Part shown: in pieces, positions 1 through 64,000 of the stretch
Layout of the letters: every line of letters begins with the position of its first letter
How positions within the stretch are numbered: the first letter of the stretch is position 1
Assembly (NCBI GenBank): GCA_019057795.1
Contig: JAHLWS010000078.1
Location: forward strand, 96,001 to 160,000
Length of the DNA stretch: 64,000 nucleotides
Source: Promethearchaeota archaeon
GTDB taxonomy: Archaea > Asgardarchaeota > Lokiarchaeia > Sigyniarchaeales > SOKP01
Direction of reading: 5' to 3'
Notes under the pieces: model-generated
The model's database searches: none
Told to the model about the DNA's origin: nothing
What the model saw: only the letters and a program-made list of their open reading frames with translations
Made by a program: the position numbers and the translations under genes

Positions 1-1
1 G

Positions 2-1252
2 GAAGGTAATTTTTCGCTTGTTAAGGCCTCAATTAAACCATTTGAAAAACCAGATTTTAAAAAAAAGAGGAATTATCTTCACGGGAGGTTGGGAATTTAC
101 TCTTTTAATAAAATAGCTAGGAATTTATTTAAAAAAATATCTAAAAATCCCATATCCGATTCATTATATTCAATCATAATGGAATATATCGCATCCTATA
201 AAGAACCATTGATCGAAATAAGCGGGACGATTGCGTGGAATGTATTAGAACACATTGCCTCAAGATACTGGAACAAAAAAAATAAAAAAAAGTTATATAT
301 CATTAGAAAAGAGAAGTTTGAAGACTATATTGATGTCTTAAGTCAATGTGCTGAAAAATTTATTGAGAATATAGATGAACTAAAAGATGTGCTAATTGAT
401 CATCCTAAATATAAAGGAGTTTACAAAGGATTACTTAAAAATAGTTTATCTTCAGAAATTCTCAAATATTCTCCAGTAAAATTCCGTATATATAGGATGT
501 TTGAGGAAGAAAAGATCTCTGATAAATCTGATGAAGAATTGATAAAAGATATGTATGTCATCCGAAATGATATGTATCATTCTGGTCTTAATATATCAGA
601 GATACAACAAAAGAGAGGAAAAAATCCCATTGATGTTATAGTGAAGTTCAAACCGTTTCTGTATAGAAAGATCTTAGAATTTTTAGGATTTATTGATGAA
701 TTTTTCTTATTTGATACCGGACATCTAATTACCAGAGAAGAAACAATAAAAATTCCAAATATATTAGAGTGGGAACCAGACATTCCTATCAAATTGGATG
801 AATCAAAATTAATTCAACAAATAAAGTCATTAGATGATTTATTGCAAAAGTTAATAGGCACCGATTTGAATGCTGAAGTAATAGATGAGGACAAACATTA
901 TAAAGTGCGCGCGATTCTCTCTAAGAATAAAGGAAAATACATAATCACATTCTTAGATTCCCCCTTGATTTTTTTTAGTGCTTTTGATGAGATTCCATCA
1001 AAGGATAAAAAATATCCAGAAGATATTACAAGATATTTAAGATCAATAAGATGTACATTCATACATAATAATATTCGATATGAAATAGAGTTCTATAATA
1101 AACCACTTGGTTATCCTAAATTTAATTTAAAGATTAGTCATCCGGAAATAGAGAAATGGATAGAGGAGCAGACTGGAAAAGAAAGAAAGATCAAAGAAGA
1201 GACCAGTAAGGTTCATTTTAGAATATCTAAGATTAATATGATCGAAATATAG
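2..1252 (+). CDS. HEPN (ApeA-like) domain protein, probably 5'-truncated by the window edge
   Basis: Frame is open from base 2 through the annotated TTG at 89; W-x-x-LE helix followed by R-x4-H motif RNDMYH. Confidence 0.55.
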   Translation, partial: EGNFSLVKASIKPFEKPDFKKKRNYLHGRLGIYSFNKIARNLFKKISKNPISDSLYSIIMEYIASYKEPLIEISGTIAWNVLEHIASRYWNKKNKKKLYIIRKEKFEDYIDVLSQCAEKFIENIDELKDVLIDHPKYKGVYKGLLKNSLSSEILKYSPVKFRIYRMFEEEKISDKSDEELIKDMYVIRNDMYHSGLNISEIQQKRGKNPIDVIVKFKPFLYRKILEFLGFIDEFFLFDTGHLITREETIKIPNILEWEPDIPIKLDESKLIQQIKSLDDLLQKLIGTDLNAEVIDEDKHYKVRAILSKNKGKYIITFLDSPLIFFSAFDEIPSKDKKYPEDITRYLRSIRCTFIHNNIRYEIEFYNKPLGYPKFNLKISHPEIEKWIEEQTGKERKIKEETSKVHFRISKINMIEI

Positions 1253-1297
1253 TAGAACTATCTATAAGTTAAATGATTTTTAACAATGAAATAACAA

Positions 1298-1481
1298 TTA
1301 TCTAATTCCCAAATGTTTTTTGATTTTTTTAATTTCTTTATCATTTTAATATAATGCTTCTATTACAACATATTGAAATTCTTCTTCCTCACTTTTAGGT
1401 GGAATCCTTTTATGCTTTTGAAAATATTTTACCAAAATAAATCAATAACTAAATATCATCAAATTCTTTAATTAAATTCAT
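1298..1481 (-). pseudogene. Degraded small gene
   Basis: GGTGA RBS then ATG at 1481; protein-like MNLIKEFDDI*...YFQKHKRIPPKSEEEEFQYVVIEALY*NDKEIKKIKKHLGIR* with stops and a frameshift. Confidence 0.4.
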
Positions 1482-1600
1482 AAAGTTCACCTTATTCCTT
1501 CAAGTTTTTAAATTTTAAGTTAAGAAATTAATCTAAAGGAAAATTAGTAAAAAAATCTTTTAGAATGAACTTTATTCTAATTTTTTACCTTTCTCTTGTT

Positions 1601-1640
1601 TATCTCCCTCCCCTGTGGTTCCCCCTCAATAATCGGGGGA
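1601..1640. repeat. Island intergenic motif, copy 1 (TATCTCCCTCCCCTGTGGT plus CCCCC/GGGGG hairpin)
   Basis: 17/19 identical to 6836-6854; both lie about 40 nt past the stop of a minus-strand gene. Confidence 0.55.
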
Positions 1641-1659
1641 AAAATTCTTTTTAAAAAAA

Positions 1660-2430
1660 TTAGAGAAGTTTTCTCATTTCTCTAGTAAATATTCTACAAA
1701 TCTTAATCGTCTCTAATATATCATCCCATTTTTCAAAATTAGCTCTAATATGATTACTATGAGCTAAATTATTTCTTAATTTTTTTAATTTCTTTAGGTA
1801 ATATCGAATATCCCCTTCATCCTTTTCACAAACTAAGCAGAAATCATTGAATTTTTCAATTTTTTTGATTATTTCGATTTTATCATCAAGAAATGAACAA
1901 TGTAGTATATCAATATCTAAATCTTGGGCTTTTAAAGATGCAAATCTTTCTTTAATTTTATCAAAAATCTCCTTATCCAATAAATTCTGCCAATTTGAAA
2001 CATATTTTATTATAAAATCAATACAAACTACTTCAAAATTCATAATCAATCCAAAAAGCAATAAACGACCTGGTCCTTTTTGTAAATCTCCAATAGTAAC
2101 TATTTTTTCGATGTTTTCATTTGAATTAAAGAAATATTTGGTTTTATGATCATCCATAAACTTGTTGAGGAGCGTCGTGATTGGTAGGTTATCTGGAATA
2201 ATTTCATCGAGATTTATGTTTTTTATTATACCCTTATTTGTTAATACTTTTTTTATCATCTTTCCTTTTCTTCTAATTCCAAGTAAATCATAGTTCTTAT
2301 TATGCATAAGTTGAAGAGCATCTTCTCTGGATTGTGAATCACATTCCCAACAGGTTAGATCAGATGCGATATGAGCAACTGTAATGTTCTCTTCAAATGA
2401 TTCAATGAAATCATAAAAATGAGGTCTCAT
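1660..2430 (-). CDS. CBS-like plus HEPN-like domain protein
   Basis: N-terminal CBS-like pattern (ITVAHIA...IVTIGDL); C-terminal RNNLAH. Confidence 0.55.
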   Translation of the reverse strand: MRPHFYDFIESFEENITVAHIASDLTCWECDSQSREDALQLMHNKNYDLLGIRRKGKMIKKVLTNKGIIKNINLDEIIPDNLPITTLLNKFMDDHKTKYFFNSNENIEKIVTIGDLQKGPGRLLLFGLIMNFEVVCIDFIIKYVSNWQNLLDKEIFDKIKERFASLKAQDLDIDILHCSFLDDKIEIIKKIEKFNDFCLVCEKDEGDIRYYLKKLKKLRNNLAHSNHIRANFEKWDDILETIKICRIFTREMRKLL

Positions 2431-2631
2431 ATATTAACACATTTTCTTTCCATAACAAAATATTGCATAAATCAAATAAGATGAGTAATCAATATTTTTA
2501 TATAATGAATGATGATTTTTTAATTGAATATCAATTAATAATCATTTGCAAACATCTAGCGCAATTTTAAGCTTTATTTATAATTTTAAAAACCAATATA
2601 GAGTAATCGATTAAAGAGTCGAGATGATTTA

Positions 2632-4359
2632 ATGACATCAATGAAGACAAATACAATTATTTATTTATATAATATGGGTGTAGACAAGTCAATAAAGAAA
2701 GAAATTGATTCAGACATAGAAAATTTCATTTACAATAGCATTAATAAATATCTTGGTAATCGTGAAGAAGTTGAAATTGAAGAAGACCCATATCAATTAA
2801 ATGGGGCAATATTAAATTGGCTTAGGCGGGCAAAAATTGATGAAAGACAAGTAAATCCTTTTTGTAAAAAGTTGCGGGACGCTCTTAGCACAAGATCAAT
2901 TGAAGCTCAGAGAAATCTTATTTTATATTTACGGTCTCATAAAAAAAGTGAGCCTTTTTTTTATATTATTCACACTTCTGAGAGACTTGAAGTTGTTGAT
3001 GAAGATTTTAAAAAAATTATTGAAGTAGGATTAGGTCCTGGAAAAATTCTAAGAGTTCTACAATTTTCTAGATTAAGTATTGATTCTATACAATTAAGTT
3101 ATAGGGAAAAATATAAATCAAATTTACTAATTAATTTATTTCATCTCACTTCTGACAGATATAAATCGACGGGCAGTATCAAGTTAAAGGGATCTTTTGG
3201 AAATGACTTAGATTTTATAATTGATTTGACTCCATCTAACTTTCTAAAGCATTATAATTCAAATAATATTAAATTTGAAGAAGATAATCAAATTGATATC
3301 TTTGATAGATATTCACTGAAGTTAAGGGAAATTAAGTTTGGCTCAGTTTATATCAAACCAACTAAAAATAAAATTGATAAATTCATAAAAACCATCAAAG
3401 ACGAATTCGATGAACACGAAGAGTTAATAGAAAAATTTCTTTTAGATTTCCAATCAATAAAACTGAAGTACGGAATTGAACAAAATATGTCTTTAACTAA
3501 GTTCTTAGATCCAAACGGATTTCCAGATCGGGAATCAATTAGATTCGAAGAAGGGAGGGAATTTGTTAAATGTTTTATTAATGATACGCTTGATTGCAGT
3601 ATTAAAAAACCAGTAGATCCTTGGGGTGAATTTTTTGTAATCGATAATTTAATTAATTTTTCACAGCATTATAGCAAAAATATTGCACGAGAAATAATTA
3701 TCGGGTCTTTAAGGAATGTTAGATTTATAGATATACCATTTTCTAAGGAAAAATTAAAAATTGGGCAATATTATTGGCATAACGATTTTTTAATCCATAG
3801 TAATTTAAAAAAATTACTTGAGTTTGTTCAAGACGAATACGATAAATCGGATAGCGACAGAAGACGAAAATTACTCTTGGTAGCTATGTTAGACATTCTC
3901 AAAAATGCTGTAGACAACATTTGTATGAGGAAATTTTCAAAAGAGATAATTTTTTGGTTAATAAAAGGAAAAGAGGATCTTTCAAGAGATATAGTTGAAG
4001 ATAATATTTTCGAATTTAAAAGGGGGGATATTTTAGATACATCAACTTTTACACTTCCACAAAGAATAACGAAAATCTCGAATGGTTTAAGACCTAATTT
4101 GAATAATAATGGATTGTCTATTTTAATTGTAGGTTATGATGAAGATAGAAATCAGATAACACCGATTAAATTTAGTCACTATAGAGAGGAAGTACGCCAA
4201 GAAATATATGATGGAATAAAAGGTGAATTATCAAATCAAGAGTTAATAATTAATATGTTCTTAATCAATACAGAAGATACAGATAAGGGACTAATCATCA
4301 TTTTTGCCGCAGATACAAATTATAGTGATAAAATAGACTTAAATAATCTTTTTAGTTAA
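2632..4359 (+). CDS. Hypothetical protein with C-terminal Schlafen/AlbA_2-like domain
   Basis: 575 aa ORF; EDNIFEFK...GLSILIVGYDED resembles AlbA_2 (E-x-K ... G-x-I-x-x-G-x-D). Confidence 0.45.
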   Translation: MTSMKTNTIIYLYNMGVDKSIKKEIDSDIENFIYNSINKYLGNREEVEIEEDPYQLNGAILNWLRRAKIDERQVNPFCKKLRDALSTRSIEAQRNLILYLRSHKKSEPFFYIIHTSERLEVVDEDFKKIIEVGLGPGKILRVLQFSRLSIDSIQLSYREKYKSNLLINLFHLTSDRYKSTGSIKLKGSFGNDLDFIIDLTPSNFLKHYNSNNIKFEEDNQIDIFDRYSLKLREIKFGSVYIKPTKNKIDKFIKTIKDEFDEHEELIEKFLLDFQSIKLKYGIEQNMSLTKFLDPNGFPDRESIRFEEGREFVKCFINDTLDCSIKKPVDPWGEFFVIDNLINFSQHYSKNIAREIIIGSLRNVRFIDIPFSKEKLKIGQYYWHNDFLIHSNLKKLLEFVQDEYDKSDSDRRRKLLLVAMLDILKNAVDNICMRKFSKEIIFWLIKGKEDLSRDIVEDNIFEFKRGDILDTSTFTLPQRITKISNGLRPNLNNNGLSILIVGYDEDRNQITPIKFSHYREEVRQEIYDGIKGELSNQELIINMFLINTEDTDKGLIIIFAADTNYSDKIDLNNLFS

Positions 4360-4372
4360 TTTTATCTTAATA

Positions 4373-4543
4373 AAGATCTGTGCGAAAGGGTCAATATCGC
4401 ATATAGTACCATGATGGAAGAAGACAATAAAATGAATCAGCTCGCATATATCACCACTTTTCTAATCGCTTTCAAGGGAAGGCTTAATCGAGTCTGCGAA
4501 AATATTTAGAAATTACTTTACTTCTTGATTAAAAACTAAAAAA
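4373..4543 (+). pseudogene. Orphan 3' copy of the 66-aa gene at 10677-10877, plus downstream flank
   Basis: Encodes DLCERVNIAYSTMMEEDNKMNQLAYITTFLIAFKGRLNRVCENI* with no start; aligns with 10741-10910. Confidence 0.9.
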
Positions 4544-4773
4544 ATAAAATCGAATTTAATCTTGAAATCATTGAGATAGTTAACATATATCCATCTTTTG
4601 ATTAATAATATTTTAGAAATGAATTGAATTCAAGGAAAAGACAACAAATATGGGAGTAAGAGATCACCTTTTTCTATTCAATCTAGTATTTCGATTACTT
4701 TTATTATCTAATTACTAGAATTATTTTTATTAAATTTCTAATTATAGATTTATAGACTTAGCGAGGAGTTTTT

Positions 4774-5859
4774 ATGACAAGGAAAAATATATCAAGAGAA
4801 CATCTTCAGAATTTGCTTTATACTTTTGAAAGAGATGAAAATTTAAATTTCTTCTTAATGATTTACACATACCTAAACATTAGTTTTATAACGTTAATTT
4901 TTATTGGTATAGGGTTATATGAAATATCATCAATAATAATTGTTCTTGTCGTTTTATTTGTAATTATTTCGTGTGCTTTTACAAGAAAGCTTTCATTACA
5001 TTTAGACAAAAAGAAGAATAAAAAGATAACTCGCAAATTAAAACAATATTTAATTACCGGAAAAAGGGAAGAGGATAATAAATTTGAAGATATTCTTGAT
5101 AAGTTAAAATTAACTGAACGACAATATAAAATAAGTCAATTAACATCTTTTTCTTATGTACTTTTAATCATCTCCATAGAGTTTTTAATACTCTTTCTTT
5201 TCCAGAAAATCCTTGTTTTAGCAAACCCTTTAAATTATAATATAGTTATTATTGGAACTTTTTTACTTATAGAATTATCAATTAATCTTCTATTGCTACT
5301 TTTTCAAACACTAAGATACATGAACTTTAAAGGTATCCATCAGTTAAGGGATTTTTTAGAAAAGATCATAACCAAAGAATTAACTAGAATTGAAAATAAA
5401 ATCGAAAAAATCATGGATTTAAAATTAAGAGAGTTTAAGTTTAAAAGAAAGCAATTACTAAGATGTCTTCAAAAATGGAGTGATCTTTATCTTGGATCGT
5501 ATTTTGTTGGATTAAGAGAACAACTATTAATATCAGATTATAAAAATTTAACATACAATATTAGAGATGAGGTCTATTATTATACATTATTTAACGATCT
5601 TAAATTTAAGATTGAAGAAAGCCATATTTTTCATTCATTAAATAGAGATGAAAGCAAAAAAAAAGAAACAGAAGATCCTATCCACAACATAATTGAACTC
5701 AATATTAAAAGGTTGAACACGAGCATTCAAAGTAGACTCTTAATAAAAAATGAAAGAAGAACTAAGATTAGAATGTCTCAAACTTGGATTGCAATAATTA
5801 GTATAACATTATCCATTATATTTTCTCTTTCAAGACTCCCTTCTCTGTGGGTTTTCTAA
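4774..5859 (+). CDS. Hypothetical membrane protein
   Basis: 361 aa, about 5 hydrophobic segments, GAGGAG RBS. Confidence 0.7.
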   Translation: MTRKNISREHLQNLLYTFERDENLNFFLMIYTYLNISFITLIFIGIGLYEISSIIIVLVVLFVIISCAFTRKLSLHLDKKKNKKITRKLKQYLITGKREEDNKFEDILDKLKLTERQYKISQLTSFSYVLLIISIEFLILFLFQKILVLANPLNYNIVIIGTFLLIELSINLLLLLFQTLRYMNFKGIHQLRDFLEKIITKELTRIENKIEKIMDLKLREFKFKRKQLLRCLQKWSDLYLGSYFVGLREQLLISDYKNLTYNIRDEVYYYTLFNDLKFKIEESHIFHSLNRDESKKKETEDPIHNIIELNIKRLNTSIQSRLLIKNERRTKIRMSQTWIAIISITLSIIFSLSRLPSLWVF

Positions 5860-6081
5860 CTTATTGATAAGTTCATTTTACCAATCTTACTTTTTTTATA
5901 TGAATTAATTTAAAAATACATCAAATATCGAAGGAAAAATTAATTAAGGAATTTTATCTAATTTACTTTCGATAAATTTTCTGTCATTTCCACCAACTTT
6001 TTCAAAGGTTTCAATAATTAATCTTTTTGTATTTTTCTTTCTAATTCATGAAACCGACTTTTCCAAATATAATCTTTATTT

Positions 6082-6744
6082 TTATAGTATTCCTTTCCTA
6101 GTACCAACCAATAATTTTTTTTTATCAATCAAATCCTTAATTTTTTCATAATTTACGATTAACGCCTTCAATAAATCATAAGTATATCGAATTTTATTAA
6201 GATCTCCTAATTTTTCGATCATTTCTTCCAATTTATAAACACAATTCTCTAAAATTACTTGATTAGCAGATATAATAGATAAATATAAAGAACGAGCAAG
6301 AATTTTAGTAACGAAATTATAGTTTTCTTTTTCAAAGAAAAAATCTGTCATCTCTAAATATCCTTCTGCAGCTTTAGAAGCAATTTTAGGATTTTTTTCT
6401 TCTGATTCCTGCCAAACAATGTCAGCAAATTTAGCTTTCAATAATGAATTTCTTGTGTTTGAAAATTTTGTTGTAAAGTAATTTAAATCTTTTTCTTCAA
6501 AATCAAATTCTTTCCCAACTATTGGAATTAATTTGTAGTCATCATTCCTAATTTCTAAGGCATGAACCAATGCTTCTTTTTGAATCGATCTAAAAAGAAT
6601 ATATTTCTTGTTTTCTTCATATTTCCTCATTAAAAGATTACATAAGTTTAACCAATCCAGTTGATTAAAATGATTAAATTTACCCTCTTCAATCATAATT
6701 CTTATTTCATTTGGTTCTTTATTATTCAAATCTTCTAAGCTCAT
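6082..6744 (-). pseudogene. Probably truncated N-terminal part of a DUF4209-type protein
   Basis: LLKAKFADIVW motif; coding-like sequence continues past the stop (*NKDYIWKSRFHELERKIQKD*). Confidence 0.4.
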
Positions 6745-6835
6745 TAATTACACCTCAAAATATTTTTATTTTTGTCTTACCCTATAATAAACACAACAGG
6801 AATATATTTTTTTCCTATTTCTCTCCTATATTTAT

Positions 6836-6875
6836 TATCTGCCTCCCCCGTGGTACTTCTTCCTAAAAAAGTAGG
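6836..6875. repeat. Island intergenic motif, copy 2
   Basis: TATCTGCCTCCCCCGTGGT followed by a CCTA/TAGG hairpin. Confidence 0.55.
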
Positions 6876-6893
6876 TGTGAAATGATCAGTGAA

Positions 6894-8003
6894 TCATTTT
6901 TTGATTATCAATATTGTTCTTAATAGCAAGATCGTATAACTATAACCCATTTTGGCTTCCCATTCGAGGACATCTTTCTCATTACCGTGCCCAGAATCCC
7001 TAGTGTTCCTCACGGTTCCAACAATATTTATCCCCGATAATAAAAGTTTATCTATACCATTCATCACATTAGAATCGGTACCTCTAAATATTTTTTTTGA
7101 TTTCTGTCTAACTTTTTGGATTAATTTTTCAAGGCTTAGTTTACTATTTTCTTCTTTATCCCCCAAGAGATTTTTATAGAAATTTTCTAATGTTTTACAG
7201 CAATAGAGCAAAACATCGTTCCACTCACCAGTTAATTTATGCTCGTAAGCTTTGTCAACATTTTCCGTGACTTTTGGATATTTTTCAAGCTCTTTGTAAA
7301 CCCTTCTTTCTTGAAATTCCTCGACACTATTTCCTATGATTCTGAGTTTCCCAGCATCACAAGAAATCCAATTTTTGCCCATCAGTCGAAAGATTTCGTT
7401 TAAAAAATCATCAAATTCTTGAGATGTGAGGATATTTTTAACAGAATTCTCATTTAAAAAAAAGTTATTAAAATTGAAGACCTTACGAAAAGATACAGCA
7501 ACATCTCCAGATCTCCAACCTTTTCCAGGATTTTTTCTGAAAAATTCCTCCTTTTCTTCGATTTCTCTTAAACCTGCGTTTTCCCAACCTCCATAATCAT
7601 CTTGATAACTTATATTTTTATACATTTCACCTATCCAACAATTCAATTCTTTGAAAAAATTATTAACTTCGATGTGATTCTTCTTTTTTGTATAACCTAT
7701 TCTTTCAAAAAGGTTTAACAAATGATCATTAATTTCTTTTCTTACTATAGGATTATCTGATCTATAATGATATTCTTTATAATTTTCAAACCAATCTAAA
7801 AACAAAGGATAACCTTTTCTGTGACATTCACTAATTATTCCACTAAATGGAAAATTATAAGGGTCCATACTAAGCAAATTTTGTGCCTGGTATGAATTGT
7901 AAGGATAAAACAATACTAAATTGTAAAGTTTAGTAACACATTCATTTACATTGATATCTTCATATTTTATTGGTAATGATTGACCATTATTAGCCAATTT
8001 CAC
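6894..8003 (-). CDS. Abortive-infection (Abi_C/HEPN-like) protein
   Basis: C-terminal CCKTLE...RNTRDSGHG, typical of Abi_C. Confidence 0.65.
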   Translation of the reverse strand: MKLANNGQSLPIKYEDINVNECVTKLYNLVLFYPYNSYQAQNLLSMDPYNFPFSGIISECHRKGYPLFLDWFENYKEYHYRSDNPIVRKEINDHLLNLFERIGYTKKKNHIEVNNFFKELNCWIGEMYKNISYQDDYGGWENAGLREIEEKEEFFRKNPGKGWRSGDVAVSFRKVFNFNNFFLNENSVKNILTSQEFDDFLNEIFRLMGKNWISCDAGKLRIIGNSVEEFQERRVYKELEKYPKVTENVDKAYEHKLTGEWNDVLLYCCKTLENFYKNLLGDKEENSKLSLEKLIQKVRQKSKKIFRGTDSNVMNGIDKLLLSGINIVGTVRNTRDSGHGNEKDVLEWEAKMGYSYTILLLRTILIIKK

Positions 8004-8308
8004 TTTTACTTCACTTACTTCGACAAAAAAATAGTTTTATTATTCAATAATCTTTGGATAAAGATCAAAAGAAAAAAACGATTGGTCTTAAGCAATTTAT
8101 TAATTTTTAAGATAAGGCAAAATATTAGTCGAAATTTAAATAGGTTTCTCCTTGAAAAAGACTAGGCTAAAAAGGAGGAAATTTCATTCTCTTAGAAAAA
8201 AATCTGAATTTCATAATCATCACTAATAGTTGCCGATTTTCTTTCTATAAGTTTATCACAAATTTTAAGAAACCAACTCAATTTTAATCTCCTCTTTATT
8301 ATAAAATA

Positions 8309-9217
8309 TTAGGATTTAAATTTCTTGTATAAAACTTCAAACATAGGTTTTATAGTATTATACCAACTTTCATCTATTATAGTGCTCTTCATTTCTTTAT
8401 TAATATGGATACAGTTTCTAAAATCTCGTAAATGGGATTGGACTAATTTCCATCGCATTTTTTCTCCAAAGATATCTTTTTGTATTGCAATATCTATATT
8501 TGCAGAGAGTCCTCTCTTTTTAGGAATATTATTAATTTCAAAGTATCTATCTAAAAGAAATTCTAAAATTGATCCCATCATTACCATACAAAATTTAAAT
8601 CTATGTTCATATTCAAATTTTAGCAGATCTCTTATGTTGTTTATAAAGATTTCCTTTTCATTATCATCTTTTAAAAATTTATCAAAGCATCCCAGTGAGA
8701 TTTCAAATTCTTCATTTCTTAATTTTGATTTATATTCTCTATAAACTTCATCCTCTATAAAATTCAATTCTATTGGAATAGCATTTAAATCTCTTTTAAT
8801 TTTTGAAATAATTTTTCTTAGAATATCTATTACGCCATCCAAAATTTTGTAAAATTCTGACTGAGGAATGAAATAAGTAATTGGAGTTCCCCAAATATTT
8901 GTTGTGTCATATCTAGAAATTTTATTTTTAAAAAAACTCACTACTTCTTCAATAGGGTTTATAAAATCTATAACTTTTTCGTATTCTCGTTCCCCGAACC
9001 AAGCAGATGCTTGTTTATGTAATTTCACATTCAATTTCCTATATTGTGGTAAAGCTTCAATTTCCTTATATCCATAAAGCTCCCAATGAGCCCACTCAAA
9101 AACACTTCTGAGGTTATGAACTTTTGCAATTTCTATCAAATTTTTTAAATTATTTGTAATTTGGTATTTATCTTCAATGTTTTTTTCTATTAATTCAATA
9201 ACTTTTTTAGTTTTCAA
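8309..9217 (-). CDS. AbiTii-like N-terminus plus HEPN-like C-terminus
   Basis: EWAHWELYGY...LPQYRKL; GSILEFLL...RNCIH. Confidence 0.6.
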   Translation of the reverse strand: MKTKKVIELIEKNIEDKYQITNNLKNLIEIAKVHNLRSVFEWAHWELYGYKEIEALPQYRKLNVKLHKQASAWFGEREYEKVIDFINPIEEVVSFFKNKISRYDTTNIWGTPITYFIPQSEFYKILDGVIDILRKIISKIKRDLNAIPIELNFIEDEVYREYKSKLRNEEFEISLGCFDKFLKDDNEKEIFINNIRDLLKFEYEHRFKFCMVMMGSILEFLLDRYFEINNIPKKRGLSANIDIAIQKDIFGEKMRWKLVQSHLRDFRNCIHINKEMKSTIIDESWYNTIKPMFEVLYKKFKS

Positions 9218-9353
9218 ATTATCACTTCATATCTTTATCTTATTTTAAAATTAAACAAATATAAATATCTCTTTTTTCCCACTTTCCTCGATATTTGCTC
9301 TCTCCCTCTCTAGAAAATTCTGCATTACTCAGAAAAAAAATAAATGATTTTTT

Positions 9354-10406
9354 TTATTTATTTTTTTTAAAAAAGTCGATCATTTTTTCTATTTTACTTT
9401 TGGTAGAAAAATGAAATAAATTTTTTTGTAAAAAGTCTGGGTTAAATATTTCCTTTAATTTATTGGAAAGATCTTCCTTTAGAATAACTCTTTCTTTAAA
9501 ATTATAATGATCTAAATCAATTGTAATTGGTTTGTTCACAATTATTAAATAATATATTTTTCTGTTTGATTTAGGAAAGAATGAACTAAACTTTTTAATT
9601 ACTGATCTAGTAATATTTACTTTGTAAAGAGATTCTTTTTCAAGTTTAGTTAATTCCTCAATCAATACGATATTATTTGAGTTAATATCATAAATGATCA
9701 TCTCTGGATGAGCCATATTATTAAATTCAGAATATTTAGGATTATGTAATAGTAGTTCAATTGGAATTGTTTCAAAACCTAATAAGAAAAAGATTTTTGA
9801 TAACATTTTCGTTTTAATATCATCATTTAAACCCGTCCAATCACTATCAAGAAAGTTTCGAATATTAGTAATTTCTCCTTGATTTAGTAAAGAAAGGCGA
9901 TTTAAACTTTTATTTAAGATAACTTGATTCTGCAGATTTTTAAGTCTATTCAAAATAGTTGATTCAATTACTCCTTTAACAAATTCTTTAACATTTATTT
10001 TCAAAAAATCTATTGGGAGCATAATAATTTCTTCGGGATATACTCTTTCCACTATTGGTTGTTTGATAGTGTAATCATAGTCAACAGGTTCCCATAAGCT
10101 ATTCTCCCATTCTTCGTGATTTTCGTGTCCAATAAAAAGAGCCTCTTCTGTTGGTACTCCAGAAGTAGTTTTGTAATCAAGAGTATATTCTTTCTCAAAT
10201 CTATCTCTAAAACTTGTTTTATAGACTCGTAATTCAAATTCTTTTAAAACTTTATCATATTCAACCTTCCAAAGACTCAATGAGACATAAGGAACTTTAT
10301 CTGAGAAAGTATGAAAAAATTCAGCATACTGCGAATGTTCATTCTTAATTTGTCGTCTGAATTCTTCGACCATATTAAAAACCCATTCTTCCTGTTCCTT
10401 TTCCAT
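9354..10406 (-). CDS. Hypothetical protein, possible degenerate restriction-endonuclease-like C-terminus
   Basis: 350 aa; IFFLLGFE...HPEMII...IVLIEE. Confidence 0.4.
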   Translation of the reverse strand: MEKEQEEWVFNMVEEFRRQIKNEHSQYAEFFHTFSDKVPYVSLSLWKVEYDKVLKEFELRVYKTSFRDRFEKEYTLDYKTTSGVPTEEALFIGHENHEEWENSLWEPVDYDYTIKQPIVERVYPEEIIMLPIDFLKINVKEFVKGVIESTILNRLKNLQNQVILNKSLNRLSLLNQGEITNIRNFLDSDWTGLNDDIKTKMLSKIFFLLGFETIPIELLLHNPKYSEFNNMAHPEMIIYDINSNNIVLIEELTKLEKESLYKVNITRSVIKKFSSFFPKSNRKIYYLIIVNKPITIDLDHYNFKERVILKEDLSNKLKEIFNPDFLQKNLFHFSTKSKIEKMIDFFKKNK

Positions 10407-10676
10407 TTCAATCTCCTAAATCGATACAATTTAATTTTTTTACTTGTCTTTTAATAGATTTAAAATAATTAAGAATAAATATTTTTACAAAGAAGTAGTG
10501 TTTGTTTCACTTTTCTCAATAATAATTTCAAGATGAAATTTTAGTTACGGCTAATAACTATATGAAGAGACTATTTAAGTAACTAAAAAAAAAGGTTTTT
10601 TTTATTTAAATACCCACGAAATTATTTAGGATTATAATAGTAGATTCAAAATTGTTAAATAAAGGAAGTAATTGTT

Positions 10677-10877
10677 TTGAAAATTAAAGGAGAAGAAACC
10701 TTTTTTGGAGATACCATCGATACACCAGAAGAATTTGTCGAAGACCTCTGCGAGAGAGTCAATACCGTCTATAACACAGCAATGGACGAGGACGATAAAA
10801 TGAATCAGCTCGCGTTTATCACCACTTTTCTAATCGCTTTCAAAGGAAGGCTTAATCGAGTCTGCGAAAATATATAG
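10677..10877 (+). CDS. Small hypothetical protein (66 aa)
   Basis: Coding status supported by amino-acid conservation with the partial copy at 4373. Confidence 0.8.
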   Translation: MKIKGEETFFGDTIDTPEEFVEDLCERVNTVYNTAMDEDDKMNQLAFITTFLIAFKGRLNRVCENI

Positions 10878-10997
10878 AAATTACTGCAATTCATGATCGA
10901 AAACTAAAAAGATTTTTATGAGATTCCATACTTTTATTTTTATCTTAATTAGGATTAAAGTTCATTTTTAATTCCAAGTTAAGAGTATCAATCAACA

Positions 10998-11162
10998 GCC
11001 AAGGTGGCGTAGCCCGGTGAGGTCGTTAGAGTCTTCCAACCTCGGGTAAGAACGCACTAGATCTATCGGAATGCCCGATACAAGTGAAACTGAAGATCTA
11101 GGTATCAGGGGTTCAAAATGTGTCTTGCGATCCGCAACAATATGAAATTCCCCTTCTTGGCA
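10998..11162 (+). tRNA. tRNA-Phe(GAA) with three introns: 11019-11048 (D loop), 11061-11088 (30/31), 11118-11148 (59/60)
   Basis: Removing the three inserts gives a 76-nt cloverleaf (GCCAAGG/TCTTGGC, GCGT/ACGC, CTAGA-CTGAAGA-TCTAG, AGGGG-TTCAAAT-CCCCT); BHB central helices CCCG/CGGG, CACT/AGTG, TTCA/TGAA. Confidence 0.92.
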
Positions 11163-11339
11163 TTTTAGATTTCACTTGAATTTCTTTTTTAAATCTTTAA
11201 TTACATTTTTAGCTTCTTCATTTAAAAATTCTCTTTATGCTTTTTTTAATCCTGTCCAATTGTCGCTATAGGTCAAAGCAACTTCTAGTTCATTGAAAAT
11301 CGATTCATTACTTACATCGCATTTCAGAATTGTCTTTTT

Positions 11340-12710
11340 TTATGAATAGTAATGAGGATCCAGCTCTCGAACTCGATTTATTTTACCTCTTAATTCATGT
11401 GACTTGAAATTTAAAAAAGTTTGATATAATTCTAAAGAGCTTGGACCTCTATTATTTTCATCATAAAATGTATCAATATAGTCATAGACAATATGGTGCT
11501 TCTCTTCTCCTCTACCATAGAGGCCATTTCCTTTTAAATATTTATTAATAGTAGGCTTTAAATCTGGTTGAGAAATCAGAAAATCTCTTAAATTAACGCT
11601 TAAAACACCTTGGTATTCTATATTACTTTTAGGATGTAACTTCTTAAACTGATTAACATATTTCGTAAAAACTGAATTCATTGGTAAAACTTCTCTGACT
11701 TCCTTGTTTCCTCTTAAAACATCAAGGATTTGGGTATTTTCTAATATTTCTCTCTTCATAGGTGACATACTTTCAATTTCTTGGCTGAGTTTTTTATTTA
11801 ACTCTTCCTGCTTTTTCATATTTTTAAATTTTTTTACAATATCATCAAGCTTGCCGAATTCATAATCTTCTGCCCATAAAGTACCATGGTGCATCTGTCT
11901 CATATCTTTACGTCTATCTAGCTTCAATTTAGCGTCATTTTTTGTTAACAAATTAATAGGGACAATATAGCTCTTAAGATTGTCCTGATTAACAGAAGCA
12001 ATAAAATCAACTTTACCTTTATACGATTCCCTAAAACGATTTCGGTTGATATTAAGTTTTCGTTGAGCTGTATCAAATCTGATATAAGTACTATCTTTTT
12101 CCTTAAATGTCCTAGCAGTTTTCACTTCTATTGCATAAAACTCACTTTTTTTTTTAACTATTAAATCAAAAGACGGTCTTCCTACAATCGGGTGAAGCAC
12201 ATTATATCCATGTTTTATAAATTCAGCGGCTATTCTCAATTCTATTGCGTCACCTCGATCAAGAGATGTTATTTCTTTCAAGAGGTTATCTTTACGTCTA
12301 ATCTCATAAAGCTTGTAATTACTTATATCTTTATTAATAATTTGAATTGGTATTAAGTAAGATTTATCACTTTTGTTATTATATATACCAATATAATCAA
12401 AATCTTCATTCTTCTTATCGAGTTTATTAGATTCTAAATTATTCTCAAAAACTTTAACTCTAGAAAACTTATCTGCACTTAAAAATGGTTTTTTACCATA
12501 TTTTTGCTGAATAATAAAATCATAATTAGGATTATTACTAATAGGTGTGGATATTATGTAGCCATTACTCACTAAATCCGCAGCAATGTTGACTCGAGCA
12601 ATTTCAATTTTATTTGGTGCTTCGACATTATCTTCTTTAATTTTTCCCCTATTTATCATCTCTATTTCATTAATATTATGAGATAAATCTTCGCTATTCT
12701 TCTTCTTCAC
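11340..12710 (-). CDS. Tandem PD-(D/E)XK endonuclease domains (group I intron-associated type); probably the 3' part of the preceding gene
   Basis: YDFIIQ...RVKV and FDLIV...AIEVKT...YKGKVDFIA; in frame with 12777-13643 across one TAA. Confidence 0.75.
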   Translation of the reverse strand: MKKKNSEDLSHNINEIEMINRGKIKEDNVEAPNKIEIARVNIAADLVSNGYIISTPISNNPNYDFIIQQKYGKKPFLSADKFSRVKVFENNLESNKLDKKNEDFDYIGIYNNKSDKSYLIPIQIINKDISNYKLYEIRRKDNLLKEITSLDRGDAIELRIAAEFIKHGYNVLHPIVGRPSFDLIVKKKSEFYAIEVKTARTFKEKDSTYIRFDTAQRKLNINRNRFRESYKGKVDFIASVNQDNLKSYIVPINLLTKNDAKLKLDRRKDMRQMHHGTLWAEDYEFGKLDDIVKKFKNMKKQEELNKKLSQEIESMSPMKREILENTQILDVLRGNKEVREVLPMNSVFTKYVNQFKKLHPKSNIEYQGVLSVNLRDFLISQPDLKPTINKYLKGNGLYGRGEEKHHIVYDYIDTFYDENNRGPSSLELYQTFLNFKSHELRGKINRVRELDPHYYS

Positions 12711-12776
12711 AATAGAATCGTAAATAACGATATCTTCATCTATTCTCCCTAATTGAGCTAAAACGATTTTATTTTC

Positions 12777-13643
12777 TTATGTTAAGCGAATCATCTCATC
12801 GATAATTGAATCAGATAATTTTTCTCTATTATTTCCATCTAAATTCTTGTTTTTTACCTCAAATCTTTCTTTTATAGAATCATCAATTTTAACTGAATAA
12901 ATGTTGTTTTTTCCTTCAATTTCACTCATTGGAATGAGATATGATTTAATCTCATTCCTATTATAGACCCCAAAATATTCTATTTCCCCTTTATAGCTTT
13001 TTATTCCTCCTTTAGATGAGCTGGATTGAATTGGAAATCTTTCATCCTTTGTCATAGTTTTTACTTGAACTCTATCTATTTTACCTTTCTCTTCAATTAG
13101 TATATCATATCGTTGAAAATCTCCATATGGGATCGAAACATTTTTACCATTTCTTTCTAAATCTCTTATTAAACTCAACTCAGAGATACTTCCAATTTTT
13201 TGCCTTTGACTAAGCTTAAATTTTTTAGTCGGGTGCTTTTTGTCTTTAAAATTTGTATCCGAACTTTCATTTTTTTTTTCGAGGTTTGTTTTTTCTTTTG
13301 ATGTAAATTTTATAATTTCAATAGGTTTTCCTTTATCGCCATATTTTTCTTTGATGTATTTTTTGTCTCTTTCTTCAGTCTGCTTCTCGTCTCTAATTCT
13401 TCTGTATTCATCAGGATGACTATTGAAACTAAATTTTGGATTTAATTCTGCATCGTCTATCGGTTCAAATGAATTATCCATTAAATCAGTGCTGTTCGGA
13501 TTTTCATCAGATGGGACGAAATCGTTTCCTAAATCATCTTTTTCCTCAAATCTGGATTCAGGTTGAAACTCATTTTCAAGTCTTTCACTGATTTTTTCAC
13601 TTTTTATCTTTTTTTCCTTCTCTTGTTCAGTATATTCTCGCAT
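12777..13643 (-). CDS. F-x-P-leader protein with PD-(D/E)XK endonuclease
   Basis: GSISE...SIPYGDFQRYDILIE...RVQVKT; first ~117 aa closely match 13700-14938. Confidence 0.85.
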   Translation of the reverse strand: MREYTEQEKEKKIKSEKISERLENEFQPESRFEEKDDLGNDFVPSDENPNSTDLMDNSFEPIDDAELNPKFSFNSHPDEYRRIRDEKQTEERDKKYIKEKYGDKGKPIEIIKFTSKEKTNLEKKNESSDTNFKDKKHPTKKFKLSQRQKIGSISELSLIRDLERNGKNVSIPYGDFQRYDILIEEKGKIDRVQVKTMTKDERFPIQSSSSKGGIKSYKGEIEYFGVYNRNEIKSYLIPMSEIEGKNNIYSVKIDDSIKERFEVKNKNLDGNNREKLSDSIIDEMIRLT

Positions 13644-13699
13644 GGAGCCACCTTTTTTCTTTTAACTATATTTCTTTTGCCAGGATAAAACAAAATCAA

Positions 13700-14938
13700 T
13701 CAATTTAATTTCTTTTCTAGTTCCTTGATCACTTCTTTTCCGTAATTATTTAACTGATCCAATTTCCTCCTTTTATCTCTTAAGGCTTTTTCAATCGCAT
13801 TTATGATGTTCTTCTTATCTACTTTGTATCCATGCTTTTCACATAAATTTCTTAAGAAATTTTCATATTCGATTGAGTAGTGAATTTTTTTATCCGGATA
13901 TTTCTTATCAAGTTCTTTTTTAATTTTAGCTCTCTTAAGTGGATCCTCAAATGTTAATAAACTCATTCCAATTGTTTTTGCATGGAAGTCCCATTTTTTA
14001 GGTTTAACATTGTATAGAAATTTGGAAATCTCAAATTTATTTTCAATAGTAGTTTGATATGTTTTGAATTCCTCCTTTGTATCAGGATTTTGATAAATTT
14101 TAGGTTTAGGTATTTTTTGAGTCTCTATTCCCACAGACTCACAAATTTCCTTAAAATCTTTAACTAAAGGGAATGAGCCATTTTTAAAATTTAATCCAAA
14201 TGATTTCTGAGTATTTCTAAGATAGACTGAGCCATCAGTATCAAAAAGGCCTCGTAAACATCCAATTTTATTTCTCTCCGTTTTTTTAACCCAATTAGGA
14301 ACTTTAACTTGGTTTTTAACTTTATCTCCAGGAATTATACCTTTTTCTATCAATCCTTCTACTACTGATTTATTATATATTGTAAGGTCAGTCCCCTTTC
14401 TATCACTTTTATCATAAGATTTCGGTGAAATATTGAAGAGTTCTTCCATCAACTCTTTGGTATAATTTCGATACTTCTTTTCTTCTACTCGATTTGAAGA
14501 TATTCTTAATCGATACTTTTTACCTTTTTCGTAGTGAGTATTACCATCTCCAAGTATGATCCCAATCATTTCTGCGAGTTTTGGGTTTTCTTCTGATGTA
14601 AATTTTATAGTTTCAATAGGTTTTCCTTTATTACCATATTTTTCTTTGAGGTAATTTTTGTCTCTCTCTTTAATATGCTTCTCGTCTTTAATTCTTCGAT
14701 ATTTATCTTTATGGCTACTAAAACCAGATTTTGGATATAATTCTGCATCGTCAAATGGCTCAAACTCGTTATCAAATTTATCAGTGTTGTTAGGATTTTC
14801 ATCAATGGGAACGAAATCATTTCCTAATTCATCGTTTTTCCTGAGTTTGGTCTTGGGTTGAAACTCCTTTTCAAATTTTTCACTCTTTTTATCGCTTTTC
14901 TTCTCTTTTTCCTTCCCTTGTTCAATATATTCTCGCAT
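13700..14938 (-). CDS. F-x-P-leader protein with double-motif LAGLIDADG endonuclease
   Basis: LAEMIGIILGDG and LRGLFDTDG. Confidence 0.88.
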   Translation of the reverse strand: MREYIEQGKEKEKKSDKKSEKFEKEFQPKTKLRKNDELGNDFVPIDENPNNTDKFDNEFEPFDDAELYPKSGFSSHKDKYRRIKDEKHIKERDKNYLKEKYGNKGKPIETIKFTSEENPKLAEMIGIILGDGNTHYEKGKKYRLRISSNRVEEKKYRNYTKELMEELFNISPKSYDKSDRKGTDLTIYNKSVVEGLIEKGIIPGDKVKNQVKVPNWVKKTERNKIGCLRGLFDTDGSVYLRNTQKSFGLNFKNGSFPLVKDFKEICESVGIETQKIPKPKIYQNPDTKEEFKTYQTTIENKFEISKFLYNVKPKKWDFHAKTIGMSLLTFEDPLKRAKIKKELDKKYPDKKIHYSIEYENFLRNLCEKHGYKVDKKNIINAIEKALRDKRRKLDQLNNYGKEVIKELEKKLN

Positions 14939-14956
14939 GAAGCCCCCTTTTTGATT

Positions 14957-15508
14957 TTATTTCTCGTAAATTGATTTTTTATATTGTTCCTTCTTGAGTT
15001 CTCTGTTAATTTCTTCATCTGATTTTACAAAAAAATTCTTGACTTCTTTTATAAAATCTTTAATTCCTTGCTCTAAGTTTTTCCAAAAATCTCCTTTTGG
15101 TTTGGAAGGCTTAGGTTGTTTTTCGGGGGTACTTTTCTTTTCTGGTTGCTGAGATACATTAATAATTGTATTACCTTTATCTTTAGGGGGGTTATCAGGC
15201 GGTTCTTTATCTGGGGGGCTAATTTTATAATCAGGCGTTTCATTCACTTGAGTATTTGGTTTATCATTTTCAATATTTTGTTCTTCACCCAAACTGTCTT
15301 TATCGCCAGGATCGAATGGTTCAAAATCGTTTTGGTCGAGATTGTCATCCATTTCTCTTTCATCTTGGGGTTCGAACTCATTGTCCATTTCTTCATTGGT
15401 TTCATCATCTATATCGGTTGGTTCGAATTCGTCTTCAATATCAGATATTTCGTCTTCAATTTCGTCATCAACATCTGAATCATCTAAATCTTCATACTCT
15501 TCACTTAT
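14957..15508 (-). CDS. Very acidic, Pro-rich protein with three F-E-P repeats; probable ATA start
   Basis: Frame is open 40 codons upstream of ATG 15388 to an ATA preceded by AGGTGAT; the extension has the same D/E-rich composition (EDEFEP). Confidence 0.7.
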   Translation of the reverse strand: MSEEYEDLDDSDVDDEIEDEISDIEDEFEPTDIDDETNEEMDNEFEPQDEREMDDNLDQNDFEPFDPGDKDSLGEEQNIENDKPNTQVNETPDYKISPPDKEPPDNPPKDKGNTIINVSQQPEKKSTPEKQPKPSKPKGDFWKNLEQGIKDFIKEVKNFFVKSDEEINRELKKEQYKKSIYEK

Positions 15509-18338
15509 TTTTGATCACCTTTTTTTTTTCTTTTAAAAAATCAAGATTAAATCTATTCTGAGAATCAAGTAAATCGGGAGATAATGGTTCTCCACAATAC
15601 GTGCACATAAAATCATTCTCATCAGGGGGATTACTACAGTATGGGCATATATTTTTGTCATGTGACATGTTAATTTGTTCTCTGAGCTCTTGTTTATTAA
15701 CTTTAATATCTAATGTTTCAATGATAAATTTTTCTCCATTAATTCCGTTTAAAATTAACGCTTGTCGGTTTTTTTGGCACATTAGGAATTCCTGCTCTAC
15801 GGGATTTCCGATCATAATAGTATTGCAAGGATACCCGACCCGAAAAATAATTTTCAAGCTGGGGAGTGTGGTAACGCAATCAAAAAGTCTTGAAGGGGTT
15901 TGGTCCGATAAGATAAAGGAGAGTCCTTTGGAGCGAAATTCTCTTAAAAGCTCGTTGAAAATTTTTTCTAATTGTTCTCGAGAAATAAAGTCATCATCGT
16001 CGTAATTGTTTGTGATTGATTTTTCTAAGATCTGGTGAGCCTCGTCAATTAAAATAATGTTTTTTAATTTACCAGCTTCTCTATCTGGAATTAAAACGCG
16101 GATTAATTGAAAAATCGCGCTTGTTAAGACTCTCTTTTCGTAAATCGTGCACATCGAGAAATCGAGAAAAATTTTCTTCCCTTTCTGCCAATCCATAAAC
16201 CAACCAGGAACCGCTTTATCAGGGTTTAAACGGAGGGTATTCGTTAAAATTTCGTTGGAAAAAAGTGAGAGCACTCGATTTTTTATAGCCCTTACTATGT
16301 TAGTTTGAAACTTTACATGGTATGGATATTGTTCAAAATACCTTAGGAGATTCTGAAATAGCATTTTTAACGAGCTAGGTAATTTTCCTTTCTTTGTTAG
16401 AAACGAGTTCATTACGTTGACCATATTCTTTTCGACGATATTTTTTAACCCAAGAGCAGCAATTAAGTAAGTAGCAGTTTCTTGTAAGCTTCTTTCAAGA
16501 TACTGTCCTTCATGAAAATAAGGCACTTTGAAATCAGAGGATCCAAATTTAATAACTTTATCAACTTTATAGAAAAGTTCCTGATTTCCTTTTCCAAGGT
16601 TTAATATTAGAATTCCGACATCAGGGTTTTTATTATAAAACTCGTTAACGATTTGAGCTAAAAGATAAGTTTTTCCCGTACCTTGTTGTCCTGCTATCAA
16701 AAGACTTTGAGCGAAGGAATTTTTATGCAATAATATTTTTCGCTTGGTGCTTCTCCCATTGTTGACATATTTCCCAATTAAAATATGATTTGGGTCACTA
16801 TCGCTAATAGGAATGTGTTTAATATTTTCATTTCTTAAAGTAAACGGTTTAGTTAACGGGATGTTCTCCGGAATGTTAAAATCAACGCAATTAGATGTAA
16901 TATAACCTCCAGATATGATGTTAACCCGTTTAATATTTCCATGGGTTCCTAAAGGTACTCTTTTAAGCTGTGCTGGATTTTTTTTATTGCGGCAGGACAA
17001 TGTAAGGCTCTTTAATTTACCCTCGAGGGTTTGAATTTCTTGTTTCATTAACACGGGATCAGTTTGGTTTATTTGATAATTGATATAAATCCGCACTCTG
17101 AAAATATCATCTTGCCACATTGATAATAACCGTTTTTTTTCATCTTCGTCTTTGAATTTTAAATTTCCAATTTTATCTCTAAATTTGCTAACCTTCTTAT
17201 CTTCAGTTCTTTTCCAGATGATGTAGAGTTTAACTTTTTTATCGCTCCGATGGAAAAGATTAATAAAATCGTTGATTAGTGTAAATTTCTCCATATAAGG
17301 TGGTTTAGGTAATTTGATTTCCCAAAACCGGTTATTCTTGTAAATTTTCTGTTTGGTAATGGGTTTTAATTCCAAAGTTCCATCTAAACCAGGATACATA
17401 CTCGTTATTCGGCTGAGAAGTGCTTCCCCCAATACTCTTGCTGTTTTCTCGTTTCGAGCTTTGAGAAAAAAAGTCCATCGAAAATCTTTATCTGATTTCA
17501 ATTCTAGGCCATATCTGTGTTTATCAGAGAAAAAATCTTTTAACCAAGCTATTTCATTTTCATTTTTCTCGCTTCCATATTCCATATTTTTACTAAGAAC
17601 TCCTTGGGAAATTTTAACTCTAGCTTGCCAAAAGAGAATCTTATTTTTTTTCTCTTTTTTAGGCTCTAATTGCTTTTTTTCTTCGTTTTCATAACTATTG
17701 ACGCGATGCCTTTTAGATACCTTTAATTTTAATACAATAGTTTGATAGAACGAGGTTATTCTGTTTCTAAAAGATTCGTTTGAAATAGCAATTGTAAGAG
17801 AAACTAAGCATAGCATAAGAGACGCTAAAACAAAAACATCTAGAATTATGGAACTATAAAAAAATAGAGATAGTCCAATAAAAAAGGCTATTAGTTTATA
17901 CTCTTCGTCAAATGGAATAACGATTATAGAAATAACTACGCCTATAATAGTAATGGTGAGCGTTCCAGTAATAAACATATCTGGAAGTCCGACAACGAAA
18001 ATATGAAATGCTAATAGAACCATTATCGAATGAAAGTATAATATTAGATTAGATCGAAAGTTCCTTTGAAATATGAATAAATTGACGCAAAGAACAATTA
18101 GGATTATAAAAAATTCCATTTCAATAAGAATGATGATACTTGGACTCAAAAATTTTAGAAGGAACATATCTTCATATATTATAAAAATAATAACCATTAG
18201 AATAAATGTTCCAAAATACTTCATTAAAGATTTAATCCGTTCTTTCTTATCGGTCAGCCAGTAATAAATAGAAATTAAACTAATAAGTGTAATCGCGATA
18301 ATAATGCCTAGCCAAAAGTTCTCAGAAAAGAAACTCAT
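15501..18338 (-). CDS. Membrane-anchored HerA/VirB4-like P-loop ATPase with C-terminal zinc ribbon
   Basis: About 7 N-terminal TM segments; GQQGTGKT; ILIDEAH; EFRSKG...DQTPS; CPYC...CTYC. Confidence 0.88.
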   Translation of the reverse strand: MSFFSENFWLGIIIAITLISLISIYYWLTDKKERIKSLMKYFGTFILMVIIFIIYEDMFLLKFLSPSIIILIEMEFFIILIVLCVNLFIFQRNFRSNLILYFHSIMVLLAFHIFVVGLPDMFITGTLTITIIGVVISIIVIPFDEEYKLIAFFIGLSLFFYSSIILDVFVLASLMLCLVSLTIAISNESFRNRITSFYQTIVLKLKVSKRHRVNSYENEEKKQLEPKKEKKNKILFWQARVKISQGVLSKNMEYGSEKNENEIAWLKDFFSDKHRYGLELKSDKDFRWTFFLKARNEKTARVLGEALLSRITSMYPGLDGTLELKPITKQKIYKNNRFWEIKLPKPPYMEKFTLINDFINLFHRSDKKVKLYIIWKRTEDKKVSKFRDKIGNLKFKDEDEKKRLLSMWQDDIFRVRIYINYQINQTDPVLMKQEIQTLEGKLKSLTLSCRNKKNPAQLKRVPLGTHGNIKRVNIISGGYITSNCVDFNIPENIPLTKPFTLRNENIKHIPISDSDPNHILIGKYVNNGRSTKRKILLHKNSFAQSLLIAGQQGTGKTYLLAQIVNEFYNKNPDVGILILNLGKGNQELFYKVDKVIKFGSSDFKVPYFHEGQYLERSLQETATYLIAALGLKNIVEKNMVNVMNSFLTKKGKLPSSLKMLFQNLLRYFEQYPYHVKFQTNIVRAIKNRVLSLFSNEILTNTLRLNPDKAVPGWFMDWQKGKKIFLDFSMCTIYEKRVLTSAIFQLIRVLIPDREAGKLKNIILIDEAHQILEKSITNNYDDDDFISREQLEKIFNELLREFRSKGLSFILSDQTPSRLFDCVTTLPSLKIIFRVGYPCNTIMIGNPVEQEFLMCQKNRQALILNGINGEKFIIETLDIKVNKQELREQINMSHDKNICPYCSNPPDENDFMCTYCGEPLSPDLLDSQNRFNLDFLKEKKKVIKNK

Positions 18339-18559
18339 TTATTCAGTCTTTAGATTTTATAAATAAGTTCGAGAAGATTTATAAAAAGTAAGAGAATTTT
18401 ATATGTTTGAATAGTTATAATTATTCTAGATTGAAAAAAATCCTTATTCCGAGTAATATAATCTCAACATTTTCAATACTTAAAAAAAAAAATGATAAAT
18501 CTTTTAAAAATGATTAATAAAAATAATAATAATTAGATAAAAATTAAGAAATATGACTT

Positions 18560-19756
18560 ATGAACTTCGGCGAATTTTGTTCTACAGTTAAAAAATTTTT
18601 CGAGGAATCTCTACAAAATGTAAATGAAGAAATAAGAAATGGAAATATTAAAATAAAAGTTGATTATTCATTTCCATCGTATTTAAGAATTGGAGAGAGC
18701 CCTCAACATTGGATGGCGGAATTAACTGGAGCTAGTGAAATGATTAATGTTAATAATTATGGACTTGAAGCGCCAAATGTAAGTGAAAAGCATGAAAATA
18801 CATCTGCTTTTTTCAATCCTGGTTTAGATATTGAGGATTCAATGAAACCAGTATCTAATATTGTAGCAGTAAAAGGTGTTGGATTTGTTAATTTATGTGT
18901 TGCTACAAATTATGATTATACTGCTTTTAAAAAATTTATTAATTTAGAAACTTCATCTACTGAGGTTAGACTTGATAGTGCTGAGGTTCCAATTACAATT
19001 CAACCAGACTGTAAAACAATTTTTTTCTATAATGTCGACCTGATAAGAACTGAAAATTTCAAATTATTTTTTAAATCTATTCCCACAGCAATAGCAGTTA
19101 AAAAAAACATTACAAGAAATGAATTGAAACAATTTCTAAAACAACTTGTGAATAAATTATTTAAATCAAGGCCACCTACGATTTTTGGGATAAATATAGG
19201 TTATTCTTATTCCTCAGAGAAATTTGCTCGAGATTTATTGAGTTTAACAAATCAACCTATAAATGAACCTATAATTGATGGATTTATTCAAAAACATTTG
19301 AAATTTTTTACAAAAGGTCTTGGATATCAAAGAGGGCTTAGCCAAACTGAATTGAAAATATTAGAAGGAGACTTTGGAGATAAAGAATGTCTTAAACCTG
19401 ATTATTTGATGTTAAGAAATGATGGTTTTTATGATATTCTTGATCTTAAGACATCTGCTTTAAAGAAGAAATCAATCACGATAGGAGATACAAGTCGAAT
19501 GAGATTTAATGCATATGTAAGTGAATTAATATCTCAACTTGTAGGTTATGAAAGATATTTCAAATTAGAAAAAAACTATAAATGGGTTTTAAAAAAATAT
19601 GGTATAAAAATAAGAAATCCAAAACTAATTGGAATTGTTGGTAGTTTTCAAAATTTCGATCGCTCTCAGGTTGATTTAGCATTAGAACAATATAAAGATA
19701 ATATCGCTATTTTAAGCTACTCTGATTTAATCAATTTATTAAGAAAAAATATCTAA
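18560..19756 (+). CDS. Shedu (SduA/DUF4263)-like anti-viral nuclease
   Basis: C-terminal E..I..FI.KH, PDYL, ILDLKT, ISQLVGYERY, IRNPKLIGIVG. Confidence 0.7.
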   Translation: MNFGEFCSTVKKFFEESLQNVNEEIRNGNIKIKVDYSFPSYLRIGESPQHWMAELTGASEMINVNNYGLEAPNVSEKHENTSAFFNPGLDIEDSMKPVSNIVAVKGVGFVNLCVATNYDYTAFKKFINLETSSTEVRLDSAEVPITIQPDCKTIFFYNVDLIRTENFKLFFKSIPTAIAVKKNITRNELKQFLKQLVNKLFKSRPPTIFGINIGYSYSSEKFARDLLSLTNQPINEPIIDGFIQKHLKFFTKGLGYQRGLSQTELKILEGDFGDKECLKPDYLMLRNDGFYDILDLKTSALKKKSITIGDTSRMRFNAYVSELISQLVGYERYFKLEKNYKWVLKKYGIKIRNPKLIGIVGSFQNFDRSQVDLALEQYKDNIAILSYSDLINLLRKNI

Positions 19757-21295
19757 ATTATCTGGGATGTCAATAAAATCTAATTTAATGACCGATAAAA
19801 TATTTTCAGAAGGTATTTCACAGAATATTTCCCTTACACCCTTATTTATAGTAGTAGTGATTACTTCTGGTGGAAAAGTTTGAAAGATATAATTAGAATC
19901 CTCCTGAGTTGTAGATATCCACCAATATGGATTTTCATAAATATTATATATTCCAGATTCAGCTGGAGCAAGACATCTTTCATCAAAACTTTGAGGAAGG
20001 ATAATTCTAAGGTTTTGGGAGAATATTGGACCACTTCTGTCATTATCAATATCATTTTGAATAATCATTTCTGACTGGAATTCAATATTTTCTATAGGTA
20101 TTGAACCATCTCTATCCTTTAGTTGGATATTACTTTGATTTTGAGTTAAAAGATTATAAGAGAATTTATTCAAAACTTTATCTTGAGTTAACGGTCTCAA
20201 ATTATCACTGAGATCTCTAATCCTATTTTCAAATTTCCAGTCTGATTCCCCATTCAAGAAAAGATTAAGCTCAAAATCCATTAAGATTTTTATAGTAGAC
20301 ATTAAAATTGATGTATCATTAACAAATCCAGGTGAATGTGTATATTTTTCCAAACTATGTCCGATTTCATTCCTTCGAGTATATATTTGGCGAAAATATT
20401 TTAACATGGCTTGAATGTATTCATTTTCCTGTAATTCTTTAGTTAGACGGTTACTAAAATAACTTTTAAAACGCTGGTTGAGCGATCTCATTATATTTCT
20501 ATCTGTAGGAAATATAGAATTCTTGAAGGAATTCAATTGTTTCAATTTATCGTTGCGTAAGTTTTGATCTTTAATAAACTGTTCAAAATTAGATCTTAAA
20601 TCTTCATGTATACCCTTTTGCTCATTTGGATCTGCAATTGCAGTACCCCATAAATGAGAATATCCATGAAAATCTGCCCAATTATGGAAAATTCCCTCGA
20701 ATGTTGCGTAACTAAAAAAGTAACCGATTAACACTGAATTACCTACTTTACTATTAGCATAATTATACATAATTGCCCTCAATTTGTCTGTAGGTTTGAA
20801 TTGTAGTAATTTGTTAAGAAGAGGAAAAAATAATTGATATTGATTATATTCTTCTTGAAAATTACTACTGTGATCACATTTTAAATCAATTACTTTCTGA
20901 AAAGAGAGTTTAGGACGACTATTCTGCTCTTCAAAGTTTTCAACATGGAAATAAACTTTAGCTTTCAAATTTAAATTAATAATGAAACGCAGAAGATATA
21001 AAAAATCCATTATCCAACTACATAAATTATTATATAATCCAACATTCTCGAGAAAAGATTCTTTCGGTGTGATATTGACACCTAACCATATTGAGTCAAT
21101 ATCCATACCGCCTCTGCGTCTGAGAAGATCAGTTGGTAACTGTGGTTTAGGTTCAATACCCTCAATATATACTTTGTCATCCCTAATAGTAGATCTTCCT
21201 GTGGTGAATAGATCATGAGGAAAATTGTGAAGAGTGTTAATACCATGATAATTATCTTTATCAATAAGATGTACTATGAAAAAAGATTCTGTCAT
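19739..21295 (-). CDS. HEPN (ApeA-like) domain protein
   Basis: YATFEG...RRNEIGH; layout similar to the ORF at 2-1252. Confidence 0.55.
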   Translation of the reverse strand: MTESFFIVHLIDKDNYHGINTLHNFPHDLFTTGRSTIRDDKVYIEGIEPKPQLPTDLLRRRGGMDIDSIWLGVNITPKESFLENVGLYNNLCSWIMDFLYLLRFIINLNLKAKVYFHVENFEEQNSRPKLSFQKVIDLKCDHSSNFQEEYNQYQLFFPLLNKLLQFKPTDKLRAIMYNYANSKVGNSVLIGYFFSYATFEGIFHNWADFHGYSHLWGTAIADPNEQKGIHEDLRSNFEQFIKDQNLRNDKLKQLNSFKNSIFPTDRNIMRSLNQRFKSYFSNRLTKELQENEYIQAMLKYFRQIYTRRNEIGHSLEKYTHSPGFVNDTSILMSTIKILMDFELNLFLNGESDWKFENRIRDLSDNLRPLTQDKVLNKFSYNLLTQNQSNIQLKDRDGSIPIENIEFQSEMIIQNDIDNDRSGPIFSQNLRIILPQSFDERCLAPAESGIYNIYENPYWWISTTQEDSNYIFQTFPPEVITTTINKGVREIFCEIPSENILSVIKLDFIDIPDNLDIFS

Positions 21296-21344
21296 TTTTG
21301 GGGTTTATTTTTTCTTTGGTTATAATATTCTGAAAAATATATAA

Positions 21345-21536
21345 ACTTCCCCTTTAGGAAAGGAGTATCAGTCAATTGAATTAAAATTAGATCACGATTC
21401 ATATATCATCAATGAAGAATGTCTTTTTAATTTAAAACATTATGAAGAAGTTCTAGAAGCCATTGAAAATGCCATTATTTCCGGTAAGGAGGAGTGGTTA
21501 AGAATTAATGATCTAAATTTAGATTTAAGAATTTGA
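21345..21536 (+). pseudogene. Start-less 3' gene remnant, TPR-like
   Basis: 63 open codons with no upstream start: ...CLFNLKHYEEVLEAIENAIISGKEEWLRINDLNLDLRI*. Confidence 0.45.
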
Positions 21537-21559
21537 GTTAATAGTTGAAATTTATTAAG

Positions 21560-22177
21560 TTAAATTATCAACTTGATGTAAGTTGTAAATCCGAATACGA
21601 TGCTCAATATTATTCCTAAAAAAATTAAACTGATAGGCTTATATTTGGTGCGTAAAATATTCTTGTTATAAACCACCAAAAATAATCCAAGAGATATTAA
21701 TATTACTGAGATAAAGGACATTAGGGCTGTAAAAAATATGAAGCTTATCGTTATATCATTATAGGGGAGAAGATCATTTATTGTAATTATTGAATTAAGG
21801 GCGTCTTCAACTTCAAATCCTCCAAACCAAATCACGAATGGGGGTAGAGTAAAAGATTGATCGAACCACAGTAAAAGAAATGGGATCACTTTAAATAAAA
21901 ATAATATTGCTACAAACACAAGTATAGCCGCGCTAATTCTCCCTCTCTTTCTTATAAATTCTAAATTCCTTCCATAAATTTTTTGTTTATCTTCAACATT
22001 TTTTGCGCTTACTAATAAATATCCTCCTAAAACGAAGTAAAATAGGAATAAGATCAGGTTTCCATACTGAAATATATTATAACAAACAAAATTGAATCCC
22101 CTAAAAATACCATTTAAACTTTCAAGAAGCGATTCTACTATATCATCTATGATATTTGTTTGTCCAAGAAAAATCAT
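21560..22177 (-). CDS. Hypothetical membrane protein (about 4 TM)
   Basis: Hydrophobicity pattern. Confidence 0.7.
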   Translation of the reverse strand: MIFLGQTNIIDDIVESLLESLNGIFRGFNFVCYNIFQYGNLILFLFYFVLGGYLLVSAKNVEDKQKIYGRNLEFIRKRGRISAAILVFVAILFLFKVIPFLLLWFDQSFTLPPFVIWFGGFEVEDALNSIITINDLLPYNDITISFIFFTALMSFISVILISLGLFLVVYNKNILRTKYKPISLIFLGIILSIVFGFTTYIKLII

Positions 22178-22231
22178 TAATTTATTTCTAGATCAAATTA
22201 TAAAAAATTATATAATTTTAGTAGAACTCAG

Positions 22232-22786
22232 TTAATCCCTAATCCCAAGTCTAAGTTTTACTCTTCTCTTATCTTTTTCTATGAATTCTTTAAATTCTAG
22301 ATTATTATCATTGATAACATCCCAAAATTCGTCGTATACTTCTTTAAGGCTTCTTTTCCCTGTATTTTTTTTAGTATTTTTTTCAGTATCTTTTGGAGGA
22401 GGGCGTGAATCTCTATTAATTTTCCGTTTAGGATTAAATTCGACATAGTTTCCTTCAAAAATTAGGTCTTCAAAGAGTCCATCGTCATTTTCGTTAAATA
22501 GGTTTGCGTCAGCTTTAGGTTTCAGAGTTTTTTTAGATTCAAATTCAAAATCTACTTTTTGATATCCGCGAACGATAAAATTTTTATCGACAAACGCTTG
22601 AAAGTGGTGATCGCAAATTAATCCTTTAGGCAGAGAAATTGTGGTTAATTGCCTCGCTTTATTAATTACGGATTTCGGGAACTTTAATTCTTTATTAACT
22701 TTGCACACGGGACATACAATTTTCATGCTTGAATATTCATTTAACTCGCTTATCTGTGGATGAATGTTTTGGTCTAAAATTGCCAT
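22232..22786 (-). CDS. Zn-finger protein of a Lokiarchaeia-expanded type
   Basis: CPVC...CDHHFQAFVDKNFIVRGYQKVD. Confidence 0.65.
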   Translation of the reverse strand: MAILDQNIHPQISELNEYSSMKIVCPVCKVNKELKFPKSVINKARQLTTISLPKGLICDHHFQAFVDKNFIVRGYQKVDFEFESKKTLKPKADANLFNENDDGLFEDLIFEGNYVEFNPKRKINRDSRPPPKDTEKNTKKNTGKRSLKEVYDEFWDVINDNNLEFKEFIEKDKRRVKLRLGIRD

Positions 22787-22900
22787 AGCTATTCAACACC
22801 CGCAGTATTTTTTAAAACTACAAATAAAAACTACGATATTTTTCAAACAATTTTCAAAACTATTCGAAAATAAGAAAATTGAGCGTTAAAAGAGCAATAT

Positions 22901-23443
22901 TTAGTTATTTAGAGAATCAAAGTTTTGATTCAAATTTTCTTTTCCTAGCTCAAAGTTGAATTCAAGGGTAGGACTTATTTTTGACTTGAATTTGAAAGTA
23001 TGTTTTCCTTCAGAAAATTTTTCTAAACCGTCCTTATCAATTTTAATTAGTATATCTATAGTATCTCCTAAAGCTATCATTCTCCCAGCAAGCTTACCGC
23101 TCAATAAATCGTCAATTGCGAATCTTTCTCCCTTATGATAAAGCGCGAAATGGTCTTTAAGTTTCTCTACATCGTAATCTTTCTTAGAGACATTGATCGG
23201 AATTTCGTCAAGATACATTTTACCATAATCTGATAGCTCGAAGTTTTTAATATCAAAACTTTTGGTGCTAAATCCTCCGATTTCAATTTCTTTTGGAATC
23301 AGAATTGGCATTATAAGGTTCAAAGCCTTAATTAGGAGGGCGTCTACCTTTCCATCGCCAGTAGTATCTACTGTATATATAGATTTCTTAGACGGAAAAA
23401 TTTTTTTGATAAGTACTTTGAGAGCGGAAATATCGAAAGACAT
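22901..23443 (-). CDS. Hypothetical protein
   Basis: 180 aa ORF; DTTGDGKVD possible Ca-binding loop. Confidence 0.65.
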   Translation of the reverse strand: MSFDISALKVLIKKIFPSKKSIYTVDTTGDGKVDALLIKALNLIMPILIPKEIEIGGFSTKSFDIKNFELSDYGKMYLDEIPINVSKKDYDVEKLKDHFALYHKGERFAIDDLLSGKLAGRMIALGDTIDILIKIDKDGLEKFSEGKHTFKFKSKISPTLEFNFELGKENLNQNFDSLNN

Positions 23444-23522
23444 AATTATTCAGACAAATTAAGAGTTTTATTTTTATCTTTGTTTTAAGTAATCATTATT
23501 CAATTAAAAATTTATGATACGA

Positions 23523-24572
23523 TTAAGGTATTGTAATTATTTTTACGCACTTTCTTTCTTTCATAAGATTAAACCCAGTTGAAATTAATTTTTCTAAAGG
23601 TATTGTTGTTGTTATTAATTTGTTAACATCTATAACTTTGTTTGAAATTAGCTCGATCGCGTCTAAAAAATCTTCAGCACAACCAATATAAGATCCCATA
23701 ATTTTCCTCTGATACCTTACAATATCGTTTGGTTTTATTATCGCTTCAGCACGCGAGTCTTGCCCAAAACAAATCAATCGAGCACCAGGCGCCCATATTT
23801 TAGTAGCCATTTCAAAAGTATCTGTAATCCCCACGGCATCAATGATAACATCTGCTCCTTCACCATTGGTTATATTTTGAATTTCTTGTTTTACATTCTG
23901 CGTTTTAGGATTAATCCAATGATCAGCACCAAGTTCTAATGCTTTCTGGCCACGCCATTGATCTATTTCTATACTAATTAATTTTTTTATTGGATGTTTC
24001 CTTATAACAGATTCGATAATTAAACCCATAGGCCCTGCTCCAATTATAACAACATTATCTGATTCCTTGACATCCGCAATATTATGGCAATGAACCGCAC
24101 ATGATAAGGGTTCAATTAAACTTGCAGCTATCATATCAATAGAATCGGGAAGTTTGAATAGTGCGTTTCTTGGTAAAACACAATATTTAGCAAAACCTCC
24201 ATTTTGAAATATCCCAAATGTTGTTCCTAGGGCCATATATTCACATAGATTCGAGAGCCCCCTCCTACAATTAATACAATAACCGCATTTTTCATTTGGA
24301 TCAACGACAATTTTATCCCCAATCTTAAGATCACTAATATTTTCTCCGATTTCTTTAACTACTCCTACAAATTCATGACCTAAAATAGTATTATCTGTAG
24401 CAGGATGACCTCCCTTTAATATCTTTAGATCAGTTCCACAGATACTGGATGCCTTCACTTCTATTAGTACATGATCCCCTTTTTTAATTCGAGGAATATC
24501 CACTTCTTCTAATTTAATCTCTCCACCCGATTTTTCATCTTTATGAAAAACTGCTGCTAACATTTTTTTCAT
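23523..24572 (-). CDS. Zn-dependent MDR alcohol/sugar dehydrogenase
   Basis: ICGTD, GHEFVG, CGYCINC...C, GAGPMG. Confidence 0.93.
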   Translation of the reverse strand: MKKMLAAVFHKDEKSGGEIKLEEVDIPRIKKGDHVLIEVKASSICGTDLKILKGGHPATDNTILGHEFVGVVKEIGENISDLKIGDKIVVDPNEKCGYCINCRRGLSNLCEYMALGTTFGIFQNGGFAKYCVLPRNALFKLPDSIDMIAASLIEPLSCAVHCHNIADVKESDNVVIIGAGPMGLIIESVIRKHPIKKLISIEIDQWRGQKALELGADHWINPKTQNVKQEIQNITNGEGADVIIDAVGITDTFEMATKIWAPGARLICFGQDSRAEAIIKPNDIVRYQRKIMGSYIGCAEDFLDAIELISNKVIDVNKLITTTIPLEKLISTGFNLMKERKCVKIITIP

Positions 24573-24750
24573 TTTATTTACCTCAAGATATTCTAGGAAG
24601 CTATTGGTTATTATATTGGCTATAGGTTATTTCCCACTAAACCAAGATTTAATATTAAATAAAAATTTTTAGCTAAAGATTTAAATTAATAAAAAGTTAA
24701 ATTCGATTAACTAAATAAAATTAATTTTAAAAAAAATGGTTGATGAATGA

Positions 24751-26163
24751 ATGAATGAAAGAAAATCTGAGAAAGTTCCTCTAGGAAAACGGGTCGCATT
24801 TGCAATGGGGGAAGTCGGAGACAATACGGCAATGCAAACATTCCAGTTCCTTATTTTTACATTCTACTTTGCAATTGTAGGATTACCTGTTCTTTGGATT
24901 ACTGGTGGTTTTATTTTATGGAGTTTATGGAACGCATTCAATGATCCACTGATAGGATATCTTTCTGACCGTACTAAAACTAAATGGGGGAGAAGAATTC
25001 CTTGGATGTTAGGCGCCACTATTCCATTAGCAATATTAATGATTTTACTTTTTACACCACCTCTTGCTCTTAATTCGGACTTATTAAACTTCATATACTT
25101 CTTTATAATTCTTATTCTCTTTGATACTACTTATACTGCGTTTAATCTAAATTATAATGCTGTTTTTTCTGAAATGTTTGTAACGATGGAAGATCGTAGT
25201 TCAACAGGAAAAGTTAGGATAAGTTTTGTGATGATTGCATTGATTTTTGCGTTTTTACTTCCCACATTAATTATAGAAGATCTCTTAGGGGGTGATCCGC
25301 AAACACCCGCAACTATAAGTAAGGCATTAGGGGAATACCAGTTAACAGGAATTATTGCTGCTGTTGTAATTATTATCTCATATTTCATAATTTTGAAATG
25401 GGGTGTGAAAGAACCTAAATATATCTCAAAAGACGCTGAAACCGCTATGTCTTTTGGAAAAACGCTGAAAACTACATTTAAGAATAAGTCTTTCCTATGG
25501 TTTTTAATACCTGCTTTAGGAACATGGATTGCCATAAATATTTTACCAACTTTGGCACCACTTTTTATGATCCATTCTCTTGGAGTTACAGATATGGAAT
25601 TAATTGGTTATGCTCTAGCTTTACAGTTCATTGTAGCTGCCGTTTCTACTCCTTTATGGGAAAAAATTCGTGTTAAAAAAGGGGCTCGTATGGCTGGATT
25701 GATAGGAATTGTAGCATGGATAATTCCTATAATATTTTTTGCTTTCTCAATAAACATTGAAATGGTTTTTATTGTGCAGATCTTCAACGGAATTGGTTTG
25801 GGCGGAGGATTATATTTCTACGATCAGTGTATCGCAGAAATTATTGATGAAGATGAAATTCGTCATGGAACAAGGCGATCAGGTATTTACTATGCTGTCC
25901 TTAATTTCTTTATTAGATTTTCGGCGATTATTAATTTCGTCTTAATAGGGATAGTCTTCAGTACAACAGATTGGCAAAGCTATGACCCAAATCCAGGTGT
26001 TAATACAATTTTAGGCCTCCAAATCTTAATGGGTGTTTTTCCCGCAATTGTGCTTGTGATATCATGGATTGGGCTGTATTTCTATCCAATTAAAGGCGAG
26101 ATATTAGCTGAAAATCGAAGGAAATTAACAGAATTGCATGAAGAAAAACAAAAAAGCCGTTAA
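24751..26163 (+). CDS. GPH/MelB-family MFS sugar transporter
   Basis: DPLIGYLSDRTKTKWGRR; 12-TM pattern. Confidence 0.93.
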   Translation: MNERKSEKVPLGKRVAFAMGEVGDNTAMQTFQFLIFTFYFAIVGLPVLWITGGFILWSLWNAFNDPLIGYLSDRTKTKWGRRIPWMLGATIPLAILMILLFTPPLALNSDLLNFIYFFIILILFDTTYTAFNLNYNAVFSEMFVTMEDRSSTGKVRISFVMIALIFAFLLPTLIIEDLLGGDPQTPATISKALGEYQLTGIIAAVVIIISYFIILKWGVKEPKYISKDAETAMSFGKTLKTTFKNKSFLWFLIPALGTWIAINILPTLAPLFMIHSLGVTDMELIGYALALQFIVAAVSTPLWEKIRVKKGARMAGLIGIVAWIIPIIFFAFSINIEMVFIVQIFNGIGLGGGLYFYDQCIAEIIDEDEIRHGTRRSGIYYAVLNFFIRFSAIINFVLIGIVFSTTDWQSYDPNPGVNTILGLQILMGVFPAIVLVISWIGLYFYPIKGEILAENRRKLTELHEEKQKSR

Positions 26164-26324
26164 TAATCTAATTATTTTTTTTTATTTTATTTTTATCTTT
26201 TTGAGATTAAAATTTCTGTTTGTTTCGTAAAATTTTAAATTCTATAAAGATTTTCCTGAGAGTTTTTGTTTAAATAGAAATGATATTAATTTTTCTTTAT
26301 ATATAAGGACAAAAATATAATATC

Positions 26325-26996
26325 ATGACTGATACTAACTTTACTTTTTTATCCTTAGAAGATAGTATTTATGAAACTCCTTACTTGGATGATGATATAG
26401 ATGACGATATTCTTGAGTGGCATTCGATTGAAGGTGCTGAACGAATTAAGGAGCTTTCAAGACAATTACGAACATTTCTAAATTACAAGACATCAATGAT
26501 TTATTTAAGATTTTCAAGATCTCAGAATTGTGATCCCTTTCATAATAGAAATATGATTATAGAAAAGGAAAGAGAACTTAACATATTAACTTCACATCTT
26601 TTAGCTAATTTAAAAGAGATTGGTGTAGATGACGGAGATATTATTGGTGAGAAAATTCAAAGTCTATTTGATAAAATAAAGACCCTCCCAAATGAAATTG
26701 ATATAAACCGATTAAAAGATATAAAATCAATAAATAAAAAAATATGGGTGTTAATTCACATTTTATCTGAACTTGAGATTCATCATCACTCAAGGCTTTT
26801 TAATAGGATAACGAATATTGCCTGTATTTCTTGTGAAATTCAAAGCATATTGTTTCATCCTTTTTCAGAGTTCTATTATGAATTGAAAAGCAATTATCTT
26901 CTTTTAGTTAAGGAGATATCTGATTTACTAAGAATAAACAATAAGAACAAGGCTCCATCTATTAAAAATAAAAATAGGGAGAGAGTTCTTACATGA
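26325..26996 (+). CDS. Partner protein A of two-gene nuclease module (copy 1)
   Basis: W..IEGA..IKELSRQLRTF.NYKT shared with 58255-58869; ATGA overlap with next gene. Confidence 0.8.
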   Translation: MTDTNFTFLSLEDSIYETPYLDDDIDDDILEWHSIEGAERIKELSRQLRTFLNYKTSMIYLRFSRSQNCDPFHNRNMIIEKERELNILTSHLLANLKEIGVDDGDIIGEKIQSLFDKIKTLPNEIDINRLKDIKSINKKIWVLIHILSELEIHHHSRLFNRITNIACISCEIQSILFHPFSEFYYELKSNYLLLVKEISDLLRINNKNKAPSIKNKNRERVLT

Positions 26997-29821
26997 ATAC
27001 TAAAATTGAATCAGTAAATAGGGGAATGCTAAATGAGGAACGAATTGCAATTTGTTCCCATTTTGGATGTGGTACAATCAAAAAGGTTAAACCACTAAAA
27101 TTCGGTTCATTCGGATTTCGAAAATATCCTAAATGTTCAAAACACAAACTATCTTTAGTATTTGTCGATGAATTTGTAGAGCAATTTATTTGCTCTGTAA
27201 ATGCTTGTTTGTTTGATTTATCAAGCTTGCCACCTAAAGATTTGGTAAATTCTATTACTGAAGATGTTCCAGAAGAATTAGAATTATTTATCAATGTTTG
27301 GATGTATTGCAGTCCTATAGGACGAGGTGCTCAGATTATATCACGATATTTCGATGGACTTTCAAAGGGTTATATCAAATTACTCAGTCGTAAACAGAGA
27401 AAAGCAATTCAATGTGGAAAATCAAGCAAACGAAGTTACAATATGTTGCGTCAGGGATTAAAAAAAATTGCAGATGAATACACACTTTTCTTACAAGAGC
27501 TTCGTGTCGTATCGCACGATTATTGTGATCTAAATAAAGTACTTCCATTATCAAAAAAATCATGTGATATTATTAAAACCTGGCGAAAAAAACAATCAGT
27601 TAATAGAAGAAAGAAAAGTACTAAAGATGAAAATCTAAATGACATTTCATTATTAAAAAATGATTATGATGATATTCTACATTTAAGGACTTCTTCTTTT
27701 ATTATAGGAAAACCTCCTACAGAAAAAATATCTGCATTTGAGCTTTTTTCAGCTTATTTTGAATTTCTAAAGGAAGGTTTATGTAGCAAGCTAAAAAAAG
27801 AAAATATTCAACAAGTATTAAATATCCAAGAAACTAATACAGAGAACTCTTCATCTAAATCTCATTTAAGGCAAGAATTGTTAACCAATCTTTATGGTAT
27901 AATAGATTTAATAAACTTATATAATTCTGATCAAAAAGATGTAATGAAATCTAAATCTAAGGAAATACTAGAAGAATTCATATCCAGAATTGAACAAAAG
28001 GAATTTTATCTACCCAAAAATGCTAACTTAAGAGTTATTGCAAGTACGGTTGTATATACTACAGCTCTTTATGTTAAAAAATTGCCCATATTAACCACAA
28101 GAAAGATTGGAAACATTGCTGCTGCTACTCCCAGCAATATAAGTAGGTATTATAGAAGATATTTTGAGAAATTATATCCTCGAGAAAACTTTGAGATATA
28201 CGGATTTAAACGTATAAAATTAATTATTTCACTATATTTTTTTGAATTATTAAAGAATTCAAAGTTAAGAACATCCGAACTCATTTCAAACCTAGAAAAG
28301 GAGATATATAGTGAATTTTTTAAGGAAGAATTTGGAGAATATTTTACAAAAGACATTGAAATACTCCGTAATATGGTAACTCAATATCGAGATAAATTTA
28401 TTAAATACTTTTCTGATCTAGCTGAAATTGTTAAATTATTAGCAAATACAAGTAAAATTCATAAAGAAATTGGAGCAAAGGTATATCTCAAACCTATTAT
28501 CGACCTTTTAAATGAAGAAAACTTTAACTTGTTTCAAAAATCTCGTTTTGTTTTTTCCGTTAGAGAAATATATGATAGTTTAAGACATAAAAATCCGGAT
28601 CTTTTTCCTCCTCGAGCTTATCAAACAAAAGATAGAAATGTTACGAATAAACAGAGAACTAAAACCGATAAAGATTTGATAAGAATAATTGGAAGTAGAT
28701 TAAAAATATATGCCATAAAAAATATCTATAAAGGTAAGTATTTTAAAAACGGACAAGGAAAGTGTCAAGAATGTCAAGAAGAAAAAATGCTTATAAATAC
28801 CGACATTTCAAGATTGAATGCTCTAGAATTTCACCACACTTCTGAGAAAGAAAATCATTTTACTGCCAATAGACTTTATGAATTATTTACTAAAAATTTA
28901 CGTAATTTGAATTTGTTAGAATGGTTAATCGAGCTAATGGAAGCAGAAGAGGTGGTTCTTGTATGCAGAAATCACCATCGTATATTGGAAGAAAAGTACT
29001 ATGGATATTTTCATTATCTTATAAATTGGAAAAATTTATTCTGTTATCCACCAGAGGTAATACATGCACTCATTAGGATTTCAGTAGATACATTTTATAA
29101 AACAAAACGATTATCTGTAAACAAGAAAGCGGGTATTAGGGATGCAATTGCTAGATATATGAAAAAAAGGTATATTATAGAATTTTTTTATGGTGGTTCT
29201 TGTCATACTTGTGGAGAATTCCATACAAATAATCACTTACCAGCTTTCGTTTATCATCACAAAAATGAAGAGTCTAAAACGGTTAATATTAGTAAAGTAT
29301 ATCATCTTACTTGTTCTGAAATTATTCAAATCATTATAAAAGAGCAAGGTGGATATGTTTGTTCGAATTGTCATAGATTACTTCATTATAACAAATTTAT
29401 CCCCTTATTAGACGATATTTATAAAGATAAAAATATGATTAAAAGGATTATTAAAGACTATAATCGTATTCTCAGAGCATTTTCCCCCATTGAAAGTGTA
29501 GATATTAGAAAGAAGAGTCCTTTAATTAAACCTACTTTAGATACAGATAGCTTTATGAAGTTCTTAATAGCAATTTATGAGATTTCAAAGATGGGTAAAG
29601 AAGTCAATAATACTGAATTAAAAGAATATTTAAGCTATCACGATGTATCGTCCATAACAAGAATTTTTAGAAGAAAAGCTGATATTATTGGTAATTATAT
29701 CAGTATAATAAAAGGAGTTTCCAAATCTAGTCCTACTAAATACAAATTAAATGAAAAAGGAAAAAAAGTTATTTCCTTATTTCAAAAATTTAAGGATTTT
29801 TACGCTATTAGTTCAAATTAA
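26993..29821 (+). CDS. Module protein B (copy 1): conserved Cys/His N-terminal domain, TFIIB/cyclin-like helical region, two HNH-like domains, wHTH
   Basis: C..FGC...KPLK...PKC.KH; CQEC...LEFHH...CRNHH and CHTC...FVYHH...CSNCH; C-terminal KYKLNEKG. Confidence 0.75.
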   Translation: MNTKIESVNRGMLNEERIAICSHFGCGTIKKVKPLKFGSFGFRKYPKCSKHKLSLVFVDEFVEQFICSVNACLFDLSSLPPKDLVNSITEDVPEELELFINVWMYCSPIGRGAQIISRYFDGLSKGYIKLLSRKQRKAIQCGKSSKRSYNMLRQGLKKIADEYTLFLQELRVVSHDYCDLNKVLPLSKKSCDIIKTWRKKQSVNRRKKSTKDENLNDISLLKNDYDDILHLRTSSFIIGKPPTEKISAFELFSAYFEFLKEGLCSKLKKENIQQVLNIQETNTENSSSKSHLRQELLTNLYGIIDLINLYNSDQKDVMKSKSKEILEEFISRIEQKEFYLPKNANLRVIASTVVYTTALYVKKLPILTTRKIGNIAAATPSNISRYYRRYFEKLYPRENFEIYGFKRIKLIISLYFFELLKNSKLRTSELISNLEKEIYSEFFKEEFGEYFTKDIEILRNMVTQYRDKFIKYFSDLAEIVKLLANTSKIHKEIGAKVYLKPIIDLLNEENFNLFQKSRFVFSVREIYDSLRHKNPDLFPPRAYQTKDRNVTNKQRTKTDKDLIRIIGSRLKIYAIKNIYKGKYFKNGQGKCQECQEEKMLINTDISRLNALEFHHTSEKENHFTANRLYELFTKNLRNLNLLEWLIELMEAEEVVLVCRNHHRILEEKYYGYFHYLINWKNLFCYPPEVIHALIRISVDTFYKTKRLSVNKKAGIRDAIARYMKKRYIIEFFYGGSCHTCGEFHTNNHLPAFVYHHKNEESKTVNISKVYHLTCSEIIQIIIKEQGGYVCSNCHRLLHYNKFIPLLDDIYKDKNMIKRIIKDYNRILRAFSPIESVDIRKKSPLIKPTLDTDSFMKFLIAIYEISKMGKEVNNTELKEYLSYHDVSSITRIFRRKADIIGNYISIIKGVSKSSPTKYKLNEKGKKVISLFQKFKDFYAISSN

Positions 29822-29889
29822 AATAACATGTCAATTTATATTATTTTTTGAATTTATTAAATCAATTATATACTAAATATTTAAAAAAA

Positions 29890-31098
29890 ATGAAAGCTAT
29901 AGAATTAAGAGCAAAATGGGATCCTAAACCAGATTTCAAACTTGGTTTAAAGGATAATGATGGAAAGCTTACTTATCTCGGTTCTCAAGTTTGGAGAGGT
30001 CCACATATAAGTGTTGTGGATAAGGAAAAGCCAAAGATTCTTCCAAATGAAGTGCTTATCAGAGTAAAACGCTGTGGAATTCTTTAAAGATTTGTTTTAA
30101 AGAACACAATATGCGGCTCTGATGTTCATATGAATCAGGCTTACGATGATGGGTATATCTATTATCCTGGGCTAACAGCATTTCCAGTAACCCTCGGACA
30201 TGAATTTGCAGGAGAAATTGTTGAAGTAGGATCTCAAGCAATAAGTAAAAGGACTGGGAAACATTATGAAATAGGAGAGCCTGTAACCGTAGAAGAAATG
30301 GCATGGTGTGGTGAATGCAAACCTTGTTGTGATGGATATCCGAATCATTGCGAACGATTACAAGAAATTGGTTTTTCTATAGATGGAGCGTTTGCCGAGT
30401 ACATAACGGTTCCAGCAAAACTTTGTTGGAGTTTAAAGAAATTAGAAAGAAATTACGATGATGTTTTTAAAATTGGTAGCTTGGTTGAACCAACTTCAGT
30501 TGCTTTCAATGCAGTTATTGAGAGAGGTGGAGGCATTCGTCCAGGAGAAAATGTTATAATCTTGGGGGCTGGACCAATTGGATTAGTCTCTACTAAAATA
30601 TTGAAGACCGCAGGAGCGGGGTTATGCATTGTTTCAGAACCTGAAGAACATCGAGCGTCGTTAGCTAAACAAATGGGAGCCGACTATGTTATTAATCCTC
30701 TTAAAGAAAACTTTGTAGAAAAAGTAAAAGAATATACCGACAATGAAGGTGCAGCGCTATATCTTGAAGCTACAGGATTGCCACAAGTAGTAACTGATGA
30801 CATTCAAAATGCTATTTGGGAATGCAAGGCGGTTAATAGTACCGTCGTAATAGTTGCAAGAGCGGAACAAAGAATGCCAGTGTGTGGAGAGTTTTTTCAA
30901 GTCAAAAGGGCTAGAATTGTAGGAGCTCAAGGGCACTCAGGACACGGAACTTTTTTCAACGTAATTAGTTCGATGGCAGCTGGTATGGATGTTACTCCGA
31001 TGATTACAAAAGAAATTTCTCTTGAAGAAGTCCCAGAAAACATAAAACTTTTACAAACTGATAGAAAAAATTGCAAAATCTCCGCAATTATAAACTAA
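29890..31098 (+). CDS. iolM: scyllo-inosose 3-dehydrogenase, interrupted by a 30-nt insertion
   Basis: The 79-aa and 322-aa ORFs share a frame; AKWDPKPDFKLG...LTYLGSQVWR and YYPGLTAFPVTLGHEF match Thermotoga IolM; removing 30 nt restores VKRCGICGSDVH and a 392-aa protein. Confidence 0.88.
30080..30109 (+). other. 30-nt hairpin insertion with in-frame TAA; candidate BHB-type mRNA intron
   Basis: TTCTTTAAAG-ATTTG-TTTTAAAGAA stem; TGTG/CACA pairing; AAT direct repeat makes the boundaries slide by a few nt. Confidence 0.55.
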
Positions 31099-31105
31099 TA
31101 TGGGA

Positions 31106-31918
31106 CTACAAAATCGATCTTAAATATTGCAAAGAGCTTTTCGCTACTTCTTCAAAAGAAGGCTTCATAATTGTTTCAATTGAAACAAATTCGCTATACC
31201 CTGCGTTTTTAAAAATACTTAGAAAAGTTTTAAAATCAAAATGCCCTGAACCGGGAGCTCTTCGAGTTGTATCTGCTAAGTGTACATGTCCGACATGACG
31301 GGCCACTTCTTTTAAATTCTCCCAAACATAGATAGGATCTTCTTCTAAATGCGTATGAAATGAATCAACTAGCAACTTTAAGTACTCTGATCCTATTTCT
31401 TCAATTAATTTTAATGATTGAGAAATCGTATTATAGGAATCTATTTCGAAACGATTAATAGGCTCAAACACGAGCATTACGTTATTGTCTTCAGCTAACT
31501 TACAACATTCTTTTAAGGAAGAAATAATGTTTAACCTTTCTTTATTTGGATTACTATTGTGTTTGAAACGACCTCTTATTAACCCTATTATGACTTTAGA
31601 TCGCGTTTCTCGAGCAAAATTAATGTATTTTTCAATTCTTTCTATCGCTTTTTCCCGATTAGACTTTTCAGTATCTCCAAAAGAATACCCATAACGTATA
31701 TATGTGCTCCCTGTGCCAAGAGCAGAGATTTTTAATTCGTAAGATTCCGCAATTTCCACAATTTTATCAACATCGATTTTTTCAGGTTCAAGAAGGCTTA
31801 ATTCTACCCCATCATACTGTAAAGGCGCTAGTAATTGGCATAACGACGAAAACTTTTTGATTATGCCCTCTTTGTTGCTTTTAGATTCGTTTAATCCGGC
31901 AACTATACTAAGCAACAT
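31106..31918 (-). CDS. iolO: 5-keto-L-gluconate epimerase (xylose-isomerase-like TIM barrel)
   Basis: ISALGTG, VIIGLIRG, EPINRFE, DSFH, HVHLADT.R.APGSG; adjacent to iolM/iolN. Confidence 0.78.
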   Translation of the reverse strand: MLLSIVAGLNESKSNKEGIIKKFSSLCQLLAPLQYDGVELSLLEPEKIDVDKIVEIAESYELKISALGTGSTYIRYGYSFGDTEKSNREKAIERIEKYINFARETRSKVIIGLIRGRFKHNSNPNKERLNIISSLKECCKLAEDNNVMLVFEPINRFEIDSYNTISQSLKLIEEIGSEYLKLLVDSFHTHLEEDPIYVWENLKEVARHVGHVHLADTTRRAPGSGHFDFKTFLSIFKNAGYSEFVSIETIMKPSFEEVAKSSLQYLRSIL

Positions 31919-32011
31919 ATACTTATCTAAATCTGTTATTATTAAAATATTTATCAGATGTGAATGACTAAAATTATTAATATAGAATTAATTTTTAGGT
32001 GAAAATAAAAA

Positions 32012-32065
32012 ATGGGAAAATGGAACCTTCCTCCATCTGGCGGACACAAATATATAAGAATTTAA
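32012..32065 (+). pseudogene. Orphan 5' end of iolN (MGKWNLPPSGGH)
   Basis: AGGTGA RBS, ATG at 32012; matches MTKWNLPP....GH of 33887-34867; similarity ends near 32048. Confidence 0.85.
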
Positions 32066-33726
32066 TTATTTATCCAATCTTTAAGTTTTTGTTCACATTC
32101 TCTTTTTAATTTAGGATTATACTTATTCTTCCTCCAATAACCCATTGGTGGTTTATCAATCCTAGATAATTTGCATAACTTATCAATATCCTTAGGTAAA
32201 ACTCCTAATATTTTGGCTATTCTATTTTGGGGGATCTCCCATATTATCTCTTCTATATTCTCTTTAGGAATATTGGCTAAATTTTCTCTATTCTGTTCTA
32301 ATATAGGAGATTTCTTAATAGCTATAGCAGCTATTCTTGCTCTTTTTATACTTTCCTCTAAAGGAGTAAGATAAATTCTTTTTCTTGGTAAAGAATCTTT
32401 ATAATTATCTAAAATTTTATTAAATAGTTGTACTCCTAAGAACAATCTATAAGCATTTACATTTTTATTATCTCTGGTTACTAGATTATCAATGTTAAAT
32501 TTTTCTTTAATTTGTTCAAGAAATTTTCGATTTCCCGATGTAATTTTTGAAGTTCCTTTAGTTCCATCACCATCAAAATAACCTAATAGGAAAGCTAGTT
32601 CTATTTCACGATTAGGAAGTATAGGGTATTCAATTTTAAGAGATTTGTTAGGAATACAACCATGACTATTTAAATCATCAAACATCCTTTTACTGCTAAT
32701 TCGTATACGCACATTATTGTCAATATATTCTTTCTTCTCTTTATTAGCTCCCGAAAAATCAACATACTTATCAATTAATATTTCATCTTTCAAATTTACT
32801 TTTAGAGTTACTTTTTTAGATTTAGTATCCTTTTTTATATAAATAGAGCCATCTGAATACATCACACCTAACCAATATCCTTTTTCTTTAGTATTTATTA
32901 ATTCAAAACAATTGTCAATTAAATTTGGATGTGCTACATTCTCTCTTAAAACTCGTCGCTTTTCTAACCCTAATTCCTTTTCTTTATCTAGAACATAGTG
33001 ATGATCAATCCATATACTTTTAATATTTTTAAATTTAGCTATATTACTAGCTGCTTTTGTAGTTAACATAAGCTGATCAATTATGTACATCTCAATAATT
33101 CTTTCCTTATTTATAATCTTAACACATTTTAATAATTCTTCCTTGTCTTTATCTAATAAATCTTGATTTGTTTTAATGAAATCAACAAATGCAGGTCTTA
33201 AAACAACTCCTTTATTTGCTTTTTGCTTTCTTTTTTCAAAATAATCATTAAAAAGAGATAATAGCTTTGGATGAAATAATGTATTTTCAAAATAATTTTT
33301 ATCTCTATCCTTCAAATATTTTAGTCTAATTCTATCCAACTGTTCTTTATATTCTATTCTGTTTTCATGAGGATTTTTATCAATTTCTAAACTGCAATCT
33401 GGAATAAAGGTTCTCTCATTATTTTCTTGCATTTCGAGGGAGGGAGTAAAACTTCGCTCTTCATTCTTGATATTGAAGTTTAACTTAGGTGTAAAAGTTA
33501 TATTCACAAAATCTTCAGATATTTCAGCAGAAGGATTGAAGCTAGTAGTTTCTTGTTTAAGATCTGGAGTAAAAAATCTTTCTTTATCCAATTTTGGTAT
33601 TTTTAAAGATGGAAAGAATATATTGTCTTCTTTAGATTTACCTTTGTAAATATCTGAATTATTCTCTTTAGATTTAACCTCTTTCCAACTCTTTCTGTTC
33701 TTATATTCATTACCATATTTGGACAT
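32062..33726 (-). CDS. Free-standing LAGLIDADG endonuclease with six F-x-P repeats in its leader
   Basis: YWLGVMYSDG and FLLGYFDGDG; FFP/FTP/FNP/FTP/FTP/FIP then RI...KDRDKNY; C-terminal HTH-like KPPMGYW. Confidence 0.88.
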   Translation of the reverse strand: MSKYGNEYKNRKSWKEVKSKENNSDIYKGKSKEDNIFFPSLKIPKLDKERFFTPDLKQETTSFNPSAEISEDFVNITFTPKLNFNIKNEERSFTPSLEMQENNERTFIPDCSLEIDKNPHENRIEYKEQLDRIRLKYLKDRDKNYFENTLFHPKLLSLFNDYFEKRKQKANKGVVLRPAFVDFIKTNQDLLDKDKEELLKCVKIINKERIIEMYIIDQLMLTTKAASNIAKFKNIKSIWIDHHYVLDKEKELGLEKRRVLRENVAHPNLIDNCFELINTKEKGYWLGVMYSDGSIYIKKDTKSKKVTLKVNLKDEILIDKYVDFSGANKEKKEYIDNNVRIRISSKRMFDDLNSHGCIPNKSLKIEYPILPNREIELAFLLGYFDGDGTKGTSKITSGNRKFLEQIKEKFNIDNLVTRDNKNVNAYRLFLGVQLFNKILDNYKDSLPRKRIYLTPLEESIKRARIAAIAIKKSPILEQNRENLANIPKENIEEIIWEIPQNRIAKILGVLPKDIDKLCKLSRIDKPPMGYWRKNKYNPKLKRECEQKLKDWINN

Positions 33727-33886
33727 AAAAACTTCCCGTATTTTTTTTAATTGTTGAGAAATTTATTATTATATTCCAGTAAAAAATTTGGAGTGATCTA
33801 AATTTTAAACTTAAAAATCATTATTTCAAATAGAAATAATTTGAAGAATTAATAGTATGATGAAAAAGAAAAATAGGTAAAATTAA

Positions 33887-34867
33887 ATGACAAAATGGAA
33901 TTTACCACCTGAATATAGTAAGTGCAGAGGACATATGGACTTACCGGATGGAATTTATCTCCAAAATATGAACATTTCTGAAATTCGAGAACGCGTAAAA
34001 AAAAATGACGTTATAATCATCCCAATCGGGTCTACTGAAAACCACGGTCCAGCAGCTTGTATAGGAGAAGATACATTTTTAGTAACGAGAATGGCTGAAA
34101 TAATAGCGCAAAAAACGGGTTGTACAGTTGCCCAACCAACTTGGTACGGTTCTCATCCATATCATCACGTTGGAATGCCTGGTACCATAATAGTTCCTGA
34201 AGAAACATTTAAGGGACTTTTGCGAGCTATAATGGCTGGTTGTTGGAACATGGGTTTTAGAAAAATGATCCTATTAAATGGTCATGGTCACGAGTATGTT
34301 ATCCCGAGCGCAATTCACGAGTGGGCCAAAAACTATCAATTACCTGCCGTAATTTGTAATGTTAACTGGTATCACGCAATTCCAGAATATTGTAAGGATA
34401 AAGAACACGGAGGCCCTTTTGAAACTCCTTTCGTTCATGCAGATGAAGCAGAAACCTCATTTTCAATGACACTCTTTCCAGAAATGATAAGAAAAATTGA
34501 TTCTAGCGAAGATAACGAAGTTGTTGGATGGATGCCTGATGGACATGTTGATAAAGCTGGAAATATCTATCAAAAACCAATCCGATGGTATGGACAAATA
34601 GGGTTTGGACCAATTGAACTTGCAGCATATCCTGAAGGGCATGTAGGATGTCCAAGTAAAGCAACTTTCGAGAAAGGCGAACCTGGTATGGAGGCTTTTT
34701 TAGATTACTTAGAGAAATTAGTCGTTGATATATTGAAGACTTTTCCACCAGGAAAATTACCCCCTACTGATCAAATTACGCAACGAGATCCGAAAGAAAT
34801 TGAACCGTATTTAAAAGGACCTTTAAATGGTGGAAAAAGTATTTATGAATTGAGATATCCACCTTAA
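33887..34867 (+). CDS. iolN: 3-dehydro-scyllo-inosose hydrolase (creatininase family)
   Basis: PIGSTENHG, EDT, NGHG, HADEAETS; similarity to Thermotoga IolN and gene context. Confidence 0.88.
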   Translation: MTKWNLPPEYSKCRGHMDLPDGIYLQNMNISEIRERVKKNDVIIIPIGSTENHGPAACIGEDTFLVTRMAEIIAQKTGCTVAQPTWYGSHPYHHVGMPGTIIVPEETFKGLLRAIMAGCWNMGFRKMILLNGHGHEYVIPSAIHEWAKNYQLPAVICNVNWYHAIPEYCKDKEHGGPFETPFVHADEAETSFSMTLFPEMIRKIDSSEDNEVVGWMPDGHVDKAGNIYQKPIRWYGQIGFGPIELAAYPEGHVGCPSKATFEKGEPGMEAFLDYLEKLVVDILKTFPPGKLPPTDQITQRDPKEIEPYLKGPLNGGKSIYELRYPP

Positions 34868-34982
34868 TTATTTTTTTTCTTATTCTATATATCCCAACCT
34901 TTTAGGATAATTTAAAATAATTATTTTATTTCATTGATTTTTAAAAAAAATTTAAAAGAAACTTAAAAAAAAAGTATATAAG

Positions 34983-35489
34983 TTAGAATTTGGACCCACA
35001 ATATGCGCAATATACGGCTTCATCCTTACTAATAGGCGTTCCACAGTTGGGACAAAATTTTGAATGTTCTTGAATAATAGCCTCTTCCGCCTTCTCAACT
35101 CGCATTGACTCAGCGTCTCCGGTTTGGGTGGAAAATTGACCTTTTAACCTACCTGAAGATTTCAAGTCTAAAATAATCGCTCGAATATCTCTGACTGAAA
35201 TGCCCGTGTTATTACTTATCTCTTCTACGGAAATATTGGGATTGTGTTCAAATTCATGCGATACAACATTTTTTAATTTACTACGATTAGTAAAGGCGGC
35301 AATTTGACTTACTAAAATAGCGGTTCCTATCCCAATCCAAAGAAAACTCATCCAGTTTACTCCACCAAATTGCCGAAAACCATCAACTAATCCGATAATA
35401 CCCCAGTAGAAAAATATGCCTGCGAATATTAAAGCACATATCGAGAAACCATTAATATATTGGTCTTTTTTATATTTCATCTCTATCAT
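34983..35489 (-). CDS. 2-TM, winged-helix and zinc-ribbon protein
   Basis: CPNC...CAYC; paralog of 35623-36108. Confidence 0.8.
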   Translation of the reverse strand: MIEMKYKKDQYINGFSICALIFAGIFFYWGIIGLVDGFRQFGGVNWMSFLWIGIGTAILVSQIAAFTNRSKLKNVVSHEFEHNPNISVEEISNNTGISVRDIRAIILDLKSSGRLKGQFSTQTGDAESMRVEKAEEAIIQEHSKFCPNCGTPISKDEAVYCAYCGSKF

Positions 35490-35622
35490 TTATAATTGAT
35501 TTTTAATTAAATAAAAATGCCATTAAATATATCTCTTCTATGGTCCAATTTTTAGAAACTATTGATTCAGATTTTAAAACTTATTAAAATAAAAAGTAAA
35601 ATAAAAATTTATATGTTATTTG

Positions 35623-36108
35623 TTAAACCTTTGCTCCACAGTAAGCACAATATAATGCAGATTCCTTCTTAATAGGTGTGCCACAATTTGCACAGTAGTT
35701 CCCTTTCGCTTGAGCCTCTGGTTGATTAGAAATTGTAACTTCCACATATTTTGCTTCGCCTGTTTTAGTCGAAAATTTCCCTCTTAACTCTCCCCTTGCT
35801 TTCAAGTCTAACACTATTGCTCGAACATCTTTAATCGTAATTCCAGTTTTTCTAGCAATTTCCTCAATTGAAGCGTTAGGATTTTGCTCAAATTCTTGTT
35901 TAACTACTGTTCTTAGTTTGCTTCTATTAGTAAGTTTATATATTTGGCTTGAGATTATGGATATTCCAATAGCAATTAAAATGAAGCCAAACCACCACCA
36001 GAACCCCCAATTAATTAAATTATTAAAACCCCAATACAAGAAAGCTCCTGCAATAATTAACCCGCAAATGCTAAATCCTTCATTGTATTCATTTCGTTCG
36101 TAATGCAT
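35623..36108 (-). CDS. 2-TM, winged-helix and zinc-ribbon protein
   Basis: Tandem paralog sharing TNRSKL, RAI.LDLK, CAYCG. Confidence 0.8.
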   Translation of the reverse strand: MHYERNEYNEGFSICGLIIAGAFLYWGFNNLINWGFWWWFGFILIAIGISIISSQIYKLTNRSKLRTVVKQEFEQNPNASIEEIARKTGITIKDVRAIVLDLKARGELRGKFSTKTGEAKYVEVTISNQPEAQAKGNYCANCGTPIKKESALYCAYCGAKV

Positions 36109-36278
36109 TTTTAATAATCACTTCTTCTTTATATGAAATAATTAGTTGAATGATATATATGAGTTAAAGAGACCAATATTTATATTATTTTTATATTAAT
36201 TACATTAATTATTTGGATTTGATTTTGATCTATTTGAATTACAAAAGATTTAGTTTATCTTGAGAATAGTTTAAAATT

Positions 36279-36635
36279 TTAAGGAGGAGTGACCGATCGG
36301 TTAATAATTTTAAAGATATCTTTCACGTCAACTTGGTCCTCAGTTAAAAGGATAATTAACTTTTCGAGAATTTTTATAGATAAAATATAATAATTATCAG
36401 AATGAATTATAGTAAAATCTGGACTGTGTAAACCTATACTCTCGGTTGTTTCCTCTGCTAATTCATATAATTGAGAAATATTTAAAGAAATAGAAGCTTT
36501 GTTAAACTCTTCCTCATTTATATAAGACTTTTTAATTACTCCATTTTCCGATGATATCAATATGAAATAAACTGCTGGCCCTAATTCGCTAACAAGTGAA
36601 TTTAAAATTAAATCTAAATCTATCAAAACAGTCAT
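36279..36635 (-). CDS. Roadblock/LC7-like protein
   Basis: 118 aa; helix, ILISSENGVI, helix, three strands, helix. Confidence 0.6.
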   Translation of the reverse strand: MTVLIDLDLILNSLVSELGPAVYFILISSENGVIKKSYINEEEFNKASISLNISQLYELAEETTESIGLHSPDFTIIHSDNYYILSIKILEKLIILLTEDQVDVKDIFKIINRSVTPP

Positions 36636-36777
36636 TTCTAAATAATTTATAAATCTTTATTTATAAATATGTTTGTGTGAAATTAATTACGAGTACGAAT
36701 GTCCCGTAAAGCTTGGAACTTAAAATTTTTTTGTAAAAAAAAAATATTTGATTTTTCAAACCTAAATAAGAACGCAA

Positions 36778-37578
36778 TTACATATCAAAATATTTATCAA
36801 CTAAGTGTTCAAAATTGCGAAATTGGCTTCTGTCTCCATTAAAATCCTCAACACAATAGCAATAATCGTCTAGAAACTCTTCAATTAATAACTCCATAAA
36901 TCTTTTAATATTTTTTGATTTTGTAAAGTCCTCAACTAAATACGCAAATATAACGTCCTCTTTAACCGTTAAAAGGAATTGCTGATTTTCGAAATTAATT
37001 GCTTGAAGGGTATCACCCGTATTTTTTCCAATAACCTCATTAGAAAAAGATAAAATAGCTGATATAAAACCCGATATCGTTATAAAATTATCTGCCAAAT
37101 ACTTTTTATCCTTTCTAATTTTCGTAAATAGCGAAAGACCTGCCTTGCTTATTACGAAAAGAGCTGAAAGTTCTTTAGCGCTAGGAATAGCATGCTTACA
37201 CAATTGATTGATTTCTGAAAATGTGGCGTTCGAACGATATGAATTAACTAATTGTTTTGAGAGCGAACAAAGGCCGTCGTATTTAATTAGCTTGCTTGTC
37301 TCACTAACATAGAATATAGAAATACTTTCATCTTCAATTGTATAAAAGTGAACATAAATTGTATAAGCCCCTAACAACTTTATTCTTTTCCCTTCCTTCT
37401 TTTCAAGAATTTCAGAACGATAGAATTTGATGAGTAATTTTATTAGAGAACGCTTTATTCCCTTACTAAAAATAATTGTATAACGCTTCTCAGTCATTGA
37501 GACTAATCCAACCCCCAATAGGTCCATTAAGCTTGGATGTTCCAATGTTTCCTGATAAACATTCTCTAGTACTAACAT
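36778..37578 (-). CDS. Longin-like domain protein
   Basis: LFVISKAGLSLF...ISGFISAILSFSNEV. Confidence 0.65.
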   Translation of the reverse strand: MLVLENVYQETLEHPSLMDLLGVGLVSMTEKRYTIIFSKGIKRSLIKLLIKFYRSEILEKKEGKRIKLLGAYTIYVHFYTIEDESISIFYVSETSKLIKYDGLCSLSKQLVNSYRSNATFSEINQLCKHAIPSAKELSALFVISKAGLSLFTKIRKDKKYLADNFITISGFISAILSFSNEVIGKNTGDTLQAINFENQQFLLTVKEDVIFAYLVEDFTKSKNIKRFMELLIEEFLDDYCYCVEDFNGDRSQFRNFEHLVDKYFDM

Positions 37579-37857
37579 TATTTATTTATTATACTTTTTT
37601 GTGGTAAAAAATCCCCTTAACAAAAAAAGTTGTGTGTATTATTTAACTTTAGAACACTTTAATATTTAAACATTTCGTTTTTGTTGTAAAAATATTTTAA
37701 TAAAACGATTAAAATTTTAATGAAAAATCAAATTTAAAGGGCAATTAGATTTAAATAATCTCTATTTTATTATATTTTTGATAAAATATTTTTTCATAAC
37801 AAAAATGTTAATAAAAAAATAAATTTTACCACAAATTTATAACAGTGTATAAAAAAT

Positions 37858-38154
37858 ATGTCTGATATAATGAAATTTGATATAGAACTTTATGTTAATC
37901 AGTTTAAAAATAAAAAATTCCTTATAAAACACTTGATTGATATCGAAAAAATAATTATTTCCTTCGAATATTCTAAATTCATCAATAGTGTGTACAATTT
38001 CTTTAATTCTAAAGTAGAAGCCTCAGAAGAAAGATTAAACGCTAAACACTACAACGATGCGGGAGAGATTATCGACCGTTTCTGGAAATTATTATTAAAC
38101 AACGATTCAATTGCCAGTTATCAATCAAATTTGAAAATAAAATTAAAAATCTAG
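37858..38154 (+). CDS. Hypothetical protein
   Basis: 98 aa ORF ending next to the tRNA. Confidence 0.55.
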   Translation: MSDIMKFDIELYVNQFKNKKFLIKHLIDIEKIIISFEYSKFINSVYNFFNSKVEASEERLNAKHYNDAGEIIDRFWKLLLNNDSIASYQSNLKIKLKI

Positions 38155-38258
38155 TGGGCCTGGCAGGATTCGAACCTGCGACTTTGGGTCAATGGAAGTT
38201 TCCATCTTGACATCCCAGTCCGAAGCCGGGTACCCTATCCAGACTAGATTACAGGCCC
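38155..38258 (-). tRNA. tRNA-Arg(TCG) with a 29-nt variable-loop intron (38183-38211, position 45/46)
   Basis: GGGCCTG/CAGGCCC, CCCGG-CTTCGGA-CTGGG, GCAGG-TTCGAAT-CCTGC; central helix TGGG/CCCA. Confidence 0.92.
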
Positions 38259-38344
38259 AATGTAAAAAAATTCAGATTATATTATTGTTTACGCATTATT
38301 TCTAAAAAATTTTGCATAGTTTTTATGCGCGTAAAAGCTATTTT

Positions 38345-38806
38345 TTAATCGATATCTTCTGTGAGATAATTCATATTAGTAAAAAAAGACTTTAAAATAT
38401 TTTTAATTTTAATTATTCCACTCATATACTCATCTGATCCCCTAATTTTGATTAATCCCCTCATGTAAGCATCTGCTACTTGAATCTTTCGCGTTATGAT
38501 TTTTCTCAAATTTTTTTTTGTAAGGATGAGGTGAATGACATTGATCTCTACTGAGTTCGGTTCGTAATACGAATTGTTATAAGTTAGAAAACCTTCGACT
38601 TTTTTTATCCATATGTTATAGTCAATGTCATAAATGTACACGTGGTATATTGTATCTTCGTACAACTTTAAATCTTCATGAATTTCTTTGGAATTATTGG
38701 CAATCGTAATTCCCAACTTAATTAACTCATCTAATGTAGATTTAAATTTATTCTCTGTCGATTCTAATGAGTTCAACATCATTAATATAGTATTTGAGTC
38801 AATCAT
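38345..38806 (-). CDS. SCP2 lipid-binding domain protein
   Basis: DAYMRGLIKIRG. Confidence 0.75.
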   Translation of the reverse strand: MIDSNTILMMLNSLESTENKFKSTLDELIKLGITIANNSKEIHEDLKLYEDTIYHVYIYDIDYNIWIKKVEGFLTYNNSYYEPNSVEINVIHLILTKKNLRKIITRKIQVADAYMRGLIKIRGSDEYMSGIIKIKNILKSFFTNMNYLTEDID

Positions 38807-38965
38807 AGCAAAATAACGTCTTTATACTTCATTCTTAAGAATTAATAAAATTCGTTTAATCTTATAATAAATCTACGAACAAAATATGAATGTCTTATTT
38901 AAAATTTTATATAATATAACGATGATAAAAAGGATATTACGATTATTTAAATCCAATTTTTCTGT

Positions 38966-39412
38966 TTAAATACTTGTTAAATAATTTAATCCATTTTTTT
39001 TGCTTAAATATTTAAAAAATGTTCGAAAAAGCTTAATATATCTCAAACCTTGAGAGAGAGAACCTTCTACTTTAATTTTTCCCTTCATAAACGCATCCGC
39101 GCCGCCTATTTCGTCCTTTAGAATCTTAATAAATAAATCTTTACTAAAAACCATTTTAAATAACGCCTGAGGATTAACCCCCTTCTCGTAGTGAAGTTTA
39201 CCGTGCGAAACTTCGAGCCAATAGCTTAAGTTCACATCAAATATGCATGTTTGGTATATGTCATCAAAACCTATTAATTCCTCCTTGAGTTCTTCAGTAT
39301 TATTCATGATAGATACTCCCGCCTTAATGATTTTATCCAAAATATATTCAAATTTCTTGCCGTTTTTACTCAATTCTTCCAATATTAAATTAAGCGGGTT
39401 TTGACTGGCCAA
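38966..39412 (-). CDS. SCP2 lipid-binding domain protein
   Basis: DAFMKGKIKVEGSL. Confidence 0.82.
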   Translation of the reverse strand: MASQNPLNLILEELSKNGKKFEYILDKIIKAGVSIMNNTEELKEELIGFDDIYQTCIFDVNLSYWLEVSHGKLHYEKGVNPQALFKMVFSKDLFIKILKDEIGGADAFMKGKIKVEGSLSQGLRYIKLFRTFFKYLSKKNGLNYLTSI

Positions 39413-39688
39413 AAAGTTACATATCCTATTAAATTTTTTTTCTAAAATTCCTTATACCTATAATTAAAAAGATATAACTCCTATTTATGTGTTTTTCTTC
39501 AAAAAATTACGCCTAAACCAATAGTTTAATATTAAAATTCTATTGATTAAAGAATTAAATTTAAAGTTGAAAATTCGTCTCCTTTAATTCTTTTCGGTTA
39601 AGTACATCGAATGTTTTAATTTTAAAATAAAATTTTTATATTTGGAATTATTTCAATTGTTATATCAAAACTATTTTTTATTAAAAAA

Positions 39689-39795
39689 GCCCATATAGTG
39701 TAGTACGGTTAGCATTAGGGACTGTCACTCCTTCGACCCGGGTTCAACTACGCGTGTGAAAACCATACGCGATGAAACTCCCGGTGTGGGCGCCA
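39689..39795 (+). tRNA. tRNA-Asp(GTC) with a 30-nt T-loop intron (39749-39778, position 59/60) and encoded CCA
   Basis: GCCCATA/TGTGGGC acceptor, CTGTCAC loop, CCGGG/CCCGG; TTCA/TGAA central helix. Confidence 0.93.
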
Positions 39796-40066
39796 TTATT
39801 CATATCCGCATTTAAATTTATTATAATTCCATCATTAGCTATTGATATTAATACAAAGTTAATGACAAGAATTTTTTATAACTTAAAATAAAATTTTTAT
39901 CTTTTGTATCAGACTTCCCGAACCCTAATTAAAACCTTACGATTTTTGTAGGTGCAAAAGATTAAAGCTTTTTATATCAACATGAATTATCTTAAATCAC
40001 CATATTAATTAATTTAATTAATGTCAATAAAATATAGGTTGAAATTTAAAAAGAGGTTAAATAATA

Positions 40067-40501
40067 ATGGTAGATAAAGCATTATTAAAAGAAATTAAGG
40101 ATAAAATCGATGCGGGAGCGGCAGCTGCCGACCCAAAAGATACTCTTAAAGTATACGAACTTTTCAAGCAAGTAGCGGAAGAGAACGAGGACTTAAAAGA
40201 GGAACTAGAAGATATGGATATTACCATCCAGATGAACATTACCGACAAGGATGCTAAGTTCTGGTTGAAGGCACACGATGGTACATTGGAATTTGGCGAA
40301 GGTGATGTTGAGAACCCATCGTTTACTTTTTCCGCCACTAATGAAATTGGTGCAGGAATGCTTTTTGGCGAAGTTGACGCCACCAGTGCATATATGGCTG
40401 GTGATATCACGGTTGAAGGTAATTTACAAGATGCAATGGCTTTTCAAGAGATTATTGAACTCGCCTTAGAAGCTCTTGAGGACATGTTTGAAGAGCTTTA
40501 A
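40067..40501 (+). CDS. SCP2 lipid-binding domain protein (acidic)
   Basis: GEVDATSAYMAGDITVEGNL. Confidence 0.9.
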   Translation: MVDKALLKEIKDKIDAGAAAADPKDTLKVYELFKQVAEENEDLKEELEDMDITIQMNITDKDAKFWLKAHDGTLEFGEGDVENPSFTFSATNEIGAGMLFGEVDATSAYMAGDITVEGNLQDAMAFQEIIELALEALEDMFEEL

Positions 40502-40825
40502 GTTATCTTAATTTTCCATCAACTTTAAAAATTATTTTATTTTTTATTTTAGCTCTCAGTTGTTTTTTTATGCAAATTTAATTTTTCGTTAATTCTTACT
40601 AATTAAAAGCAAGAAATATACGACATAAATTGCAAAATTGTATACTATCAAACTATAGTAATTATGGATTTCACTGTGTAATTAGTAAAAGAAATAAAAC
40701 CTTTTTATATAGTAAAAAGTTATACTAACTAGTATTTATTTAATCAATAAATATTTTGAAAATTAAATTCAATAAACAAAAAATAAAATCAAATGTGTAA
40801 ATAAACCAAAAAGGTTGATAATAAA

Positions 40826-41260
40826 ATGGTTGATGAAGCATTATTAAAAGAAATGAAAGTTAAATTTGAGGCTGGAGCTGCTGCCTCTGATGTTATGGAC
40901 TCGTTAAAAGTTTTTGAGATGTTCAAGCAAATTGCTGTAGAGAACGAGGACTTGAAAGAGGAACTAGAAGATATGGACATAACCATCCAAATGAATATTA
41001 CAGACGAAGACAAAAAGTTCTGGTTGAAGGCGAAAGAGGGAACTTTGGAATATGGCGAAGGTGATGTTGAGAACCCATCCTTTACATTCTCTGCCACTAA
41101 AGAAGTTGGTTCAGGCATGTTGTTCGGCGAAGTTGACGCTACAAGCGCATACATGGCCGGTGACATTACCGTTGAGGGTAATCTTCAGGATGCAATGGCC
41201 TTTCAAGAGATTATTGAGCTCGCATTAGAGGCTTACGAAGATTTAGTCGAAGATTTGTAA
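40826..41260 (+). CDS. SCP2 lipid-binding domain protein, tandem duplicate
   Basis: Same length as, and very similar to, 40067-40501. Confidence 0.9.
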   Translation: MVDEALLKEMKVKFEAGAAASDVMDSLKVFEMFKQIAVENEDLKEELEDMDITIQMNITDEDKKFWLKAKEGTLEYGEGDVENPSFTFSATKEVGSGMLFGEVDATSAYMAGDITVEGNLQDAMAFQEIIELALEAYEDLVEDL

Positions 41261-41339
41261 TAAATCCCGAATTTAAACTATATTAAACCTTTCGTGAAAT
41301 CTCTTATATTTTTTTTTTATTTTATTCTATTTATTAAAT

Positions 41340-42605
41340 TTAATTTTTTTTTTCAAGTTTGAAGATTTTGTCGTTTTTTTTGACAGGTGTATCAACTAAA
41401 ATACCTACAGTAAGTCGTTGAGTTTTCGATTTAACTAAGGGTGTTTCAGTTAGATTACTCTTTTTTTTAATCTGCAGTGAATTAATTATTTGACGCAAAT
41501 ATGTATCAGTATGAGTTCCAATTATAAAAATCTCGTCCTTCAATTTTAATTTACCTGCAGTTAATAGTATTTTAGCCGCTTTTTTTTCCGAGTAATAAGA
41601 AAGAACTTTTCCAATTTCGACTTTTTTATAATTCGAGATATTTCCATCAAATTCTCGTAGAATTTCGCTTCCTTTTGGGCGCTCAAAGTAGAATCCCGTT
41701 GAAAAACCTCTGTTATACACCTTACTTAATCGTGTGAGCCATCCTTTGACCTTCTCTTGGGTAAATGTATTATCGTAATAAGCGTCAATTGCTTCTTTGT
41801 AGCAAGAAGTAGTTTCTTCGATATAGATTGGGTCTCTCATGCGACCCTCTATTTTAAAAGCGTCGATTTTAGCTTCTATTAATTCGGGGATATGCTCGAT
41901 TAAACACAAATCTTTTGCGTTGATGAAAAAAACTCCATCATAGAGAAATTCGTTTGATTGATCGTCGTATACGCGCCATCTTCTACGACAAGGTTGAACA
42001 CACCTTCCTCTGTTAGCAGAATACTCTTGAGACTCACATGTTTCGGCCGAGAAATAACAACGACCGGATACCGAAGTACATTGAGCACCGTGCACAAAAG
42101 TTTCAATTTCAGCCTTTTTTATTTTACTTTTTATTTCTTTAATTTGTTTCAGAGATAATTCTCTAGCAAGAATTAATCTTTGGGCTCCCAAATCTTCATA
42201 GAATTTTGCAGATCGAGAGTTCGAAATATTAGCTTGAGTTGAGATGTGAAAGGGTAATCCTTTCTCTTTGACGACTTCAATAGCTCCAATGTCGTGAATT
42301 ATGACGGCATCAATCTCTGCTTCTGCGGCTTTATCTAAAATAATATTGAAGAGGTCGAACTCGTTTTCATATATTATTATGTTCGTAGTCATATAAGCCT
42401 TAATATTATTGTTATGGCATTTTTTCACTATATTGTTTAACTCTTCTAATCTGAAATTATCGCTAAACATTCTCATGTTAAAAGCTTCTATGCCAAAATA
42501 GACCGCATCAGCTTTACCTAAAACAGCGTTTAAGGATTTATAGTTTTTTAAAGGCGCCATTAGTTCCAGTCTTTTATTAGCTGTATCCAACATTTTCAAT
42601 ATCAA
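41340..42605 (-). CDS. Peptidase U32 family protein (TrhP/RlhA-like)
   Basis: ETFVHGAQC..SGRC...NRGRCVQPCR, FKIEGRMR. Confidence 0.92.
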   Translation of the reverse strand: MILKMLDTANKRLELMAPLKNYKSLNAVLGKADAVYFGIEAFNMRMFSDNFRLEELNNIVKKCHNNNIKAYMTTNIIIYENEFDLFNIILDKAAEAEIDAVIIHDIGAIEVVKEKGLPFHISTQANISNSRSAKFYEDLGAQRLILARELSLKQIKEIKSKIKKAEIETFVHGAQCTSVSGRCYFSAETCESQEYSANRGRCVQPCRRRWRVYDDQSNEFLYDGVFFINAKDLCLIEHIPELIEAKIDAFKIEGRMRDPIYIEETTSCYKEAIDAYYDNTFTQEKVKGWLTRLSKVYNRGFSTGFYFERPKGSEILREFDGNISNYKKVEIGKVLSYYSEKKAAKILLTAGKLKLKDEIFIIGTHTDTYLRQIINSLQIKKKSNLTETPLVKSKTQRLTVGILVDTPVKKNDKIFKLEKKN

Positions 42606-42655
42606 CTTATGTAAAATTACAAATCTTGAATAAAAAAAAAAATTGATAGATTTTA

Positions 42656-44377
42656 TTAAATTGCGGTAAACCAGAGATAGAAAAGGAAGGCGCCAATACC
42701 AAAGAATATCACTGCTAAGATATAAGTCATATGCTTCGAGTAATTGCGATATCGTTTGCCCGATTCTGTCTCAATCGTGTCGACTTGAAGGTATGGACCT
42801 GGACCTCTTCTATACCACCCTTTAATTCTTACTCGTTGTCCTACTAATCTGTTAGCTTTCGAAAGAGCCCAAAAAAAGTCTACCAGGCCAAATCCGAATC
42901 GGTAATCGATGTACATTAGGCCGGTGTTATCTTGGAAGTATAGATCTTCTCCAAAGTAATAACCTGGAATTCCTTTTCCCACTATTTTCCCTTCGATAAT
43001 TGCAGGAACTGGACGAATTGGCGATACTTTTATGTTGGTAATTAATTCAACTATGTTACTAGGTTCAAACTCGCTTCGATACATAAAAGAAGTTCGTCCT
43101 ATAACTCCCAAACCCATAATGAAAAATCCAATAGCCCATAGAAGAATCAAATTGTTTAATGTAATTAAGGTTCCTATGGATATCAAACCTATTAATCCCA
43201 GGATCCAGATGGCTGTCATTCCAGCTAATATTATAAGAATAATCGTTGGCAACTGTTTAATGAAAATATCGGTAATGAATTCGCCGACCATAGATTTTCC
43301 TACTTGTTGTTCTTTAATAATTCTTGCCTCAGAAAAATCATATTCAACAGGTACTCCATAGGTGGCACATTGTCCATTTAATCGTTGGATTCTTTTCGCA
43401 GGTAAAGGATGGGTGCTAAATACTTGAAAATATTTTGCCCAAGGATTAAAAAGATCCCATCCTGCGGCTGCTTGAACTACTCTCTTCGAAACGCGACCAT
43501 GATTGTCCATACTTTGCGCAGCTAACTGACTCGCTTTCTTCGGATCGAAAATCCCCAAACCTCGAAGTCCTCTTACGCTTGATTTTTGCCTTTCTTTTAT
43601 TTCAGCTTCGGTACCGCCCGCTATCAATCCATACGCTATTTTGACTAAAGCTGTGGATAATGTATTTGGGTTTTCAGTCAACTCAGCAGCGTGTTGATCC
43701 GCAAAATATTCTCGAATTCGACTAACGAATAAAGACACTAAGTATCCAATATAATAAGAAATATAAGATACAACTGCGACGACAATTAATACTAAAACAA
43801 TATAACTTCCTGCATCATCATCTTTAGAGCTTCTGAATAGGCCTGAAAAACGAACGGTGAAGTAAGCCCATCGGGCTATCGTTAATAAAATTAAAGGAAT
43901 AGCAAAAACTACTGTCATTAAAATGAAATCATTGTGTACAACGTGTCCTAATTCGTGAGCAACTACTGCACTTTGTTCGCCTTCGTCTAAATAATGTAAT
44001 ATTCCGTCAGTGATTACAATTCTCGCGCTATTCTTTGTATAACCAAATGTAAAGGCTTGGGGGTTTAAATCGTGAATTATTCCCATTCTAGGTGTTTTAA
44101 TCCCCCGAATTGCCACAACTTTATCTATTACATCTGCTAAATGTGGATATTGGTGTGCATAAACTTCGTAGGGAATCCAATCGATTCTGTAAATTAATCT
44201 TATCATTAATGGGGAAATTCCATATTGAAACAGTATGATTAAAACAGTAAAACCAATCATTAAAGACAAACCTAATAGATTACTTGGTAAAAACCAAACT
44301 CCGATAGTAAAAACCAACGCATAGATAAGGCCAAATAAGAATAAAATTGCCATTGTTGATGCTAATTTCAATCCCAT
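42656..44377 (-). CDS. htpX: M48 zinc metalloprotease HtpX with C-terminal extension
   Basis: HELGH, SRIREYFAD, FSTHP. Confidence 0.88.
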   Translation of the reverse strand: MGLKLASTMAILFLFGLIYALVFTIGVWFLPSNLLGLSLMIGFTVLIILFQYGISPLMIRLIYRIDWIPYEVYAHQYPHLADVIDKVVAIRGIKTPRMGIIHDLNPQAFTFGYTKNSARIVITDGILHYLDEGEQSAVVAHELGHVVHNDFILMTVVFAIPLILLTIARWAYFTVRFSGLFRSSKDDDAGSYIVLVLIVVAVVSYISYYIGYLVSLFVSRIREYFADQHAAELTENPNTLSTALVKIAYGLIAGGTEAEIKERQKSSVRGLRGLGIFDPKKASQLAAQSMDNHGRVSKRVVQAAAGWDLFNPWAKYFQVFSTHPLPAKRIQRLNGQCATYGVPVEYDFSEARIIKEQQVGKSMVGEFITDIFIKQLPTIILIILAGMTAIWILGLIGLISIGTLITLNNLILLWAIGFFIMGLGVIGRTSFMYRSEFEPSNIVELITNIKVSPIRPVPAIIEGKIVGKGIPGYYFGEDLYFQDNTGLMYIDYRFGFGLVDFFWALSKANRLVGQRVRIKGWYRRGPGPYLQVDTIETESGKRYRNYSKHMTYILAVIFFGIGAFLFYLWFTAI

Positions 44378-44591
44378 TTCGATTCACTTAAAGTTCTAAT
44401 TTTACTTTACTAATTTTGGATAAATTTATTTATTATTTTATAATAAATCGTTAATAATATTCATGTAACATTAACTAATTAATATTTTCTATTAGATTTG
44501 TAAGTTTGACAATATTCAATATTCCGAAAAGAATAAAATAGAATTTTCTTACTAATATTTCAACAAGACTTGCAATATTCATTTAGGTGGT

Positions 44592-45221
44592 TTGGTTATA
44601 AATACCGATTTAAAGCGCTTATATAAAGTTACAGATAATCTTATTAAACAACAGTTTTATTTAAGTGGTAGCGATACAATTATCGGTAGAACGCCTGAAA
44701 TATCAATTAAAATAAAAAGCTCTGGTCTAGTTGTTAAAAGATTTACGGATCTCTTTAACGATAATATTCAATTGTTTTTAGAAGGTAATTACCTAAGCTT
44801 TTTTCAACCTTTTAAAATAATTAAAGGAATTGACGATAATTACATAAGAGAAATATATCAAGATATACAAATCAAATTAACGGCAATGCATGGTACGGAT
44901 TTTGATGTAGTAATTTTATATACAATTGTATTAAGTTCTTTAATTACAAGTATTCGAGACATACACTTTGATAAGTCAGTACAAGAAGTTATTAAAAGAG
45001 TATGGAAGAAATCAGATAAAATGAGCCAAAAACAAATTCAGATTGAATTGGATAAATTGTATATGCATAATAACAAAAATGTTTCGATTTTATATAATAT
45101 TTCCTATCTTGATGCGTTAGCAGAATCCTTTCATTTTATGAAGACTGCTCGCACATGCAAAATCCAAAAAAGCAAATATATTAACCGTATTGTAAATTTG
45201 ATACTTTTTTCAAAGAACTAA
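44592..45221 (+). CDS. Hypothetical protein
   Basis: 209 aa ORF, AGGTGG RBS. Confidence 0.7.
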   Translation: MVINTDLKRLYKVTDNLIKQQFYLSGSDTIIGRTPEISIKIKSSGLVVKRFTDLFNDNIQLFLEGNYLSFFQPFKIIKGIDDNYIREIYQDIQIKLTAMHGTDFDVVILYTIVLSSLITSIRDIHFDKSVQEVIKRVWKKSDKMSQKQIQIELDKLYMHNNKNVSILYNISYLDALAESFHFMKTARTCKIQKSKYINRIVNLILFSKN

Positions 45222-45328
45222 GAATGTGATGATAAAACACCAAAAAATTAAAAAAAAAAATTTCTCTAACCAAATCCAAATTTGTTAGATGATAGAAAGC
45301 TTGTTTTGATTATATTTAAAATTGTTTA

Positions 45329-47278
45329 ATGCTTATCGATAATTGTAAGGCTAAATATATAATTGGTGATTATTTGTCCAACTATCGTAATGAAGACTTA
45401 TCCATTTTAATGAATAAATATAGTAAAAAAAAAGTATCAATTACAAAAGCGATTAAAAATTTCATAAAACCAGGAGACCGGATATTTATAGATTCAGGCT
45501 GTGCAGAACCAATAGATTTAACTAAGAAGCTAATAGAATTAGGTTTAGAACTTCCTGATGTAGAAATCCTGCACTTTCTTAGTTTAAGCGATTTAGATTA
45601 TTATGAAACGGCTGGTGGACTAGAAGATTTATTTAGACATAATGCTTTTTTTATAGGAAAATCACTTCGCAAATACATTAGAGACGGTCAAGCGGATTAC
45701 ACTCCAATTCTCTTATCTGAAATTCCTTGGTTATTTAAACTAGGTAAAATGCATTTAGATACCGCACTCATTCAAGTAAGCCCACCAGATAGATATGGCT
45801 TTTGTAGTTACGGTATTAATGTAGATATTGTTAAACCTATAGCAGAAAGTTCCGAATATGTAGTAGCCGAAATTAACCCCAATATGCCCCGCACATTAGG
45901 TGACTCGTTTATCCATATGGACGACATAGACGCGTTTATTATTTCTAATCACGATATTATTGAGTTCAGTTACGGAGAACCTGATGCTGTTTCTACTAAA
46001 ATAGCAAAATTTGTAGCATCCCTAATAGAAGATGAATCCACTATCCAAATGGGCATTGGTGAAATTCCAAATGCGGTTACTATCGAATTAGCAGATAAGA
46101 AAAATTTGGGGATACACAGTGAAGTTTTTTCAGATGGTATAGTAGATCTTGTCGAAAGTGGAGTTGTTACCTGTAAAAAAAAGACGATACATAAGGATAA
46201 AATAATCTGTTCTTTTGTTATGGGCACCAAACGATTATACGACTTTGTGGACGATAATCCAATGGTAGAATTTCATCCGTGCGATTATACAAATGATCCG
46301 TTTATAATTAGCAAGAACAAGAAGCAAATTGCGATTAACGCGGCGCTTTCTGTTGATTTAACTGGACAAGTAAATTCGGATTCGATTGGACATCAATTTT
46401 ATAGTGGAATTGGGGGACAAGTTGATTTTGTGAGGGGCGCTGCTCGATCTAAGAATGGGAAACCAATTATGGTTCTTCCTTCTACGGCCACTATGAAAGA
46501 TGGGACTTTAGTCTCTCGAATCGTTCCATTCCTTCAACCTGGTGCGGGAGTGGTAGTAACTAGAGGTGATGTACATTACATTGCAACTGAGTGGGGGTTA
46601 GCTTATCTTTATGGAAAAAGCATACGAGAAAGAGTTCTAGAAATGATTAACATCGCTCATCCGGATTTTCGAGAAGAACTATTAGAACACGCGAAAAAAT
46701 GGAATTATATCTATTCTGATCAGACCTTACCAGTTTCTATTGATGGTAGAATAAGCGTTTATCCCGAAAAATACGAAACTAAATTGGAGTTAAGGAATGG
46801 AAAAACCATCAAGATTCGTCCAGTAAAACCAACTGACGAAAGAATGATCCAAGAACTTCATTATTCCTTAGATGATAGAGATAGGTATTTTAGATTCTTT
46901 TCTCCCATGAAAGATTTTCGTCACAAGAAAATTCAACCCTTAGTTAATATCGATTATACTACAAATATGATATTAATAGGAGAATTTAACGAAAAAGGAA
47001 AAGATAATATTATTGCGATAGGGGCATTCTTTAAAACGTTCCAAGCCTCCTTCGGAGAAATTGCGTTTGTTGTTCATAGAGATTGGAGAAATTTAGGAAT
47101 TACTAAATTCTTTTTAAATTACTTAGTACAAATTGCTAAAGAACTCAATTATAGAACATTTGGCGGTTCAATTTTATTAGAAAATAAATCTATGCTCCAT
47201 GTTATTAATACATCTGGCTATACATTAAAAATAAAAAAGATTGAAGAAGGTGTTACTGAATTTGCCTTTGATCTGTAA
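45329..47278 (+). CDS. Acetyl-CoA hydrolase/CoA-transferase fused to a GNAT domain (true start may be downstream)
   Basis: QMGIGEIP, GIHSE, SGIGGQVDFVRGA, IAHPDFR; C-terminal GNAT (EIAFVVHRDWRNLG). Confidence 0.92.
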   Translation: MLIDNCKAKYIIGDYLSNYRNEDLSILMNKYSKKKVSITKAIKNFIKPGDRIFIDSGCAEPIDLTKKLIELGLELPDVEILHFLSLSDLDYYETAGGLEDLFRHNAFFIGKSLRKYIRDGQADYTPILLSEIPWLFKLGKMHLDTALIQVSPPDRYGFCSYGINVDIVKPIAESSEYVVAEINPNMPRTLGDSFIHMDDIDAFIISNHDIIEFSYGEPDAVSTKIAKFVASLIEDESTIQMGIGEIPNAVTIELADKKNLGIHSEVFSDGIVDLVESGVVTCKKKTIHKDKIICSFVMGTKRLYDFVDDNPMVEFHPCDYTNDPFIISKNKKQIAINAALSVDLTGQVNSDSIGHQFYSGIGGQVDFVRGAARSKNGKPIMVLPSTATMKDGTLVSRIVPFLQPGAGVVVTRGDVHYIATEWGLAYLYGKSIRERVLEMINIAHPDFREELLEHAKKWNYIYSDQTLPVSIDGRISVYPEKYETKLELRNGKTIKIRPVKPTDERMIQELHYSLDDRDRYFRFFSPMKDFRHKKIQPLVNIDYTTNMILIGEFNEKGKDNIIAIGAFFKTFQASFGEIAFVVHRDWRNLGITKFFLNYLVQIAKELNYRTFGGSILLENKSMLHVINTSGYTLKIKKIEEGVTEFAFDL

Positions 47279-47298
47279 CATTCATTAAAACAATTAGT

Positions 47299-48588
47299 TC
47301 ATTCCTTTTTAGCTTTTAAATATTTAGATATTTTCTTTGCTAACATTTCTTGTTTTTTCCAATTTCCATCAGCCAATCCTTTTGAAGTTAGTTCTGAAAT
47401 TACCTTTCTAATTTTTTCTTCGACCTTTTTCACTTTCTCATTCGCAAAAACTGTAAGAGGTAAGGGCATAAAAGTGTGCGTATGTATATTTGCTCCCATA
47501 TCAGACAAATCTTTCATTAATTTAATTGTGAGATCTACATCTTCCTCTGTTTCGTTAGGCAAGCTAAAAATAAAGTCTACATTTGCTAATAGGCCGTTTT
47601 CTATCGTCAATTTAACAGCTTTATAAACAGATTTAACAGAGTGACCTCTATTACACAAGTCTAAAATTCTCTGACTTCCCGATTGGGCTCCAATTGTTAT
47701 GTTATCATTAGTAGCGTATTTTAAAACCAATCCTAAAGTTTCATTAGTCACATGTTCAGGTCTAACTTCAGATGGAAACGATCCTAAGAATATCCTCCCT
47801 TTCGGTTTAATTATTTCTCTTATTTGAATTAATAATTCTTCTAATTGGGGAAGATTAAGCGTTTTTCCATCTAATGAGCCGTAAGAAAAAGCATTTGGAG
47901 TTATAAATCTTATATCTGTTTTATTAAAACTTTTCATAAATTTAACTGTTTTACAAATTGAGTTAATACTTCTATGTCTTGGAAGAGTTCCCAAAATATA
48001 AGGTGTTTGACAAAAATAACAAACATAAGGACAACCCCTAGTTATTTCAATTGCTCCAAACTTTACATTTTTAACAGGTAAAGGAGGATATTTATCCAAA
48101 TTGATCCATTGTCTTTTTTCAGTTAGTATAAAGTTATTACCTACATCAAGATAAGCAATTCCAGTTATATCATTAACATTCTCATCATTCTTAATCTTTT
48201 TAAGAATTTCTATTAGAGTTTCCTCGCCTTCGCCCTTCACGACTAAATCAAATCCCATTTCAAGAGTTCCTTCTGGATCACCTGTTGGATGAGGGCCACC
48301 CGCGATAAATAAAGCTCGTTGGATATATTTTTTCCGTAATATTTTAATTAAATCAAGAATCTCCCATAATTGAGTTGTAAAAAAAGATATTCCTACTACA
48401 ACTTTTTGATGATTTTGAATTATTTTTTCTAACTCGTCAATAAGGTTTTCATAGCCACGAATAAAATAAATCTTAATGTCATCTAACCCGCGCTCAGTTT
48501 CAATGGCACCAATTAACGCGTTGAAACTATAAATATTTTGTTTTTGATACAAAACAACTAATGCTATTTTTGATTGCAAATATAACAC
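47299..48588 (-). CDS. B12-binding radical SAM protein (TIGR04013-like)
   Basis: GGPHPT, GEGE, EITRGCPYVCYFCQTP. Confidence 0.9.
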   Translation of the reverse strand: MLYLQSKIALVVLYQKQNIYSFNALIGAIETERGLDDIKIYFIRGYENLIDELEKIIQNHQKVVVGISFFTTQLWEILDLIKILRKKYIQRALFIAGGPHPTGDPEGTLEMGFDLVVKGEGEETLIEILKKIKNDENVNDITGIAYLDVGNNFILTEKRQWINLDKYPPLPVKNVKFGAIEITRGCPYVCYFCQTPYILGTLPRHRSINSICKTVKFMKSFNKTDIRFITPNAFSYGSLDGKTLNLPQLEELLIQIREIIKPKGRIFLGSFPSEVRPEHVTNETLGLVLKYATNDNITIGAQSGSQRILDLCNRGHSVKSVYKAVKLTIENGLLANVDFIFSLPNETEEDVDLTIKLMKDLSDMGANIHTHTFMPLPLTVFANEKVKKVEEKIRKVISELTSKGLADGNWKKQEMLAKKISKYLKAKKE

Positions 48589-48690
48589 AACACAAAATAA
48601 GATATACTCTTTTTGGTATTATATATTTAAAGTATATTTTAAATTAATTCATAACAAAAAAATCAAATAAAATGTCAGAGTGATATAAAT

Positions 48691-49140
48691 ATGTTATTAA
48701 ATTGGTTTTTTGCAGAAACAGCACTTGAAGTAGGAAGATCCTGGTTTGACTTTTATTCAATAGGCCACATTTGTTTTGGTATAGGTTTGTTCCTTTTCTT
48801 TTCGCTGTTCTATACTATACCCAAAAAACATGGTAAAACGCCTATTTTCTCGCTAGTCTTCGTATTTATTCTTAGTTTCGCATTTATAATTTTATGGGAA
48901 GTTTTAGAGAATTTCTTGTTCATTGGATTGGGATGGAAATTTGAGAACCGGCTCGACAGTTGGCAAAATATTACAACAGACATCATAATAGGTATTCTCG
49001 GAAGTCTAATTTCTTGGCTCTTTTGTCACGAGGTTTTTGTGAAAGATAAAAACATTTGGGCTTATTATATTTTTGGTATTATCGGTTTTGGATTGTGGCT
49101 TGTTGTGTTTATTATACTACGCGCTCTTACAATAACCTAA
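48691..49140 (+). CDS. Hypothetical membrane protein
   Basis: SIGH...WEVLE...D pattern, 4 TM. Confidence 0.7.
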   Translation: MLLNWFFAETALEVGRSWFDFYSIGHICFGIGLFLFFSLFYTIPKKHGKTPIFSLVFVFILSFAFIILWEVLENFLFIGLGWKFENRLDSWQNITTDIIIGILGSLISWLFCHEVFVKDKNIWAYYIFGIIGFGLWLVVFIILRALTIT

Positions 49141-49231
49141 GCAAACCTTTTATTTCTAATATAAAACAATTTTTTTAATAACTTATTTTCTTTTTCTACT
49201 ATAGATTTTATGGTTTAAGGAAAAACTGAAT

Positions 49232-49969
49232 ATGGTAAATATTAAAGATTTTATTGAATATAACAGGGGATCAATTCCATTAATTATCTCCGTCCCTCAC
49301 GGCGGTACAACTAAATGTGACCATATACCTCAGAGAACTAACGGGATCCATGGATTAGATAAAGATACAATAAAATTAGCACGTGAGTTAATTGAAAAGA
49401 TTAAAAATGTCTTTAAATTTAAGACGCCATCCTATATCATATCAAAAATCCAGAGAGTAAAAATAGATTTTAATAGAAATTCATCTGAAGCATTTGATCA
49501 AAAATCAGAATTGGCTAAGAGAATTTATCGTTTTTACCATAATAAGATAGAAGAATTAATTTTATACAATTTAGAGACTTTCAATAGTTCAATGTTAATA
49601 GATATTCACGGATTTGAAAAAGACAAAAGACCAAAAGGATTTCGAGACGTTGAATTAATTTTAGGAACAAATAATTTAGAAACATTGTATCCTAATTCGA
49701 TCCCCAAAAGGGATTGGGGTAAAAATCTTCGGGGGAAAATAGTAAAGAAGTTTAACAATTTAAATATAGCCATAGCGCCCGGTCATCATTTAAGAAGAGA
49801 GTTTGTTTTGACAGGGGGTTATATCACGACGAAATATGGTGCAAGTCATATTAAAAATAGTCAAACCATTCAAATTGAATTTTCTGATAAAATTAGACTA
49901 TATGATAAAGAATTAAAAAATATAGTACTTTCAACGCTTGCAGATTTGCTATATAAAGAATTTGGATAA
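49232..49969 (+). CDS. N-formylglutamate amidohydrolase-like protein
   Basis: ISVPHGG, DFNR, IDIHG, GGYIT, QIEF. Confidence 0.82.
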   Translation: MVNIKDFIEYNRGSIPLIISVPHGGTTKCDHIPQRTNGIHGLDKDTIKLARELIEKIKNVFKFKTPSYIISKIQRVKIDFNRNSSEAFDQKSELAKRIYRFYHNKIEELILYNLETFNSSMLIDIHGFEKDKRPKGFRDVELILGTNNLETLYPNSIPKRDWGKNLRGKIVKKFNNLNIAIAPGHHLRREFVLTGGYITTKYGASHIKNSQTIQIEFSDKIRLYDKELKNIVLSTLADLLYKEFG

Positions 49970-50153
49970 AAAGCACTATAGATTTTATTGTAAATATTAA
50001 ATAGAATTTTTACTGTGTAAATAAAAGATTATTGATAGTAATTTCGCTTTATTGGTATTTATTTTAATTTTAAGATAACACATGAAGAAATTTATATAAA
50101 AACACACCATATAGGATATAAGAAGTGGAATTATTTAGATTACAGAAATTTCT

Positions 50154-50489
50154 ATGAACGAGGAAAAAATTGACATTAGCGATTTAGAATCATTCATCAA
50201 TGGTTTACAAGTCTCATTAGATATGCTTGCTGGCGCCGATCCTTCTAAATCAAAAGGATTTCAAGCCCAGTTAGCTAAAACAATATCGAACTTAAGAATA
50301 AAGAGAGTCGAGCAATTTGAGCCGTTACCTAAGATTTTAGGAAATGTAACGAAAGAAGACATTAAAAAGTACTTAACAAAAGAGTTAGAACAATTAATGC
50401 GTTATTTAGATACTCAAGAATACCCTAGAGGAAAATACGCTTTAGTAAAGAAAATCGTTCATTTAAGGGCTGAAATTAACCGAATGTAA
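50154..50489 (+). CDS. Hypothetical protein
   Basis: 111 aa ORF. Confidence 0.65.
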   Translation: MNEEKIDISDLESFINGLQVSLDMLAGADPSKSKGFQAQLAKTISNLRIKRVEQFEPLPKILGNVTKEDIKKYLTKELEQLMRYLDTQEYPRGKYALVKKIVHLRAEINRM

Positions 50490-50528
50490 TATGATGTTAT
50501 TTCTAAACCTTACTTTAATTATATAAAG

Positions 50529-51299
50529 GTGATTAAAATTCTAATTGATGTGCACTGTCACGCAAATCTTTATTTGGATATTGACAAAGTTATTAATGAA
50601 GCTAAAAATGTAGGAGTTGAAAAGATCATTGCTGTAGCAATGAGTTCTATAAGTCAAAGGAGAGTCTTAGAAATTGCTGATCAATATAAAGAGATTTATG
50701 CTGCTTTAGGAGTTCATCCCGAGGAGGTGAAAATGAATAGAAACATAGAAAATCAGTTAGAATCAATCATAGACTTAATCAAAACCAAAAAAGAAAATAT
50801 ATGTGCTATTGGAGAAATTGGTTTAGATCACTATTTCGTTAAAGATAAAGAGTTATATCCTCTTCAAAAGACAATTTTTGATAAAATGTTATTGCTCGCT
50901 CAAGGTTTGGAACTCCCAGTTAATCTCCACACAAAAGGAGCTGAAAAAATAATTTTTGATACCCTGCCTTCATATAAAATTCCTAATGTCAATATTCATT
51001 GGTATTCAGGACCAGAAATTTTTTTAAAAAAAGGAATCGATAGAGGTTATTTCTTTTCTATTACCCCTGCTCTTAGTTATTCTCCACCGGTAAAAAAAAC
51101 GGTTTTAACTGTGGATATAGAACATTTACTTCTAGAAAGCGATGGTCCAGTTAAATATACAAGAAAAGTTGGTACACCCGCTATGATAAGAGATGTTTTA
51201 AACACTATATCAAAATTAAAAGAAATTCCGGTAATTGTGTTAGAAAACCAAATATTAGATAATACAAGAAAAATTTTTCCTAAAATTTTTGAAAACTAG
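50529..51299 (+). CDS. tatD: TatD family nuclease
   Basis: DVHCH, GVHP, GEIGLD, LESDGP. Confidence 0.92.
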   Translation: MIKILIDVHCHANLYLDIDKVINEAKNVGVEKIIAVAMSSISQRRVLEIADQYKEIYAALGVHPEEVKMNRNIENQLESIIDLIKTKKENICAIGEIGLDHYFVKDKELYPLQKTIFDKMLLLAQGLELPVNLHTKGAEKIIFDTLPSYKIPNVNIHWYSGPEIFLKKGIDRGYFFSITPALSYSPPVKKTVLTVDIEHLLLESDGPVKYTRKVGTPAMIRDVLNTISKLKEIPVIVLENQILDNTRKIFPKIFEN

Positions 51300-52309
51300 C
51301 TACTATTTTCTTCCAGTAATTCAATTACTTCATCGGGAAATTGTTCTCCTTTATTTTTCATGCGTTCAAACATGTCCTTAACTTCAGAAATCGTATTTCC
51401 ATAAATATGCAGAGAATTGCTAAAATCTAAGTAATGACCCATCCCTACGCCGAGCTGTTCAGCAACATATTTCTGAATTCGAATCATTCCATTTACATTT
51501 GCTTCCCACGCTCTAAATAAATCTCTGCTTCTCCAAGTTGTTTGCATTATTAATTTATCATCTTTCACTCGCATATAAATTCTCTGAAGACAGGGAGGGT
51601 CGATATGAAAGGGATCAACAAGTGGACGCCATGTAATTGCTTGAGCTCTGCGCGAATAAGGTTTTTCTTTCAATTTGTTAATTATATATTCAATTTGATC
51701 TATTTTTGGGAATTTAATTACTTCAATTGGTATCTTTTGAATTCCAACTTGCTCTGATATTTTTTTATTTAAATCGAAGTCAACAAGATTTTTCAATTTC
51801 CAAATTATTGATTCGCCAGATGTCTGGACCTTTTCTGACTTCAATAGTTTTTGGTGTTTTTTGACAAAGTCATTATCAACTAATTCTAAATCGTAATTAA
51901 CATGGATAGAATCCTCTAGGGAATAGGGAGAATAATTAAATATTCGATCGTGATAGGAATACGGAAAACTCGAGCCAGAATCCCAGATATAATGATCATT
52001 TACGCCCTCCATAATCTCTTCAATGTAACCACTTTGGATTGATCCGATTAAATAGGTATCTGCCATACAACCGTATACTTCAAAAGAGTTTCCATACTTT
52101 GATCTAATTTTCATTACTTTATCTTTACGCATAATCGGACTACTTATAGGATCTTTTATTTCTATTAATACAGTAGCATCTTTAGATGGAAGATCTTCTT
52201 GTTTATCGTACTCTGTTTTAATATCGTCACCGTTATATAAAACTTGAGCCACAGCTGAAAGCCACGCGTCTCGAACTGTTTTTTTGGAAATAAATATAAC
52301 TTGAGCCAT
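51296..52309 (-). CDS. thyA: Archaeal-type thymidylate synthase
   Basis: SRRA, DPPCLQ, WRSRD, SLHIY. Confidence 0.88.
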   Translation of the reverse strand: MAQVIFISKKTVRDAWLSAVAQVLYNGDDIKTEYDKQEDLPSKDATVLIEIKDPISSPIMRKDKVMKIRSKYGNSFEVYGCMADTYLIGSIQSGYIEEIMEGVNDHYIWDSGSSFPYSYHDRIFNYSPYSLEDSIHVNYDLELVDNDFVKKHQKLLKSEKVQTSGESIIWKLKNLVDFDLNKKISEQVGIQKIPIEVIKFPKIDQIEYIINKLKEKPYSRRAQAITWRPLVDPFHIDPPCLQRIYMRVKDDKLIMQTTWRSRDLFRAWEANVNGMIRIQKYVAEQLGVGMGHYLDFSNSLHIYGNTISEVKDMFERMKNKGEQFPDEVIELLEENSS

Positions 52310-52551
52310 AATTTTAAACCTCTAAACATTCACTTAACATGTTAATTTTTTAGTATTATAATTTTATTGTTAAAACTTTAACAAAATGATATTTTTGTTA
52401 TACTATATCAAAATTCGATTACATTCGATTACATTTATCGATTATACATAAATAAATAATAATTTTTTATTAAAAATTACCAACAATATTTTATATTCAA
52501 ACTTATTTAGTCTTCTAAAGAGATTATGAAATTATTGGAGAGATTGATAAG

Positions 52552-52845
52552 TTGATTTCTTTAAAATTTAGATTTGAACCTCCTTTTAACGAAATTACTA
52601 AGGGTACAAACCAAATTATTAATTTTGAGAATGAATTAACAATTAAAGAATTATTAGAATTTTTTAAAGAACATTTTGGCGAAAAATTCTACGAACTACT
52701 CTGGGATAAAAAAAAAAGGGACGAGTTTAGTTCCTTTCTTTCAATAATCATAAATGGTAGAAGTTATAGGGACGAAAATTTCTTAAAAACAGTTTTAAAA
52801 GATGGAGATGATATCTCTTTTTTGTATCTCTATTTTGGTGGATAA
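52552..52845 (+). CDS. MoaD/ThiS/SAMP ubiquitin-like protein
   Basis: IIINGR...LKDGDDISF...GG C-terminus. Confidence 0.85.
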   Translation: MISLKFRFEPPFNEITKGTNQIINFENELTIKELLEFFKEHFGEKFYELLWDKKKRDEFSSFLSIIINGRSYRDENFLKTVLKDGDDISFLYLYFGG

Positions 52846-52860
52846 ACTTATAAAGACTAG

Positions 52861-53892
52861 CTATAGTAATAAGATTATCCACATACCTAACCCTGTCAAT
52901 ATAGGATTTAAGATATTATCGGATATATGCTCTATAGAGAAGTCTACTAATAAAAACAAAATTACTGATACTAAAGCCATTATTAAGATTTTTATATAAC
53001 TTATAGGCATCCAGAAGTGGTATAAATTCATAACTATAAAGACAATTAAAAACGTAGTAATGCCTCCAGCGATAAAGCCTTCTATTGTTTTATTAGAATT
53101 TTTTTTAAGCCTGTGCGTCCCATATTTTTTACCAATTAAACATGCTACCGCGTCAGCTCCCGTAGTAATTAACGCAACAGATGCTAAAATAGGAAATGGT
53201 GCAAAAACGAAGGGTATTAAAGATAAAACTAAAGGAGTTGATGCTATAAAAGTATCAAGTTCGCTTGGCCTCATTGCTAACAGCCAACGCTTACCCCACT
53301 TAGGCAAAATATAAAATTTATTTAATCGAGATAAATCAGCAATTTGGAACATAATTACGAACCCCAAACCAAACGTGATTATTAACCAATAAGAAAAACT
53401 ATATTGGTCTAAATTTAATTGACTTAAAATGCCTAAATTATCAAGAATGGTTCCTAACGACCAAAAAAAAAAAATTATAAATGTTGTTAATAAATGTAAA
53501 AATTTTCTTCCAAATTCACTTTTAAAGTCATCAACCCACTTATCATTCACTTCTTTGCAATAAATACTATAATCTCTCTCTGCCATAATTTCAGGGTTTC
53601 TTTTTGAAATAATTGCATTATAAATCAAAAAAGCGCTCCAAATTCCCATTTCAATTAAAAAAAATGTAGATGTAAAAAACCACAAAAAGTTCAACGTGTT
53701 ATTTGCTAATTGAGGGGAATGAAATTGAATCATAAACGGAAATAGAATTCCCGCCATTAACAGCAGTAGAACTATTAATAGTTCGTTAAAAAACAAATGC
53801 TTTTGTATCTTCTCTCTTCTGTTCTTAAATACATAGATGAAAGTTATAATTGAATAACCAATAAAAATCAAAGAGGATGGTAAATAATACAT
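52861..53892 (-). CDS. CTP-dependent dolichol/phytol/diacylglycerol kinase family
   Basis: RKFLH, DAVACLIGKKYG, KTIEG, DN. Confidence 0.82.
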   Translation of the reverse strand: MYYLPSSLIFIGYSIITFIYVFKNRREKIQKHLFFNELLIVLLLLMAGILFPFMIQFHSPQLANNTLNFLWFFTSTFFLIEMGIWSAFLIYNAIISKRNPEIMAERDYSIYCKEVNDKWVDDFKSEFGRKFLHLLTTFIIFFFWSLGTILDNLGILSQLNLDQYSFSYWLIITFGLGFVIMFQIADLSRLNKFYILPKWGKRWLLAMRPSELDTFIASTPLVLSLIPFVFAPFPILASVALITTGADAVACLIGKKYGTHRLKKNSNKTIEGFIAGGITTFLIVFIVMNLYHFWMPISYIKILIMALVSVILFLLVDFSIEHISDNILNPILTGLGMWIILLL

Positions 53893-53984
53893 TTTTAATC
53901 ATTAAAGTCGAATAATTTAAATATTTTTACTTATTGTGTAAATTGATTAATCAGAAACCTTCCCGAAACTTCTTTTCAAGATCT

Positions 53985-55091
53985 TCAAATCCAATTCAAA
54001 ATAATTGTATAATAATCGAAATTAAAAAAAAACCTAATAAACAAATAGATAAGGCTACTTCCAATAGGGATCAATAAATTATCGGATATATCAATTGGCT
54101 TATTAGTGAAAATATCAAAAAGTAAGAATGCAAAGGTAAAAATAACCGCCCAAGGAATACCAATAAAAAAGAAGCATATTATAAAACAGGCAATAATTCC
54201 TGCTATTGAGCCTTCCCAAGATTTTTCTTTATTCCATCTAATTTTATTTTTCCCAAATCTTATACCGATTTGACTCGTTGCTAAATCCGCTATAGAACTT
54301 ATTCCTAAAATCGTTAAAAAAACCATAGGTGGAGTAATTAAGGCAGCAACCATCTGTCCTATTGCAAAATAGAGATAAGTACCATAACCCTTTTTCTCTT
54401 CTTCACTGAGTAAAATATTGCTGAGAAAGTTAAAGGGAAAAGCAAAGAATCTAACTTTTCGAGTTAGTTCGTTTGCTAATATGATAAAGCAAAAACCATA
54501 GAAAAAGAAAAATATAAGATAATAAAACCAACCTAAAGAAAATAAAACCTCACTAATACTATTTGGCTCAAATAATATTTGTATGAACAAACTAAACATA
54601 TTATTATCATCCGGAATCATCCCACTAATCGAACCAGAAAGGTTCATTACAAAACCAACGCCTAAATACCATACCACAAACAAACCTACAAAAATTAAAA
54701 CATGAGGGATTTTTCTGTATGTATCTCCCCTAAGTTTACTTCTATTACTTGTTTTTTCCTCTAACGAATTCCAAAATTTTGATAAATCTTTGTTTTTAAA
54801 AACAAGCTTAAACAAAAATAAAATACCAGTCGATATAAAAACTATCGCACCAATTATAAGCAAGGGGAGCCCTAACGCAAGAGAGAAAATTGGTAATGTG
54901 TCAGAATAAAGCGTTGTGTCTTGAAGCATTAGTAATTCTATAATTATAATAATAATAAAAGTCAAAAACAAGGCGCCAAACCCAAAAAAATTGTTAAAAA
55001 CTTCCTTTTTATACGAAAAATGTATGTAACTAAATAATATGATGATGTAAGAACATAAGTTTAATAGAAACCAAAATAAAAATTCTACCAT
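53985..55091 (-). CDS. CTP-dependent dolichol/phytol/diacylglycerol kinase family
   Basis: RKIPH, KSWEGS, SDNLLIP. Confidence 0.82.
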   Translation of the reverse strand: MVEFLFWFLLNLCSYIIILFSYIHFSYKKEVFNNFFGFGALFLTFIIIIIIELLMLQDTTLYSDTLPIFSLALGLPLLIIGAIVFISTGILFLFKLVFKNKDLSKFWNSLEEKTSNRSKLRGDTYRKIPHVLIFVGLFVVWYLGVGFVMNLSGSISGMIPDDNNMFSLFIQILFEPNSISEVLFSLGWFYYLIFFFFYGFCFIILANELTRKVRFFAFPFNFLSNILLSEEEKKGYGTYLYFAIGQMVAALITPPMVFLTILGISSIADLATSQIGIRFGKNKIRWNKEKSWEGSIAGIIACFIICFFFIGIPWAVIFTFAFLLFDIFTNKPIDISDNLLIPIGSSLIYLFIRFFFNFDYYTIILNWI

Positions 55092-55175
55092 ATTTAGTTC
55101 AAATTTAATTAATTAATTCCTAATATTAAATATAGGGGTTTTATTCTTTAATTAAGGTTATTTACATCAGTAAAA

Positions 55176-55778
55176 ATGAAAAAAATTATACTCGCATCAA
55201 AGTCTATCGATCGAAAAAAAACATTCAACCGTTTAAACATTCCGTTTGAAACTATAATTACGGATATAGACGAAGGATATTACAAAGGAATATTTTCAAA
55301 TCCAGTTGAATTAGTTAAAGAAATAGCTAAAGCCAAGGCGTTAAAAGCTAAAGATTTGTTAAAAAATAAAAATATGGAAGCGATAATAATTGCTGCTGAT
55401 ACAATTGTGGAATTTAAAGGTAAAATCATAGGAAAAGCGAAAAATAAAGCTCAAGCATTTCAAATATTGAAATCCTTAATTAATCGCTCTCATAACCTAA
55501 TTACAGGCGTGGCAATAACGGAGTTAAACGACCCAAAAGTCGTGGTTGATTACGATTGTACTATTGTTACTTTTTTAGATATTTCTGATAATGAAATTCG
55601 GAATTACCTTAATACCGAGGAATGGAAAGGTAGAGCGGGCGCATATTCAATTAGAGATAGAGCAAGTTTATTTATCAAGGAAATTCGAGGATCCCCCTCA
55701 AATGTTATTGGTTTACCAATGCAAAAAATATTTGAAATTTTAAAAAAAGATTTTGGCTTGAATTTATTTGATACTTAG
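55176..55778 (+). CDS. maf: Maf nucleoside triphosphate pyrophosphatase
   Basis: ILASKS, AADTIV, AGAY, NVIGLP. Confidence 0.92.
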   Translation: MKKIILASKSIDRKKTFNRLNIPFETIITDIDEGYYKGIFSNPVELVKEIAKAKALKAKDLLKNKNMEAIIIAADTIVEFKGKIIGKAKNKAQAFQILKSLINRSHNLITGVAITELNDPKVVVDYDCTIVTFLDISDNEIRNYLNTEEWKGRAGAYSIRDRASLFIKEIRGSPSNVIGLPMQKIFEILKKDFGLNLFDT

Positions 55779-56189
55779 TTAAATTCGGGATAGATATAAT
55801 AAAAAGATATATTTCTTAATTTTCTGAAATTTCTTTCCACATTTTTAAATTTTCATAGAATTTTAACATTCTCTTAAGTCTACTAATCATTTCTTCATAG
55901 TAATCAAGATCAGCGTACTGATTTTTAACCAATTTATTGGCTAAAGCTAAATTGTTTTTATATTGTAGTATTTTATCCTCAATCACATACCTTTTTCGAA
56001 TGGCTTTTTATTTAAAATAAAAAAATATCTGTATATTATCACGGTAGTTTTGAATCTAAAAAAATAATGAATAAATATCAAAAATCTACCTTAAATTAAC
56101 ATAATTGATATTTCTGAAATGAAAATATTAAATGCTTTTATAGATTAATTTCTTTATAAAAAAATTACTACTTTAAAAAATGATGTAAA

Positions 56190-56534
56190 ATGACTAAACA
56201 CTACAAAAATGAACAAATAATGAAAATTTTAACGGTACTAGGAGCAATAGTAGGACTGGTATATATTATTAATGGTTTTGCTGGCTTAGCTGGAATGAGT
56301 TTTTTACCCATCATAGTCGACATTCAGCTTCTAGATAGAATAATCAGTTTAATTATTGGACTCGTAATTGTTATTTTAACATTTCTAGTAGCTTTAAAAC
56401 CAAATCAACCACTTCCGTTTCATTGGCTTGTATTAATAATCCTTGCGATATTGCTGGTGCTTTTTAGTGCGGGAATTTGGGCTTGTGTACTTGTAATAAT
56501 CGCGGCACTAATTGGTTTAATTGAAGAATTATAA
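56190..56534 (+). CDS. Small membrane protein
   Basis: 114 aa, strongly hydrophobic. Confidence 0.7.
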   Translation: MTKHYKNEQIMKILTVLGAIVGLVYIINGFAGLAGMSFLPIIVDIQLLDRIISLIIGLVIVILTFLVALKPNQPLPFHWLVLIILAILLVLFSAGIWACVLVIIAALIGLIEEL

Positions 56535-56581
56535 TTTTTTATTTTTTAAAATCAATTTTTTTTTGATTTACTACATGTAGG

Positions 56582-57451
56582 CTAGATACATGCATTTTTT
56601 AGGAAATACGATACGATTTCTTCTGCAAGGTTGATATCCGTTACTTTTTGCAGGGCGGTGAACCCTGGAATTGAATTTACTTCCAAAATTAATAAACCCT
56701 TTTCGCTTTCAACGATATCAACACCAGCAATTTCTGTTTTTGTAATTTTTGCTGCTTTTATTGCTAGCGTTTTTAACTCTTCTGTGAGTTCTAATGGCTC
56801 CATTCTTGCGCCTGCATGAATATTAGTTTTCCAATTATCACTTACTCTATACATTCCAGCTATAGCTTTATCACCTAAAACTAAAATTCGGATATCTCGA
56901 TTGTAATGTTCGATAAATTCTTGAATATAAAATACCTGGTTTAGTTGACTTAGAGTAAATATAACATTCTCTGCAAAGCCTTTATCGTTTATTCTGGTAA
57001 TTCCAACGCCTTTCGAACCATATAACGGTTTTAGTACGATATCTCCTCCAAACGCCTCAAATGCCTCTATGGCATCGTTGGGATTTTCGCAAATAATCGT
57101 TTTTGGAGTAGGGATGTTATGCCGATCTAAATAAATTGATGTTAAAAACTTATCACTAGCTATTTCTAGTGATTCTCGAGAGTTTATTAATTTAAGACCA
57201 TATTCCTCCATAGCGTTTAGTAGATCAAGCCTAAAAAAGATCTTTTGAGTAGCAGCAGCTCCAAAACCTCTTACAAGAGCGCCATATGGATCGAGCTTTT
57301 CAAATTGTTCTTGAAATTGCTTATTGTCTATTTTAACTTTTACTTTTGATGGAACGAAATATTTAACCTTATATCCTCTTTTTTCAAATTCTTTAGATAA
57401 AATTTGAACTTCAGGATCTTCCGGCTTTGGAGTAATTATCATGGAATACAC
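56582..57451 (-). CDS. RimK-family ATP-grasp glutamate ligase (MptN/CofF-like)
   Basis: KPLYGSKG, QEFI, DIR, WKTN, EVNSIPG. Confidence 0.9.
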   Translation of the reverse strand: MYSMIITPKPEDPEVQILSKEFEKRGYKVKYFVPSKVKVKIDNKQFQEQFEKLDPYGALVRGFGAAATQKIFFRLDLLNAMEEYGLKLINSRESLEIASDKFLTSIYLDRHNIPTPKTIICENPNDAIEAFEAFGGDIVLKPLYGSKGVGITRINDKGFAENVIFTLSQLNQVFYIQEFIEHYNRDIRILVLGDKAIAGMYRVSDNWKTNIHAGARMEPLELTEELKTLAIKAAKITKTEIAGVDIVESEKGLLILEVNSIPGFTALQKVTDINLAEEIVSYFLKNACI

Positions 57452-57525
57452 ATTTTATTACCTCTTAAAAAATTACTTAAATCAACTGACACTAAATAAA
57501 TAAATTTAAGTTCTTATATATATAT

Positions 57526-58128
57526 ATGAAGTCAATGGATTCGAAAGACGCAGAAAACGAAACGGAAAAATTAACAAAAGTACTTTCTATTGTTCAAAAT
57601 CTTTACTATAAGAAGAAGGAACAATTAGACGATTTAAAATTAGAAATCTCTGAATTACACATCGTTTTAGATTATTTAAACTCATTGATTTCAAAGCAAT
57701 CGTTTTCAAGTGCAGATGAAATTTATTCGAAGCTTTTAAATCGTGAAGAGAAAACGATTGATGATTATTTTAAAAAAGATATTTCACAGGAAGATTTTAA
57801 TGGAACTAACATTAAAAGAAAAATTTTCTCGAGCAAAAATCAGAATGAAGAAGATTTATTATGTGTGCTTAACCTCTACGACTTTAAAAGAGTTGAGATA
57901 AAATTTATTGATCCTGAAAAAAGGGAGATACAAGAAACTTCAGAGAATTTTATTAACATTTTTCTCAAGGGGGCACTTATTAAAATAAAAGAAAATAACC
58001 CTAATTTGAGCATTAATTACAATTTTTTCAAAAATTCCGATAAAGTTGAATATATTCACATATCTAATTTAAGTTCAATTGAAGACTATGATTTGATAAC
58101 GGACAAAATCCGCGAATTATTATATTAA
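57526..58128 (+). CDS. Hypothetical protein; host gene of the module insertion
   Basis: 200 aa; its 3' end recurs in diverged form at about 61325-61417. Confidence 0.75.
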   Translation: MKSMDSKDAENETEKLTKVLSIVQNLYYKKKEQLDDLKLEISELHIVLDYLNSLISKQSFSSADEIYSKLLNREEKTIDDYFKKDISQEDFNGTNIKRKIFSSKNQNEEDLLCVLNLYDFKRVEIKFIDPEKREIQETSENFINIFLKGALIKIKENNPNLSINYNFFKNSDKVEYIHISNLSSIEDYDLITDKIRELLY

Positions 58129-58171
58129 GATATTATATTGATTAATTAAAATACAAAGAATTAATTATACA
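58127..58171. repeat. Direct repeat, left copy
   Basis: AAGATATTATATTGATTAATTAAAATACAAAGAATTAATTATACA; recurs at 61469-61510 and 61520-61554. Confidence 0.9.
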
Positions 58172-58254
58172 AATTTTCATCATTGAATCTTTTTTTTTTG
58201 TTCTTTATAAATAACTGTGATAATTGTCTAGTAAATAATTTAAAACAATAAATT

Positions 58255-58869
58255 ATGACGGACAATATTGAAGAACATTATATTGAATCAGAATATGAAG
58301 AAATTTTTAATGATTGGTATGAAATTGAGGGCGCAAGAAAAATAAAAGAACTTTCACGCCAACTCCGAACTTTTTTCAATTACAAGACAGAATTAATAAG
58401 ATATCGATTTCGATCCAGTCCAAATCTTGCCGAAAATTATACAAATAATAAATTTTTTGCTCAAAAACAAAAGATTGAATCATTATCTGATGAATTTATA
58501 ACCCTTTTAAAAAAAATTAAGAAACATAGACAATCCCTTGAACAAGTAATTCGTTCTCTATTTTTTAATAATAATAAAACAGTATTAAACAAACTTTCAG
58601 AAATCACAGAGAAGTTGTCCATTCTACTCCACTATTTCTCAGAGGAATGCATTCATGATCATCCAAGATTCCTCAAATTCATCGTTGTATTAGCACAAAA
58701 CATTTGTTTGGTGAAAATGTGCTTGTATGCTGAATTCAGCGAATTTTATGGGGAACTTGAAGTTAACTACAATGGTTTAAATGGAGAAATGGAGATAATA
58801 TTAGAAGAAACGCTAGGAGATAAAATTAAAAAAACAAAAAATCAACTTGAGGAGAGATTGAGGATATGA
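58255..58869 (+). CDS. Partner protein A of two-gene nuclease module (copy 2)
   Basis: Homologous to 26325-26996; ATGA overlap. Confidence 0.8.
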   Translation: MTDNIEEHYIESEYEEIFNDWYEIEGARKIKELSRQLRTFFNYKTELIRYRFRSSPNLAENYTNNKFFAQKQKIESLSDEFITLLKKIKKHRQSLEQVIRSLFFNNNKTVLNKLSEITEKLSILLHYFSEECIHDHPRFLKFIVVLAQNICLVKMCLYAEFSEFYGELEVNYNGLNGEMEIILEETLGDKIKKTKNQLEERLRI

Positions 58870-61283
58870 AGGCATACACAAATGTATCACGGAAAACAGT
58901 GGAAGAGGATCGAGTAGCAGTCTGCCCAAATTTTGGGTGTGAGTTTATGACACGAGTTAAACCACTTAAGTTAAAGTTCTTAGGTTTTAGTAAGCATCCT
59001 AAATGCAAGAAACATCACATCCCTTTAGTTTACATAGATGAAAGGATCGGGGATTTCGTGGATGCTGCATTAGTATGCTTGTTTGATAAAGCAGGACTCC
59101 CACCACGTGAATTACTCGAGGGAGTAAAATCAAAATTCCCCAATGAAATTACCTCGTTTATAGAAGGATGGGTGTATAGCATCACGGTTGGAAGGGGAGC
59201 TCCCATTGTATCACGTTACATGGATGCCGTTTCGAATGCATATCTCAAGCAATTAACCAAAAAACAGATAAAATCATTGAAAAAAGGAAATAATTCAAAA
59301 CCAAATCTCGTGAAAAAAGCAATTAAGGATGGTCTGGATGAAATTGCACTTCAATATACAAGACTACTTAAGCATCTTAGAGCCCATTCCGAGATCCTCA
59401 TTGATCATCAAAGACTTAAATCACTTTCAAGAAGTCTCCAAAATTATTTGAATGATTGGCATAAGGATATTTTAAAGTATAATGAAATCATAATTTTCTC
59501 AGAAAATAAGCAAGAAATGACTTTAAAAGATATCAAGTGCAAATATGATCAAATTCTTAATGTTGGCACCTGTCGATGCCTTCTTGGATTAAATCCAGAA
59601 AGTAAAAAAATTAAGAAAACAAAATTAACTGCGTTTGATCGGTTTTCCGCTTATATAGAATTTTTTTCTGAAAGTATTACTGAAAAATTTACTAAGTCCG
59701 ATATTAAAGGACTTAACTCAGATATTAATCCAATTAAAAAGTCAATAAAAAAAATGAAATCGTACGATAATTTTGAAAGTGGTAATAGTCAAAAGATTAA
59801 GGAATATTTAAAAAATCTTGATTGGGAGAATTTAACTAACAATTGGACATTATTACATAGAGAACATCATACACATCCTTACAAGGAAATTCTGCTTGAT
59901 CCTCATAAAGATCCTTCCAATGAAAATCCTTTATGGAAACACGAAATTTGGTTGAAGCGAGTTTATGCTGATGAAAATTATAATTTTTCAGATAGTCTTA
60001 TTTCTCGAATCACTGGTATTGCTCGCGACACAGTCAGAAAATACCGTAGGAAATTTAATATTAGCAATGGCTACTACAACACGACTCAAAAACCAAAACT
60101 TAGTAAAGAATTGATTGAGAAAAGGGAGAAAATTCGCAATTTTAATTGGAACATTAATATTGATTGGATGATACCCGTCGGGATTCATGGAGATTTGTCA
60201 ATTCTTAACCCAAACAAATATTGTAGTTTTGATAATCCTTTATACAAGCATAAGCTATGGTTAAAAAGAGTCTACGAAGATGAAGAGCTTGATTTGAATG
60301 GAGTTGAGATTGCCAAAATATGCAGTCTTAAAGATCAGAAACCTATTAGTTATTGGAGAAAAAGATTAGGGATACCTAAAAAAAGAAAAGGTATTTTTCT
60401 AAATAAGTCAGGACATAAGTTGGTTCTCACTCCAAATTCCTATATACACCCTCAGCGTGGTAGACTCTATCAACGTGCTGAACATACACTAATCATGGAA
60501 AGATATTTAAATAAAAATCTATCAAGACGCCAATTAGCAACACATCCGGATTTGATTCAGGGATGGTTAGGAGAAGAGGAGTATTTTTATATAAAAAAAG
60601 ATTGTCATGTTCACCATATCAATTTTGTAGGTTTAGATAATAGAATCGAGAATCTTTGGTTATTTTCAAGTAATCGCGCACATGGATTAGTGGTTAATGA
60701 GCTACATCAATGCCTTTCAATTTTGATTAAGTTACATCAAATATTTTTTAAAGAGGGCATGTATTTTCTAAATGAAGATTTTGATTGTCTTCAGTTAGAA
60801 AGAGATGATATTCGGAGTAAGTTAAATCTTAATATTGTAATAAACCACTCTCTCTCTCGATTTTATGATAAGCGAAGAAATTCTTTTAGTGTAGCGATGT
60901 CTGCCTCCTATAACAATCCCTTTATTTCTCCAAAAAAAGGAATTGATTATGTTTATATGTATGAACATAGATATATCATCGAGCAATATTTTAGGACGCT
61001 TTTAAGAAAAGAGACTATATTACTAGAGGAGCACATTGATTATCAAAAAGCTCAAGAATTCATAAATCCACAAGGGTTTTTAAAACCCGATGCTATCGTG
61101 CACCATGTAAATTTCGATTCTCGAGATAATCGGTTATTAAATTTATATGTGTGTGAAATTTCTGAACATAGGCTTGTTCATGGATTAATTTACCAATTAG
61201 TCGAAAGATTACTTGATATGGGATTGATATATTTCAGTAATGGGAAATATTTTTTGGATAACACTTTGACTAATAAAATGTGA
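58866..61283 (+). CDS. Module protein B (copy 2): conserved N-terminal domain, two NPL..H..W/HTH repeats, two HNH endonuclease domains
   Basis: First ~280 aa align with 26993-29821; HHINF..LDNRIENL and HHVNF..RDNRLLNL. Confidence 0.85.
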   Translation: MKAYTNVSRKTVEEDRVAVCPNFGCEFMTRVKPLKLKFLGFSKHPKCKKHHIPLVYIDERIGDFVDAALVCLFDKAGLPPRELLEGVKSKFPNEITSFIEGWVYSITVGRGAPIVSRYMDAVSNAYLKQLTKKQIKSLKKGNNSKPNLVKKAIKDGLDEIALQYTRLLKHLRAHSEILIDHQRLKSLSRSLQNYLNDWHKDILKYNEIIIFSENKQEMTLKDIKCKYDQILNVGTCRCLLGLNPESKKIKKTKLTAFDRFSAYIEFFSESITEKFTKSDIKGLNSDINPIKKSIKKMKSYDNFESGNSQKIKEYLKNLDWENLTNNWTLLHREHHTHPYKEILLDPHKDPSNENPLWKHEIWLKRVYADENYNFSDSLISRITGIARDTVRKYRRKFNISNGYYNTTQKPKLSKELIEKREKIRNFNWNINIDWMIPVGIHGDLSILNPNKYCSFDNPLYKHKLWLKRVYEDEELDLNGVEIAKICSLKDQKPISYWRKRLGIPKKRKGIFLNKSGHKLVLTPNSYIHPQRGRLYQRAEHTLIMERYLNKNLSRRQLATHPDLIQGWLGEEEYFYIKKDCHVHHINFVGLDNRIENLWLFSSNRAHGLVVNELHQCLSILIKLHQIFFKEGMYFLNEDFDCLQLERDDIRSKLNLNIVINHSLSRFYDKRRNSFSVAMSASYNNPFISPKKGIDYVYMYEHRYIIEQYFRTLLRKETILLEEHIDYQKAQEFINPQGFLKPDAIVHHVNFDSRDNRLLNLYVCEISEHRLVHGLIYQLVERLLDMGLIYFSNGKYFLDNTLTNKM

Positions 61284-61324
61284 TTTCTTATTTCTATCAT
61301 CACATTGGATTAATATTTTAATTA

Positions 61325-61417
61325 ATCGAATACAATACTATTTCTAATTTAAGCGCTATCGAAGATTACGATTTAATAACCGCATAAATACGAGAATTAT
61401 TAACTCGTGAGATGTAA
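61325..61417 (+). pseudogene. Displaced 3' end of the 200-aa gene
   Basis: IEYNTISNLSAIEDYDLITA*IRELLTREM* versus VEYIHISNLSSIEDYDLITDKIRELLY*. Confidence 0.88.
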
Positions 61418-61468
61418 TCCATCTATAAAATGCGGATTAGATAAAGTTTGAATAGTATGTATTATATA

Positions 61469-61554
61469 AAGATATTATATTGATTCATTAAAATACAAAG
61501 AATTAATTATTTAAATTTAATTGATTAATTAAAATACAAAGAATTAATTATACA
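61469..61554. repeat. Direct repeat, two right copies
   Basis: Near-exact matches to 58127-58171. Confidence 0.9.
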
Positions 61555-61598
61555 GAGTTTTATATTATTTTTAATTAAAAATTTGGAGCGTATGAACA

Positions 61599-62414
61599 AT
61601 GGCTAAGAAGAAAAAATTTTTGATGATGCCTGTAATTCATTCAAAGTTTAACGATAAAACTCTCGAGAATATACTAATCAATAAATCGAGAACTCTCTTA
61701 ACAGAAAAGAAGGGTGCTGTCCCCTCGTTTATTTTTCTTTCTGGAAGTTTTTTTGATGTAAAAGGTTTTGTATACACGGGGCTTCGAGCATGGAAGGGTG
61801 CAGTAAAACCATCAAATAGCGATGAAGGTAGAAGGCCATTACTTGAAGCTACTTTCGCTTCTCTTTCAGTTTATCTAAGTTCATTACTTGCTCTACAAGC
61901 AGATTTTTACTTCGCTTACGAAGAGATCAAAGACATATTATTAGAAAAGAAAAGGGAAGATCTATGGACTATTGTATCAGAAAAATTACCATTTATTTCA
62001 CTCCCTCCAAAAGAAATGTATGGAAGCCAAGTTTCGCCAATATCTCCATACTTTGTAATCGAACAAGATGATGAACTCATATTAGGGGAGATATATCCAT
62101 CGGCTTATTTAACAAAAGTTATCTCTTCTATTAAGACCAGATTTTTCGTGTTTTTCCAGTATCAAGGATATTCCGCTTTTGGATTTTTCGATTCTTTACC
62201 TAAACATGCTAAGTTTGGTTTTGAGGAAAAAGCGAGAGAGTTTGAAGAAGAACCTACATCAGAAAACCTACAAAAGTATGCTAATAATGCTAAAAATTTA
62301 AAAGAAGTTCTAATCGCGCTCATCGAAGCGCATAATAATGCGTATTTAGGACAGTATTTAATTGAGGATTACGAACTCCTATTAAATAAACTACTAGAAT
62401 CGGAGGACCTATAA
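61599..62414 (+). CDS. Hypothetical protein, probably co-transcribed with the GTPase
   Basis: 271 aa; 1-nt gap to next gene. Confidence 0.7.
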   Translation: MAKKKKFLMMPVIHSKFNDKTLENILINKSRTLLTEKKGAVPSFIFLSGSFFDVKGFVYTGLRAWKGAVKPSNSDEGRRPLLEATFASLSVYLSSLLALQADFYFAYEEIKDILLEKKREDLWTIVSEKLPFISLPPKEMYGSQVSPISPYFVIEQDDELILGEIYPSAYLTKVISSIKTRFFVFFQYQGYSAFGFFDSLPKHAKFGFEEKAREFEEEPTSENLQKYANNAKNLKEVLIALIEAHNNAYLGQYLIEDYELLLNKLLESEDL

Positions 62415-62415
62415 A

Positions 62416-63048
62416 ATGGTGAATATTGGGCTTTTGGGTGATATCTCTGTCGGAAAAACTAGTATTCTCCGTTTATTCGTAAGATATTTAAAAGTTGGTG
62501 ACATAGAAAAAGTTAAGGGGGGACAAAAATGTACAGTAATAAAAGCAGATTTTTCAGGAGAGGCAACAGTGCCGGGAGGAGATAAAGAAGATAAACTTAA
62601 TCAAAAAGAAACGAAAACAATCCATCCAAATAGGATTGTTTTTAGAGAAGATAAATCGGGAAAAGCACATACAATCTTCGCACCAGGAGGAGATCGGAAA
62701 CGAAGTGTAATTCGAATGGGAATTATAACGATATCCCGAATCGCAACCCAGATAATAGCGATCTTTTCGTGCGATAGAGATGTAAAAACTCAATTTGAAT
62801 TTTTCAACGATGTTCGATTTTTCCCAGATAAAATTAATCTTTGTATAAATAAAGTAGATTTACTTAAAGGCGATAAAAAGAATAAACTAGAGAAATTGGA
62901 AACAGAAATTATAGATTTTTTTAAGACAAGAAAAATACAAATAGTAGAGACCTTTATAACATGTGGTGAAAGTGTGGAAGGGTTTGAGGATGTCCAGATT
63001 TATAACGACCGCGTCGTAGAGATGATCCTAAGAATTATTACTCAATAA
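62416..63048 (+). CDS. Small GTPase with atypical G3 (MglA-like)
   Basis: GDISVGKT, T in G2, FAPGG at G3, NKVD. Confidence 0.8.
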   Translation: MVNIGLLGDISVGKTSILRLFVRYLKVGDIEKVKGGQKCTVIKADFSGEATVPGGDKEDKLNQKETKTIHPNRIVFREDKSGKAHTIFAPGGDRKRSVIRMGIITISRIATQIIAIFSCDRDVKTQFEFFNDVRFFPDKINLCINKVDLLKGDKKNKLEKLETEIIDFFKTRKIQIVETFITCGESVEGFEDVQIYNDRVVEMILRIITQ

Positions 63049-63157
63049 CCAGTTTAAGTGGCATGGTAGAATCTCTGATCTTTTTCTGGAATTTGCGGGA
63101 CTCTTCTTCGATTTTTCATTGTTCTCTGATTCTTCTGGAAATGGGGGCTAAAACCCC
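63038..63157 (-). pseudogene. Orphan 3' gene end next to the HNH gene
   Basis: GVLAPISRRIREQ*KIEEESRKFQKKIRDSTMPLKLVIE*; GC-richer than normal intergenic DNA. Confidence 0.5.
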
Positions 63158-63170
63158 GAAATTTTTCTTT

Positions 63171-64000
63171 TTACTCTTCATAATTTAAATAATATTTACC
63201 CTTCTTGAAAGAGAGTAAACCAGATTGTATTAGCGGGCTAACGGTGTCTAATAAGCTCGCATGTACAGAATTGTGCCCCTTATGTTCTTCACAAACCCAT
63301 AAGTTTTTTAATCGATTATCTAGGGTAACAAGGTTGATATGATGAACTTTATATTCTGATTTTAAGAATTTTCCATCAAGAAGGCTATTTTGAGAGATCC
63401 CCAATTCAAGATGTTTCGCTAAATAGTTTTCTATTACATAGCGATGTTCAAGCATTATATTTTGTCTACTGAGCTTTATTGCGAATGGGTTTTTGTAATC
63501 ATTTGGTATTTTTCTCCATATACGATCACCAGCGCTCTCGCTTCTCTTAATGGTGCGAATATTTCCCCATCGTTCATAATAAGTTGGAATTTTATGATGA
63601 TTCCATCTCCATTTATATGCTGTGGACTCTGAAATGCCGCATACTTTCGCGAGCCGTGGATCTGTCAAGTTATATTGTTTTTCTCTGACGATGGTTTCCA
63701 TCCAAAACTTATTTCTATAAAGTGGATTTTCTTTTGAGCAGTCCTTGTAGGGATCAACTGTCATACTAACTTGTCCATATTGATTAGAATTTTTCCACAC
63801 ATTCCAATCGTTAGGGACATGATCCCAATCGAGTGTTTTTATTTGGTGTTTTATTTCTTTTATACTCATATCACCTTTAAATTCAGCAGGCTTAATTATT
63901 TCCTTAATTTCTGAGAGATCTAGCGTTTTATAATCGAATTTGTAGTTTACATTGTATTTTCCCTCATTAAATTGGATTTGACTAAGTTTATATAAGCAAC
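63171..64000 (-). pseudogene. C-terminal part of a frameshifted HNH-repeat protein related to 58866-61283, running off the window
   Basis: LDWD...DPYKD..KENPLY...HHINL..LDNRLKNL; upstream in another frame LYKLSQIQFNEGKY matches IKLHQIFFKEGMY; frameshift near 63925. Confidence 0.75.

Follow-up and report, generated by a model that had tools for sequence, protein, structure and literature searches.

What kind of genetic unit joins one constant core to nucleases of several classes, and what decides where in a chromosome it lies? The question is raised by a pair of overlapping genes, here called A and B, which a sequence-only reading had noticed twice in a window of 64,000 nt (the whole stretch of DNA analysed; Promethearchaeota archaeon, assembly GCA_019057795.1, contig JAHLWS010000078.1, positions 96,001 to 160,000). 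Literature searches returned no description of the A+B family or of such a two-gene unit. The source genome is a MAG with an estimated contamination of 7.5%, and the contigs that carry the cassettes also carry host genes.

Layout of the gene pairs

Both pairs were confirmed at exactly the positions first given, 26325-29821 and 58255-61283, each with an ATGA overlap. A1 (26325-26996, 223 aa) runs into B1 (26993-29821, 942 aa), and A2 (58255-58869, 204 aa) into B2 (58866-61283, 805 aa). The recurrence of the pair is thus real, but the genome holds six pairs, not two, and the ATGA overlap is present in all six. Identity between A1 and A2 is 34% (E 2e-30). Between B1 and B2 it is 35% across the first ~285 residues, with nothing significant beyond, which agrees with the proposal of a shared N-terminus of about 280 aa followed by unlike C-termini. 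The linkage of A and B, on which the idea of a two-gene unit had been made to depend, extends to other genomes, where the genes are paired in 41 of 45 cassettes.

Each cassette measures ~3.3-3.7 kb, of which 1.5 kb form a constant block (promoter, A, and B residues 1 to ~280). A TATA-like box resembling TTTAAATATA lies 50-70 nt 5' of A in all six copies and is the putative promoter. Both window copies are intergenic, have their own TATA-like box and are not embedded in an intron or intein. A third cassette gene was considered and rejected, because the genes upstream of cassette 2 (200 aa) and cassette 3 (196 aa) are unrelated to each other. The features in the window are as follows.

26241..29886, + strand: cassette 1 insertion (~3.6 kb), with the GPH/MFS symporter gene on one side and iolM on the other, delimited by empty sites in relatives
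26269..26276, + strand: TATA-like box TTTAAATA, 56 nt before the A1 start, at the left edge of the conserved block (from the sequence)
26325..26996, + strand: A1, helical partner of 223 aa whose N-terminal tail is disordered and acidic (35 residues, net charge -11; from the model)
26993..27850, + strand: B1 constant N-domain, residues 1 to ~286, with zinc site C21/C26/C48/H51 and nine helices (from the model)
27851..28762, + strand: B1 middle region, the presumed DNA-recognition part (no Pfam match)
28763..29374, + strand: B1 double Zn-HNH module, residues 591-662 and 737-794 (PHROG HNH endonuclease families)
29375..29821, + strand: B1 C-terminal tail (weak, sub-threshold Pfam matches only)
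58048..58190, + strand: left flank copy, the native-type 3' end of a 200-aa host gene plus a conserved intergenic box (by comparison with genome G020)
58204..58211, + strand: TATA-like box TTTATAAA, 51 nt before the A2 start (from the sequence)
58255..58869, + strand: A2, 204-aa partner (ORF, similarity to A1)
58866..59720, + strand: B2 constant N-domain, zinc site at residues 20-50 (from the sequence)
59721..61283, + strand: B2 variable part, repeated HTH-like units and two HNH_3 units (Pfam, PHROG)
61328..61560, + strand: right flank copy, a stranded 3' end of foreign type from the 200-aa gene, which contains an internal TAA, followed by the intergenic box twice

The constant core

The B motifs quoted in the sequence-only reading are real. 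The zinc site, located in both B1 (residues 21-51) and B2 (residues 20-50), has the pattern C-x4-C-x21-C-x2-H, and GRGA..SRY and AF..FSAY are nearly invariant among 53 family members; C72, D75, Y119, Q135 and K222 are invariant polar residues of the N-domain. The B1 N-domain was modelled with a pLDDT of 89 and a pTM of 0.85, and A1, which consists entirely of helices, with a pLDDT of 79.

HMM and structure searches, proposed earlier as a check on A and the N-domain, matched neither to a known family or fold. No family match was obtained for either in Pfam, PHROGs or PADLOC, nor for the N-domain in an NCBIfam-type search; Foldseek against the PDB gave no match to either model at E <= 0.001; VIA-align gave generic helical matches alone (the N-domain reached Z 6.1 and A 9.5 at best, within the noise for helical proteins); and the ESM Atlas structure search stayed at TM < 0.3, its feature search being without a usable match. 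The viral contigs of IMG/VR contained no relatives of the N-domain.

A is predicted to bind the constant N-domain of B. The modelled complex reached an ipSAE of 0.81 in three runs (best control 0.00), with at least 75% of contacts in common and a partner pLDDT of at least 72, and its interface, formed by A residues 37-66 and 179-200 and B residues 105-128 and 152-185, coincides with the most conserved motifs. For comparison, 58 of 80 solved complexes and 2 of 110 mismatched pairs attained that ipSAE mark. Across cassettes, A identity follows N-domain identity (r = 0.89). Together with the ATGA coupling, these results lend support to one part of the proposal that A is an inhibitor or chaperone of the constant domain, namely that it is the partner of that domain. 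The dN/dS values are 0.26-0.36 for A and 0.16-0.18 for the N-domain.

The variable nuclease parts

The C-terminal parts of the B proteins in this genome include double Zn-HNH, double HNH_3, LAGLIDADG (LAGLIDADG_3, 6e-9) and GIY-YIG (27.6 bits, cut-off 22.6) types, and further nuclease types were seen in relatives. PHROG HNH or endonuclease families were matched by B1, B2, B3 and B5, while for the C-terminus of B4 there was no match to any nuclease family; the sole PADLOC 2.0 match was that of B5 to a 'homing endonuclease' model. These matches to nuclease families support the nuclease nature of the C-termini, the other point on which the sequence-only reading had staked its case. Searching PDB sequences with the C-termini (phmmer) yielded nothing informative, and an HNH profile gave just a weak match to a McrA tail there (E 0.14).

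In B1, the beta-beta-alpha-metal pattern C..C ... HH ... N ... C..CH is present twice, and the two units (C..C/HH/C..CH) match PHROG HNH endonuclease families at 1.5e-12 and 1.6e-11. Among 35 homologues of this part, C..C, HH and C.NCH are invariant (H40, H41, C84, H88, C163, C166, H182, C216, N218, C219 and H220 in alignment A5). By its sequence, the module fits the HNH nuclease class. The Zn-CxxC HNH-like pair noted at first sight thus stands, whereas the wHTH placed at the tail has weak, sub-threshold Pfam matches only. The middle region is 46-80% conserved with the same-site cassette of L027; an early idea that it is TFIIB-cyclin-like was without support in the Pfam search. The HNH repeats reported for B2 were found as two HNH_3 units (residues 583-614, nt 60612-60707, and residues 746-772, nt 61101-61181; Pfam HNH_3 3e-9, PHROG HNH 3e-13). 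Solo homologues of the nuclease parts, without A and N-domain, occur elsewhere in the same genome.

Insertion sites and distribution

Cassette 1 does lie in an inositol cluster, as had been proposed; its flanks are the GPH/MFS symporter gene and IolM-, IolO- and IolN-type genes. In one relative (G009:C72) the site is empty, with window position 26240 joined to 29887 and 46 nt between, and in another (G056:C205, 93-95% nt identity) 10 nt separate ~26184 from ~29769; the AT-richness of the DNA makes these borders approximate. At the cassette 2 site, the flanking genes are 156-170 nt apart in G020 and many other genomes as against 3.5 kb in G000 and G044; the site is empty in G020 and occupied in G044, G056 and G042. 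The empty site of cassette 3 is not definable because downstream synteny is not conserved.

Among 24 species of the genus, genomes carry 0-9 copies, and several that are 98-100% complete carry none. A phylum-wide sample gave matches solely in family f1 (8 of 54 genomes; 0 of 196 in other families), and the A+B family was found only in this one GTDB family of Lokiarchaeia. Some copies are decayed. Exact empty sites in close relatives at both window copies, the variable copy number and the decayed copies all speak for the mobility that had been suspected of the two-gene unit. Beyond the promoter block nothing is conserved at the cassette ends, which have neither terminal inverted repeats nor a conserved right end.

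The insertion site goes with the C-terminal part of B. Among 45 cassettes, a flanking gene is common to 11 of the 12 pairs with C-termini at least 60% identical, to 4 of 649 pairs without C-terminal homology, and to 0 of 110 pairs with N-domains at least 70% identical but unrelated C-termini, counts that overstate independence since the genomes compared are kin. P0031, which occupies the same MFS|iolM site as cassette 1, is 62-82% identical in the C-terminus, ~52% in the N-domain and 44% in A; P0007 has a 79% identical N-domain but a different C-terminus and a different site. This is indirect evidence that nuclease type goes with site, the gene appearing to sit where its own enzyme recognises DNA.

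The N-domain and C-terminus trees disagree, and the N-domain region of B2 is 70-90% identical at the nucleotide level to cassettes 3 and 4 until ~residue 278, beyond which there is only noise. With the co-variation of A and N-domain, these comparisons support the view that A and the N-domain travel as a unit and are exchanged between cassettes at a sharp junction. Since the insertion site can be predicted from the C-terminal type but not from the N-domain, the proposal of retargeting by exchange of the nuclease part is supported.

Duplicated gene ends flank some cassettes. The left copy at cassette 2 matches, at 99-100% identity, the one copy that G020 has at its empty site, and it contains a 74-nt deletion that alters the last residues of the host protein. 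The right copy is closer to the G012 type (83-87% identity) than to the native type (75-77%), and the stranded copies of G000, G044, G056 and G042 are 92-100% alike. Such duplicates (59-195 nt, 71-93% identity, one copy of native and the other of foreign type) were found at four sites, in just 6 of 41 cassettes, so the signature is not general.

Proposed mechanism and alternatives

The A+B unit is probably a selfish homing-endonuclease cassette, with a constant core predicted to be a heterodimer and a site-specific nuclease that sets its location. The C-terminal two thirds of B would be a site-specific homing endonuclease made of DNA-recognition units and a nuclease (double Zn-HNH, double HNH_3, LAGLIDADG, GIY-YIG or another type), and this part would decide where the cassette lies. 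B would cut cassette-free alleles, host recombination would then copy the cassette in, and a stretch of the donor's neighbouring gene would sometimes be carried along, hence the diverged duplicated gene ends. A and the B N-domain would be co-translated and form the predicted heterodimer; since this core block would recombine between cassettes at a sharp junction, one core could become joined to different nucleases. Our best guess is that the core acts as a clamp that regulates or licenses the nuclease, with the acidic tail of A possibly serving as a DNA mimic; alternatively, it may help to direct repair or integration. Because nuclease genes also occur alone, lacking A and N-domain, such a gene can persist without the core.

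It is conceivable, though we lean against it, that the promoter-A-N-domain block is itself the selfish entity, a heterodimeric mobility adapter of a new kind that captures resident homing endonucleases at a fixed junction and adds a novel function to them. That function might be to steer repair towards copying, or to integrate a circular cassette carrying a piece of the target. If so, the cassettes would be a new class of archaeal mobile element and not decorated endonuclease genes. We regard as unlikely a novel transposon or integrative element whose recombinase is the A+N core, with the C-terminal module as no more than a tether to the target. The core is indeed the conserved, always-present part, with a novel fold and invariant polar residues; insertions are discrete, some with flanking direct repeats, and a single crossover of a circular form could explain the native and foreign flank copies. 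The cassettes, however, lack the terminal inverted repeats and fixed-length target-site duplication of transposons and IS elements as well as a conserved right end, the flank repeats are of variable length, diverged, mostly absent and unlike target-site duplications or att sites, and a mere tether would not need the invariant catalytic motifs of the C-terminal nucleases. Aloposons (PMC8813620) are unrelated to the A+B cassettes.

Three other readings take the nuclease to be an effector, a relic or a weapon. Defence systems such as Avs, Lamassu and CBASS combine a conserved module with swappable nuclease domains and have an accessory distribution, as does this patchily distributed two-gene operon with its constant module and exchangeable nucleases. 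It differs from them in that A and the N-domain match no PADLOC model and the nuclease type is tied to the insertion site. An anti-virus system in which A and the N-domain sense infection and the nuclease is the effector is nonetheless very unlikely: there is no reason for defence effectors to track chromosomal position, the modules belong to homing-endonuclease classes with long DNA-recognition parts, foreign-type gene ends lie beside some cassettes, and a single defence system would not usually have six to nine paralogues in a genome. We give equally little weight to domesticated DNA-binding regulators on dead homing-endonuclease scaffolds with A as co-regulator, which would suit the many HTH-like units, the purifying selection on both genes and the particular host gene that adjoins every cassette, but not the conserved catalytic residues, the presence or absence at each site among close relatives, the decayed copies or the absence of the family from complete genomes of the genus. 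Polymorphic toxins for intercellular conflict resemble the unit in their constant head, recombining nuclease tail, sharp junction, small adjacent gene and pool of alternative tails in the genome. A would then be the immunity protein or chaperone, yet it lies upstream and co-varies with the constant head, no immunity gene co-varies with the nuclease, and the genes downstream of B are host genes (iolM at cassette 1, a conserved 271-aa gene at cassette 2). No export domain was detected in the N-domain by Pfam, PHROG, NCBIfam-type or fold searches, which may miss an export signal of a new type. The tails, including LAGLIDADG and I-TevI-like GIY-YIG modules, are of site-specific homing enzyme classes that track chromosomal position; we know of no polymorphic toxin system that uses these two as toxin domains. 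This last explanation is highly improbable.

Significance and relation to known elements

Homing endonuclease genes are normally single, with one nuclease family each, whereas here one two-protein core, made of two orphan domains with a predicted specific interface, meets several classes. As the nuclease part predicts the chromosomal address, the cassettes form a natural series of retargeted nucleases on a common scaffold. They also suggest that active gene-level parasites shape Asgard archaeal chromosomes and import foreign gene ends into metabolic operons.

The intron-less homing endonucleases of T4-type phages (Seg, Mob) are free-standing GIY-YIG or HNH genes between host genes that spread by cutting the cassette-free allele and have modular nuclease and DNA-binding parts, as proposed for the cassettes. 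Unlike A+B, they are single genes with, to our knowledge, neither a constant domain common across nuclease classes nor a partner protein. The mORFs of fungal mitochondria are free-standing endonuclease ORFs with duplicated gene C-termini (Allomyces atp6; Glomus atp6, atp9, cox2 and nad3; PMC3630166). Like the cassettes, they lie outside introns and inteins at gene ends, vary in presence between close relatives and have one native and one diverged foreign copy of a gene terminus in their flanks, the foreign copy indicating horizontal arrival (PMC3630166). The A+B cassette differs in its host, an Asgard archaeal chromosome, and in having two genes, with a constant 280-residue N-domain and a partner joined to the nuclease. 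Its host-attached copy is native and its stranded copy foreign, the reverse of the fungal layout.

The sequence-only reading described two gene pairs, here called cassettes, in which a partner gene (A) is followed by a gene (B) with a constant N-terminal domain and a variable C-terminal nuclease tail:

26325-29821, cassette 1 (A1 and B1), between a GPH/MFS symporter gene and IolM-, IolO- and IolN-type genes
58255-61283, cassette 2 (A2 and B2), between host genes for proteins of 200 and 271 aa

The four open reading frames lie at these positions with an ATGA overlap in both pairs, and the neighbours of cassette 1 bear out its assignment to an inositol cluster. A1 and A2 are 34% identical (E 2e-30); B1 and B2 share 35% identity over the first ~285 residues and no significant similarity beyond, as had been claimed. 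The number of pairs was too low: a search of the window's own assembly (G000; 4.95 Mb, 87 contigs, about 29% G+C) recovered six, each with a 4-nt overlap and with B proteins of 720 to 1122 aa.

Table. C-terminal tails of the six B proteins and their database matches
B1: two Zn-HNH units; PHROG HNH families, 1.5e-12 and 1.6e-11; a Cys/His/Asn pattern without variation among 35 homologues
B2: two HNH_3 units; Pfam 3e-9, PHROG 3e-13
B3: HNH; PHROG 4.6e-4
B4: treble-clef-like zinc ribbons and an end without assignment; no nuclease family match
B5: LAGLIDADG; Pfam 6e-9, PHROG endonuclease 9e-25
B6: GIY-YIG and many HTH units; Pfam 27.6 bits (cut-off 22.6), scanned alone

Other family members carry further LAGLIDADG and GIY-YIG types, DUF4379 zinc fingers with PHROG endonuclease matches, and matches to PHROG 'homing endonuclease' families. 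In the metagenomic protein P0190, an RNase_T/DEDD exonuclease domain at the C-terminus (Pfam 6e-11) replaces the homing-endonuclease module.

The constant part of B was characterized by an alignment of 53 sequences, in which residues 1-290 contain a C-x4-C-x21-C-x2-H site and several nearly invariant motifs. In its AlphaFold model (pLDDT 89, pTM 0.85), three short strands surround the zinc site and nine helices come after them. Foldseek found no PDB match at E <= 0.001, the highest VIA-align score among 48,161 chains was a Z of 6.1, on helical hairpins only, the Atlas structure search stayed below TM 0.3, and Pfam, PHROGs, PADLOC and a language-model search returned no match. A profile search run exhaustively over 1.84 billion representatives yielded only 105 clusters; in members with an intact start, the domain opens at the first residues of the protein. 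A was modelled as all-helical (pLDDT 79); its N-terminal tail is acidic and disordered, and structure and family searches gave generic helix-bundle matches only.

The N-domain is predicted to be bound by A, with an ipSAE of 0.80-0.81 in three runs and 0.00 for the best control; this value expresses model confidence and is not a measurement, and solved complexes reached the same mark in 58 of 80 cases, mismatched pairs in 2 of 110. At least 75% of the contacts agreed between runs (partner pLDDT >= 72), and the predicted interface comprises the most conserved stretches of both proteins. The identity of A follows that of the N-domain (r = 0.89, 809 pairs). The match of A is to the constant domain and not to the five different nuclease folds, which rules out a role as a classical active-site immunity protein; any inhibition by A would act via the N-domain.

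The putative promoter, A and the N-domain form a constant block that has been swapped between cassettes. Cassettes 2, 3 and 4 share 70-90% nucleotide identity from ~60-100 nt 5' of A to B residue ~278, past which identity drops to alignment noise, and BLAST matches from many genomes end at the same junction. A TTTAAATATA-like box is located 50-70 nt 5' of every A; neither inverted terminal repeats nor a conserved right end was found in the cassettes. Purifying selection acts on both genes, with dN/dS at 0.26-0.36 in A and 0.16-0.18 in the N-domain. When the 22 C-terminal clusters are mapped onto a tree of the N-domains from 131 full-length members, at least 48 changes are required, with a possible minimum of 21 and 70-77 for shuffled labels, which indicates that tails were exchanged many times and non-randomly.

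The N-domain occurs in 13 of the 24 species of the GTDB genus at 0-9 copies each; it is absent from some genomes of 98-100% completeness, and stops or deletions affect some copies. In a phylum-wide sample of 251 genomes, matches were confined to the family of the window (8/54, other families 0/196), and a separate search gave one weak match in a second family. Empty sites were found for both cassettes of the window. At site 1, between the MFS and iolM genes, the flanks are joined in the related genomes G056 (93-95% nucleotide identity) with 10 nt between them and G009 with 46 nt. At site 2, the genes for the 200-aa and 271-aa proteins are 156-170 nt apart in G020 (flank proteins 93-95% identical) and many other species, and separated by about 3.5 kb in G000 and G044; in G056 and G042 the site is occupied and the contig breaks within the cassette. 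Occupancy is independent between sites, with site 1 empty and site 2 occupied in G056. G020 has an empty site 2 and a decayed copy at site 3: this counterpart of cassette 3 (G020:C160:10328-16877) carries a ~190-nt deletion and a stop in the N-domain and is therefore a decaying copy.

The insertion site is predicted by the type of tail. The comparison covered 45 cassettes and their flanks, taken from 12 genomes and four metagenome contigs; in 41 of them, A lies upstream and overlaps B. Both flanks were available for 703 pairs, which are not independent trials because the genomes are related. Among these, at least one flanking gene was in common in 11 of 12 pairs with C-termini at least 60% identical (both flanks in 7), in 4 of 649 pairs with no C-terminal homology (both in 0), and in 0 of 110 pairs with no C-terminal homology and N-domains at least 70% identical (both in 0). 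P0031 occupies the MFS-iolM site of B1 (flank proteins 76% and 84%) with a C-terminal part 62-82% identical, an N-domain of about 52% and an A of 44% identity, while P0007, with an N-domain 79% identical to B1 and another tail, adjoins a tRNA-intron endonuclease gene. At site 2, G000 and G044 share 93-97% nucleotide identity in the flanks, 88% in the tail, 80% in A and 69% in the N-domain; the G000 N-domain is 80% identical to that of site 3 and 62% to its positional counterpart in G044.

Flank repeats accompany 6 of the 41 cassettes, at four sites. Cassettes 2, 3 and 4 lie between direct, diverged repeats of the 3' end of a neighbouring gene (59-147 nt, 75-93% identity), and a cassette on the metagenome contig L027 from another Lokiarchaeon is enclosed by a duplicated iolM exon 1 (195 nt, 77% identity):

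2094-2321 and 6321-6539 of L027, iolM exon 1 copies bracketing the cassette at the MFS-iolM site

At cassette 2, the copy joined to the host gene matches the sole copy at the empty site of G020 with 99-100% identity. The stranded copy, 92-100% alike across four occupied genomes, has preserved its protein sequence through many synonymous changes, resembles the version of another species (83-87%) more than the native type (75-77%), and has gained a stop in G000 and G044. On the right side, identity changes from foreign-like to native-like ~35 nt beyond the stranded stop codon. The same signature has been described for mobile endonuclease ORFs of fungal mitochondria (PMC3630166), although at cassette 2 the native and foreign copies are in reversed positions. 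Co-conversion during homing would account for the duplicates, and so would a single crossover of a circular cassette that contains part of its target.

Several minor features were observed beside the cassettes. Compared with L027, site 1 of G000 lacks the left iolM exon 1 copy. Around cassette 2, the window contains:

58115-58128, a 74-nt deletion relative to the G020 and G044 loci (L017 and L018)
58137, 61479 and 61520, a ~35-nt intergenic box, ATTGATTAATTAAAATACAAAGAATTAATTAT, once to the left and twice to the right of the cassette

With the deletion, the 200-aa host protein of G000 ends in ..ELLY* instead of ..ELLACEK*; G044, in which site 2 is occupied, retains the longer end. The box is 92-97% conserved in distant species of the genus and may serve the 271-aa gene as a terminator or promoter element.

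The cassette is an accessory unit of two genes; it inserts at defined sites between genes, and its tails match nuclease families. We infer that the tail would cut the empty allele and that host repair would copy the cassette in, a step that the core might regulate or assist. Homologues of several tails also occur in G000 as solo genes without A or the N-domain, two of them in the window:

32062-33726, minus strand, 554-aa gene within the iol cluster, 36% identity with the LAGLIDADG tail of B5 over 216 residues
63171-64000, minus strand, 797-aa gene continuing to C78:161564, 37% identical over 252 residues to the B2 tail

The former, which lacks A and the N-domain, is a solo endonuclease gene from the same pool. 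The latter has repeated HTH-like and HNH_3 units like those of B2, and its N-terminus is acidic and of low complexity where B2 has the constant domain. Elsewhere in G000, a homologue of the B3 tail (C69:3-3326; 48% over 817 residues) follows an acidic N-terminus, and another resembles the B1 tail (C46:55322-56977; 37% over 552 residues). Such solo genes show that a nuclease gene can persist without the core, and leave room for a more novel, less probable reading in which the core itself would be the selfish agent.

Full-text literature searches returned no description of the A and B family, and the cassette differs from the Asgard mobile elements described so far (aloposons and Atabeyarchaeia elements). 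We place it among free-standing homing endonuclease genes, its novelty being a constant, predicted heterodimeric core combined with different nuclease classes.

The gene downstream of B1 is itself split:

29848-31098, IolM-type dehydrogenase gene with a gap at about 30088-30129

Its first and second parts encode 72-79 aa and 322 aa, the gap of ~30-40 nt contains the inverted repeat CTTTAAA..TTTAAAG, and the split falls at the CGICGSD zinc motif; iolM of L027 is split in the same way.

What the first reader, a model, noticed from the sequence alone, without database searches (positions are those of the whole stretch)
30070..30120. Candidate spliced intron in a protein-coding gene (iolM)
Seen: exactly 30 nt with an in-frame TAA sit inside the catalytic-zinc motif C-G-I-C-G-S-D of an otherwise intact gene. 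The insert forms a ~10-bp stem, and exon TGTG can pair with insert CACA. Its size matches the five 28-31-nt tRNA introns in this window. One BHB register (helix GTGG/ACAC with one G-A mismatch, both bulges AAT) excises 30080-30109 and restores the frame. Caveat: the better-paired TGTG/CACA register would excise 32 nt and frameshift. Known: EndA-spliced mRNA introns occur in crenarchaeal cbf5. Such an intron in an Asgard metabolic gene would be notable.
Basis: partly seen in the sequence, partly recalled or inferred. Interest (0 to 1): 0.85.

Follow-up and report, generated by a model that had tools for sequence, protein, structure and literature searches.

The report
tRNA-type mini-intron in Asgard iolM
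A 30-base hairpin carrying a stop codon splits the zinc-binding motif of an inositol-pathway dehydrogenase gene in a Loki-type Asgard archaeon, and comparison with 65 relatives indicates it is cut out of the mRNA by the tRNA-splicing enzymes, a kind of splicing published for hardly any archaeal protein gene.

Summary
A 30-nt insert (window 30080-30109) with an in-frame TAA sits inside RCGI|CGSDVH of an otherwise intact iolM gene. It is not an artefact or a decaying gene. An insert of 29-30 nt lies at the same codon in 7 species of 3 genera and in 2 metagenome contigs. Loops differ, the hairpin is kept by compensatory changes, and both bulges are AAU in all but one genome. The 29-nt versions shift the frame, so they must be excised. 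In those two genomes a canonical hBHBh' motif predicts exactly the frame-restoring cut. In the window the same register has 3 of 4 central pairs plus a G.A mismatch. It ranks 2nd of 180 registers, and a 32-nt register folds 4-5 kcal/mol better. Exons are under purifying selection. Two further 30-nt introns occur at other codons of the same gene family. The genome has two EndA genes and RtcB, and its only uL11 and hppA genes carry similar inserts. No RNA data could be obtained, so splicing is inferred, not shown. This scan had already noted similar introns in other genes of this genome; I checked two of those myself. Verdict: BHB-type mRNA intron, confidence about 0.8.

The parts
29890..30079 (+). 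iolM exon 1 (codons 1-63 plus the first base of the Ile codon), ending ...CGC TGT GGA A
   Evidence: aligns to residues 1-64 of uninterrupted orthologues
30080..30109 (+). 30-nt mini-intron (inferred cuts after A30079 and after A30109)
   Evidence: Insert relative to 49 orthologues; same site in 7 genomes and 2 metagenome contigs; register supported by canonical BHB in G079 and G059
30085..30087 (+). in-frame TAA inside the intron; stops translation of unspliced mRNA after 65 codons
30074..30077 (+). 5' strand of central helix H (GUGG, exon 1), pairing with 30104-30107
   Evidence: U:A and G:C invariant, outer pair G:C, G:U or mismatch, inner pair G.A in genus g1 and G:C in G079 and G059
30078..30080 (+). 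5' bulge AAU (cut between A30079 and U30080)
   Evidence: AAU in 8 of 9 sequences, AAA in G059; cut rule from PMC2738675
30081..30103 (+). intron hairpin h' (9 bp, 30081-30089 with 30095-30103; loop 30090-30094)
   Evidence: 96% of cells paired, 3 pairs with compensatory double changes, loops variable
30104..30107 (+). 3' strand of central helix H (ACAC, intron)
30108..30110 (+). 3' bulge AAU (cut between A30109 and U30110)
   Evidence: invariant AAU in all 9 sequences
30110..31098 (+). iolM exon 2 (..TA TGC GGC TCT GAT GTT CAT ... stop 31096-31098)
   Evidence: ADH_N, ADH_zinc_N; dN/dS 0.04-0.09
30057..30072 (+). exon-1 strands of outer exon-exon helices (30057-30065 with 30116-30124; 30070-30072 with 30113-30115)
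   Evidence: MFE fold; present in the G000/G137/G009/L071/L072 clade; flanks differ in the intron-less sister alleles
30113..30124 (+). exon-2 strands of the outer exon-exon helices

Best explanation
The 30 nt at 30080-30109 are a bulge-helix-bulge (tRNA-type) intron in the pre-mRNA of iolM (scyllo-inosose 3-dehydrogenase). Inferred mechanism: in the transcript, exon-1 GUGG pairs with intron ACAC. This short helix is flanked by two AAU bulges, by a 9-bp intron hairpin, and by exon-exon pairing. The heteromeric (alpha-beta)2 splicing endonuclease EndA cuts after the second residue of each bulge (after A30079 and A30109). RtcB then joins the exons to give GGA-AUA-UGC, which restores the catalytic zinc motif C-G-I-C-G-S-D. 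Unspliced mRNA would end at the intron's TAA after 65 codons. Shown here: the insert, its conservation, its covariation, the selection on the exons, and the presence of the enzymes. Inferred: that it is removed at the RNA level, by these enzymes, at these two phosphodiester bonds.
For: (1) Same-site inserts of 29-30 nt occur in 7 of 65 orthologues from 3 genera and in 2 metagenome contigs. They come from independent assemblies, so this is not an assembly artefact. (2) The 29-nt versions (G079, G059) shift the frame, so stop-codon readthrough cannot rescue them. In both, the best-scoring strict hBHBh' register (H GUGG:CCAU 4/4, 3-nt bulges, h' 9 bp, h 2 bp) excises exactly the bases needed. (3) Covariation: 88.9% of cells are paired against 40-53% when partners are slid; 3 hairpin pairs have double compensatory changes; 0 of 500 shuffles reach the observed score; the loops are free to vary. 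(4) Exons are intact in all carriers. Exon 2 has dN/dS 0.04-0.09. In G024/G012, where dS is about 1.4, exon 1 has 0.15. The six codons CGSDVH between the insert and the first downstream ATG vary only synonymously. (5) Across 12 inserts at three sites of this gene family, the protein-restoring register ranks 1st of 180 in six, 2nd in four (including the window), 3rd in one and 5th in one. (6) The machinery is present: two EndA paralogues, one with and one without the catalytic His context, and RtcB. Asgard EndA is reported as (alpha-beta)2 with the broad-specificity L1 loop (PMC5829648). (7) The same genome's only uL11 gene and only hppA gene are split by similar hairpin mini-inserts. A tRNA 8 kb away carries a 29-nt canonical intron. 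(8) The insert is unique in the genome, so it is not a repeat family.
Against: There is no RNA-level evidence. A metagenome scan for the junction returned only insert-bearing DNA. No database protein equals a spliced translation. In the window's own sequence the central helix has only 3 of 4 pairs (G30077.A30104), and the in-frame conformer is 4-5 kcal/mol less stable than the MFE fold. The MFE geometry would give a 32-nt, frameshifting excision. In G024 and G012 the central helix has only 2 of 4 pairs in the in-frame register. [quoted passage not shown] My ORF-based genome scan showed no excess over shifted-cut controls.
Confidence: 0.8

Rival explanations
1. The insert is removed from the RNA, but not by EndA at a BHB. 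An unknown hairpin-recognising excision activity would act instead, or EndA would cut in a non-canonical register fixed by the long hairpin and exon clamp.
For: In the window clade and in G024/G012 the central helix is imperfect, and thermodynamics favours another register. The hairpin, not the central helix, carries all of the covariation.
Against: In 6 of 12 inserts of this gene family the canonical rule is the top-scoring register and gives the exact product. Both bulges are conserved as AAU, except AAA for the 5' bulge in G059. EndA and RtcB are present, and no other candidate enzyme is indicated.
Confidence: 0.08
2. Disabled gene: the insert is a DNA-level insertion (a footprint with an AAT duplication), and iolM is a pseudogene or is expressed only as a truncated protein from the ATG at 30130.
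For: There is an in-frame stop. A 3-nt direct repeat AAT flanks the insert. Uninterrupted alleles exist as DNA in close relatives (L070, a 10-kb contig), so the insert is dispensable. Gene callers report 322-aa products.
Against: The insert is retained at the same codon in 3 genera with compensatory stem changes. No further stops or frameshifts occur in any carrier, although dS reaches 1.4-2. Exon 1 is constrained in G024/G012 (0.15). CGSDVH upstream of the first ATG shows only synonymous changes. A product starting at M30130 would lack the catalytic Cys. The 5' bulge is AAA in G059, so the repeat is not a strict target duplication. The insert has no other copy in the genome.
Confidence: 0.05
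3. Translational bypass or recoding: ribosomes hop over, or read through, the 30 nt (as in T4 gene 60).
For: A stop codon and a hairpin follow shortly after an Ile codon (ATT). An Ile codon (ATA or ATC) sits at the 3' edge.
Against: The 29-nt versions need a frame change. In G059 no codon matching the take-off GGA or AAU lies before the landing site (ACC AUA AUA UGU, read). In the window the take-off codon AUU and the landing codon AUA are not read by the same tRNA (established decoding rules). The stop is two codons after the putative take-off codon, not adjacent to it. Readthrough would add 10 poorly conserved residues inside the zinc motif.
Confidence: 0.03

Closest known systems
BHB intron of the cbf5 (pseudouridine synthase) pre-mRNA in Desulfurococcales and Sulfolobales (Watanabe 2002; Yoshinari 2006; Yokobori 2009, PMC2738675)
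   Same: A short intervening sequence in a protein-coding gene with an often unconventional BHB. Predicted cuts fall between bulge residues 2 and 3. It depends on a hetero-oligomeric EndA. Presence and absence among relatives are patchy (gain and loss).
   Different: Here the lineage is an Asgard (Loki-type) archaeon and the gene is a metabolic enzyme. The insert is 29-30 nt. At least three intron sites occur within one gene family. The intron is polymorphic among alleles about 94% identical at nucleotide level. The spliced RNA has not been observed here, whereas cbf5 cDNAs were sequenced.
Non-canonical tRNA introns of Asgard archaea and Thermoproteales (bioRxiv 10.64898/2026.10.13.758758; PMC5829648; PMC3241643)
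   Same: The same motif class (hBHBh', HBh' and relaxed forms), the same size range (median 22-23 nt there, 29 nt for the tRNA-Arg intron in this window), the same enzymes, and repeated gains.
   Different: The host RNA is an mRNA. Correct excision is constrained by the reading frame rather than by the cloverleaf. That preprint does not mention mRNA.
Unconventional cytoplasmic splicing of XBP1/HAC1 mRNA (IRE1 plus RtcB; own knowledge, mentioned in PMC10653391)
   Same: A small (26-nt in XBP1) non-spliceosomal intron, defined by RNA stem-loops, is cut by a protein endonuclease that leaves cyclic-phosphate and 5'-OH ends, and the exons are joined by RtcB. It works like this.
   Different: The endonuclease is IRE1, not EndA. 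That event is a regulated frameshift switch. There is no evidence here for regulation.
Translational bypass in phage T4 gene 60 (own knowledge)
   Same: A coding gap of tens of nucleotides containing a stop codon and a hairpin.
   Different: Matched take-off and landing codons are required there and are absent here. This family was tested and the defining feature was not met.

Membership tests
Archaeal BHB intron (EndA/RtcB-spliced) | Two 3-nt bulges on opposite strands separated by a 4-bp helix | tested here: inconclusive
   Window: bulges AAU and AAU; helix GUGG:ACAC has 3 of 4 pairs plus G.A; a competing 32-nt register is more stable. The homologous introns in G079 and G059 meet the feature fully (4/4).
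Archaeal BHB intron (EndA/RtcB-spliced) | At least one flanking helix (h' in the intron and/or h between the exons) | tested here: met
   h' is 9 bp with 3 compensatory pairs. Exon-exon pairing of 3 + 9 bp is seen in the window clade.
Archaeal BHB intron (EndA/RtcB-spliced) | Cutting between bulge residues 2 and 3 yields a functional product | tested here: met
   Excising 30080-30109 gives RCGICGSDVH, identical to the uninterrupted orthologues. The rule is from PMC2738675.
Archaeal BHB intron (EndA/RtcB-spliced) | The genome encodes a broad-specificity EndA and an RtcB ligase | tested here: met
   Two PF01974 genes (97.7 and 70.5 bits; about 200 aa each, one lacking the catalytic His context). 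RtcB scores 561 bits. The L1 loop itself was not examined.
Archaeal BHB intron (EndA/RtcB-spliced) | A spliced junction (and a circular or linear intron) is observed in RNA | not testable with these tools
One search found only insert-bearing DNA. One search found no identical spliced product.
IolM, scyllo-inosose 3-dehydrogenase (NCBIfam NF041097, equivalog) | Whole-protein score above the curated cut-off (450 bits) | tested here: met
   The uninterrupted homologue P0001 (98% identical over exon 2) scores 489.1 bits. The window's own exons were scored only separately (exon 2: ADH_N and ADH_zinc_N). The neighbouring gene is IolO-like but below its cut-off (233.8 against 300).
Programmed translational bypass (T4 gene 60 type) | Matching take-off and landing codons, with a stop codon directly after the take-off codon | tested here: not met
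   Window: AUU and AUA, with the stop two codons later. G059: no cognate landing codon.
Repeat or mobile-element insertion (MITE or footprint) | Other copies in the genome, and a strict target-site duplication | tested here: not met
   No other copy within 3 mismatches in 4.95 Mb. The 5' 'repeat' is AAA in G059.

The most novel reading that the evidence does not exclude
The iolM intron is one instance of a genome-wide layer of EndA/RtcB-dependent mRNA splicing in Loki-type Asgard archaea. In this reading, ~30-nt introns interrupt even essential single-copy genes (uL11, hppA). They are gained at new codons and spread to, or are precisely lost from, the same codon in different lineages. Evidence: site A falls in four separate places on the gene tree while its sequences are homologous, and two further sites exist in the same gene. 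This would make protein-enzyme-based mRNA splicing a routine part of gene expression in the closest prokaryotic relatives of eukaryotes.
Probability: 0.55. Interest if true: 0.9.

Novelty: new member of a known kind. Interest (0 to 1): 0.75.

Why it matters
Introns in archaeal protein-coding genes that are removed by the tRNA-splicing endonuclease are documented in print essentially for one gene (cbf5) in Crenarchaeota. Here the same kind of intron sits in a metabolic gene of an Asgard archaeon. It is conserved across genera and polymorphic among near-identical alleles. Other sites exist in the same gene, and similar inserts occur in essential genes of the same genome. If confirmed in RNA, three things follow. 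Gene callers systematically truncate or split such genes (322-aa calls for a 392-aa enzyme). Mini-intron gain and loss in mRNAs becomes directly testable with natural intron-plus and intron-minus allele pairs. And it bears on what kinds of mRNA splicing existed in the archaeal lineage nearest to eukaryotes.

Tried and rejected
A metagenome-contig scan with a pattern matching both spliced and unspliced G000-type alleles returned only two insert-bearing DNA contigs. None of 120 close database proteins equals the spliced translation of an insert-bearing genome (best 97.5%). The 392-aa proteins at 98% identity come from intron-less DNA alleles about 94% identical in nucleotides.

2. Genome-wide scan. 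I looked for strict-geometry BHB inserts whose excision restores a long ORF. There was no excess over shifted-cut controls (365 against 351-395; with strong hairpins 10 against 11-20). Junctions between adjacent genes and relaxed registers swamp the signal, and the 100-codon flank excluded this very intron. The scan is uninformative; it does not show absence.

3. tRNA detection. ARAGORN on the window found no tRNA, and with introns allowed it performs poorly on this genome.

4. Repeat family. No other copy of the insert was found.

5. My first 'allowed register' test wrongly required an identical nucleotide product (ATT against ATA). This was corrected.

6. The high exon-1 dN/dS in the window clade (0.4-0.9) looked like decay, but intron-less sister alleles show the same (0.75-0.94). 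I rejected it as evidence.

Full report
OBSERVATION. The + strand of the window carries a 392-codon MDR/zinc-dehydrogenase gene from 29890 to 31098. Its frame is broken only by 30 nt that contain an in-frame TAA (30085-30087)...VKRCGIL*RFVLKNTICGSDVH.... Exon 2 matches ADH_N and ADH_zinc_N. An uninterrupted homologue that is 98% identical passes the curated NCBIfam equivalog cut-off for IolM, scyllo-inosose 3-dehydrogenase (489 against 450 bits). The convergent neighbour (31106-31918, minus) is IolO-like. The insert folds into a 9-10-bp hairpin. The MFE fold of 30055-30130 has a helix-bulge-helix-bulge-helix shape and is better than shuffles (z = -3.7). The insert has no second copy in the 4.95-Mb genome.

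COMPARATIVE EVIDENCE. I searched 135 genomes of the same family and found the orthologue in 65. Nucleotide alignment to an uninterrupted reference shows 49 loci without any insert and three insert sites.
- Site A is the window's site (codon 64, RCGI|CGSD). It is occupied in G000, G137, G009, G024 and G012 (genus g1, 30 nt each), in G079 (genus g22, 29 nt) and in G059 (genus g17, 29 nt). Two metagenome contigs also carry it.
- Site B (codon 337, VGAQ|GHSG) has 30-nt inserts in four genomes.
- Site C (codon 67, CGSD|VH) has a 30-nt insert in one genome.
The 29-nt inserts shift the frame, so they cannot be tolerated by readthrough and must be excised.

STRUCTURE AND REGISTER. The literature rule is that EndA cuts between the second and third residue of each 3-nt bulge of a BHB (PMC2738675). 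In G079 and G059 the best-scoring strict motif has these parts: h of 2 bp, bulge AAU or AAA, H = GUGG:CCAU (4/4), bulge AAU, and h' of 9 bp. Applying the rule removes exactly the 29 nt needed to restore GGA-AUA-UGY. The window's intron is homologous and takes the same register. H is GUGG (30074-77) with ACAC (30104-07), giving three pairs and a G.A mismatch. The bulges are AAU (30078-80) and AAU (30108-10). h' is 30081-89 with 30095-103. The cuts fall after A30079 and A30109, so the intron is 30080-30109.

On the 9-sequence alignment (A1) this structure has 88.9% of cells paired, against 40-53% when partners are slid. Three hairpin pairs carry compensatory double changes (U:A to A:U; U:A to G:C; A:U, G:U and G:C). 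No shuffle out of 500 reaches the observed covariation score. Loops vary freely. The 3' bulge is AAU in all nine sequences, and the 5' bulge is AAU in eight and AAA in G059. With a scorer that tolerates one mismatch, the protein-restoring register ranks 1st of 180 in six of the 12 inserts at sites A-C, 2nd in four (including the window), 3rd in one and 5th in one.

WEAK POINTS. In the window's own sequence the in-frame conformer is 4-5 kcal/mol less stable than the MFE fold (-16.5 to -17.5 against -21.6 kcal/mol). The MFE fold uses UGUG:CACA and a 4-nt bulge, and would give a 32-nt, frameshifting excision. In G024 and G012 only 2 of 4 central pairs form. [quoted passage not shown] The motif in the window alone is therefore weak evidence, and the case rests on comparison. 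No RNA evidence could be obtained.

SELECTION. All carriers have intact exons. Exon 2 has dN/dS 0.04-0.09 in carrier pairs. For G024/G012, which share the intron by descent and are saturated at synonymous sites (dS about 1.4), exon 1 has dN/dS 0.15. Exon 1 looks fast in the window clade (0.4-0.9), but intron-less sister alleles show the same (0.75-0.94), so this is not intron-related decay. The six codons CGSDVH lie after the insert and before the first in-frame ATG. They vary only synonymously across the seven genomes, so they are translated in frame with exon 1.

MACHINERY AND CONTEXT. The genome has two roughly 200-aa EndA paralogues. One has and one lacks the catalytic His context, which fits an (alpha-beta)2 enzyme. 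Asgard EndAs are reported to be of this type with the L1 loop that gives broad specificity (PMC5829648). RtcB is present. The only tRNA detectable in the window (Arg-UCG, 38155-38258, minus) carries a 29-nt intron (38183-38211) with a perfect central helix UGGG:CCCA (my reading). Following leads from earlier notes of this scan, I read two other loci myself. The only uL11 gene is split by two hairpin inserts around a 30-nt micro-exon encoding GPAVGPTGIN. The only hppA gene has a 30-nt in-frame insert and a ~34-nt frameshifting hairpin insert before DTAGPSINT. This organism therefore needs to remove such inserts from essential mRNAs.

EVOLUTION. On the gene tree, site-A carriers fall in four places: a G000/G009/G137 clade, a G024/G012 clade, G079 and G059 (at least 4 changes). 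The introns are nevertheless clearly homologous, and those of G079 and G059 are nearly identical in stem and central helix. Intron-less DNA alleles about 94% identical in nucleotides sit as sisters to the window clade. This means either repeated precise loss or lateral spread to the same codon. I did not resolve which.

RIVALS.
- A pseudogene or footprint is contradicted by conservation, covariation and selection.
- Translational bypass fails for lack of matched take-off and landing codons, and because of the 29-nt versions.
- Readthrough would insert ten unconserved residues into the zinc motif.
- Excision by something other than canonical EndA cutting cannot be excluded for the relaxed versions.

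COMPARISON WITH THE KNOWN. The closest precedent is the cbf5 pre-mRNA intron of Crenarchaeota. My searches of the held literature found no report of mRNA introns in Asgard archaea. The October 2026 preprint on Asgard tRNA introns does not mention mRNA. I file this as a new member of a known kind: a BHB-type mRNA intron, at confidence 0.8. The wider reading, routine EndA-dependent mRNA splicing in this lineage, I rate as plausible at about 0.55.

Noticed in passing
window 38155-38258 (-), intron 38183-38211: tRNA-Arg(UCG) is the only tRNA that Rfam detects in the window. It carries a 29-nt intron in the variable region (45/46) with a perfect central helix UGGG:CCCA and bulges AUG and AAG. ARAGORN misses the gene in default mode.
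   Followed up: partly
L074 1423-1975 (-) = G000 C73 about 108426-108978: The only uL11 gene of the genome is split by two hairpin mini-inserts around a 30-nt micro-exon (GPAVGPTGIN). Exon 1 ends ...SGGPPI, and exon 3 starts IKDVVDAVNEK.
   Followed up: partly
L075 1312-3528 (-) = G000 C56: The only hppA gene has a 30-nt in-frame insert without a stop (extra DYSLFRAKSI inside FMSNA|GGAWDNAKK), which Pfam reads through. A ~34-nt frameshifting hairpin insert follows GDTVGDPFK, and the conserved DTAGPSINTLL continues in another frame.
   Followed up: partly
L040-L043 (G066, G071, G070, G061): iolM orthologues of other genera carry 30-nt BHB inserts at two other codons. Site B (VGAQ|GHSG) has H GCAC:GUGU, bulges AAG and AUG, and h GGC:GCC. 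Site C (CGSD|VH) is a perfect hBHBh' with h' of 10 bp and h of 8 bp. G061 has both.
   Followed up: yes
gene tree of 66 iolM sequences: Site-A introns occur in four separate lineages, although their sequences are homologous. Intron-less alleles about 94% identical in nucleotides are sisters to the window clade. This implies repeated precise loss or lateral spread to the same codon.
   Followed up: partly
window 30057-30065 with 30116-30124, and 30070-72 with 30113-15: The intron-bearing G000/G137/G009 clade has a 9-bp plus 3-bp exon-exon clamp around the intron. The intron-less sister alleles differ at these mostly synonymous positions (ATCAGAG/CTCTGAT against ATTCAAG/TTCAGAT). This may be co-evolution of exon sequence with intron presence.
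   Followed up: no
whole genome G000: Only 27 tRNA matches by Infernal and 29 by ARAGORN (some spurious) in a genome scored 100% complete. This fits many tRNA genes being too interrupted to detect.
   Followed up: no
protein collection: P0018, P0023: Public gene calls of 322 aa (up to 22 member sequences) correspond to the ORF downstream of the insert. Intron-bearing iolM genes are therefore routinely annotated as N-terminally truncated proteins.
   Followed up: no

Follow-up and report, generated by a model that had tools for sequence, protein, structure and literature searches.

What is a LAGLIDADG gene doing inside iolN, a gene of inositol breakdown, with neither an intron nor an intein around it? 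Homing endonucleases are usually thought to persist inside genes only if they are hidden in introns or inteins. The locus lies in the genome of a Promethearchaeota archaeon (Lokiarchaeia; Sigyniarchaeales; SOKP01; GCA_019057795.1), within a window of 64,000 nt that spans forward-strand positions 96,001-160,000 of contig JAHLWS010000078.1. Positions below follow the numbering of this window; G000 denotes the genome under study, and the other G and L numbers denote comparison genomes and contigs. The insert in iolN is most probably, at about 0.85, a free-standing LAGLIDADG homing-endonuclease cassette that passes from one Lokiarchaeial iolN gene to another with no intron or intein to house it (Table 1).

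Table 1. Features of the iolO-iolN locus of G000 (window positions).
Feature	Position	Strand	Remarks
iolO-like gene, left host flank	31106-31918	-	xylose-isomerase-like TIM barrel
Native iolO-iolN divergent spacer, including conserved motif and AGGTGA RBS	31919-32011		collinear with the 95-120-bp spacers of empty-site relatives
AGGTGA RBS of stranded native start	31997-32002
Stub: native start of iolN, left stranded, MGKWNLPPSGGH	32012-32047	+	ATG at 32012
Mobile cassette, 1887 bp	32048-33934		absent from empty alleles
Free-standing LAGLIDADG homing endonuclease gene, 554 aa	32062-33726	-	Pfam LAGLIDADG_3
C-terminal helical extension, aa 456-554	32065-32361	-	confident model helices; conserved in family
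Double-LAGLIDADG core, aa 263-455	32362-32940	-	motifs, AF2 model, Foldseek
N-terminal part: disordered repeat leader (aa 1-120) and helical region (aa 121-262)	32941-33726	-
Cassette-borne spacer, presumed divergent promoters for nuclease gene and iolN	33727-33886		92% identity to L099
iolN, intact	33887-34867	+	starts MTKWNLPPEYSKCRGH
Replacement iolN 5' end, 16 codons, MTKWNLPPEYSKCRGH	33887-33934	+
Variant segment EYSKCR, candidate immunity change	33911-33928	+	replaces native S-G codons
Resident iolN body, from MDLPDG	33935-34867	+	NCBIfam IolN model begins at 33935

The stranded iolN start, the antisense LAGLIDADG reading frame and the intact iolN with its other start all lie where a first-pass annotation of the sequence had placed them. 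The intact gene is an NCBIfam IolN equivalog (505 bits, cut-off 245), and its divergent neighbour matches Pfam AP_endonuc_2 (9.7e-40) and has IolO as its top NCBIfam match, with a score of 234 bits that falls short of the cut-off (300). The cassette consists of the nuclease gene, a 160-bp spacer and the replacement iolN start, and it sits between codons 12 and 13 of iolN, so that an insertion that had been proposed near the G-H codons is placed at the GH/MD codon boundary. Compared with the closest empty allele, that of G009, homology ends at about 32040-32047 and restarts at 33929-33935. Beyond 32047 the frame of the stub reads KYIRI and then terminates at a TAA codon (32063-32065). The stub differs from the first 12 iolN codons of G009 at four positions, all of them third positions, and together with its upstream spacer it lines up without rearrangement with the corresponding native region, from the iolO-iolN spacer into the start of iolN, in 12 nuclease-free relatives; the arrangement of stub and new start is thus not a product of chance. 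At the protein level the two starts have M.KWNLPP..GH in common, and their synonymous positions differ.

The cassette-borne spacer provides a new RBS, AGGTAA, about 8 nt upstream of the iolN ATG, and contains conserved blocks common to G000 and L058; this conservation suggests a promoter function. Part of it (33845-33881) resembles the native upstream region at 31984-32020, forming a weak 37-nt repeat (76%). No terminal inverted repeats of the cassette stand out above the AT-rich background.

The protein encoded by the cassette has the sequence motifs and the predicted fold of the LAGLIDADG endonucleases, a family that cuts long targets site-specifically and leaves 4-nt 3' overhangs. It matches Pfam LAGLIDADG_3 (E 3.7e-6; 27.6 bits, cut-off 22.5) and contains the motifs WLGVMYSDG (D292) and LLGYFDGDG (D387), both with the catalytic Asp; across 20 homologues, no variation is seen at D292, G293 or D385-G388. 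The AF2 model (pLDDT 76 overall and >90 in the core) has the pseudo-dimeric alpha-beta-beta-alpha-beta-beta-alpha fold, with I-DmoI as the top Foldseek matches (probability 1.0, TM 0.65 by target, the whole target covered; TM 0.6-0.68 over I-DmoI and I-Tsp061I), and there is a sequence match to 2dch (2.4e-5). Judged from its reading frame and a dN/dS of about 0.2 in the core, the gene is intact and under selection. Pfam reports nothing significant in either terminal extension, the sole C-terminal match being a non-significant Cro-like one (E 0.19); from its modelled helices, the C-terminal extension could possibly be an extra DNA-binding module. The leader contains ER.FTP-type repeats with pLDDT <50, encoded by the DNA repeat D1, and it also matches other large ORFs of the genus.

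The empty allele had been predicted to read continuously, and G009 does read MGKWNLPPSGGHMD without interruption; nucleotides at this type of empty site are CCTCCATCTGGTGGCCAT up to the junction and ATGGATATGCCAGATGG beyond it. The two genomes are close relatives, with 93% nucleotide identity in the iolO-like gene and an iolN body that is 100% identical in amino acids and 96.5% in nucleotides (dN 0.002, dS 0.175). In all, 12 genomes of the same genus have iolO and iolN contiguous, 95-120 bp apart and without the nuclease gene, and just one of the 14 genus representatives bearing iolN has the occupied form. Among 42 genus representatives the best relatives of the nuclease are only 41-45% identical and none of them is at iolN; the close copies are accordingly from metagenomes. 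The occupied layout is present in seven further contigs from different samples and at least four host lineages: L055, L098 (95% aa), L056, L057, L099 (80%), L058 (70%) and L059 (60%). All eight occupied copies share one junction, and its recurrence in seven contigs of other samples rules out an assembly artefact. A second close pair consists of the occupied L058 and the empty G001, in which iolN is 98% identical in nucleotides, so that presence and absence at one fixed site are seen both in G000 versus G009 and in L058 versus G001.

Comparison of G000 with L099 shows how far the cassette departs from its surroundings. To its left, the two sequences are 71% identical in iolO, 68% identical across the native spacer and 58% identical within the stub. 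From the end of the stub to the nuclease stop codon the figure rises to 92%; the nuclease ORF stands at 89%, the cassette spacer at 92% and the new start at 96%, and the iolN body falls back to 76%. Synonymous codons are identical at 399 of 438 positions in the nuclease gene (91%) versus 86 of 185 in iolO (46%; Fisher 4e-32), and dS, which is saturated for iolO, is 0.20 for the nuclease gene. The same is seen between G000 and L058 (236/331 in the nuclease gene versus 78/170 in iolO, p = 4e-8), where the new starts are 90% identical (43/48, counted by eye) and the iolN bodies beside the L099 and L058 starts are 75-76% identical to that of G000. As these comparisons indicate, the cassette transfers horizontally between species as a single unit. 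The stubs track the recipient genome: those of G000 and L098 differ at 5 of 36 nucleotides, all in third positions and all synonymous, with a nuclease-gene dS of 0.05. In G000, the gradient of mismatches that co-conversion would leave beside the junction is weak: differences from G009 are densest there, with six mismatches over the first 27 nt, but all lineages vary in this stretch. Since the identity boundaries between G000 and L099 are sharp, the first-pass proposal that the element supplied a new upstream region and N-terminus is upheld, with the role of the former as a promoter resting on its conservation. The proposal of a recoded, cleavage-resistant N-terminus holds in part: recoding does not extend throughout the new start, which represents another allele in which 12 nt are inserted between the codons for PP and those for GH; this insertion may confer resistance.

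Every occupied allele whose contig reaches the iolN start (those of L056 and L057 stop short of it) has an indel at this position, reading EYSKCR, EYRKCR, EYNNSR or KEF, and 12 of the 13 empty alleles in the genus read PP-x-G-GH; occupied alleles would be immune on this pattern. Later states are also represented. In L060 and L061 the nuclease ORF is deleted, and the stub, the cassette spacer and a KEF start are retained. Stubs in other copies are decaying: that of L058 has gained 5 nt, those of L059 and L060 lack GGH, and those of L057 and L099 have R in place of G. The PP-x-GG segment is still intact in the stubs of G000, L055, L056 and L098, and protection there would have to rest on the junction alone. 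That variant start and stub should not occur independently of the nuclease, as the first-pass proposal requires, is true only in part, as nuclease-free variant starts occur in G016 (EYSNSR), L062 (PAENLCS) and L063-67 (KEV), and the stub together with a variant start in L060 and L061. The stub and variant start of L060 represent a post-loss state and not an independent origin, because cassette sequence persists on both sides of the deleted ORF. The starts of G016, L062 and L063-67 could be ancestral alleles instead of resistant leftovers. Homology between G016 and the cassette starts ends at the start codon, and G016 is ambiguous: the EYS start may have been captured from a G016-like allele, or G016 may be the footprint of nuclease loss.

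In the proposed scenario, iolN alleles that lack the nuclease gene would be cleaved by its product at or near the boundary of codons 12 and 13 (PP-x-G-G-H/M-D), and the occupied allele would then template the repair. Pairing of the donor stub on the left of the break and of the donor iolN body on the right would let the whole cassette be copied in. The native start would become a dead stub, and expression of iolN would be kept because a replacement start arrives with the cassette, along with a spacer that has an RBS and presumably a promoter. The occupied allele would be protected in two ways: its site is interrupted at the stub by the insertion, and the indel in the new start lies a few bp from the junction.

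The nuclease family is multi-copy, lies at unrelated genes and is accompanied by a duplicated gene end each time. One paralogous cassette replaces the start of a GH38 gene and another the 3' end of an aldolase gene. In the GH38 cassette of G000 the nuclease gene adjoins a gene copy that is split by a 30-nt insert, a mini-intron, exactly at the junction. Mini-introns are found in the mRNAs of neighbouring genes in G000, iolM and GH38. We put at even odds a broader reading in which these LAGLIDADG nucleases make up a general homing system, independent of splicing, in Asgard (Lokiarchaeial) chromosomes, invading, rescuing and protecting the 5' or 3' ends of metabolic genes. The carried gene end would rescue the host gene, the 5' cases would also carry a promoter region, and protection would come from an in-frame indel (iolN) or from a 30-nt tRNA-type mini-intron (GH38).

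Other explanations of the insert have to account for the same boundaries. The cassette might owe its spread solely to the usual homologous recombination, or to gene transfer, at the iol locus, with the LAGLIDADG protein as an inactive passenger or a WhiA-like domesticated regulator, and the extra N- and C-terminal helical modules of the model, the presence of WhiA among the Foldseek fold matches (rank 48) and the replacement of the whole of iolN in L062, with no nuclease in sight, are in keeping with this. The invariant catalytic Asp and motifs and the low dN/dS speak against it, however, as do the patchy occurrence among close relatives and the repeated association of the family with duplicated ends of unrelated genes; the transferred block is moreover bounded exactly by the stub and GH/MD junctions and not by arbitrary points, and we regard this explanation as unlikely. 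An integrative element served by a tyrosine recombinase in trans, with the stub and new start as attL and attR and GGACAY as the crossover core, is more doubtful still. GGACAY is present at both junctions, but it is all that they have in common, a core of only 5-6 nt in otherwise diverged repeats; the cassette has no recombinase of its own, and no integrase lies in or adjoins the cassettes of G000, L058, L059 or L099. Integrative elements often restore the gene end they interrupt, and a Phage_integrase-family gene occupies the expected place of iolO in L056; L099, with the same cassette type, nevertheless has iolO there. Viral contigs yielded no relative, and the carried nuclease gene, which is under selection, suffices to explain the mobility.

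It is harder yet to credit that the 1.9-kb insert is an intron, in which case the stub would serve as exon 1, splicing would join it to the MD body, and the start further downstream would be incidental. Joining the stub to 33935 would restore the native MGKWNLPPSGGH-MD, the neighbouring iolM and GH38 mRNAs have mini-introns, and the nearest solved relatives of the nuclease are intron-encoded archaeal enzymes. As the first-pass annotation had maintained, no intron or intein was recognized around the nuclease: its ORF is antisense to iolN, which excludes an intein, and no intron family of Rfam, group I and II included, is matched (E <= 1). The stubs decay in L057/L099, L058, L059 and L060, whereas the ATG, the RBS and the conserved peptide of the replacement start persist even between cassettes of only 60-95% identity. 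A transposon with a target-site duplication was also ruled out, the repeats being diverged and protein-like and a transposase absent.

If the insert is a homing cassette, it adds to the one known exception to the rule that such genes hide in introns or inteins, the gene-end replacement documented for 3' ends in fungal mitochondria. At iolN the replacement takes place on an archaeal chromosome and at a 5' end, which means that expression signals must be carried too. Naive, occupied, nuclease-deleted and variant-start alleles are preserved in nature, a ready-made series of substrates with which a new meganuclease specificity could be defined, and the cassette accounts for an odd hypervariable segment in the otherwise conserved N-terminus of the enzyme. 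With the GH38 paralogue, it connects selfish nucleases with how mini-introns spread and how alleles turn over in the closest archaeal kin of eukaryotes. Were the family a general system, its nucleases would be a natural cleave-and-rescue drive and a source of N-terminal protein variants, whole-gene allele replacement and mini-introns in archaeal mRNAs.

Synthetic 'cleave and rescue' drives couple a nuclease directed at the wild-type gene to a rescue copy of that gene that resists cleavage. The logic of the iolN cassette is the same, with resistance a candidate property, but the cassette is natural, sits at the target locus and rescues only the gene end. I-DmoI and I-Tsp061I are archaeal monomeric LAGLIDADG enzymes encoded in rRNA introns; they share the double-motif single-chain core fold with the iolN nuclease, which differs in its identity of 17-20%, in having about 260 additional N-terminal and about 100 additional C-terminal residues, and in not being intron-encoded. 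The free-standing endonucleases of T4-like phages (SegB, PMC2330249; MobE, PMC2790892; reviewed in PMC2988022) move by 'intronless homing', in which a break in the nuclease-free genome is repaired from the occupied one, flanking DNA is carried along and the resident genome is protected through sequence differences. Those genes, however, lie between other genes, neither splitting a gene nor bringing a replacement end, and encode GIY-YIG and HNH rather than LAGLIDADG enzymes; their mobility has been shown by crosses, whereas that of the iolN cassette is deduced from comparison. Collaborative homing, as by F-CphI, which targets the intron-insertion site of a neighbouring gene, cyanophage psbA (PMC6083498), is closer to the GH38 cassette, in which the nuclease gene lies beside a copy with a 30-nt insert at the junction. 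The iolN indel would be the counterpart of that intron, but it is a translated in-frame insertion and is accompanied by a stub and replacement start.

Mobile endonuclease ORFs (mORFs) that carry a foreign gene end are known in fungal mitochondria, in atp6 of Allomyces macrogynus and in atp6, atp9, cox2 and nad3 of Glomus (PMC3630166), and N-terminal duplications occur around mobile elements in Tremella fuciformis mtDNA (PMC7315562). The mORFs are organellar and nearly all replace 3' ends, and in most cases the nuclease ORF keeps the phase of the host gene or is transcribed together with it, whereas the iolN cassette lies in an archaeal chromosome, replaces a 5' end together with an RBS and spacer, has an antisense nuclease gene with its own start, and has an indel beside the junction. 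The two nonetheless have in common a LAGLIDADG (or GIY-YIG) gene in a protein gene without an intron or intein, and a hybrid gene that stays usable. In both, one gene end is duplicated such that the attached copy is foreign or diverged and the stranded copy matches a close relative: at iolN the stub matches the closest empty relative, and the new start matches those of other cassettes at 90-96%.

The stranded iolN start (the stub), the antisense LAGLIDADG ORF and the intact iolN with a different start are all present in the sequence, as described in the first-pass annotation. Homologous proteins bear organism names that assign the genome to the Promethearchaeota/Lokiarchaeia. The intact gene is recognised by the NCBIfam IolN equivalog model at 505 bits (cut-off 245); the model begins at iolN residue 17, the M of MD. 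The N-terminal segment W.LPP.GGHMD is conserved as far as bacterial IolN, and in three members of the genus L stands in place of the M of MD. The N-terminal extension is therefore coding, and the genuine start is the upstream ATG.

Coordinates of the iolN cassette, its neighbours and related loci
Feature	Sequence	Position	Strand	Remarks
AGGTGA RBS	window	31997-32002		upstream of stub ATG at 32012
Stub	window	32012-32047	+	ATG opens MGKWNLPPSGGH; then KYIRI and TAA at 32063-32065
Cassette	window	32048-33934		1887 bp, between iolN codons 12 and 13
Nuclease ORF	window	32062-33726	opposite to stub and iolN	554 aa; Pfam LAGLIDADG_3 match
Nuclease leader	window	33367-33726		aa 1-120; ER.FTP-type repeats
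Cassette spacer	window			160 bp, between nuclease ORF and intact iolN
Intact iolN	window	begins 33887		reads MTKWNLPPEYSKCRGH, then MDLPDG…
iolO-like left neighbour	window	31106-31918	minus
ORF upstream of iolM	window	26993-29821		942 aa
iolM insert	window	30085-30114		30 nt, palindromic, in-frame TAA
ORFs beside iolM insert	window	29848-30087 and 30130-31098		one shared frame
GH38 cassette parts	L022 (G000 contig 65)	about 1262-1314, 1315-2574, 2757-2870
Aldolase peptide copies	L035 (G042 contig 99)	1419-1442 and 2798-2821
Aldolase peptide copies	L053 (G018 contig 82)	1422-1445 and 3366-3389
Peptide repeats	L046 (G050 contig 384)	946-960 and 2545-2559		FSLNL..DFS.S.TVK, diverged
Phage_integrase-family gene	L056	2049-2897		E 1.8e-14
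iolN	L062	846-1829		TTG start

Relatives were searched for iolN, and 13 other genomes of the genus have the gene. In 12 of these iolO and iolN lie side by side in divergent orientation, separated by 95-120 bp, and the nuclease gene is absent; the thirteenth, G006, has a scaffold gap in its iolO-iolN spacer and so falls outside the 12 empty sites. The first pass had also predicted how an empty allele should read, and the closest relative, G009 (whose iolN body matches that of the window genome, G000, at 100% aa and 96.5% nt identity), agrees exactly, reading MGKWNLPPSGGHMDMPDG without interruption. Homology between G000 and G009 breaks off at about 32040-32047 and picks up again at 33929-33935, so the extra block in G000 is an insert; both junctions have GGACAY.

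Relatives of the nuclease are numerous in 42 genus representatives (the best 41-45% identical), none of them at iolN. Seven closer copies come from metagenome proteins and contigs, with nucleases 95% (L055 and L098, aa), 80% (L056, L057 and L099), 70% (L058) and 60% (L059) identical to that of G000. All seven have a local iolN-start stub ending at or near GH and then the antisense nuclease gene, the stop of which lies 12-14 nt past the stub where this is intact. Every copy whose contig extends far enough (those of L056 and L057 stop short of the iolN start) continues with a spacer and then an iolN start of variant type: EYSKCR in G000, L055 and L098, EYRKCR in L099, EYNNSR in L058 and KEF in L059. 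Over its iolN body L058 shares 98% nt identity with G001, which is empty, and the two are a second occupied and empty pair, in a different lineage from G000 and G009.

What travels as a unit is seen by comparing the lineages of G000 and L099, whose iolO proteins are only 70% identical. Nucleotide segments are 71% (iolO), 68% (native spacer) and 58% (stub) identical up to the junction, then 92% from the stub end to the nuclease stop, 89% in the nuclease ORF, 92% in the cassette spacer (with one 203-bp indel) and 96% in the replacement start, and 76% in the iolN body. Codons for the same amino acid are identical at 399 of 438 positions in the nuclease against 86 of 185 in iolO (Fisher 4e-32), and dS is 0.20 for the former gene but has reached saturation for the latter; the same contrast for L058 is 236/331 versus 78/170 (p = 4e-8). 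These patterns show that nuclease gene, spacer and replacement start move together, and that they crossed between lineages long after the lineages split. The stubs instead behave like recipient DNA. Between those of G000 and L098 there are 5 differences in 36 positions, each a synonymous third-position change (dS of the nuclease genes is 0.05), and L056 and L057 encode an identical nuclease protein yet have stubs differing at 5 positions. Such differences fit a cassette that has invaded distinct native alleles several times, using the stub immediately beside the break as its left homology arm.

The nuclease profile matches the solved structures of I-Tsp061I, I-HjeMI, I-AniI and I-DmoI, and I-DmoI is the top Foldseek match (probability 1.0, TM ~0.65 by target) of an AF2 model with mean pLDDT 76 that is confident from residue 120 on, with additional helical modules on both sides of the core. 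Both motifs are kept in 20 homologues, with D292/G293 and D385-G388 invariant; the reading frame is open in all copies compared, and core dN/dS is ~0.2 over copies 60-95% identical. Residues 1-120 form a disordered leader. Together with the adjoining helical region it also has matches at the N-termini of further large ORFs in the genus (590-830 aa), which suggests that one leader is shared by different nucleases.

That the cassette is a mobile element is well supported, and the most likely route is cut-and-repair in four steps. The enzyme would cut a naive iolN close to the boundary between GH and MD; the occupied allele would template repair of the break, with stub and iolN body as homology arms; the cassette's own spacer and start would restore iolN expression; and the site would be disabled in both copies, in one by the insertion and in the other by the indel. 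In the native P-P-x-G-G codons there is a CCNCC…GGNGG pseudo-palindrome, which the replacement-start indel splits. It is intact in four stubs, which would require the target site to reach over the junction. Beside the G000 junction, mismatches show a weak gradient. As to other means of movement, no intron model matches at the cassette, no transposon-like ends stand out, and a search for a viral carrier found none. An integrase could be suspected at L056, where such a gene occupies the expected place of iolO and adjoins the native spacer and stub, but L099 carries the same cassette type with iolO in that position, and integrase-driven movement is unlikely.

Later states of the cut-and-repair cycle appear to be represented by L060 and L061, which come from two samples; their protein cluster, which has the KEF start, counts 165 members. 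Both are 95-98% identical to L059 on either side and lack the nuclease ORF, and in the 321-bp gap they retain the cassette spacer and the KEF start along with a stub that has decayed. Stubs have decayed elsewhere by a 5-nt insertion (L058), loss of GGH (L059) or a G to R change (L057 and L099). On the reverse strand of L059 the decayed stub is bracketed by a 17-nt repeat, TTCATGTGAAATAAAAT, which suggests secondary duplication of the RBS region. Variant starts are also found at loci that lack the nuclease and have a normal native spacer, in G016 (TTG start, EYSNSR), L062 (PAENLCS insertion) and L063-67 (KEV). The G016 start may have arisen when stub and replacement start recombined, or may itself be the source allele. 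L062, a close relative of G000 and G009, has flanks 89-94% identical to G000 and an iolN only 71-78% identical, the left breakpoint of divergence being the start codon; this looks like whole-gene allele replacement and indicates that the iolN locus exchanges alleles.

Nuclease-family loci were screened for peptide-level repeats on either side of the ORF. A G000 paralogue is arranged in the same way at a GH38 alpha-mannosidase-like gene, with a stub (…HWDRE), the antisense nuclease gene, a new start (…HWDRE), and a 30-nt hairpin insert with in-frame stops, after which reading resumes at WYLPF. The insert sits exactly at the junction and its stem covaries (relatives L068-L097); 20 GH38 loci across the genus are continuous at this point without insert or nuclease, and eight carry the insert, four of them with the nuclease. 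In two other genomes nuclease homologues lie on the same strand as a DhnA-type aldolase gene, at its 3' end, and the C-terminal peptide (…ASVDEAYEIY..GPVGL*) is duplicated, which amounts to 3'-end replacement by the same nuclease family. The iolN cassette is thus one of a set replacing gene ends, and the exact position of the GH38 interruption supports reading the iolN indel as target-site protection. A further family member, in L046, lies between diverged peptide repeats. Among other insertions we note that a small palindrome interrupts the CGICGSD zinc motif of iolM in the window. The ORF directly upstream of iolM, about 260 bp away from the palindrome, has no Pfam match; more than one invasion of the iol cluster may therefore have occurred.

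A full-text search, with incomplete coverage, found no description of this design in the literature on free-standing LAGLIDADG genes of archaea, Asgard included; the value of the present case lies mainly in its full natural series of alleles and in a gene-end strategy used across the family. Phage intronless homing (PMC2330249, PMC2790892, PMC2988022) has the free-standing nuclease in common with the iolN cassette but not the split gene, and collaborative homing (PMC6083498) is a parallel to the GH38 paralogue. Closest among described systems are fungal mitochondrial endonuclease ORFs that are mobile and bring along a foreign end for their host gene, as in Allomyces atp6 and Glomus atp6, atp9, cox2 and nad3 (PMC3630166) and in Tremella (PMC7315562); these are organellar, involve mostly 3' ends and are usually in phase with the host gene.

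Follow-up and report, generated by a model that had tools for sequence, protein, structure and literature searches.

Homing endonucleases are commonly regarded as selfish, self-contained genes; members of the several families described here carry conserved, exchangeable leaders that are predicted to be disordered. We analyzed one such protein, A554, which is encoded in a 64,000-nucleotide stretch of a Promethearchaeota contig (JAHLWS010000078.1; hereafter the window). Its closest described counterparts are I-DmoI, I-SceI and I-Tsp061I. Like these enzymes, A554 is a single chain with two LAGLIDADG motifs bearing acidic residues, and it occupies one site by a precise insertion for which empty and filled alleles exist. 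Unlike them, it has an additional 120-residue leader, predicted to be disordered, and helical N- and C-terminal parts that resemble DNA-binding regions. The matched solved stand-alone homing enzymes are 172-301 residues long, and none is long enough to hold such a leader. In contrast to other free-standing LAGLIDADG enzymes, the A554 insert lies in the 5' coding end of its target gene and supplies a substitute end; it is neither an intron nor an intein.

The combination of a hexameric motor with a nuclease is a known theme, as in archaeal HerA-NurA end resection and in anti-phage HerA systems with nuclease or Sir2 effectors. By profile comparison, HerA (4d2i), 8wiv and YjgR are the closest solved relatives of the ATPases considered below, and the HerA models of PADLOC match as well. 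However, these matches are weak (E 7.7e-6 at best, to 4d2i), the ATPases have a fused hydrophobic N-terminal part or an M50-like membrane neighbour, and the nucleases are interchangeable homing enzymes that carry a repeat leader instead of a folded docking domain. EssC, the FtsK-like ATPase of type VII secretion, exists in variants, each associated with its own set of effectors. The LXG toxins exported by type VII systems resemble the proteins described here in having a conserved N-terminal module, C-terminal nucleases swapped by recombination and a membrane-associated ATPase of the FtsK/HerA superfamily. They differ in several respects: here we found no immunity genes, the nucleases belong to site-specific homing families, the leader is an array of repeats, predicted to be disordered, instead of a folded helical domain, and the ATPase has a single P-loop. 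Type IV relaxase and effector signals and the Ced/Ted systems likewise involve a DNA-processing enzyme with a signal for a membrane ATPase of the same superfamily, but the signals here are N-terminal repeats and the profile places HerA above the type IV ATPases. Finally, PMC11229353 describes how BRCA2 binds RAD51 and DMC1 through FxxA motifs, which lie in its eight BRC repeats, and through FxPP motifs; these tandem Phe motifs of a disordered region contact the ATPase domain of a RecA-fold ATPase that forms oligomers. Both cases involve several short motifs, each centred on Phe, within a region that is disordered or predicted to be so; BRCA2 is eukaryotic and uses F-x-x-A or F-x-P-P as opposed to F-x-P-x-L or F-x-P-x-D, and the analogy concerns the mechanism only.

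A homing-type nuclease gene in iolN

The body of A554 matches Pfam LAGLIDADG_3 with 27.6 bits (cut-off 22.5). AlphaFold2 gave pLDDT values mostly between 82 and 97 per 10-residue block for residues 151-460, with two blocks at 70-75, and the best Foldseek matches were I-DmoI (E 7.2e-6, TM-score on target 0.66), I-SceI and I-Tsp061I. In an alignment of the body (A1), the acidic residues D292 and D387 were kept in at least 90% of the rows and D385 was invariant; G287, L380, L381, G382, G386 and G388 were invariant too, and G293 was kept in at least 90% of the rows. As judged from this alignment, the body has the two motifs and the acidic residues by which LAGLIDADG homing endonucleases are recognised, and its predicted structure has the alpha-beta-beta-alpha-beta-beta-alpha fold of a monomeric two-domain enzyme. 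A554 is predicted to be a mobile, free-standing LAGLIDADG homing endonuclease.

Table 1. Coordinates of the features in the window
Feature	Position	Strand	Description
D456	11340..12710	-	Leaderless protein encoded at the end of the ATPase operon; two PDDEXK_5 domains (Pfam, two stretches, 110.4 bits)
C288	12777..13643	-	PD-(D/E)XK nuclease with the acidic leader of B412 (BLASTP E 9e-45); Pfam PDDEXK_5, 61.9 bits
B412	13700..14938	-	Acidic-leader LAGLIDADG nuclease; Pfam LAGLIDADG_3, 44.9 bits
B412 leader, residues 1-110	14609..14938	-	AlphaFold2 pLDDT <50
E143	14957..15388	-	Leader-only protein directly after the ATPase gene; NEFEP, NDFEP and FDP motifs
ATPase	15501..18338	-	945 aa, HerA/FtsK superfamily; hydrophobic N-terminal part; acidic [FY]-[ED]-P clade
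Original iolN 5' end, stranded	32012..32047	+	12 codons, MGKWNLPPSGGH; with the old upstream region
Insert, 1,886 bp	32049..33934		A554, its upstream region and the replacement iolN 5' end; both flanks can be aligned with the uninterrupted sites of G064 and G009
A554	32062..33726	-	554 aa, free-standing single-chain LAGLIDADG homing-type endonuclease with N-terminal repeat leader (ORF translation)
RIRLKYLKDRDKNY, A554 residues 132-145	33292..33333	-	Leader/body junction; in and just past predicted helix 119-137
A554 leader, residues 1-120	33367..33726	-	Predicted disordered
Six F-x-P motifs, A554 residues 37-109	33400..33618	-	Core F-[T/x]-P-[S/D/K]-L, recurring about every 15 residues
iolN, intact	33887..34867	+	3-dehydro-scyllo-inosose hydrolase; NCBIfam NF041098, 505.5 bits (cut-off 245), match from residue 17

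The insert is located after codon 12 of iolN. The 12 residues of the stranded start are identical to the intact iolN starts of two related genomes, G064 and G009. The first 16 codons of the present iolN (33887-33934) came with the insert, and the replacement start, MTKWNLPPEYSKCRGH, is similar to iolN starts of the long type in G026 and G032. Downstream of A554 lie the stranded iolN start and an iolO-like gene; in six relatives the iolO-like gene and iolN are adjacent (about 93 bp apart as measured in G064). The insertion site occurs empty in related genomes, and contigs of four metagenome runs from four studies contain both the filled form and the empty joint, in which 32047 is followed by 33935 (skipping 1,887). 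The invasion of iolN by a nuclease gene, as proposed in the preliminary description, was thus borne out.

That description concerned positions 33290-33726, which correspond to residues 1-145 of A554, and reported six regularly spaced F-x-P motifs followed by RIRLKYLKDRDKNY. Translation and shuffling confirmed this arrangement. The motifs start at residues 37 (FFP), 52 (FTP), 63 (FNP), 78 (FTP), 93 (FTP) and 107 (FIP), that is, 15, 11, 15, 15 and 14 residues apart, with a 4-residue deletion in repeat 2. Composition-matched shuffles of residues 1-150 contained 0.58 F-x-P motifs on average, and 0 of 20,000 shuffles reached six. Among 10,965 ORFs of the genome (at least 50 aa), A554 ranked first in F-x-P density with 6 per 100 aa, followed by seven ORFs with 4. 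The repeats had been suggested to be multivalent short motifs in a disordered region, and the predictions agree: pLDDT remained below 50 for residues 1-120 of A554, which showed no secondary structure, and for residues 1-110 of B412. The predicted helix that holds part of RIRLKYLKDRDKNY reached 63-73. We set aside a charge-hydropathy plot as a test for disorder and used pLDDT instead, since in this K/E-rich proteome even the folded nuclease bodies plot as disordered.

Spread, conservation and exchange of the leaders

Leaders of the A554 type (A-type) consist of an N-terminal M-x-x-Y-G-x-E-Y-K ... D-I-Y block and, after it, five or six F-x-P-x-L repeats with a period of about 15 residues, and A554 has both parts. 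Within the genus, 6 of 42 genomes encode such a leader at E 5e-10 or better (G000, G018, G021, G029, G064 and G065). A match in G033 was set aside (E 0.004, internal stops), and one in G051 (E 0.0075) was judged false, being a 367-aa protein without the motifs. An exhaustive profile search returned 13 cluster representatives among 1.84 billion at E up to 1e-10; P0041-P0043 from the same search were set aside and read as unrelated repeat proteins. Region-restricted word searches with two leaders found two and four proteins. A Pfam scan of all leaders yielded no family and no known trafficking or secretion domain. The leaders are hydrophilic (10-17% I/L/V/M/W/C), and the genome, with 31% G+C, encodes a proteome rich in K, E, N and D.

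The leader of A554 is 36-45% identical to those of six relatives (alignment A3). In this alignment the mean column identity is 62%, and the invariant columns include F, P and L of the repeats. Across 11 A-type leaders, 62 of 66 slots retain [FY]-x-P and the spacing is 15/15/15/15/14, so that the repeats behave as conserved short motifs. The dN/dS ratio ranged from 0.18 to 0.51 in 21 pairs, and it was 0.32 between the two leader gene copies of G021. The A-type leader is under purifying selection. RIRLKYLKDRDKNY itself was sought in the near homologues of A554 and is not kept there.

Leaders and bodies were then compared separately by BLASTP. An A-type leader precedes an A-type body in A554, P0002, P0005 and the G018 protein, and a B412-type body in P0018, P0035 and P0039. 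The leader of B412 type stands before a body of its own type in B412, P0024, P0025 and P0026, and before an A-type body in G028. All four combinations therefore exist among the homologues, indicating that leaders are modules exchanged over a common pool of nuclease bodies. Other acidic [FY]-x-P leaders are found on A-type bodies (P0004, P0014, P0015). The A-type leader also precedes multi-HTH proteins in G064 and G065, treble-clef zinc fingers in P0031 and, in G029 and P0044, an HNH-like protein of the CxxC/HH type. Between two copies in G065, dS is 0.34 for the leader and 0.95 for the body, which suggests recombination at the junction.

Repeat-leader genes beside HerA-like ATPases

The N-terminal part of the window ATPase was judged membrane-spanning by eye from its sequence. 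After 4d2i, the matches of the ATPase profile in the Protein Data Bank were 8wiv (E 2e-4), YjgR (E 5e-4) and STIV B204 (E 1.6e-3), all of them weak; the type IV secretion ATPases VirB11 (E 0.68) and IcmO (E 0.42) ranked below HerA. The window ATPase scored 18.3 bits against Pfam DUF87, below the cut-off of 23.2, and matched the PADLOC models mad8 (E 7.6e-14) and HerA (E 2.3e-7).

Genes for acidic repeat proteins accompany this ATPase. B412 has three F-x-P motifs (FQP 26, FVP 42, FEP 59), compared to 0.45 in composition-matched shuffles of its residues 1-121 (P=0.0055), and RIKDEKHIKERDKNY at residues 82-96. The leader of C288 is 66% identical to that of B412 over 121 aa, with F-x-P at the same three positions. 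E143, in which a Pfam scan found no family, has FEP, FEP and FDP at residues 5, 22 and 25, and its counterpart in G062 is 193 aa long. D456 matches the 'homing endonuclease' model of PADLOC (E 1.3e-7). The gaps between B412, C288 and D456 are 56 and 66 bp and contain no immunity-like small ORFs.

A similar gene order was observed elsewhere. At 17 of 21 loci with a HerA-like ATPase, as read by eye, the gene that comes after it opens with at least two and up to seven short repeats; with a strict automatic criterion, 9 of 20 next-gene proteins passed, compared to 11 of 4,287 background ORFs. The four exceptions were L062 (no leader gene), L019 (one motif copy), L066 (broken ATPase gene) and L027 (leader gene not adjacent). 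In G064, genes for an M50-like membrane protein and a 660-aa ATPase are followed by one for a 795-aa A-type-leader protein, which starts 39 bp past the ATPase gene. G065 has one leader gene copy 4.8 kb downstream of its ATPase gene and a second at a distance of about 2.6 kb from an ATPase remnant of 76% identity.

An ATPase tree (15 rows, IQ-TREE) resolved six clades with support of 100/99-100, and the repeat type follows the clade. When five loci were added (20 rows, FastTree), L064, L065 and L067 fell with their leader type, L063, which has a new leader type, joined the clade of L024, L025 and L067 (support 1.0), and L062 lay outside the named clades. The leader types (F-T-P-S-L, FDPND, WDEIDW, NKIEP and FDDIIPERF) have no common motif, and a single conserved pocket is therefore not implied. 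The net charge of the ATPase motor domain was +10 to +17 in two acidic F-x-P clades and -6 to +1 in two clades with basic leaders, but the acidic WDEIDW clade (-3 to +6) breaks the pattern, so that this correlation is too weak to use. A complex prediction for the G064 ATPase (660 aa, 13-row alignment) and its own 133-aa leader (7-row alignment) scored 0.00, which speaks neither for nor against binding.

The ATPase clade linked to A-type leaders was found only in G064 and G065 among the 42 genomes of the genus; in the genome of the window its best match is the window ATPase, at 31% identity. As for the other genomes with A-type leaders, G000 and G018 hold ATPases of other clades only, G029 has only an 84-aa fragment, and neither query matched an ATPase in G021, which is 99% complete and has two leader genes. 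In G028, the gene with a B412-type leader lies among housekeeping genes, and no ATPase of the window clade is present. All genomes except G000 are draft assemblies.

Possible functions of the leader

Our preferred explanation, which we hold tentatively as plausible though somewhat short of probable, is that the leader acts as a docking or translocation tag for the matching clade of HerA-like ATPases. On this view, the first 120 or so residues of A554 are a multivalent leader, predicted to be disordered, in which six F-x-P-x-L motifs recur about every 15 residues; it is one of several repeat leaders, each specific to a lineage, that would serve as address tags. Such tags would couple interchangeable homing-type nucleases (LAGLIDADG, PD-(D/E)XK and, by motif, HNH-like) to the matching HerA/FtsK-type ATPase clade with its membrane part or partner. 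The tag may dock on the ATPase oligomer or may be threaded into the ATPase as a translocation signal; we infer both the contact and its effect. A554 would then be an orphan in this genome, which either came from a donor holding the matching ATPase or cross-reacts with the window ATPase via the common F-x-P core. The conservation of the module, the exchangeability of the leaders, the succession of ATPase and repeat-leader genes, and the match of repeat type to ATPase clade speak for an address tag, and the binding of BRCA2 Phe motifs to RecA-fold ATPases (PMC11229353) offers a precedent. What speaks against it is that only two of the six genomes with A-type leaders (G064 and G065) hold the matching clade; moreover, since neighbouring genes are inherited together, the match of clade and leader type may reflect co-descent rather than co-adaptation. 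The four exceptional loci, the lack of a window-clade ATPase in G028 and the want of a motif common to all leader types weigh on the same side.

If the leaders are address tags, short linear motifs could wire interchangeable DNA-cutting modules to a motor, a wiring familiar from eukaryotic hub proteins and bacterial effector secretion. The abstracts and passages covered by our literature search contain no description of these leaders or of their logic for archaeal homing enzymes. The natural pair of empty and filled iolN sites, a six-repeat peptide, and cognate and non-cognate ATPases offer material for tests, and a class of Asgard 'hypothetical' N-termini becomes recognisable for annotation. 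A far more speculative extension, to which we give little weight, would be a tagged-homing system of Loki-type Asgard archaea, in which disordered, clade-specific leaders on several homing families pair with matching membrane-linked HerA-like translocases and transferred DNA and nuclease travel or act together. The ATPase would be needed in the donor, and the recipient would gain only the tagged nuclease gene, which would explain orphan copies like A554.

It is also conceivable, although we consider it rather unlikely, that the leader works without the ATPase and that the repeat array binds another host factor for homing or for control of the nuclease. An enzyme of this kind would bring the repair machinery to its own cut. 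Nuclease genes with six-motif leaders persist where no ATPase was found, as in G021 with its constrained copies, and A554 itself looks like a working homing element far from its cognate ATPase clade; motifs of the Phe-x-Pro type bind RecA-family ATPases, according to PMC11229353. However, RadA and other core factors are conserved across these genomes, so that a host factor leaves both the diversity of the leaders and their tracking of ATPase clades unexplained. It does not account for the frequent placement of a repeat-leader gene directly after an ATPase gene either, and the leader has F-x-P-[S/D/K]-L instead of F-x-P-P.

Export in the manner of polymorphic toxins appears improbable. In this case, the ATPase and its membrane partner would secrete nuclease effectors, the leader would be the secretion signal, like the LXG domain in type VII secretion, and A554 would be an effector cassette that has left its locus. 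The leader would still be an address tag, making this a special case of that idea, but it would serve competition instead of DNA processing. Variants of essC in Staphylococcus each have their own effector set, and here the effector leader type tracks the ATPase clade. A conserved N-terminus with variable C-terminal nucleases was found as well, for instance in proteins of about 1,360 aa whose N-terminal 800 or so residues agree while their cargos differ; PMC6393860 discusses polymorphic toxin loci of archaea in which PD-DExK domains occur. In contrast, neither immunity genes nor a Pfam trafficking domain were found: no immunity-like ORFs follow the nucleases, and the gene next to that of the 1,361-aa G028 protein, on its downstream side, runs in the opposite direction. 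The cargos belong to site-specific homing families with extra HTH or zinc-finger DNA-binding parts, the precise homing-type insertion of A554 with its replacement gene end is not expected of an orphan toxin cassette, and the ATPase has one P-loop domain compared to several in EssC/EccC. Given the lack of immunity-like ORFs between B412, C288 and D456 and the homing-enzyme families of the nucleases, tagged site-specific nucleases fit better than toxins.

The preliminary description had gone further: it took the leaders of A554 and B412 as members of one diverged family, (F-x-P)n followed by R-D-K-x-Y, with A554 using the ATPase located about 18 kb away in trans. We regard this strict version as very doubtful. 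The echo of one leader in the other stood up in pairwise comparison, where the Smith-Waterman score was 71 versus 44 +/- 7.5 for composition-matched shuffles (z 3.6; P=0.0035, 2,000 shuffles), a modest significance for a pair chosen post hoc. The 25-residue tails alone gave P=0.0002 over 5,000 shuffles, again for a pair chosen post hoc. RDKNY occurs in exactly 2 of the 10,965 genome ORFs, A554 and B412, whose tails are mutual best non-paralogous matches in the genome by a thin margin (45 versus 44 and 41). The F-x-P core, a period of 15-17 residues, predicted disorder and the kind of cargo are common to both. BLASTP of the whole proteins detected the leader match at no better than E=0.015. At the level of families the echo was lost: phmmer with either leader found no cross match at E up to 10, and hhalign of an 11-sequence A554-type profile against a 6-sequence B412-type profile gave a probability of 0.2% (E 0.34). 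The residue after P is L in the A-type motif and D or E in the B412 type. Nor is the tail a family signature. In the A554 line it is identical only in P0001, reads DINKNY in P0002 and DSDY in P0003, and is absent from P0004; in the B412 line, four of six members have a variant form, and P0025 and the G028 protein have none. Use of the window ATPase in trans is unsupported, since this ATPase belongs to the acidic [FY]-[ED]-P clade and the clade matching A554 was not found here. By sequence comparison, the two leaders are better read as two interchangeable kinds than as one family. Recent gene conversion between the RDKNY tails was rejected as well: the DNA encoding RIRLKYLKDRDKNY in A554 is purine-rich and similar in this respect to the tails of B412 and C288, from which it differs at synonymous positions, leaving conversion unsupported.

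Least probable is a leader without protein function, either a conserved 5' DNA handle for cassette recombination, for which the lower dS of the G065 leaders is as expected from homogenising recombination, or a low-complexity by-product of an AT-rich genome and its K-, E-, N- and D-rich proteome, because dN/dS is well below 1 in 21 of 21 pairs, conservation is centred on F, P and L of the repeats while the flanks vary, the motif count far exceeds that of composition-matched shuffles, and comparable N-terminal repeats are as rare as the background count given above.

The large WDEIDW-leader proteins were also considered as mere intein carriers. This was rejected for L045 and L064, whose cargos differ beyond the shared N-terminal residues. 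The WDEIDW-leader protein of L065 may contain an intein, as suggested by a sub-threshold match to an intein-splicing model (33 bits, cut-off 35.8).

The A554 insertion in iolN

An iolO-like gene adjoins iolN, the 3-dehydro-scyllo-inosose hydrolase gene, in six relatives (G064, G009, G026, G032, G013 and G022), with a gap of about 93 bp in G064, where it was measured. In the source genome, an insert carrying A554, a LAGLIDADG protein, lies behind codon 12 of iolN (Table), and the iolO-like gene is untouched. iolN stays intact because the insert brings a diverged substitute start, which resembles the longer starts in G026 and G032. Against the NCBIfam IolN model, the gene product reaches 505.5 bits, the match beginning at residue 17. 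Contigs from metagenome runs of four studies (X3, X5, X7 and X13) contain both the empty joint (32047 to 33935) and the filled form, the empty form being the deeper in each run. Natural populations are therefore polymorphic for the iolN insertion. The insert, the empty site in relatives and the two alleles confirm the nuclease invasion proposed in the preliminary description: A554 is a genuine homing-type insertion.

The body of A554 matches Pfam LAGLIDADG_3 at 27.6 bits, above the cut-off of 22.5, and conserved acidic residues are present in both LAGLIDADG motifs. In an AlphaFold2 model based on 19 homologues, residues 151-460 have a pLDDT of mostly 82-97 per 10-residue block, and structurally the model comes closest to three monomeric homing endonucleases, I-DmoI, I-SceI and I-Tsp061I. 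The names on protein homologues are those of Asgard lineages (Hodarchaeota, Promethearchaeota, Thorarchaeota).

Coordinates of the features discussed (window positions, C78:96001-160000 of the 4.95-Mb source genome with 31% G+C, unless another contig is named)
Feature	Position	Strand	Size	Remark
Insert carrying A554	32049-33934		1,886 bp	after iolN codon 12
Stranded old iolN start	32012-32047		12 codons	
Substitute iolN start from insert	33887-33934		16 codons	diverged
A554 ORF	32062-33726	minus	554 aa	first 145 codons are the stretch described earlier
B412	13700-14938		412 aa	LAGLIDADG protein
Tandem paralogues	34983-35489; 35623-36108		168 aa; 161 aa	
Defence-type genes	6082-9217; 18560-19756			around the ATPase operon
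L047 (G028:C96)	6492-8156		554 aa	chimera among housekeeping genes
L062 (G020:C89)	1349-3415		688 aa	GIY-YIG protein
L065 (G061:C68)	2724-6518		1,264 aa	WxxIDW leader, LAGLIDADG domain

Judged by sequence alone, two tandem paralogues in the window begin with hydrophobic segments and end in a CxxC...CxxC zinc ribbon, with a middle part between the two.

Leaders as exchangeable modules

Translation verified the motifs described earlier for both leaders: A554 has F-x-P at residues 37, 52, 63, 78, 93 and 107 and then RIRLKYLKDRDKNY at residues 132-145, and B412 has F-x-P at residues 26, 42 and 59 and then RIKDEKHIKERDKNY at residues 82-96. Composition-matched shuffles of A554 contained a mean of 0.58 motifs, none of 20,000 reaching six, and A554 holds the densest F-x-P run among the 10,965 ORFs of the genome. 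The proposed similarity of the two leaders survived the shuffle test set to refute it, being modestly above shuffles for the leader alignment (z 3.6, P=0.0035) and also found for the tails (P=0.0002), values to be read as those of a pair picked after the fact. RDKNY is confined to these two among the genome's ORFs. As had been suggested, the repeats lie in predicted disordered regions (A554 residues 1-120, B412 residues 1-110; pLDDT <50, no secondary structure). The A554 tail is modelled in and just past a moderately confident helix running into the body.

The idea of a single dispersed (F-x-P)n plus R-D-K-x-Y family was not supported. No cross match between the A554 and B412 types was obtained with phmmer, and hhalign gave a probability of 0.2% for the profile of 11 A554-type leaders against that of 6 B412-type leaders. 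The tail is altered in P0002 and P0003 and absent from P0004, P0025 and the G028 protein. The A554-type motif is basic (K-[K/E]-R-x-F-T-P-S-L), the B412-type motif acidic ([N/D]-[D/E]-F-x-P-x-D), and the difference follows the proline. By sequence comparison, the two leaders are not detectably one family, and the tail appears to be a lineage-specific junction segment.

The A554-type unit consists of an M-x-x-Y-G-x-E-Y-K ... D-I-Y block and five or six F-x-P-x-L repeats (spacing 15/15/15/15/14). Of 42 genomes in the genus, six contain it (E 5e-10 or better), as do 13 representatives among 1.84 billion proteins (E up to 1e-10). [FY]-x-P is retained in 62 of 66 slots across 11 such leaders. Alignment columns without any variation are those of F, P and L in the repeats, and dN/dS is 0.18-0.51 in 21/21 pairs. 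The cargos found behind this leader are LAGLIDADG bodies of the A554 type and of the B412 type (P0018, P0035, P0039), long multi-HTH proteins, arrays of treble-clef zinc fingers and an HNH-like protein carrying CxxC/HH motifs. In turn, the A554-type body follows a B412-type leader in G028 and other acidic [FY]-x-P leaders in P0004, P0014 and P0015, so that sequence matching recovers 4/4 leader/body pairings of the two types. The G028 protein (L047), which may be another homing-type insertion, joins a B412-type leader and a short piece of a B412-type first LAGLIDADG half to an A554-type body. The two G065 copies have diverged less at synonymous sites of the leader (0.34) than at those of the body (0.95), which points to recombination at the leader/body junction. 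The leaders are interchangeable modules.

Leader types and ATPase clades

In the window, a 945-aa ATPase whose N-terminal part is hydrophobic precedes B412, C288 and E143. C288 joins a leader 66% identical to that of B412 to a PD-(D/E)XK nuclease, and E143 is leader-only. Among solved structures, the ATPase is closest to HerA by sequence profile. Defence-type genes (DUF7380, AbiTii, a Shedu SduA_C-domain protein) surround the operon.

With this ATPase as query, matches were obtained in 17/42 genomes, and 21 loci were read, repeats in the next same-strand gene being judged by eye. In 17 of them this gene starts with 2-7 copies of a short repeat. Four loci deviate: L062 lacks a leader gene, L019 shows a single copy, the ATPase gene of L066 is broken, and 4.8 kb separate the L027 leader gene from its ATPase. 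Under a strict automatic criterion, 9/20 downstream proteins pass, compared with 11/4,287 background ORFs, two of which are themselves ATPase-downstream leader genes.

ATPase trees indicate that clade and repeat type go together: acidic [FY]-[ED]-P (window, G062), FDPND (G034, G020), WDEIDW (seven loci), NKIEP (G018 and contig C53 of the source genome), FDDIIPERF-like (G005, G004) and the basic F-T-P-S-L of A554 (G064, G065). In G064, an M50-like membrane protein and the ATPase are followed, 39 bp past the ATPase gene, by a 795-aa protein with an A554-type leader; the second G065 copy lies close to an ATPase remnant (76% identical). In the WDEIDW clade, proteins of ~1,360 aa have ~800 N-terminal residues in common and differ in C-terminal cargo.

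Three further paralogue loci lie in the source genome (L032 on C53, L033 on C84, L034 on C82). Each encodes a ~245-aa protein (none in C82), a 252-aa M50-like membrane protein with HExxH, an ATPase of 652-684 aa and a repeat-leader protein, with WDEIDW in C84 and C82 and NKIEP plus two HNH-like motifs in C53. An E-N-[I/V]-x-S-Q-S-x-S-T-[V/I]-L motif follows leaders of three different clades (proteins downstream in L017, L019, L045, L063 and L064); A554, B412 and E143 are without it. In L062, the sole intact locus without a leader gene, the gene immediately before the ATPase encodes a GIY-YIG protein (Pfam 35.3 bits) and overlaps the ATPase start. The GIY-YIG nuclease family includes homing enzymes. 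In L065, an intein-splicing match surrounds the LAGLIDADG domain (33 bits, below the 35.8 cut-off), and this nuclease may sit in an intein.

A literature search found no description of such leaders. New here are the A554-type leader family with its cargos, the complete leader/body exchange matrix, the tracking of ATPase clade by leader type as a rule over 20 loci, the recognition of A554 as an orphan and the population-level support for insertion into iolN.

Possible function of the leaders

We tentatively regard the leaders as multivalent address tags for the matching HerA-like ATPase, which is the best-supported reading but somewhat short of probable. The leader could act as a set of docking sites on this ATPase or, alternatively, as a threading signal for it. 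As a precedent, disordered tandem Phe motifs of BRCA2 bind the ATPase domain of the oligomeric RecA-fold ATPases RAD51 and DMC1 (PMC11229353). For the leaders, we infer the contact with the ATPase.

The preliminary description suggested that A554 may use the window ATPase in trans, which is not favoured. Among the 42 genomes of the genus, the clade paired with A554-type leaders was found in G064 and G065 only, and its best match in the source genome is the window ATPase at 31% identity. Of the six genomes with A554-type leaders, two have the cognate clade, two other clades only and one a fragment only; G021 (99% complete, two such leader genes) gave no ATPase match at all. By these comparisons, A554 is an orphan whose cognate ATPase clade its genome lacks. 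Possibly it cross-reacts with the window ATPase through the common F-x-P core. That only the donor cell needs the ATPase, the recipient merely gaining a tagged nuclease gene, would also fit the orphan pattern; it is our boldest reading and very unlikely.

An ATPase-independent partner such as RadA would also suit orphan leader genes but leaves the clade-specific diversity of leaders unexplained, and we consider it unlikely. Export of leader-bearing nucleases as toxin-like effectors agrees with the architecture, but the lack of immunity genes and the site-specificity of the cargos speak against it, and it seems quite improbable. One leader family combined with ATPase use in trans, the strict earlier version, is very doubtful. 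That the leader has no protein-level function is hardly credible, given dN/dS and conservation centred on the motifs.

An alignment of 20 loci revealed W-[L/I]-x-[D/N]-[P/Y/F]-[F/L]-x-D near the N-terminus of all ATPases, and certain leader motifs (YDPFSL, FDPND) look similar. Speculatively, leaders might mimic an ATPase self-contact, just as BRC repeats imitate RAD51's FxxA motif.
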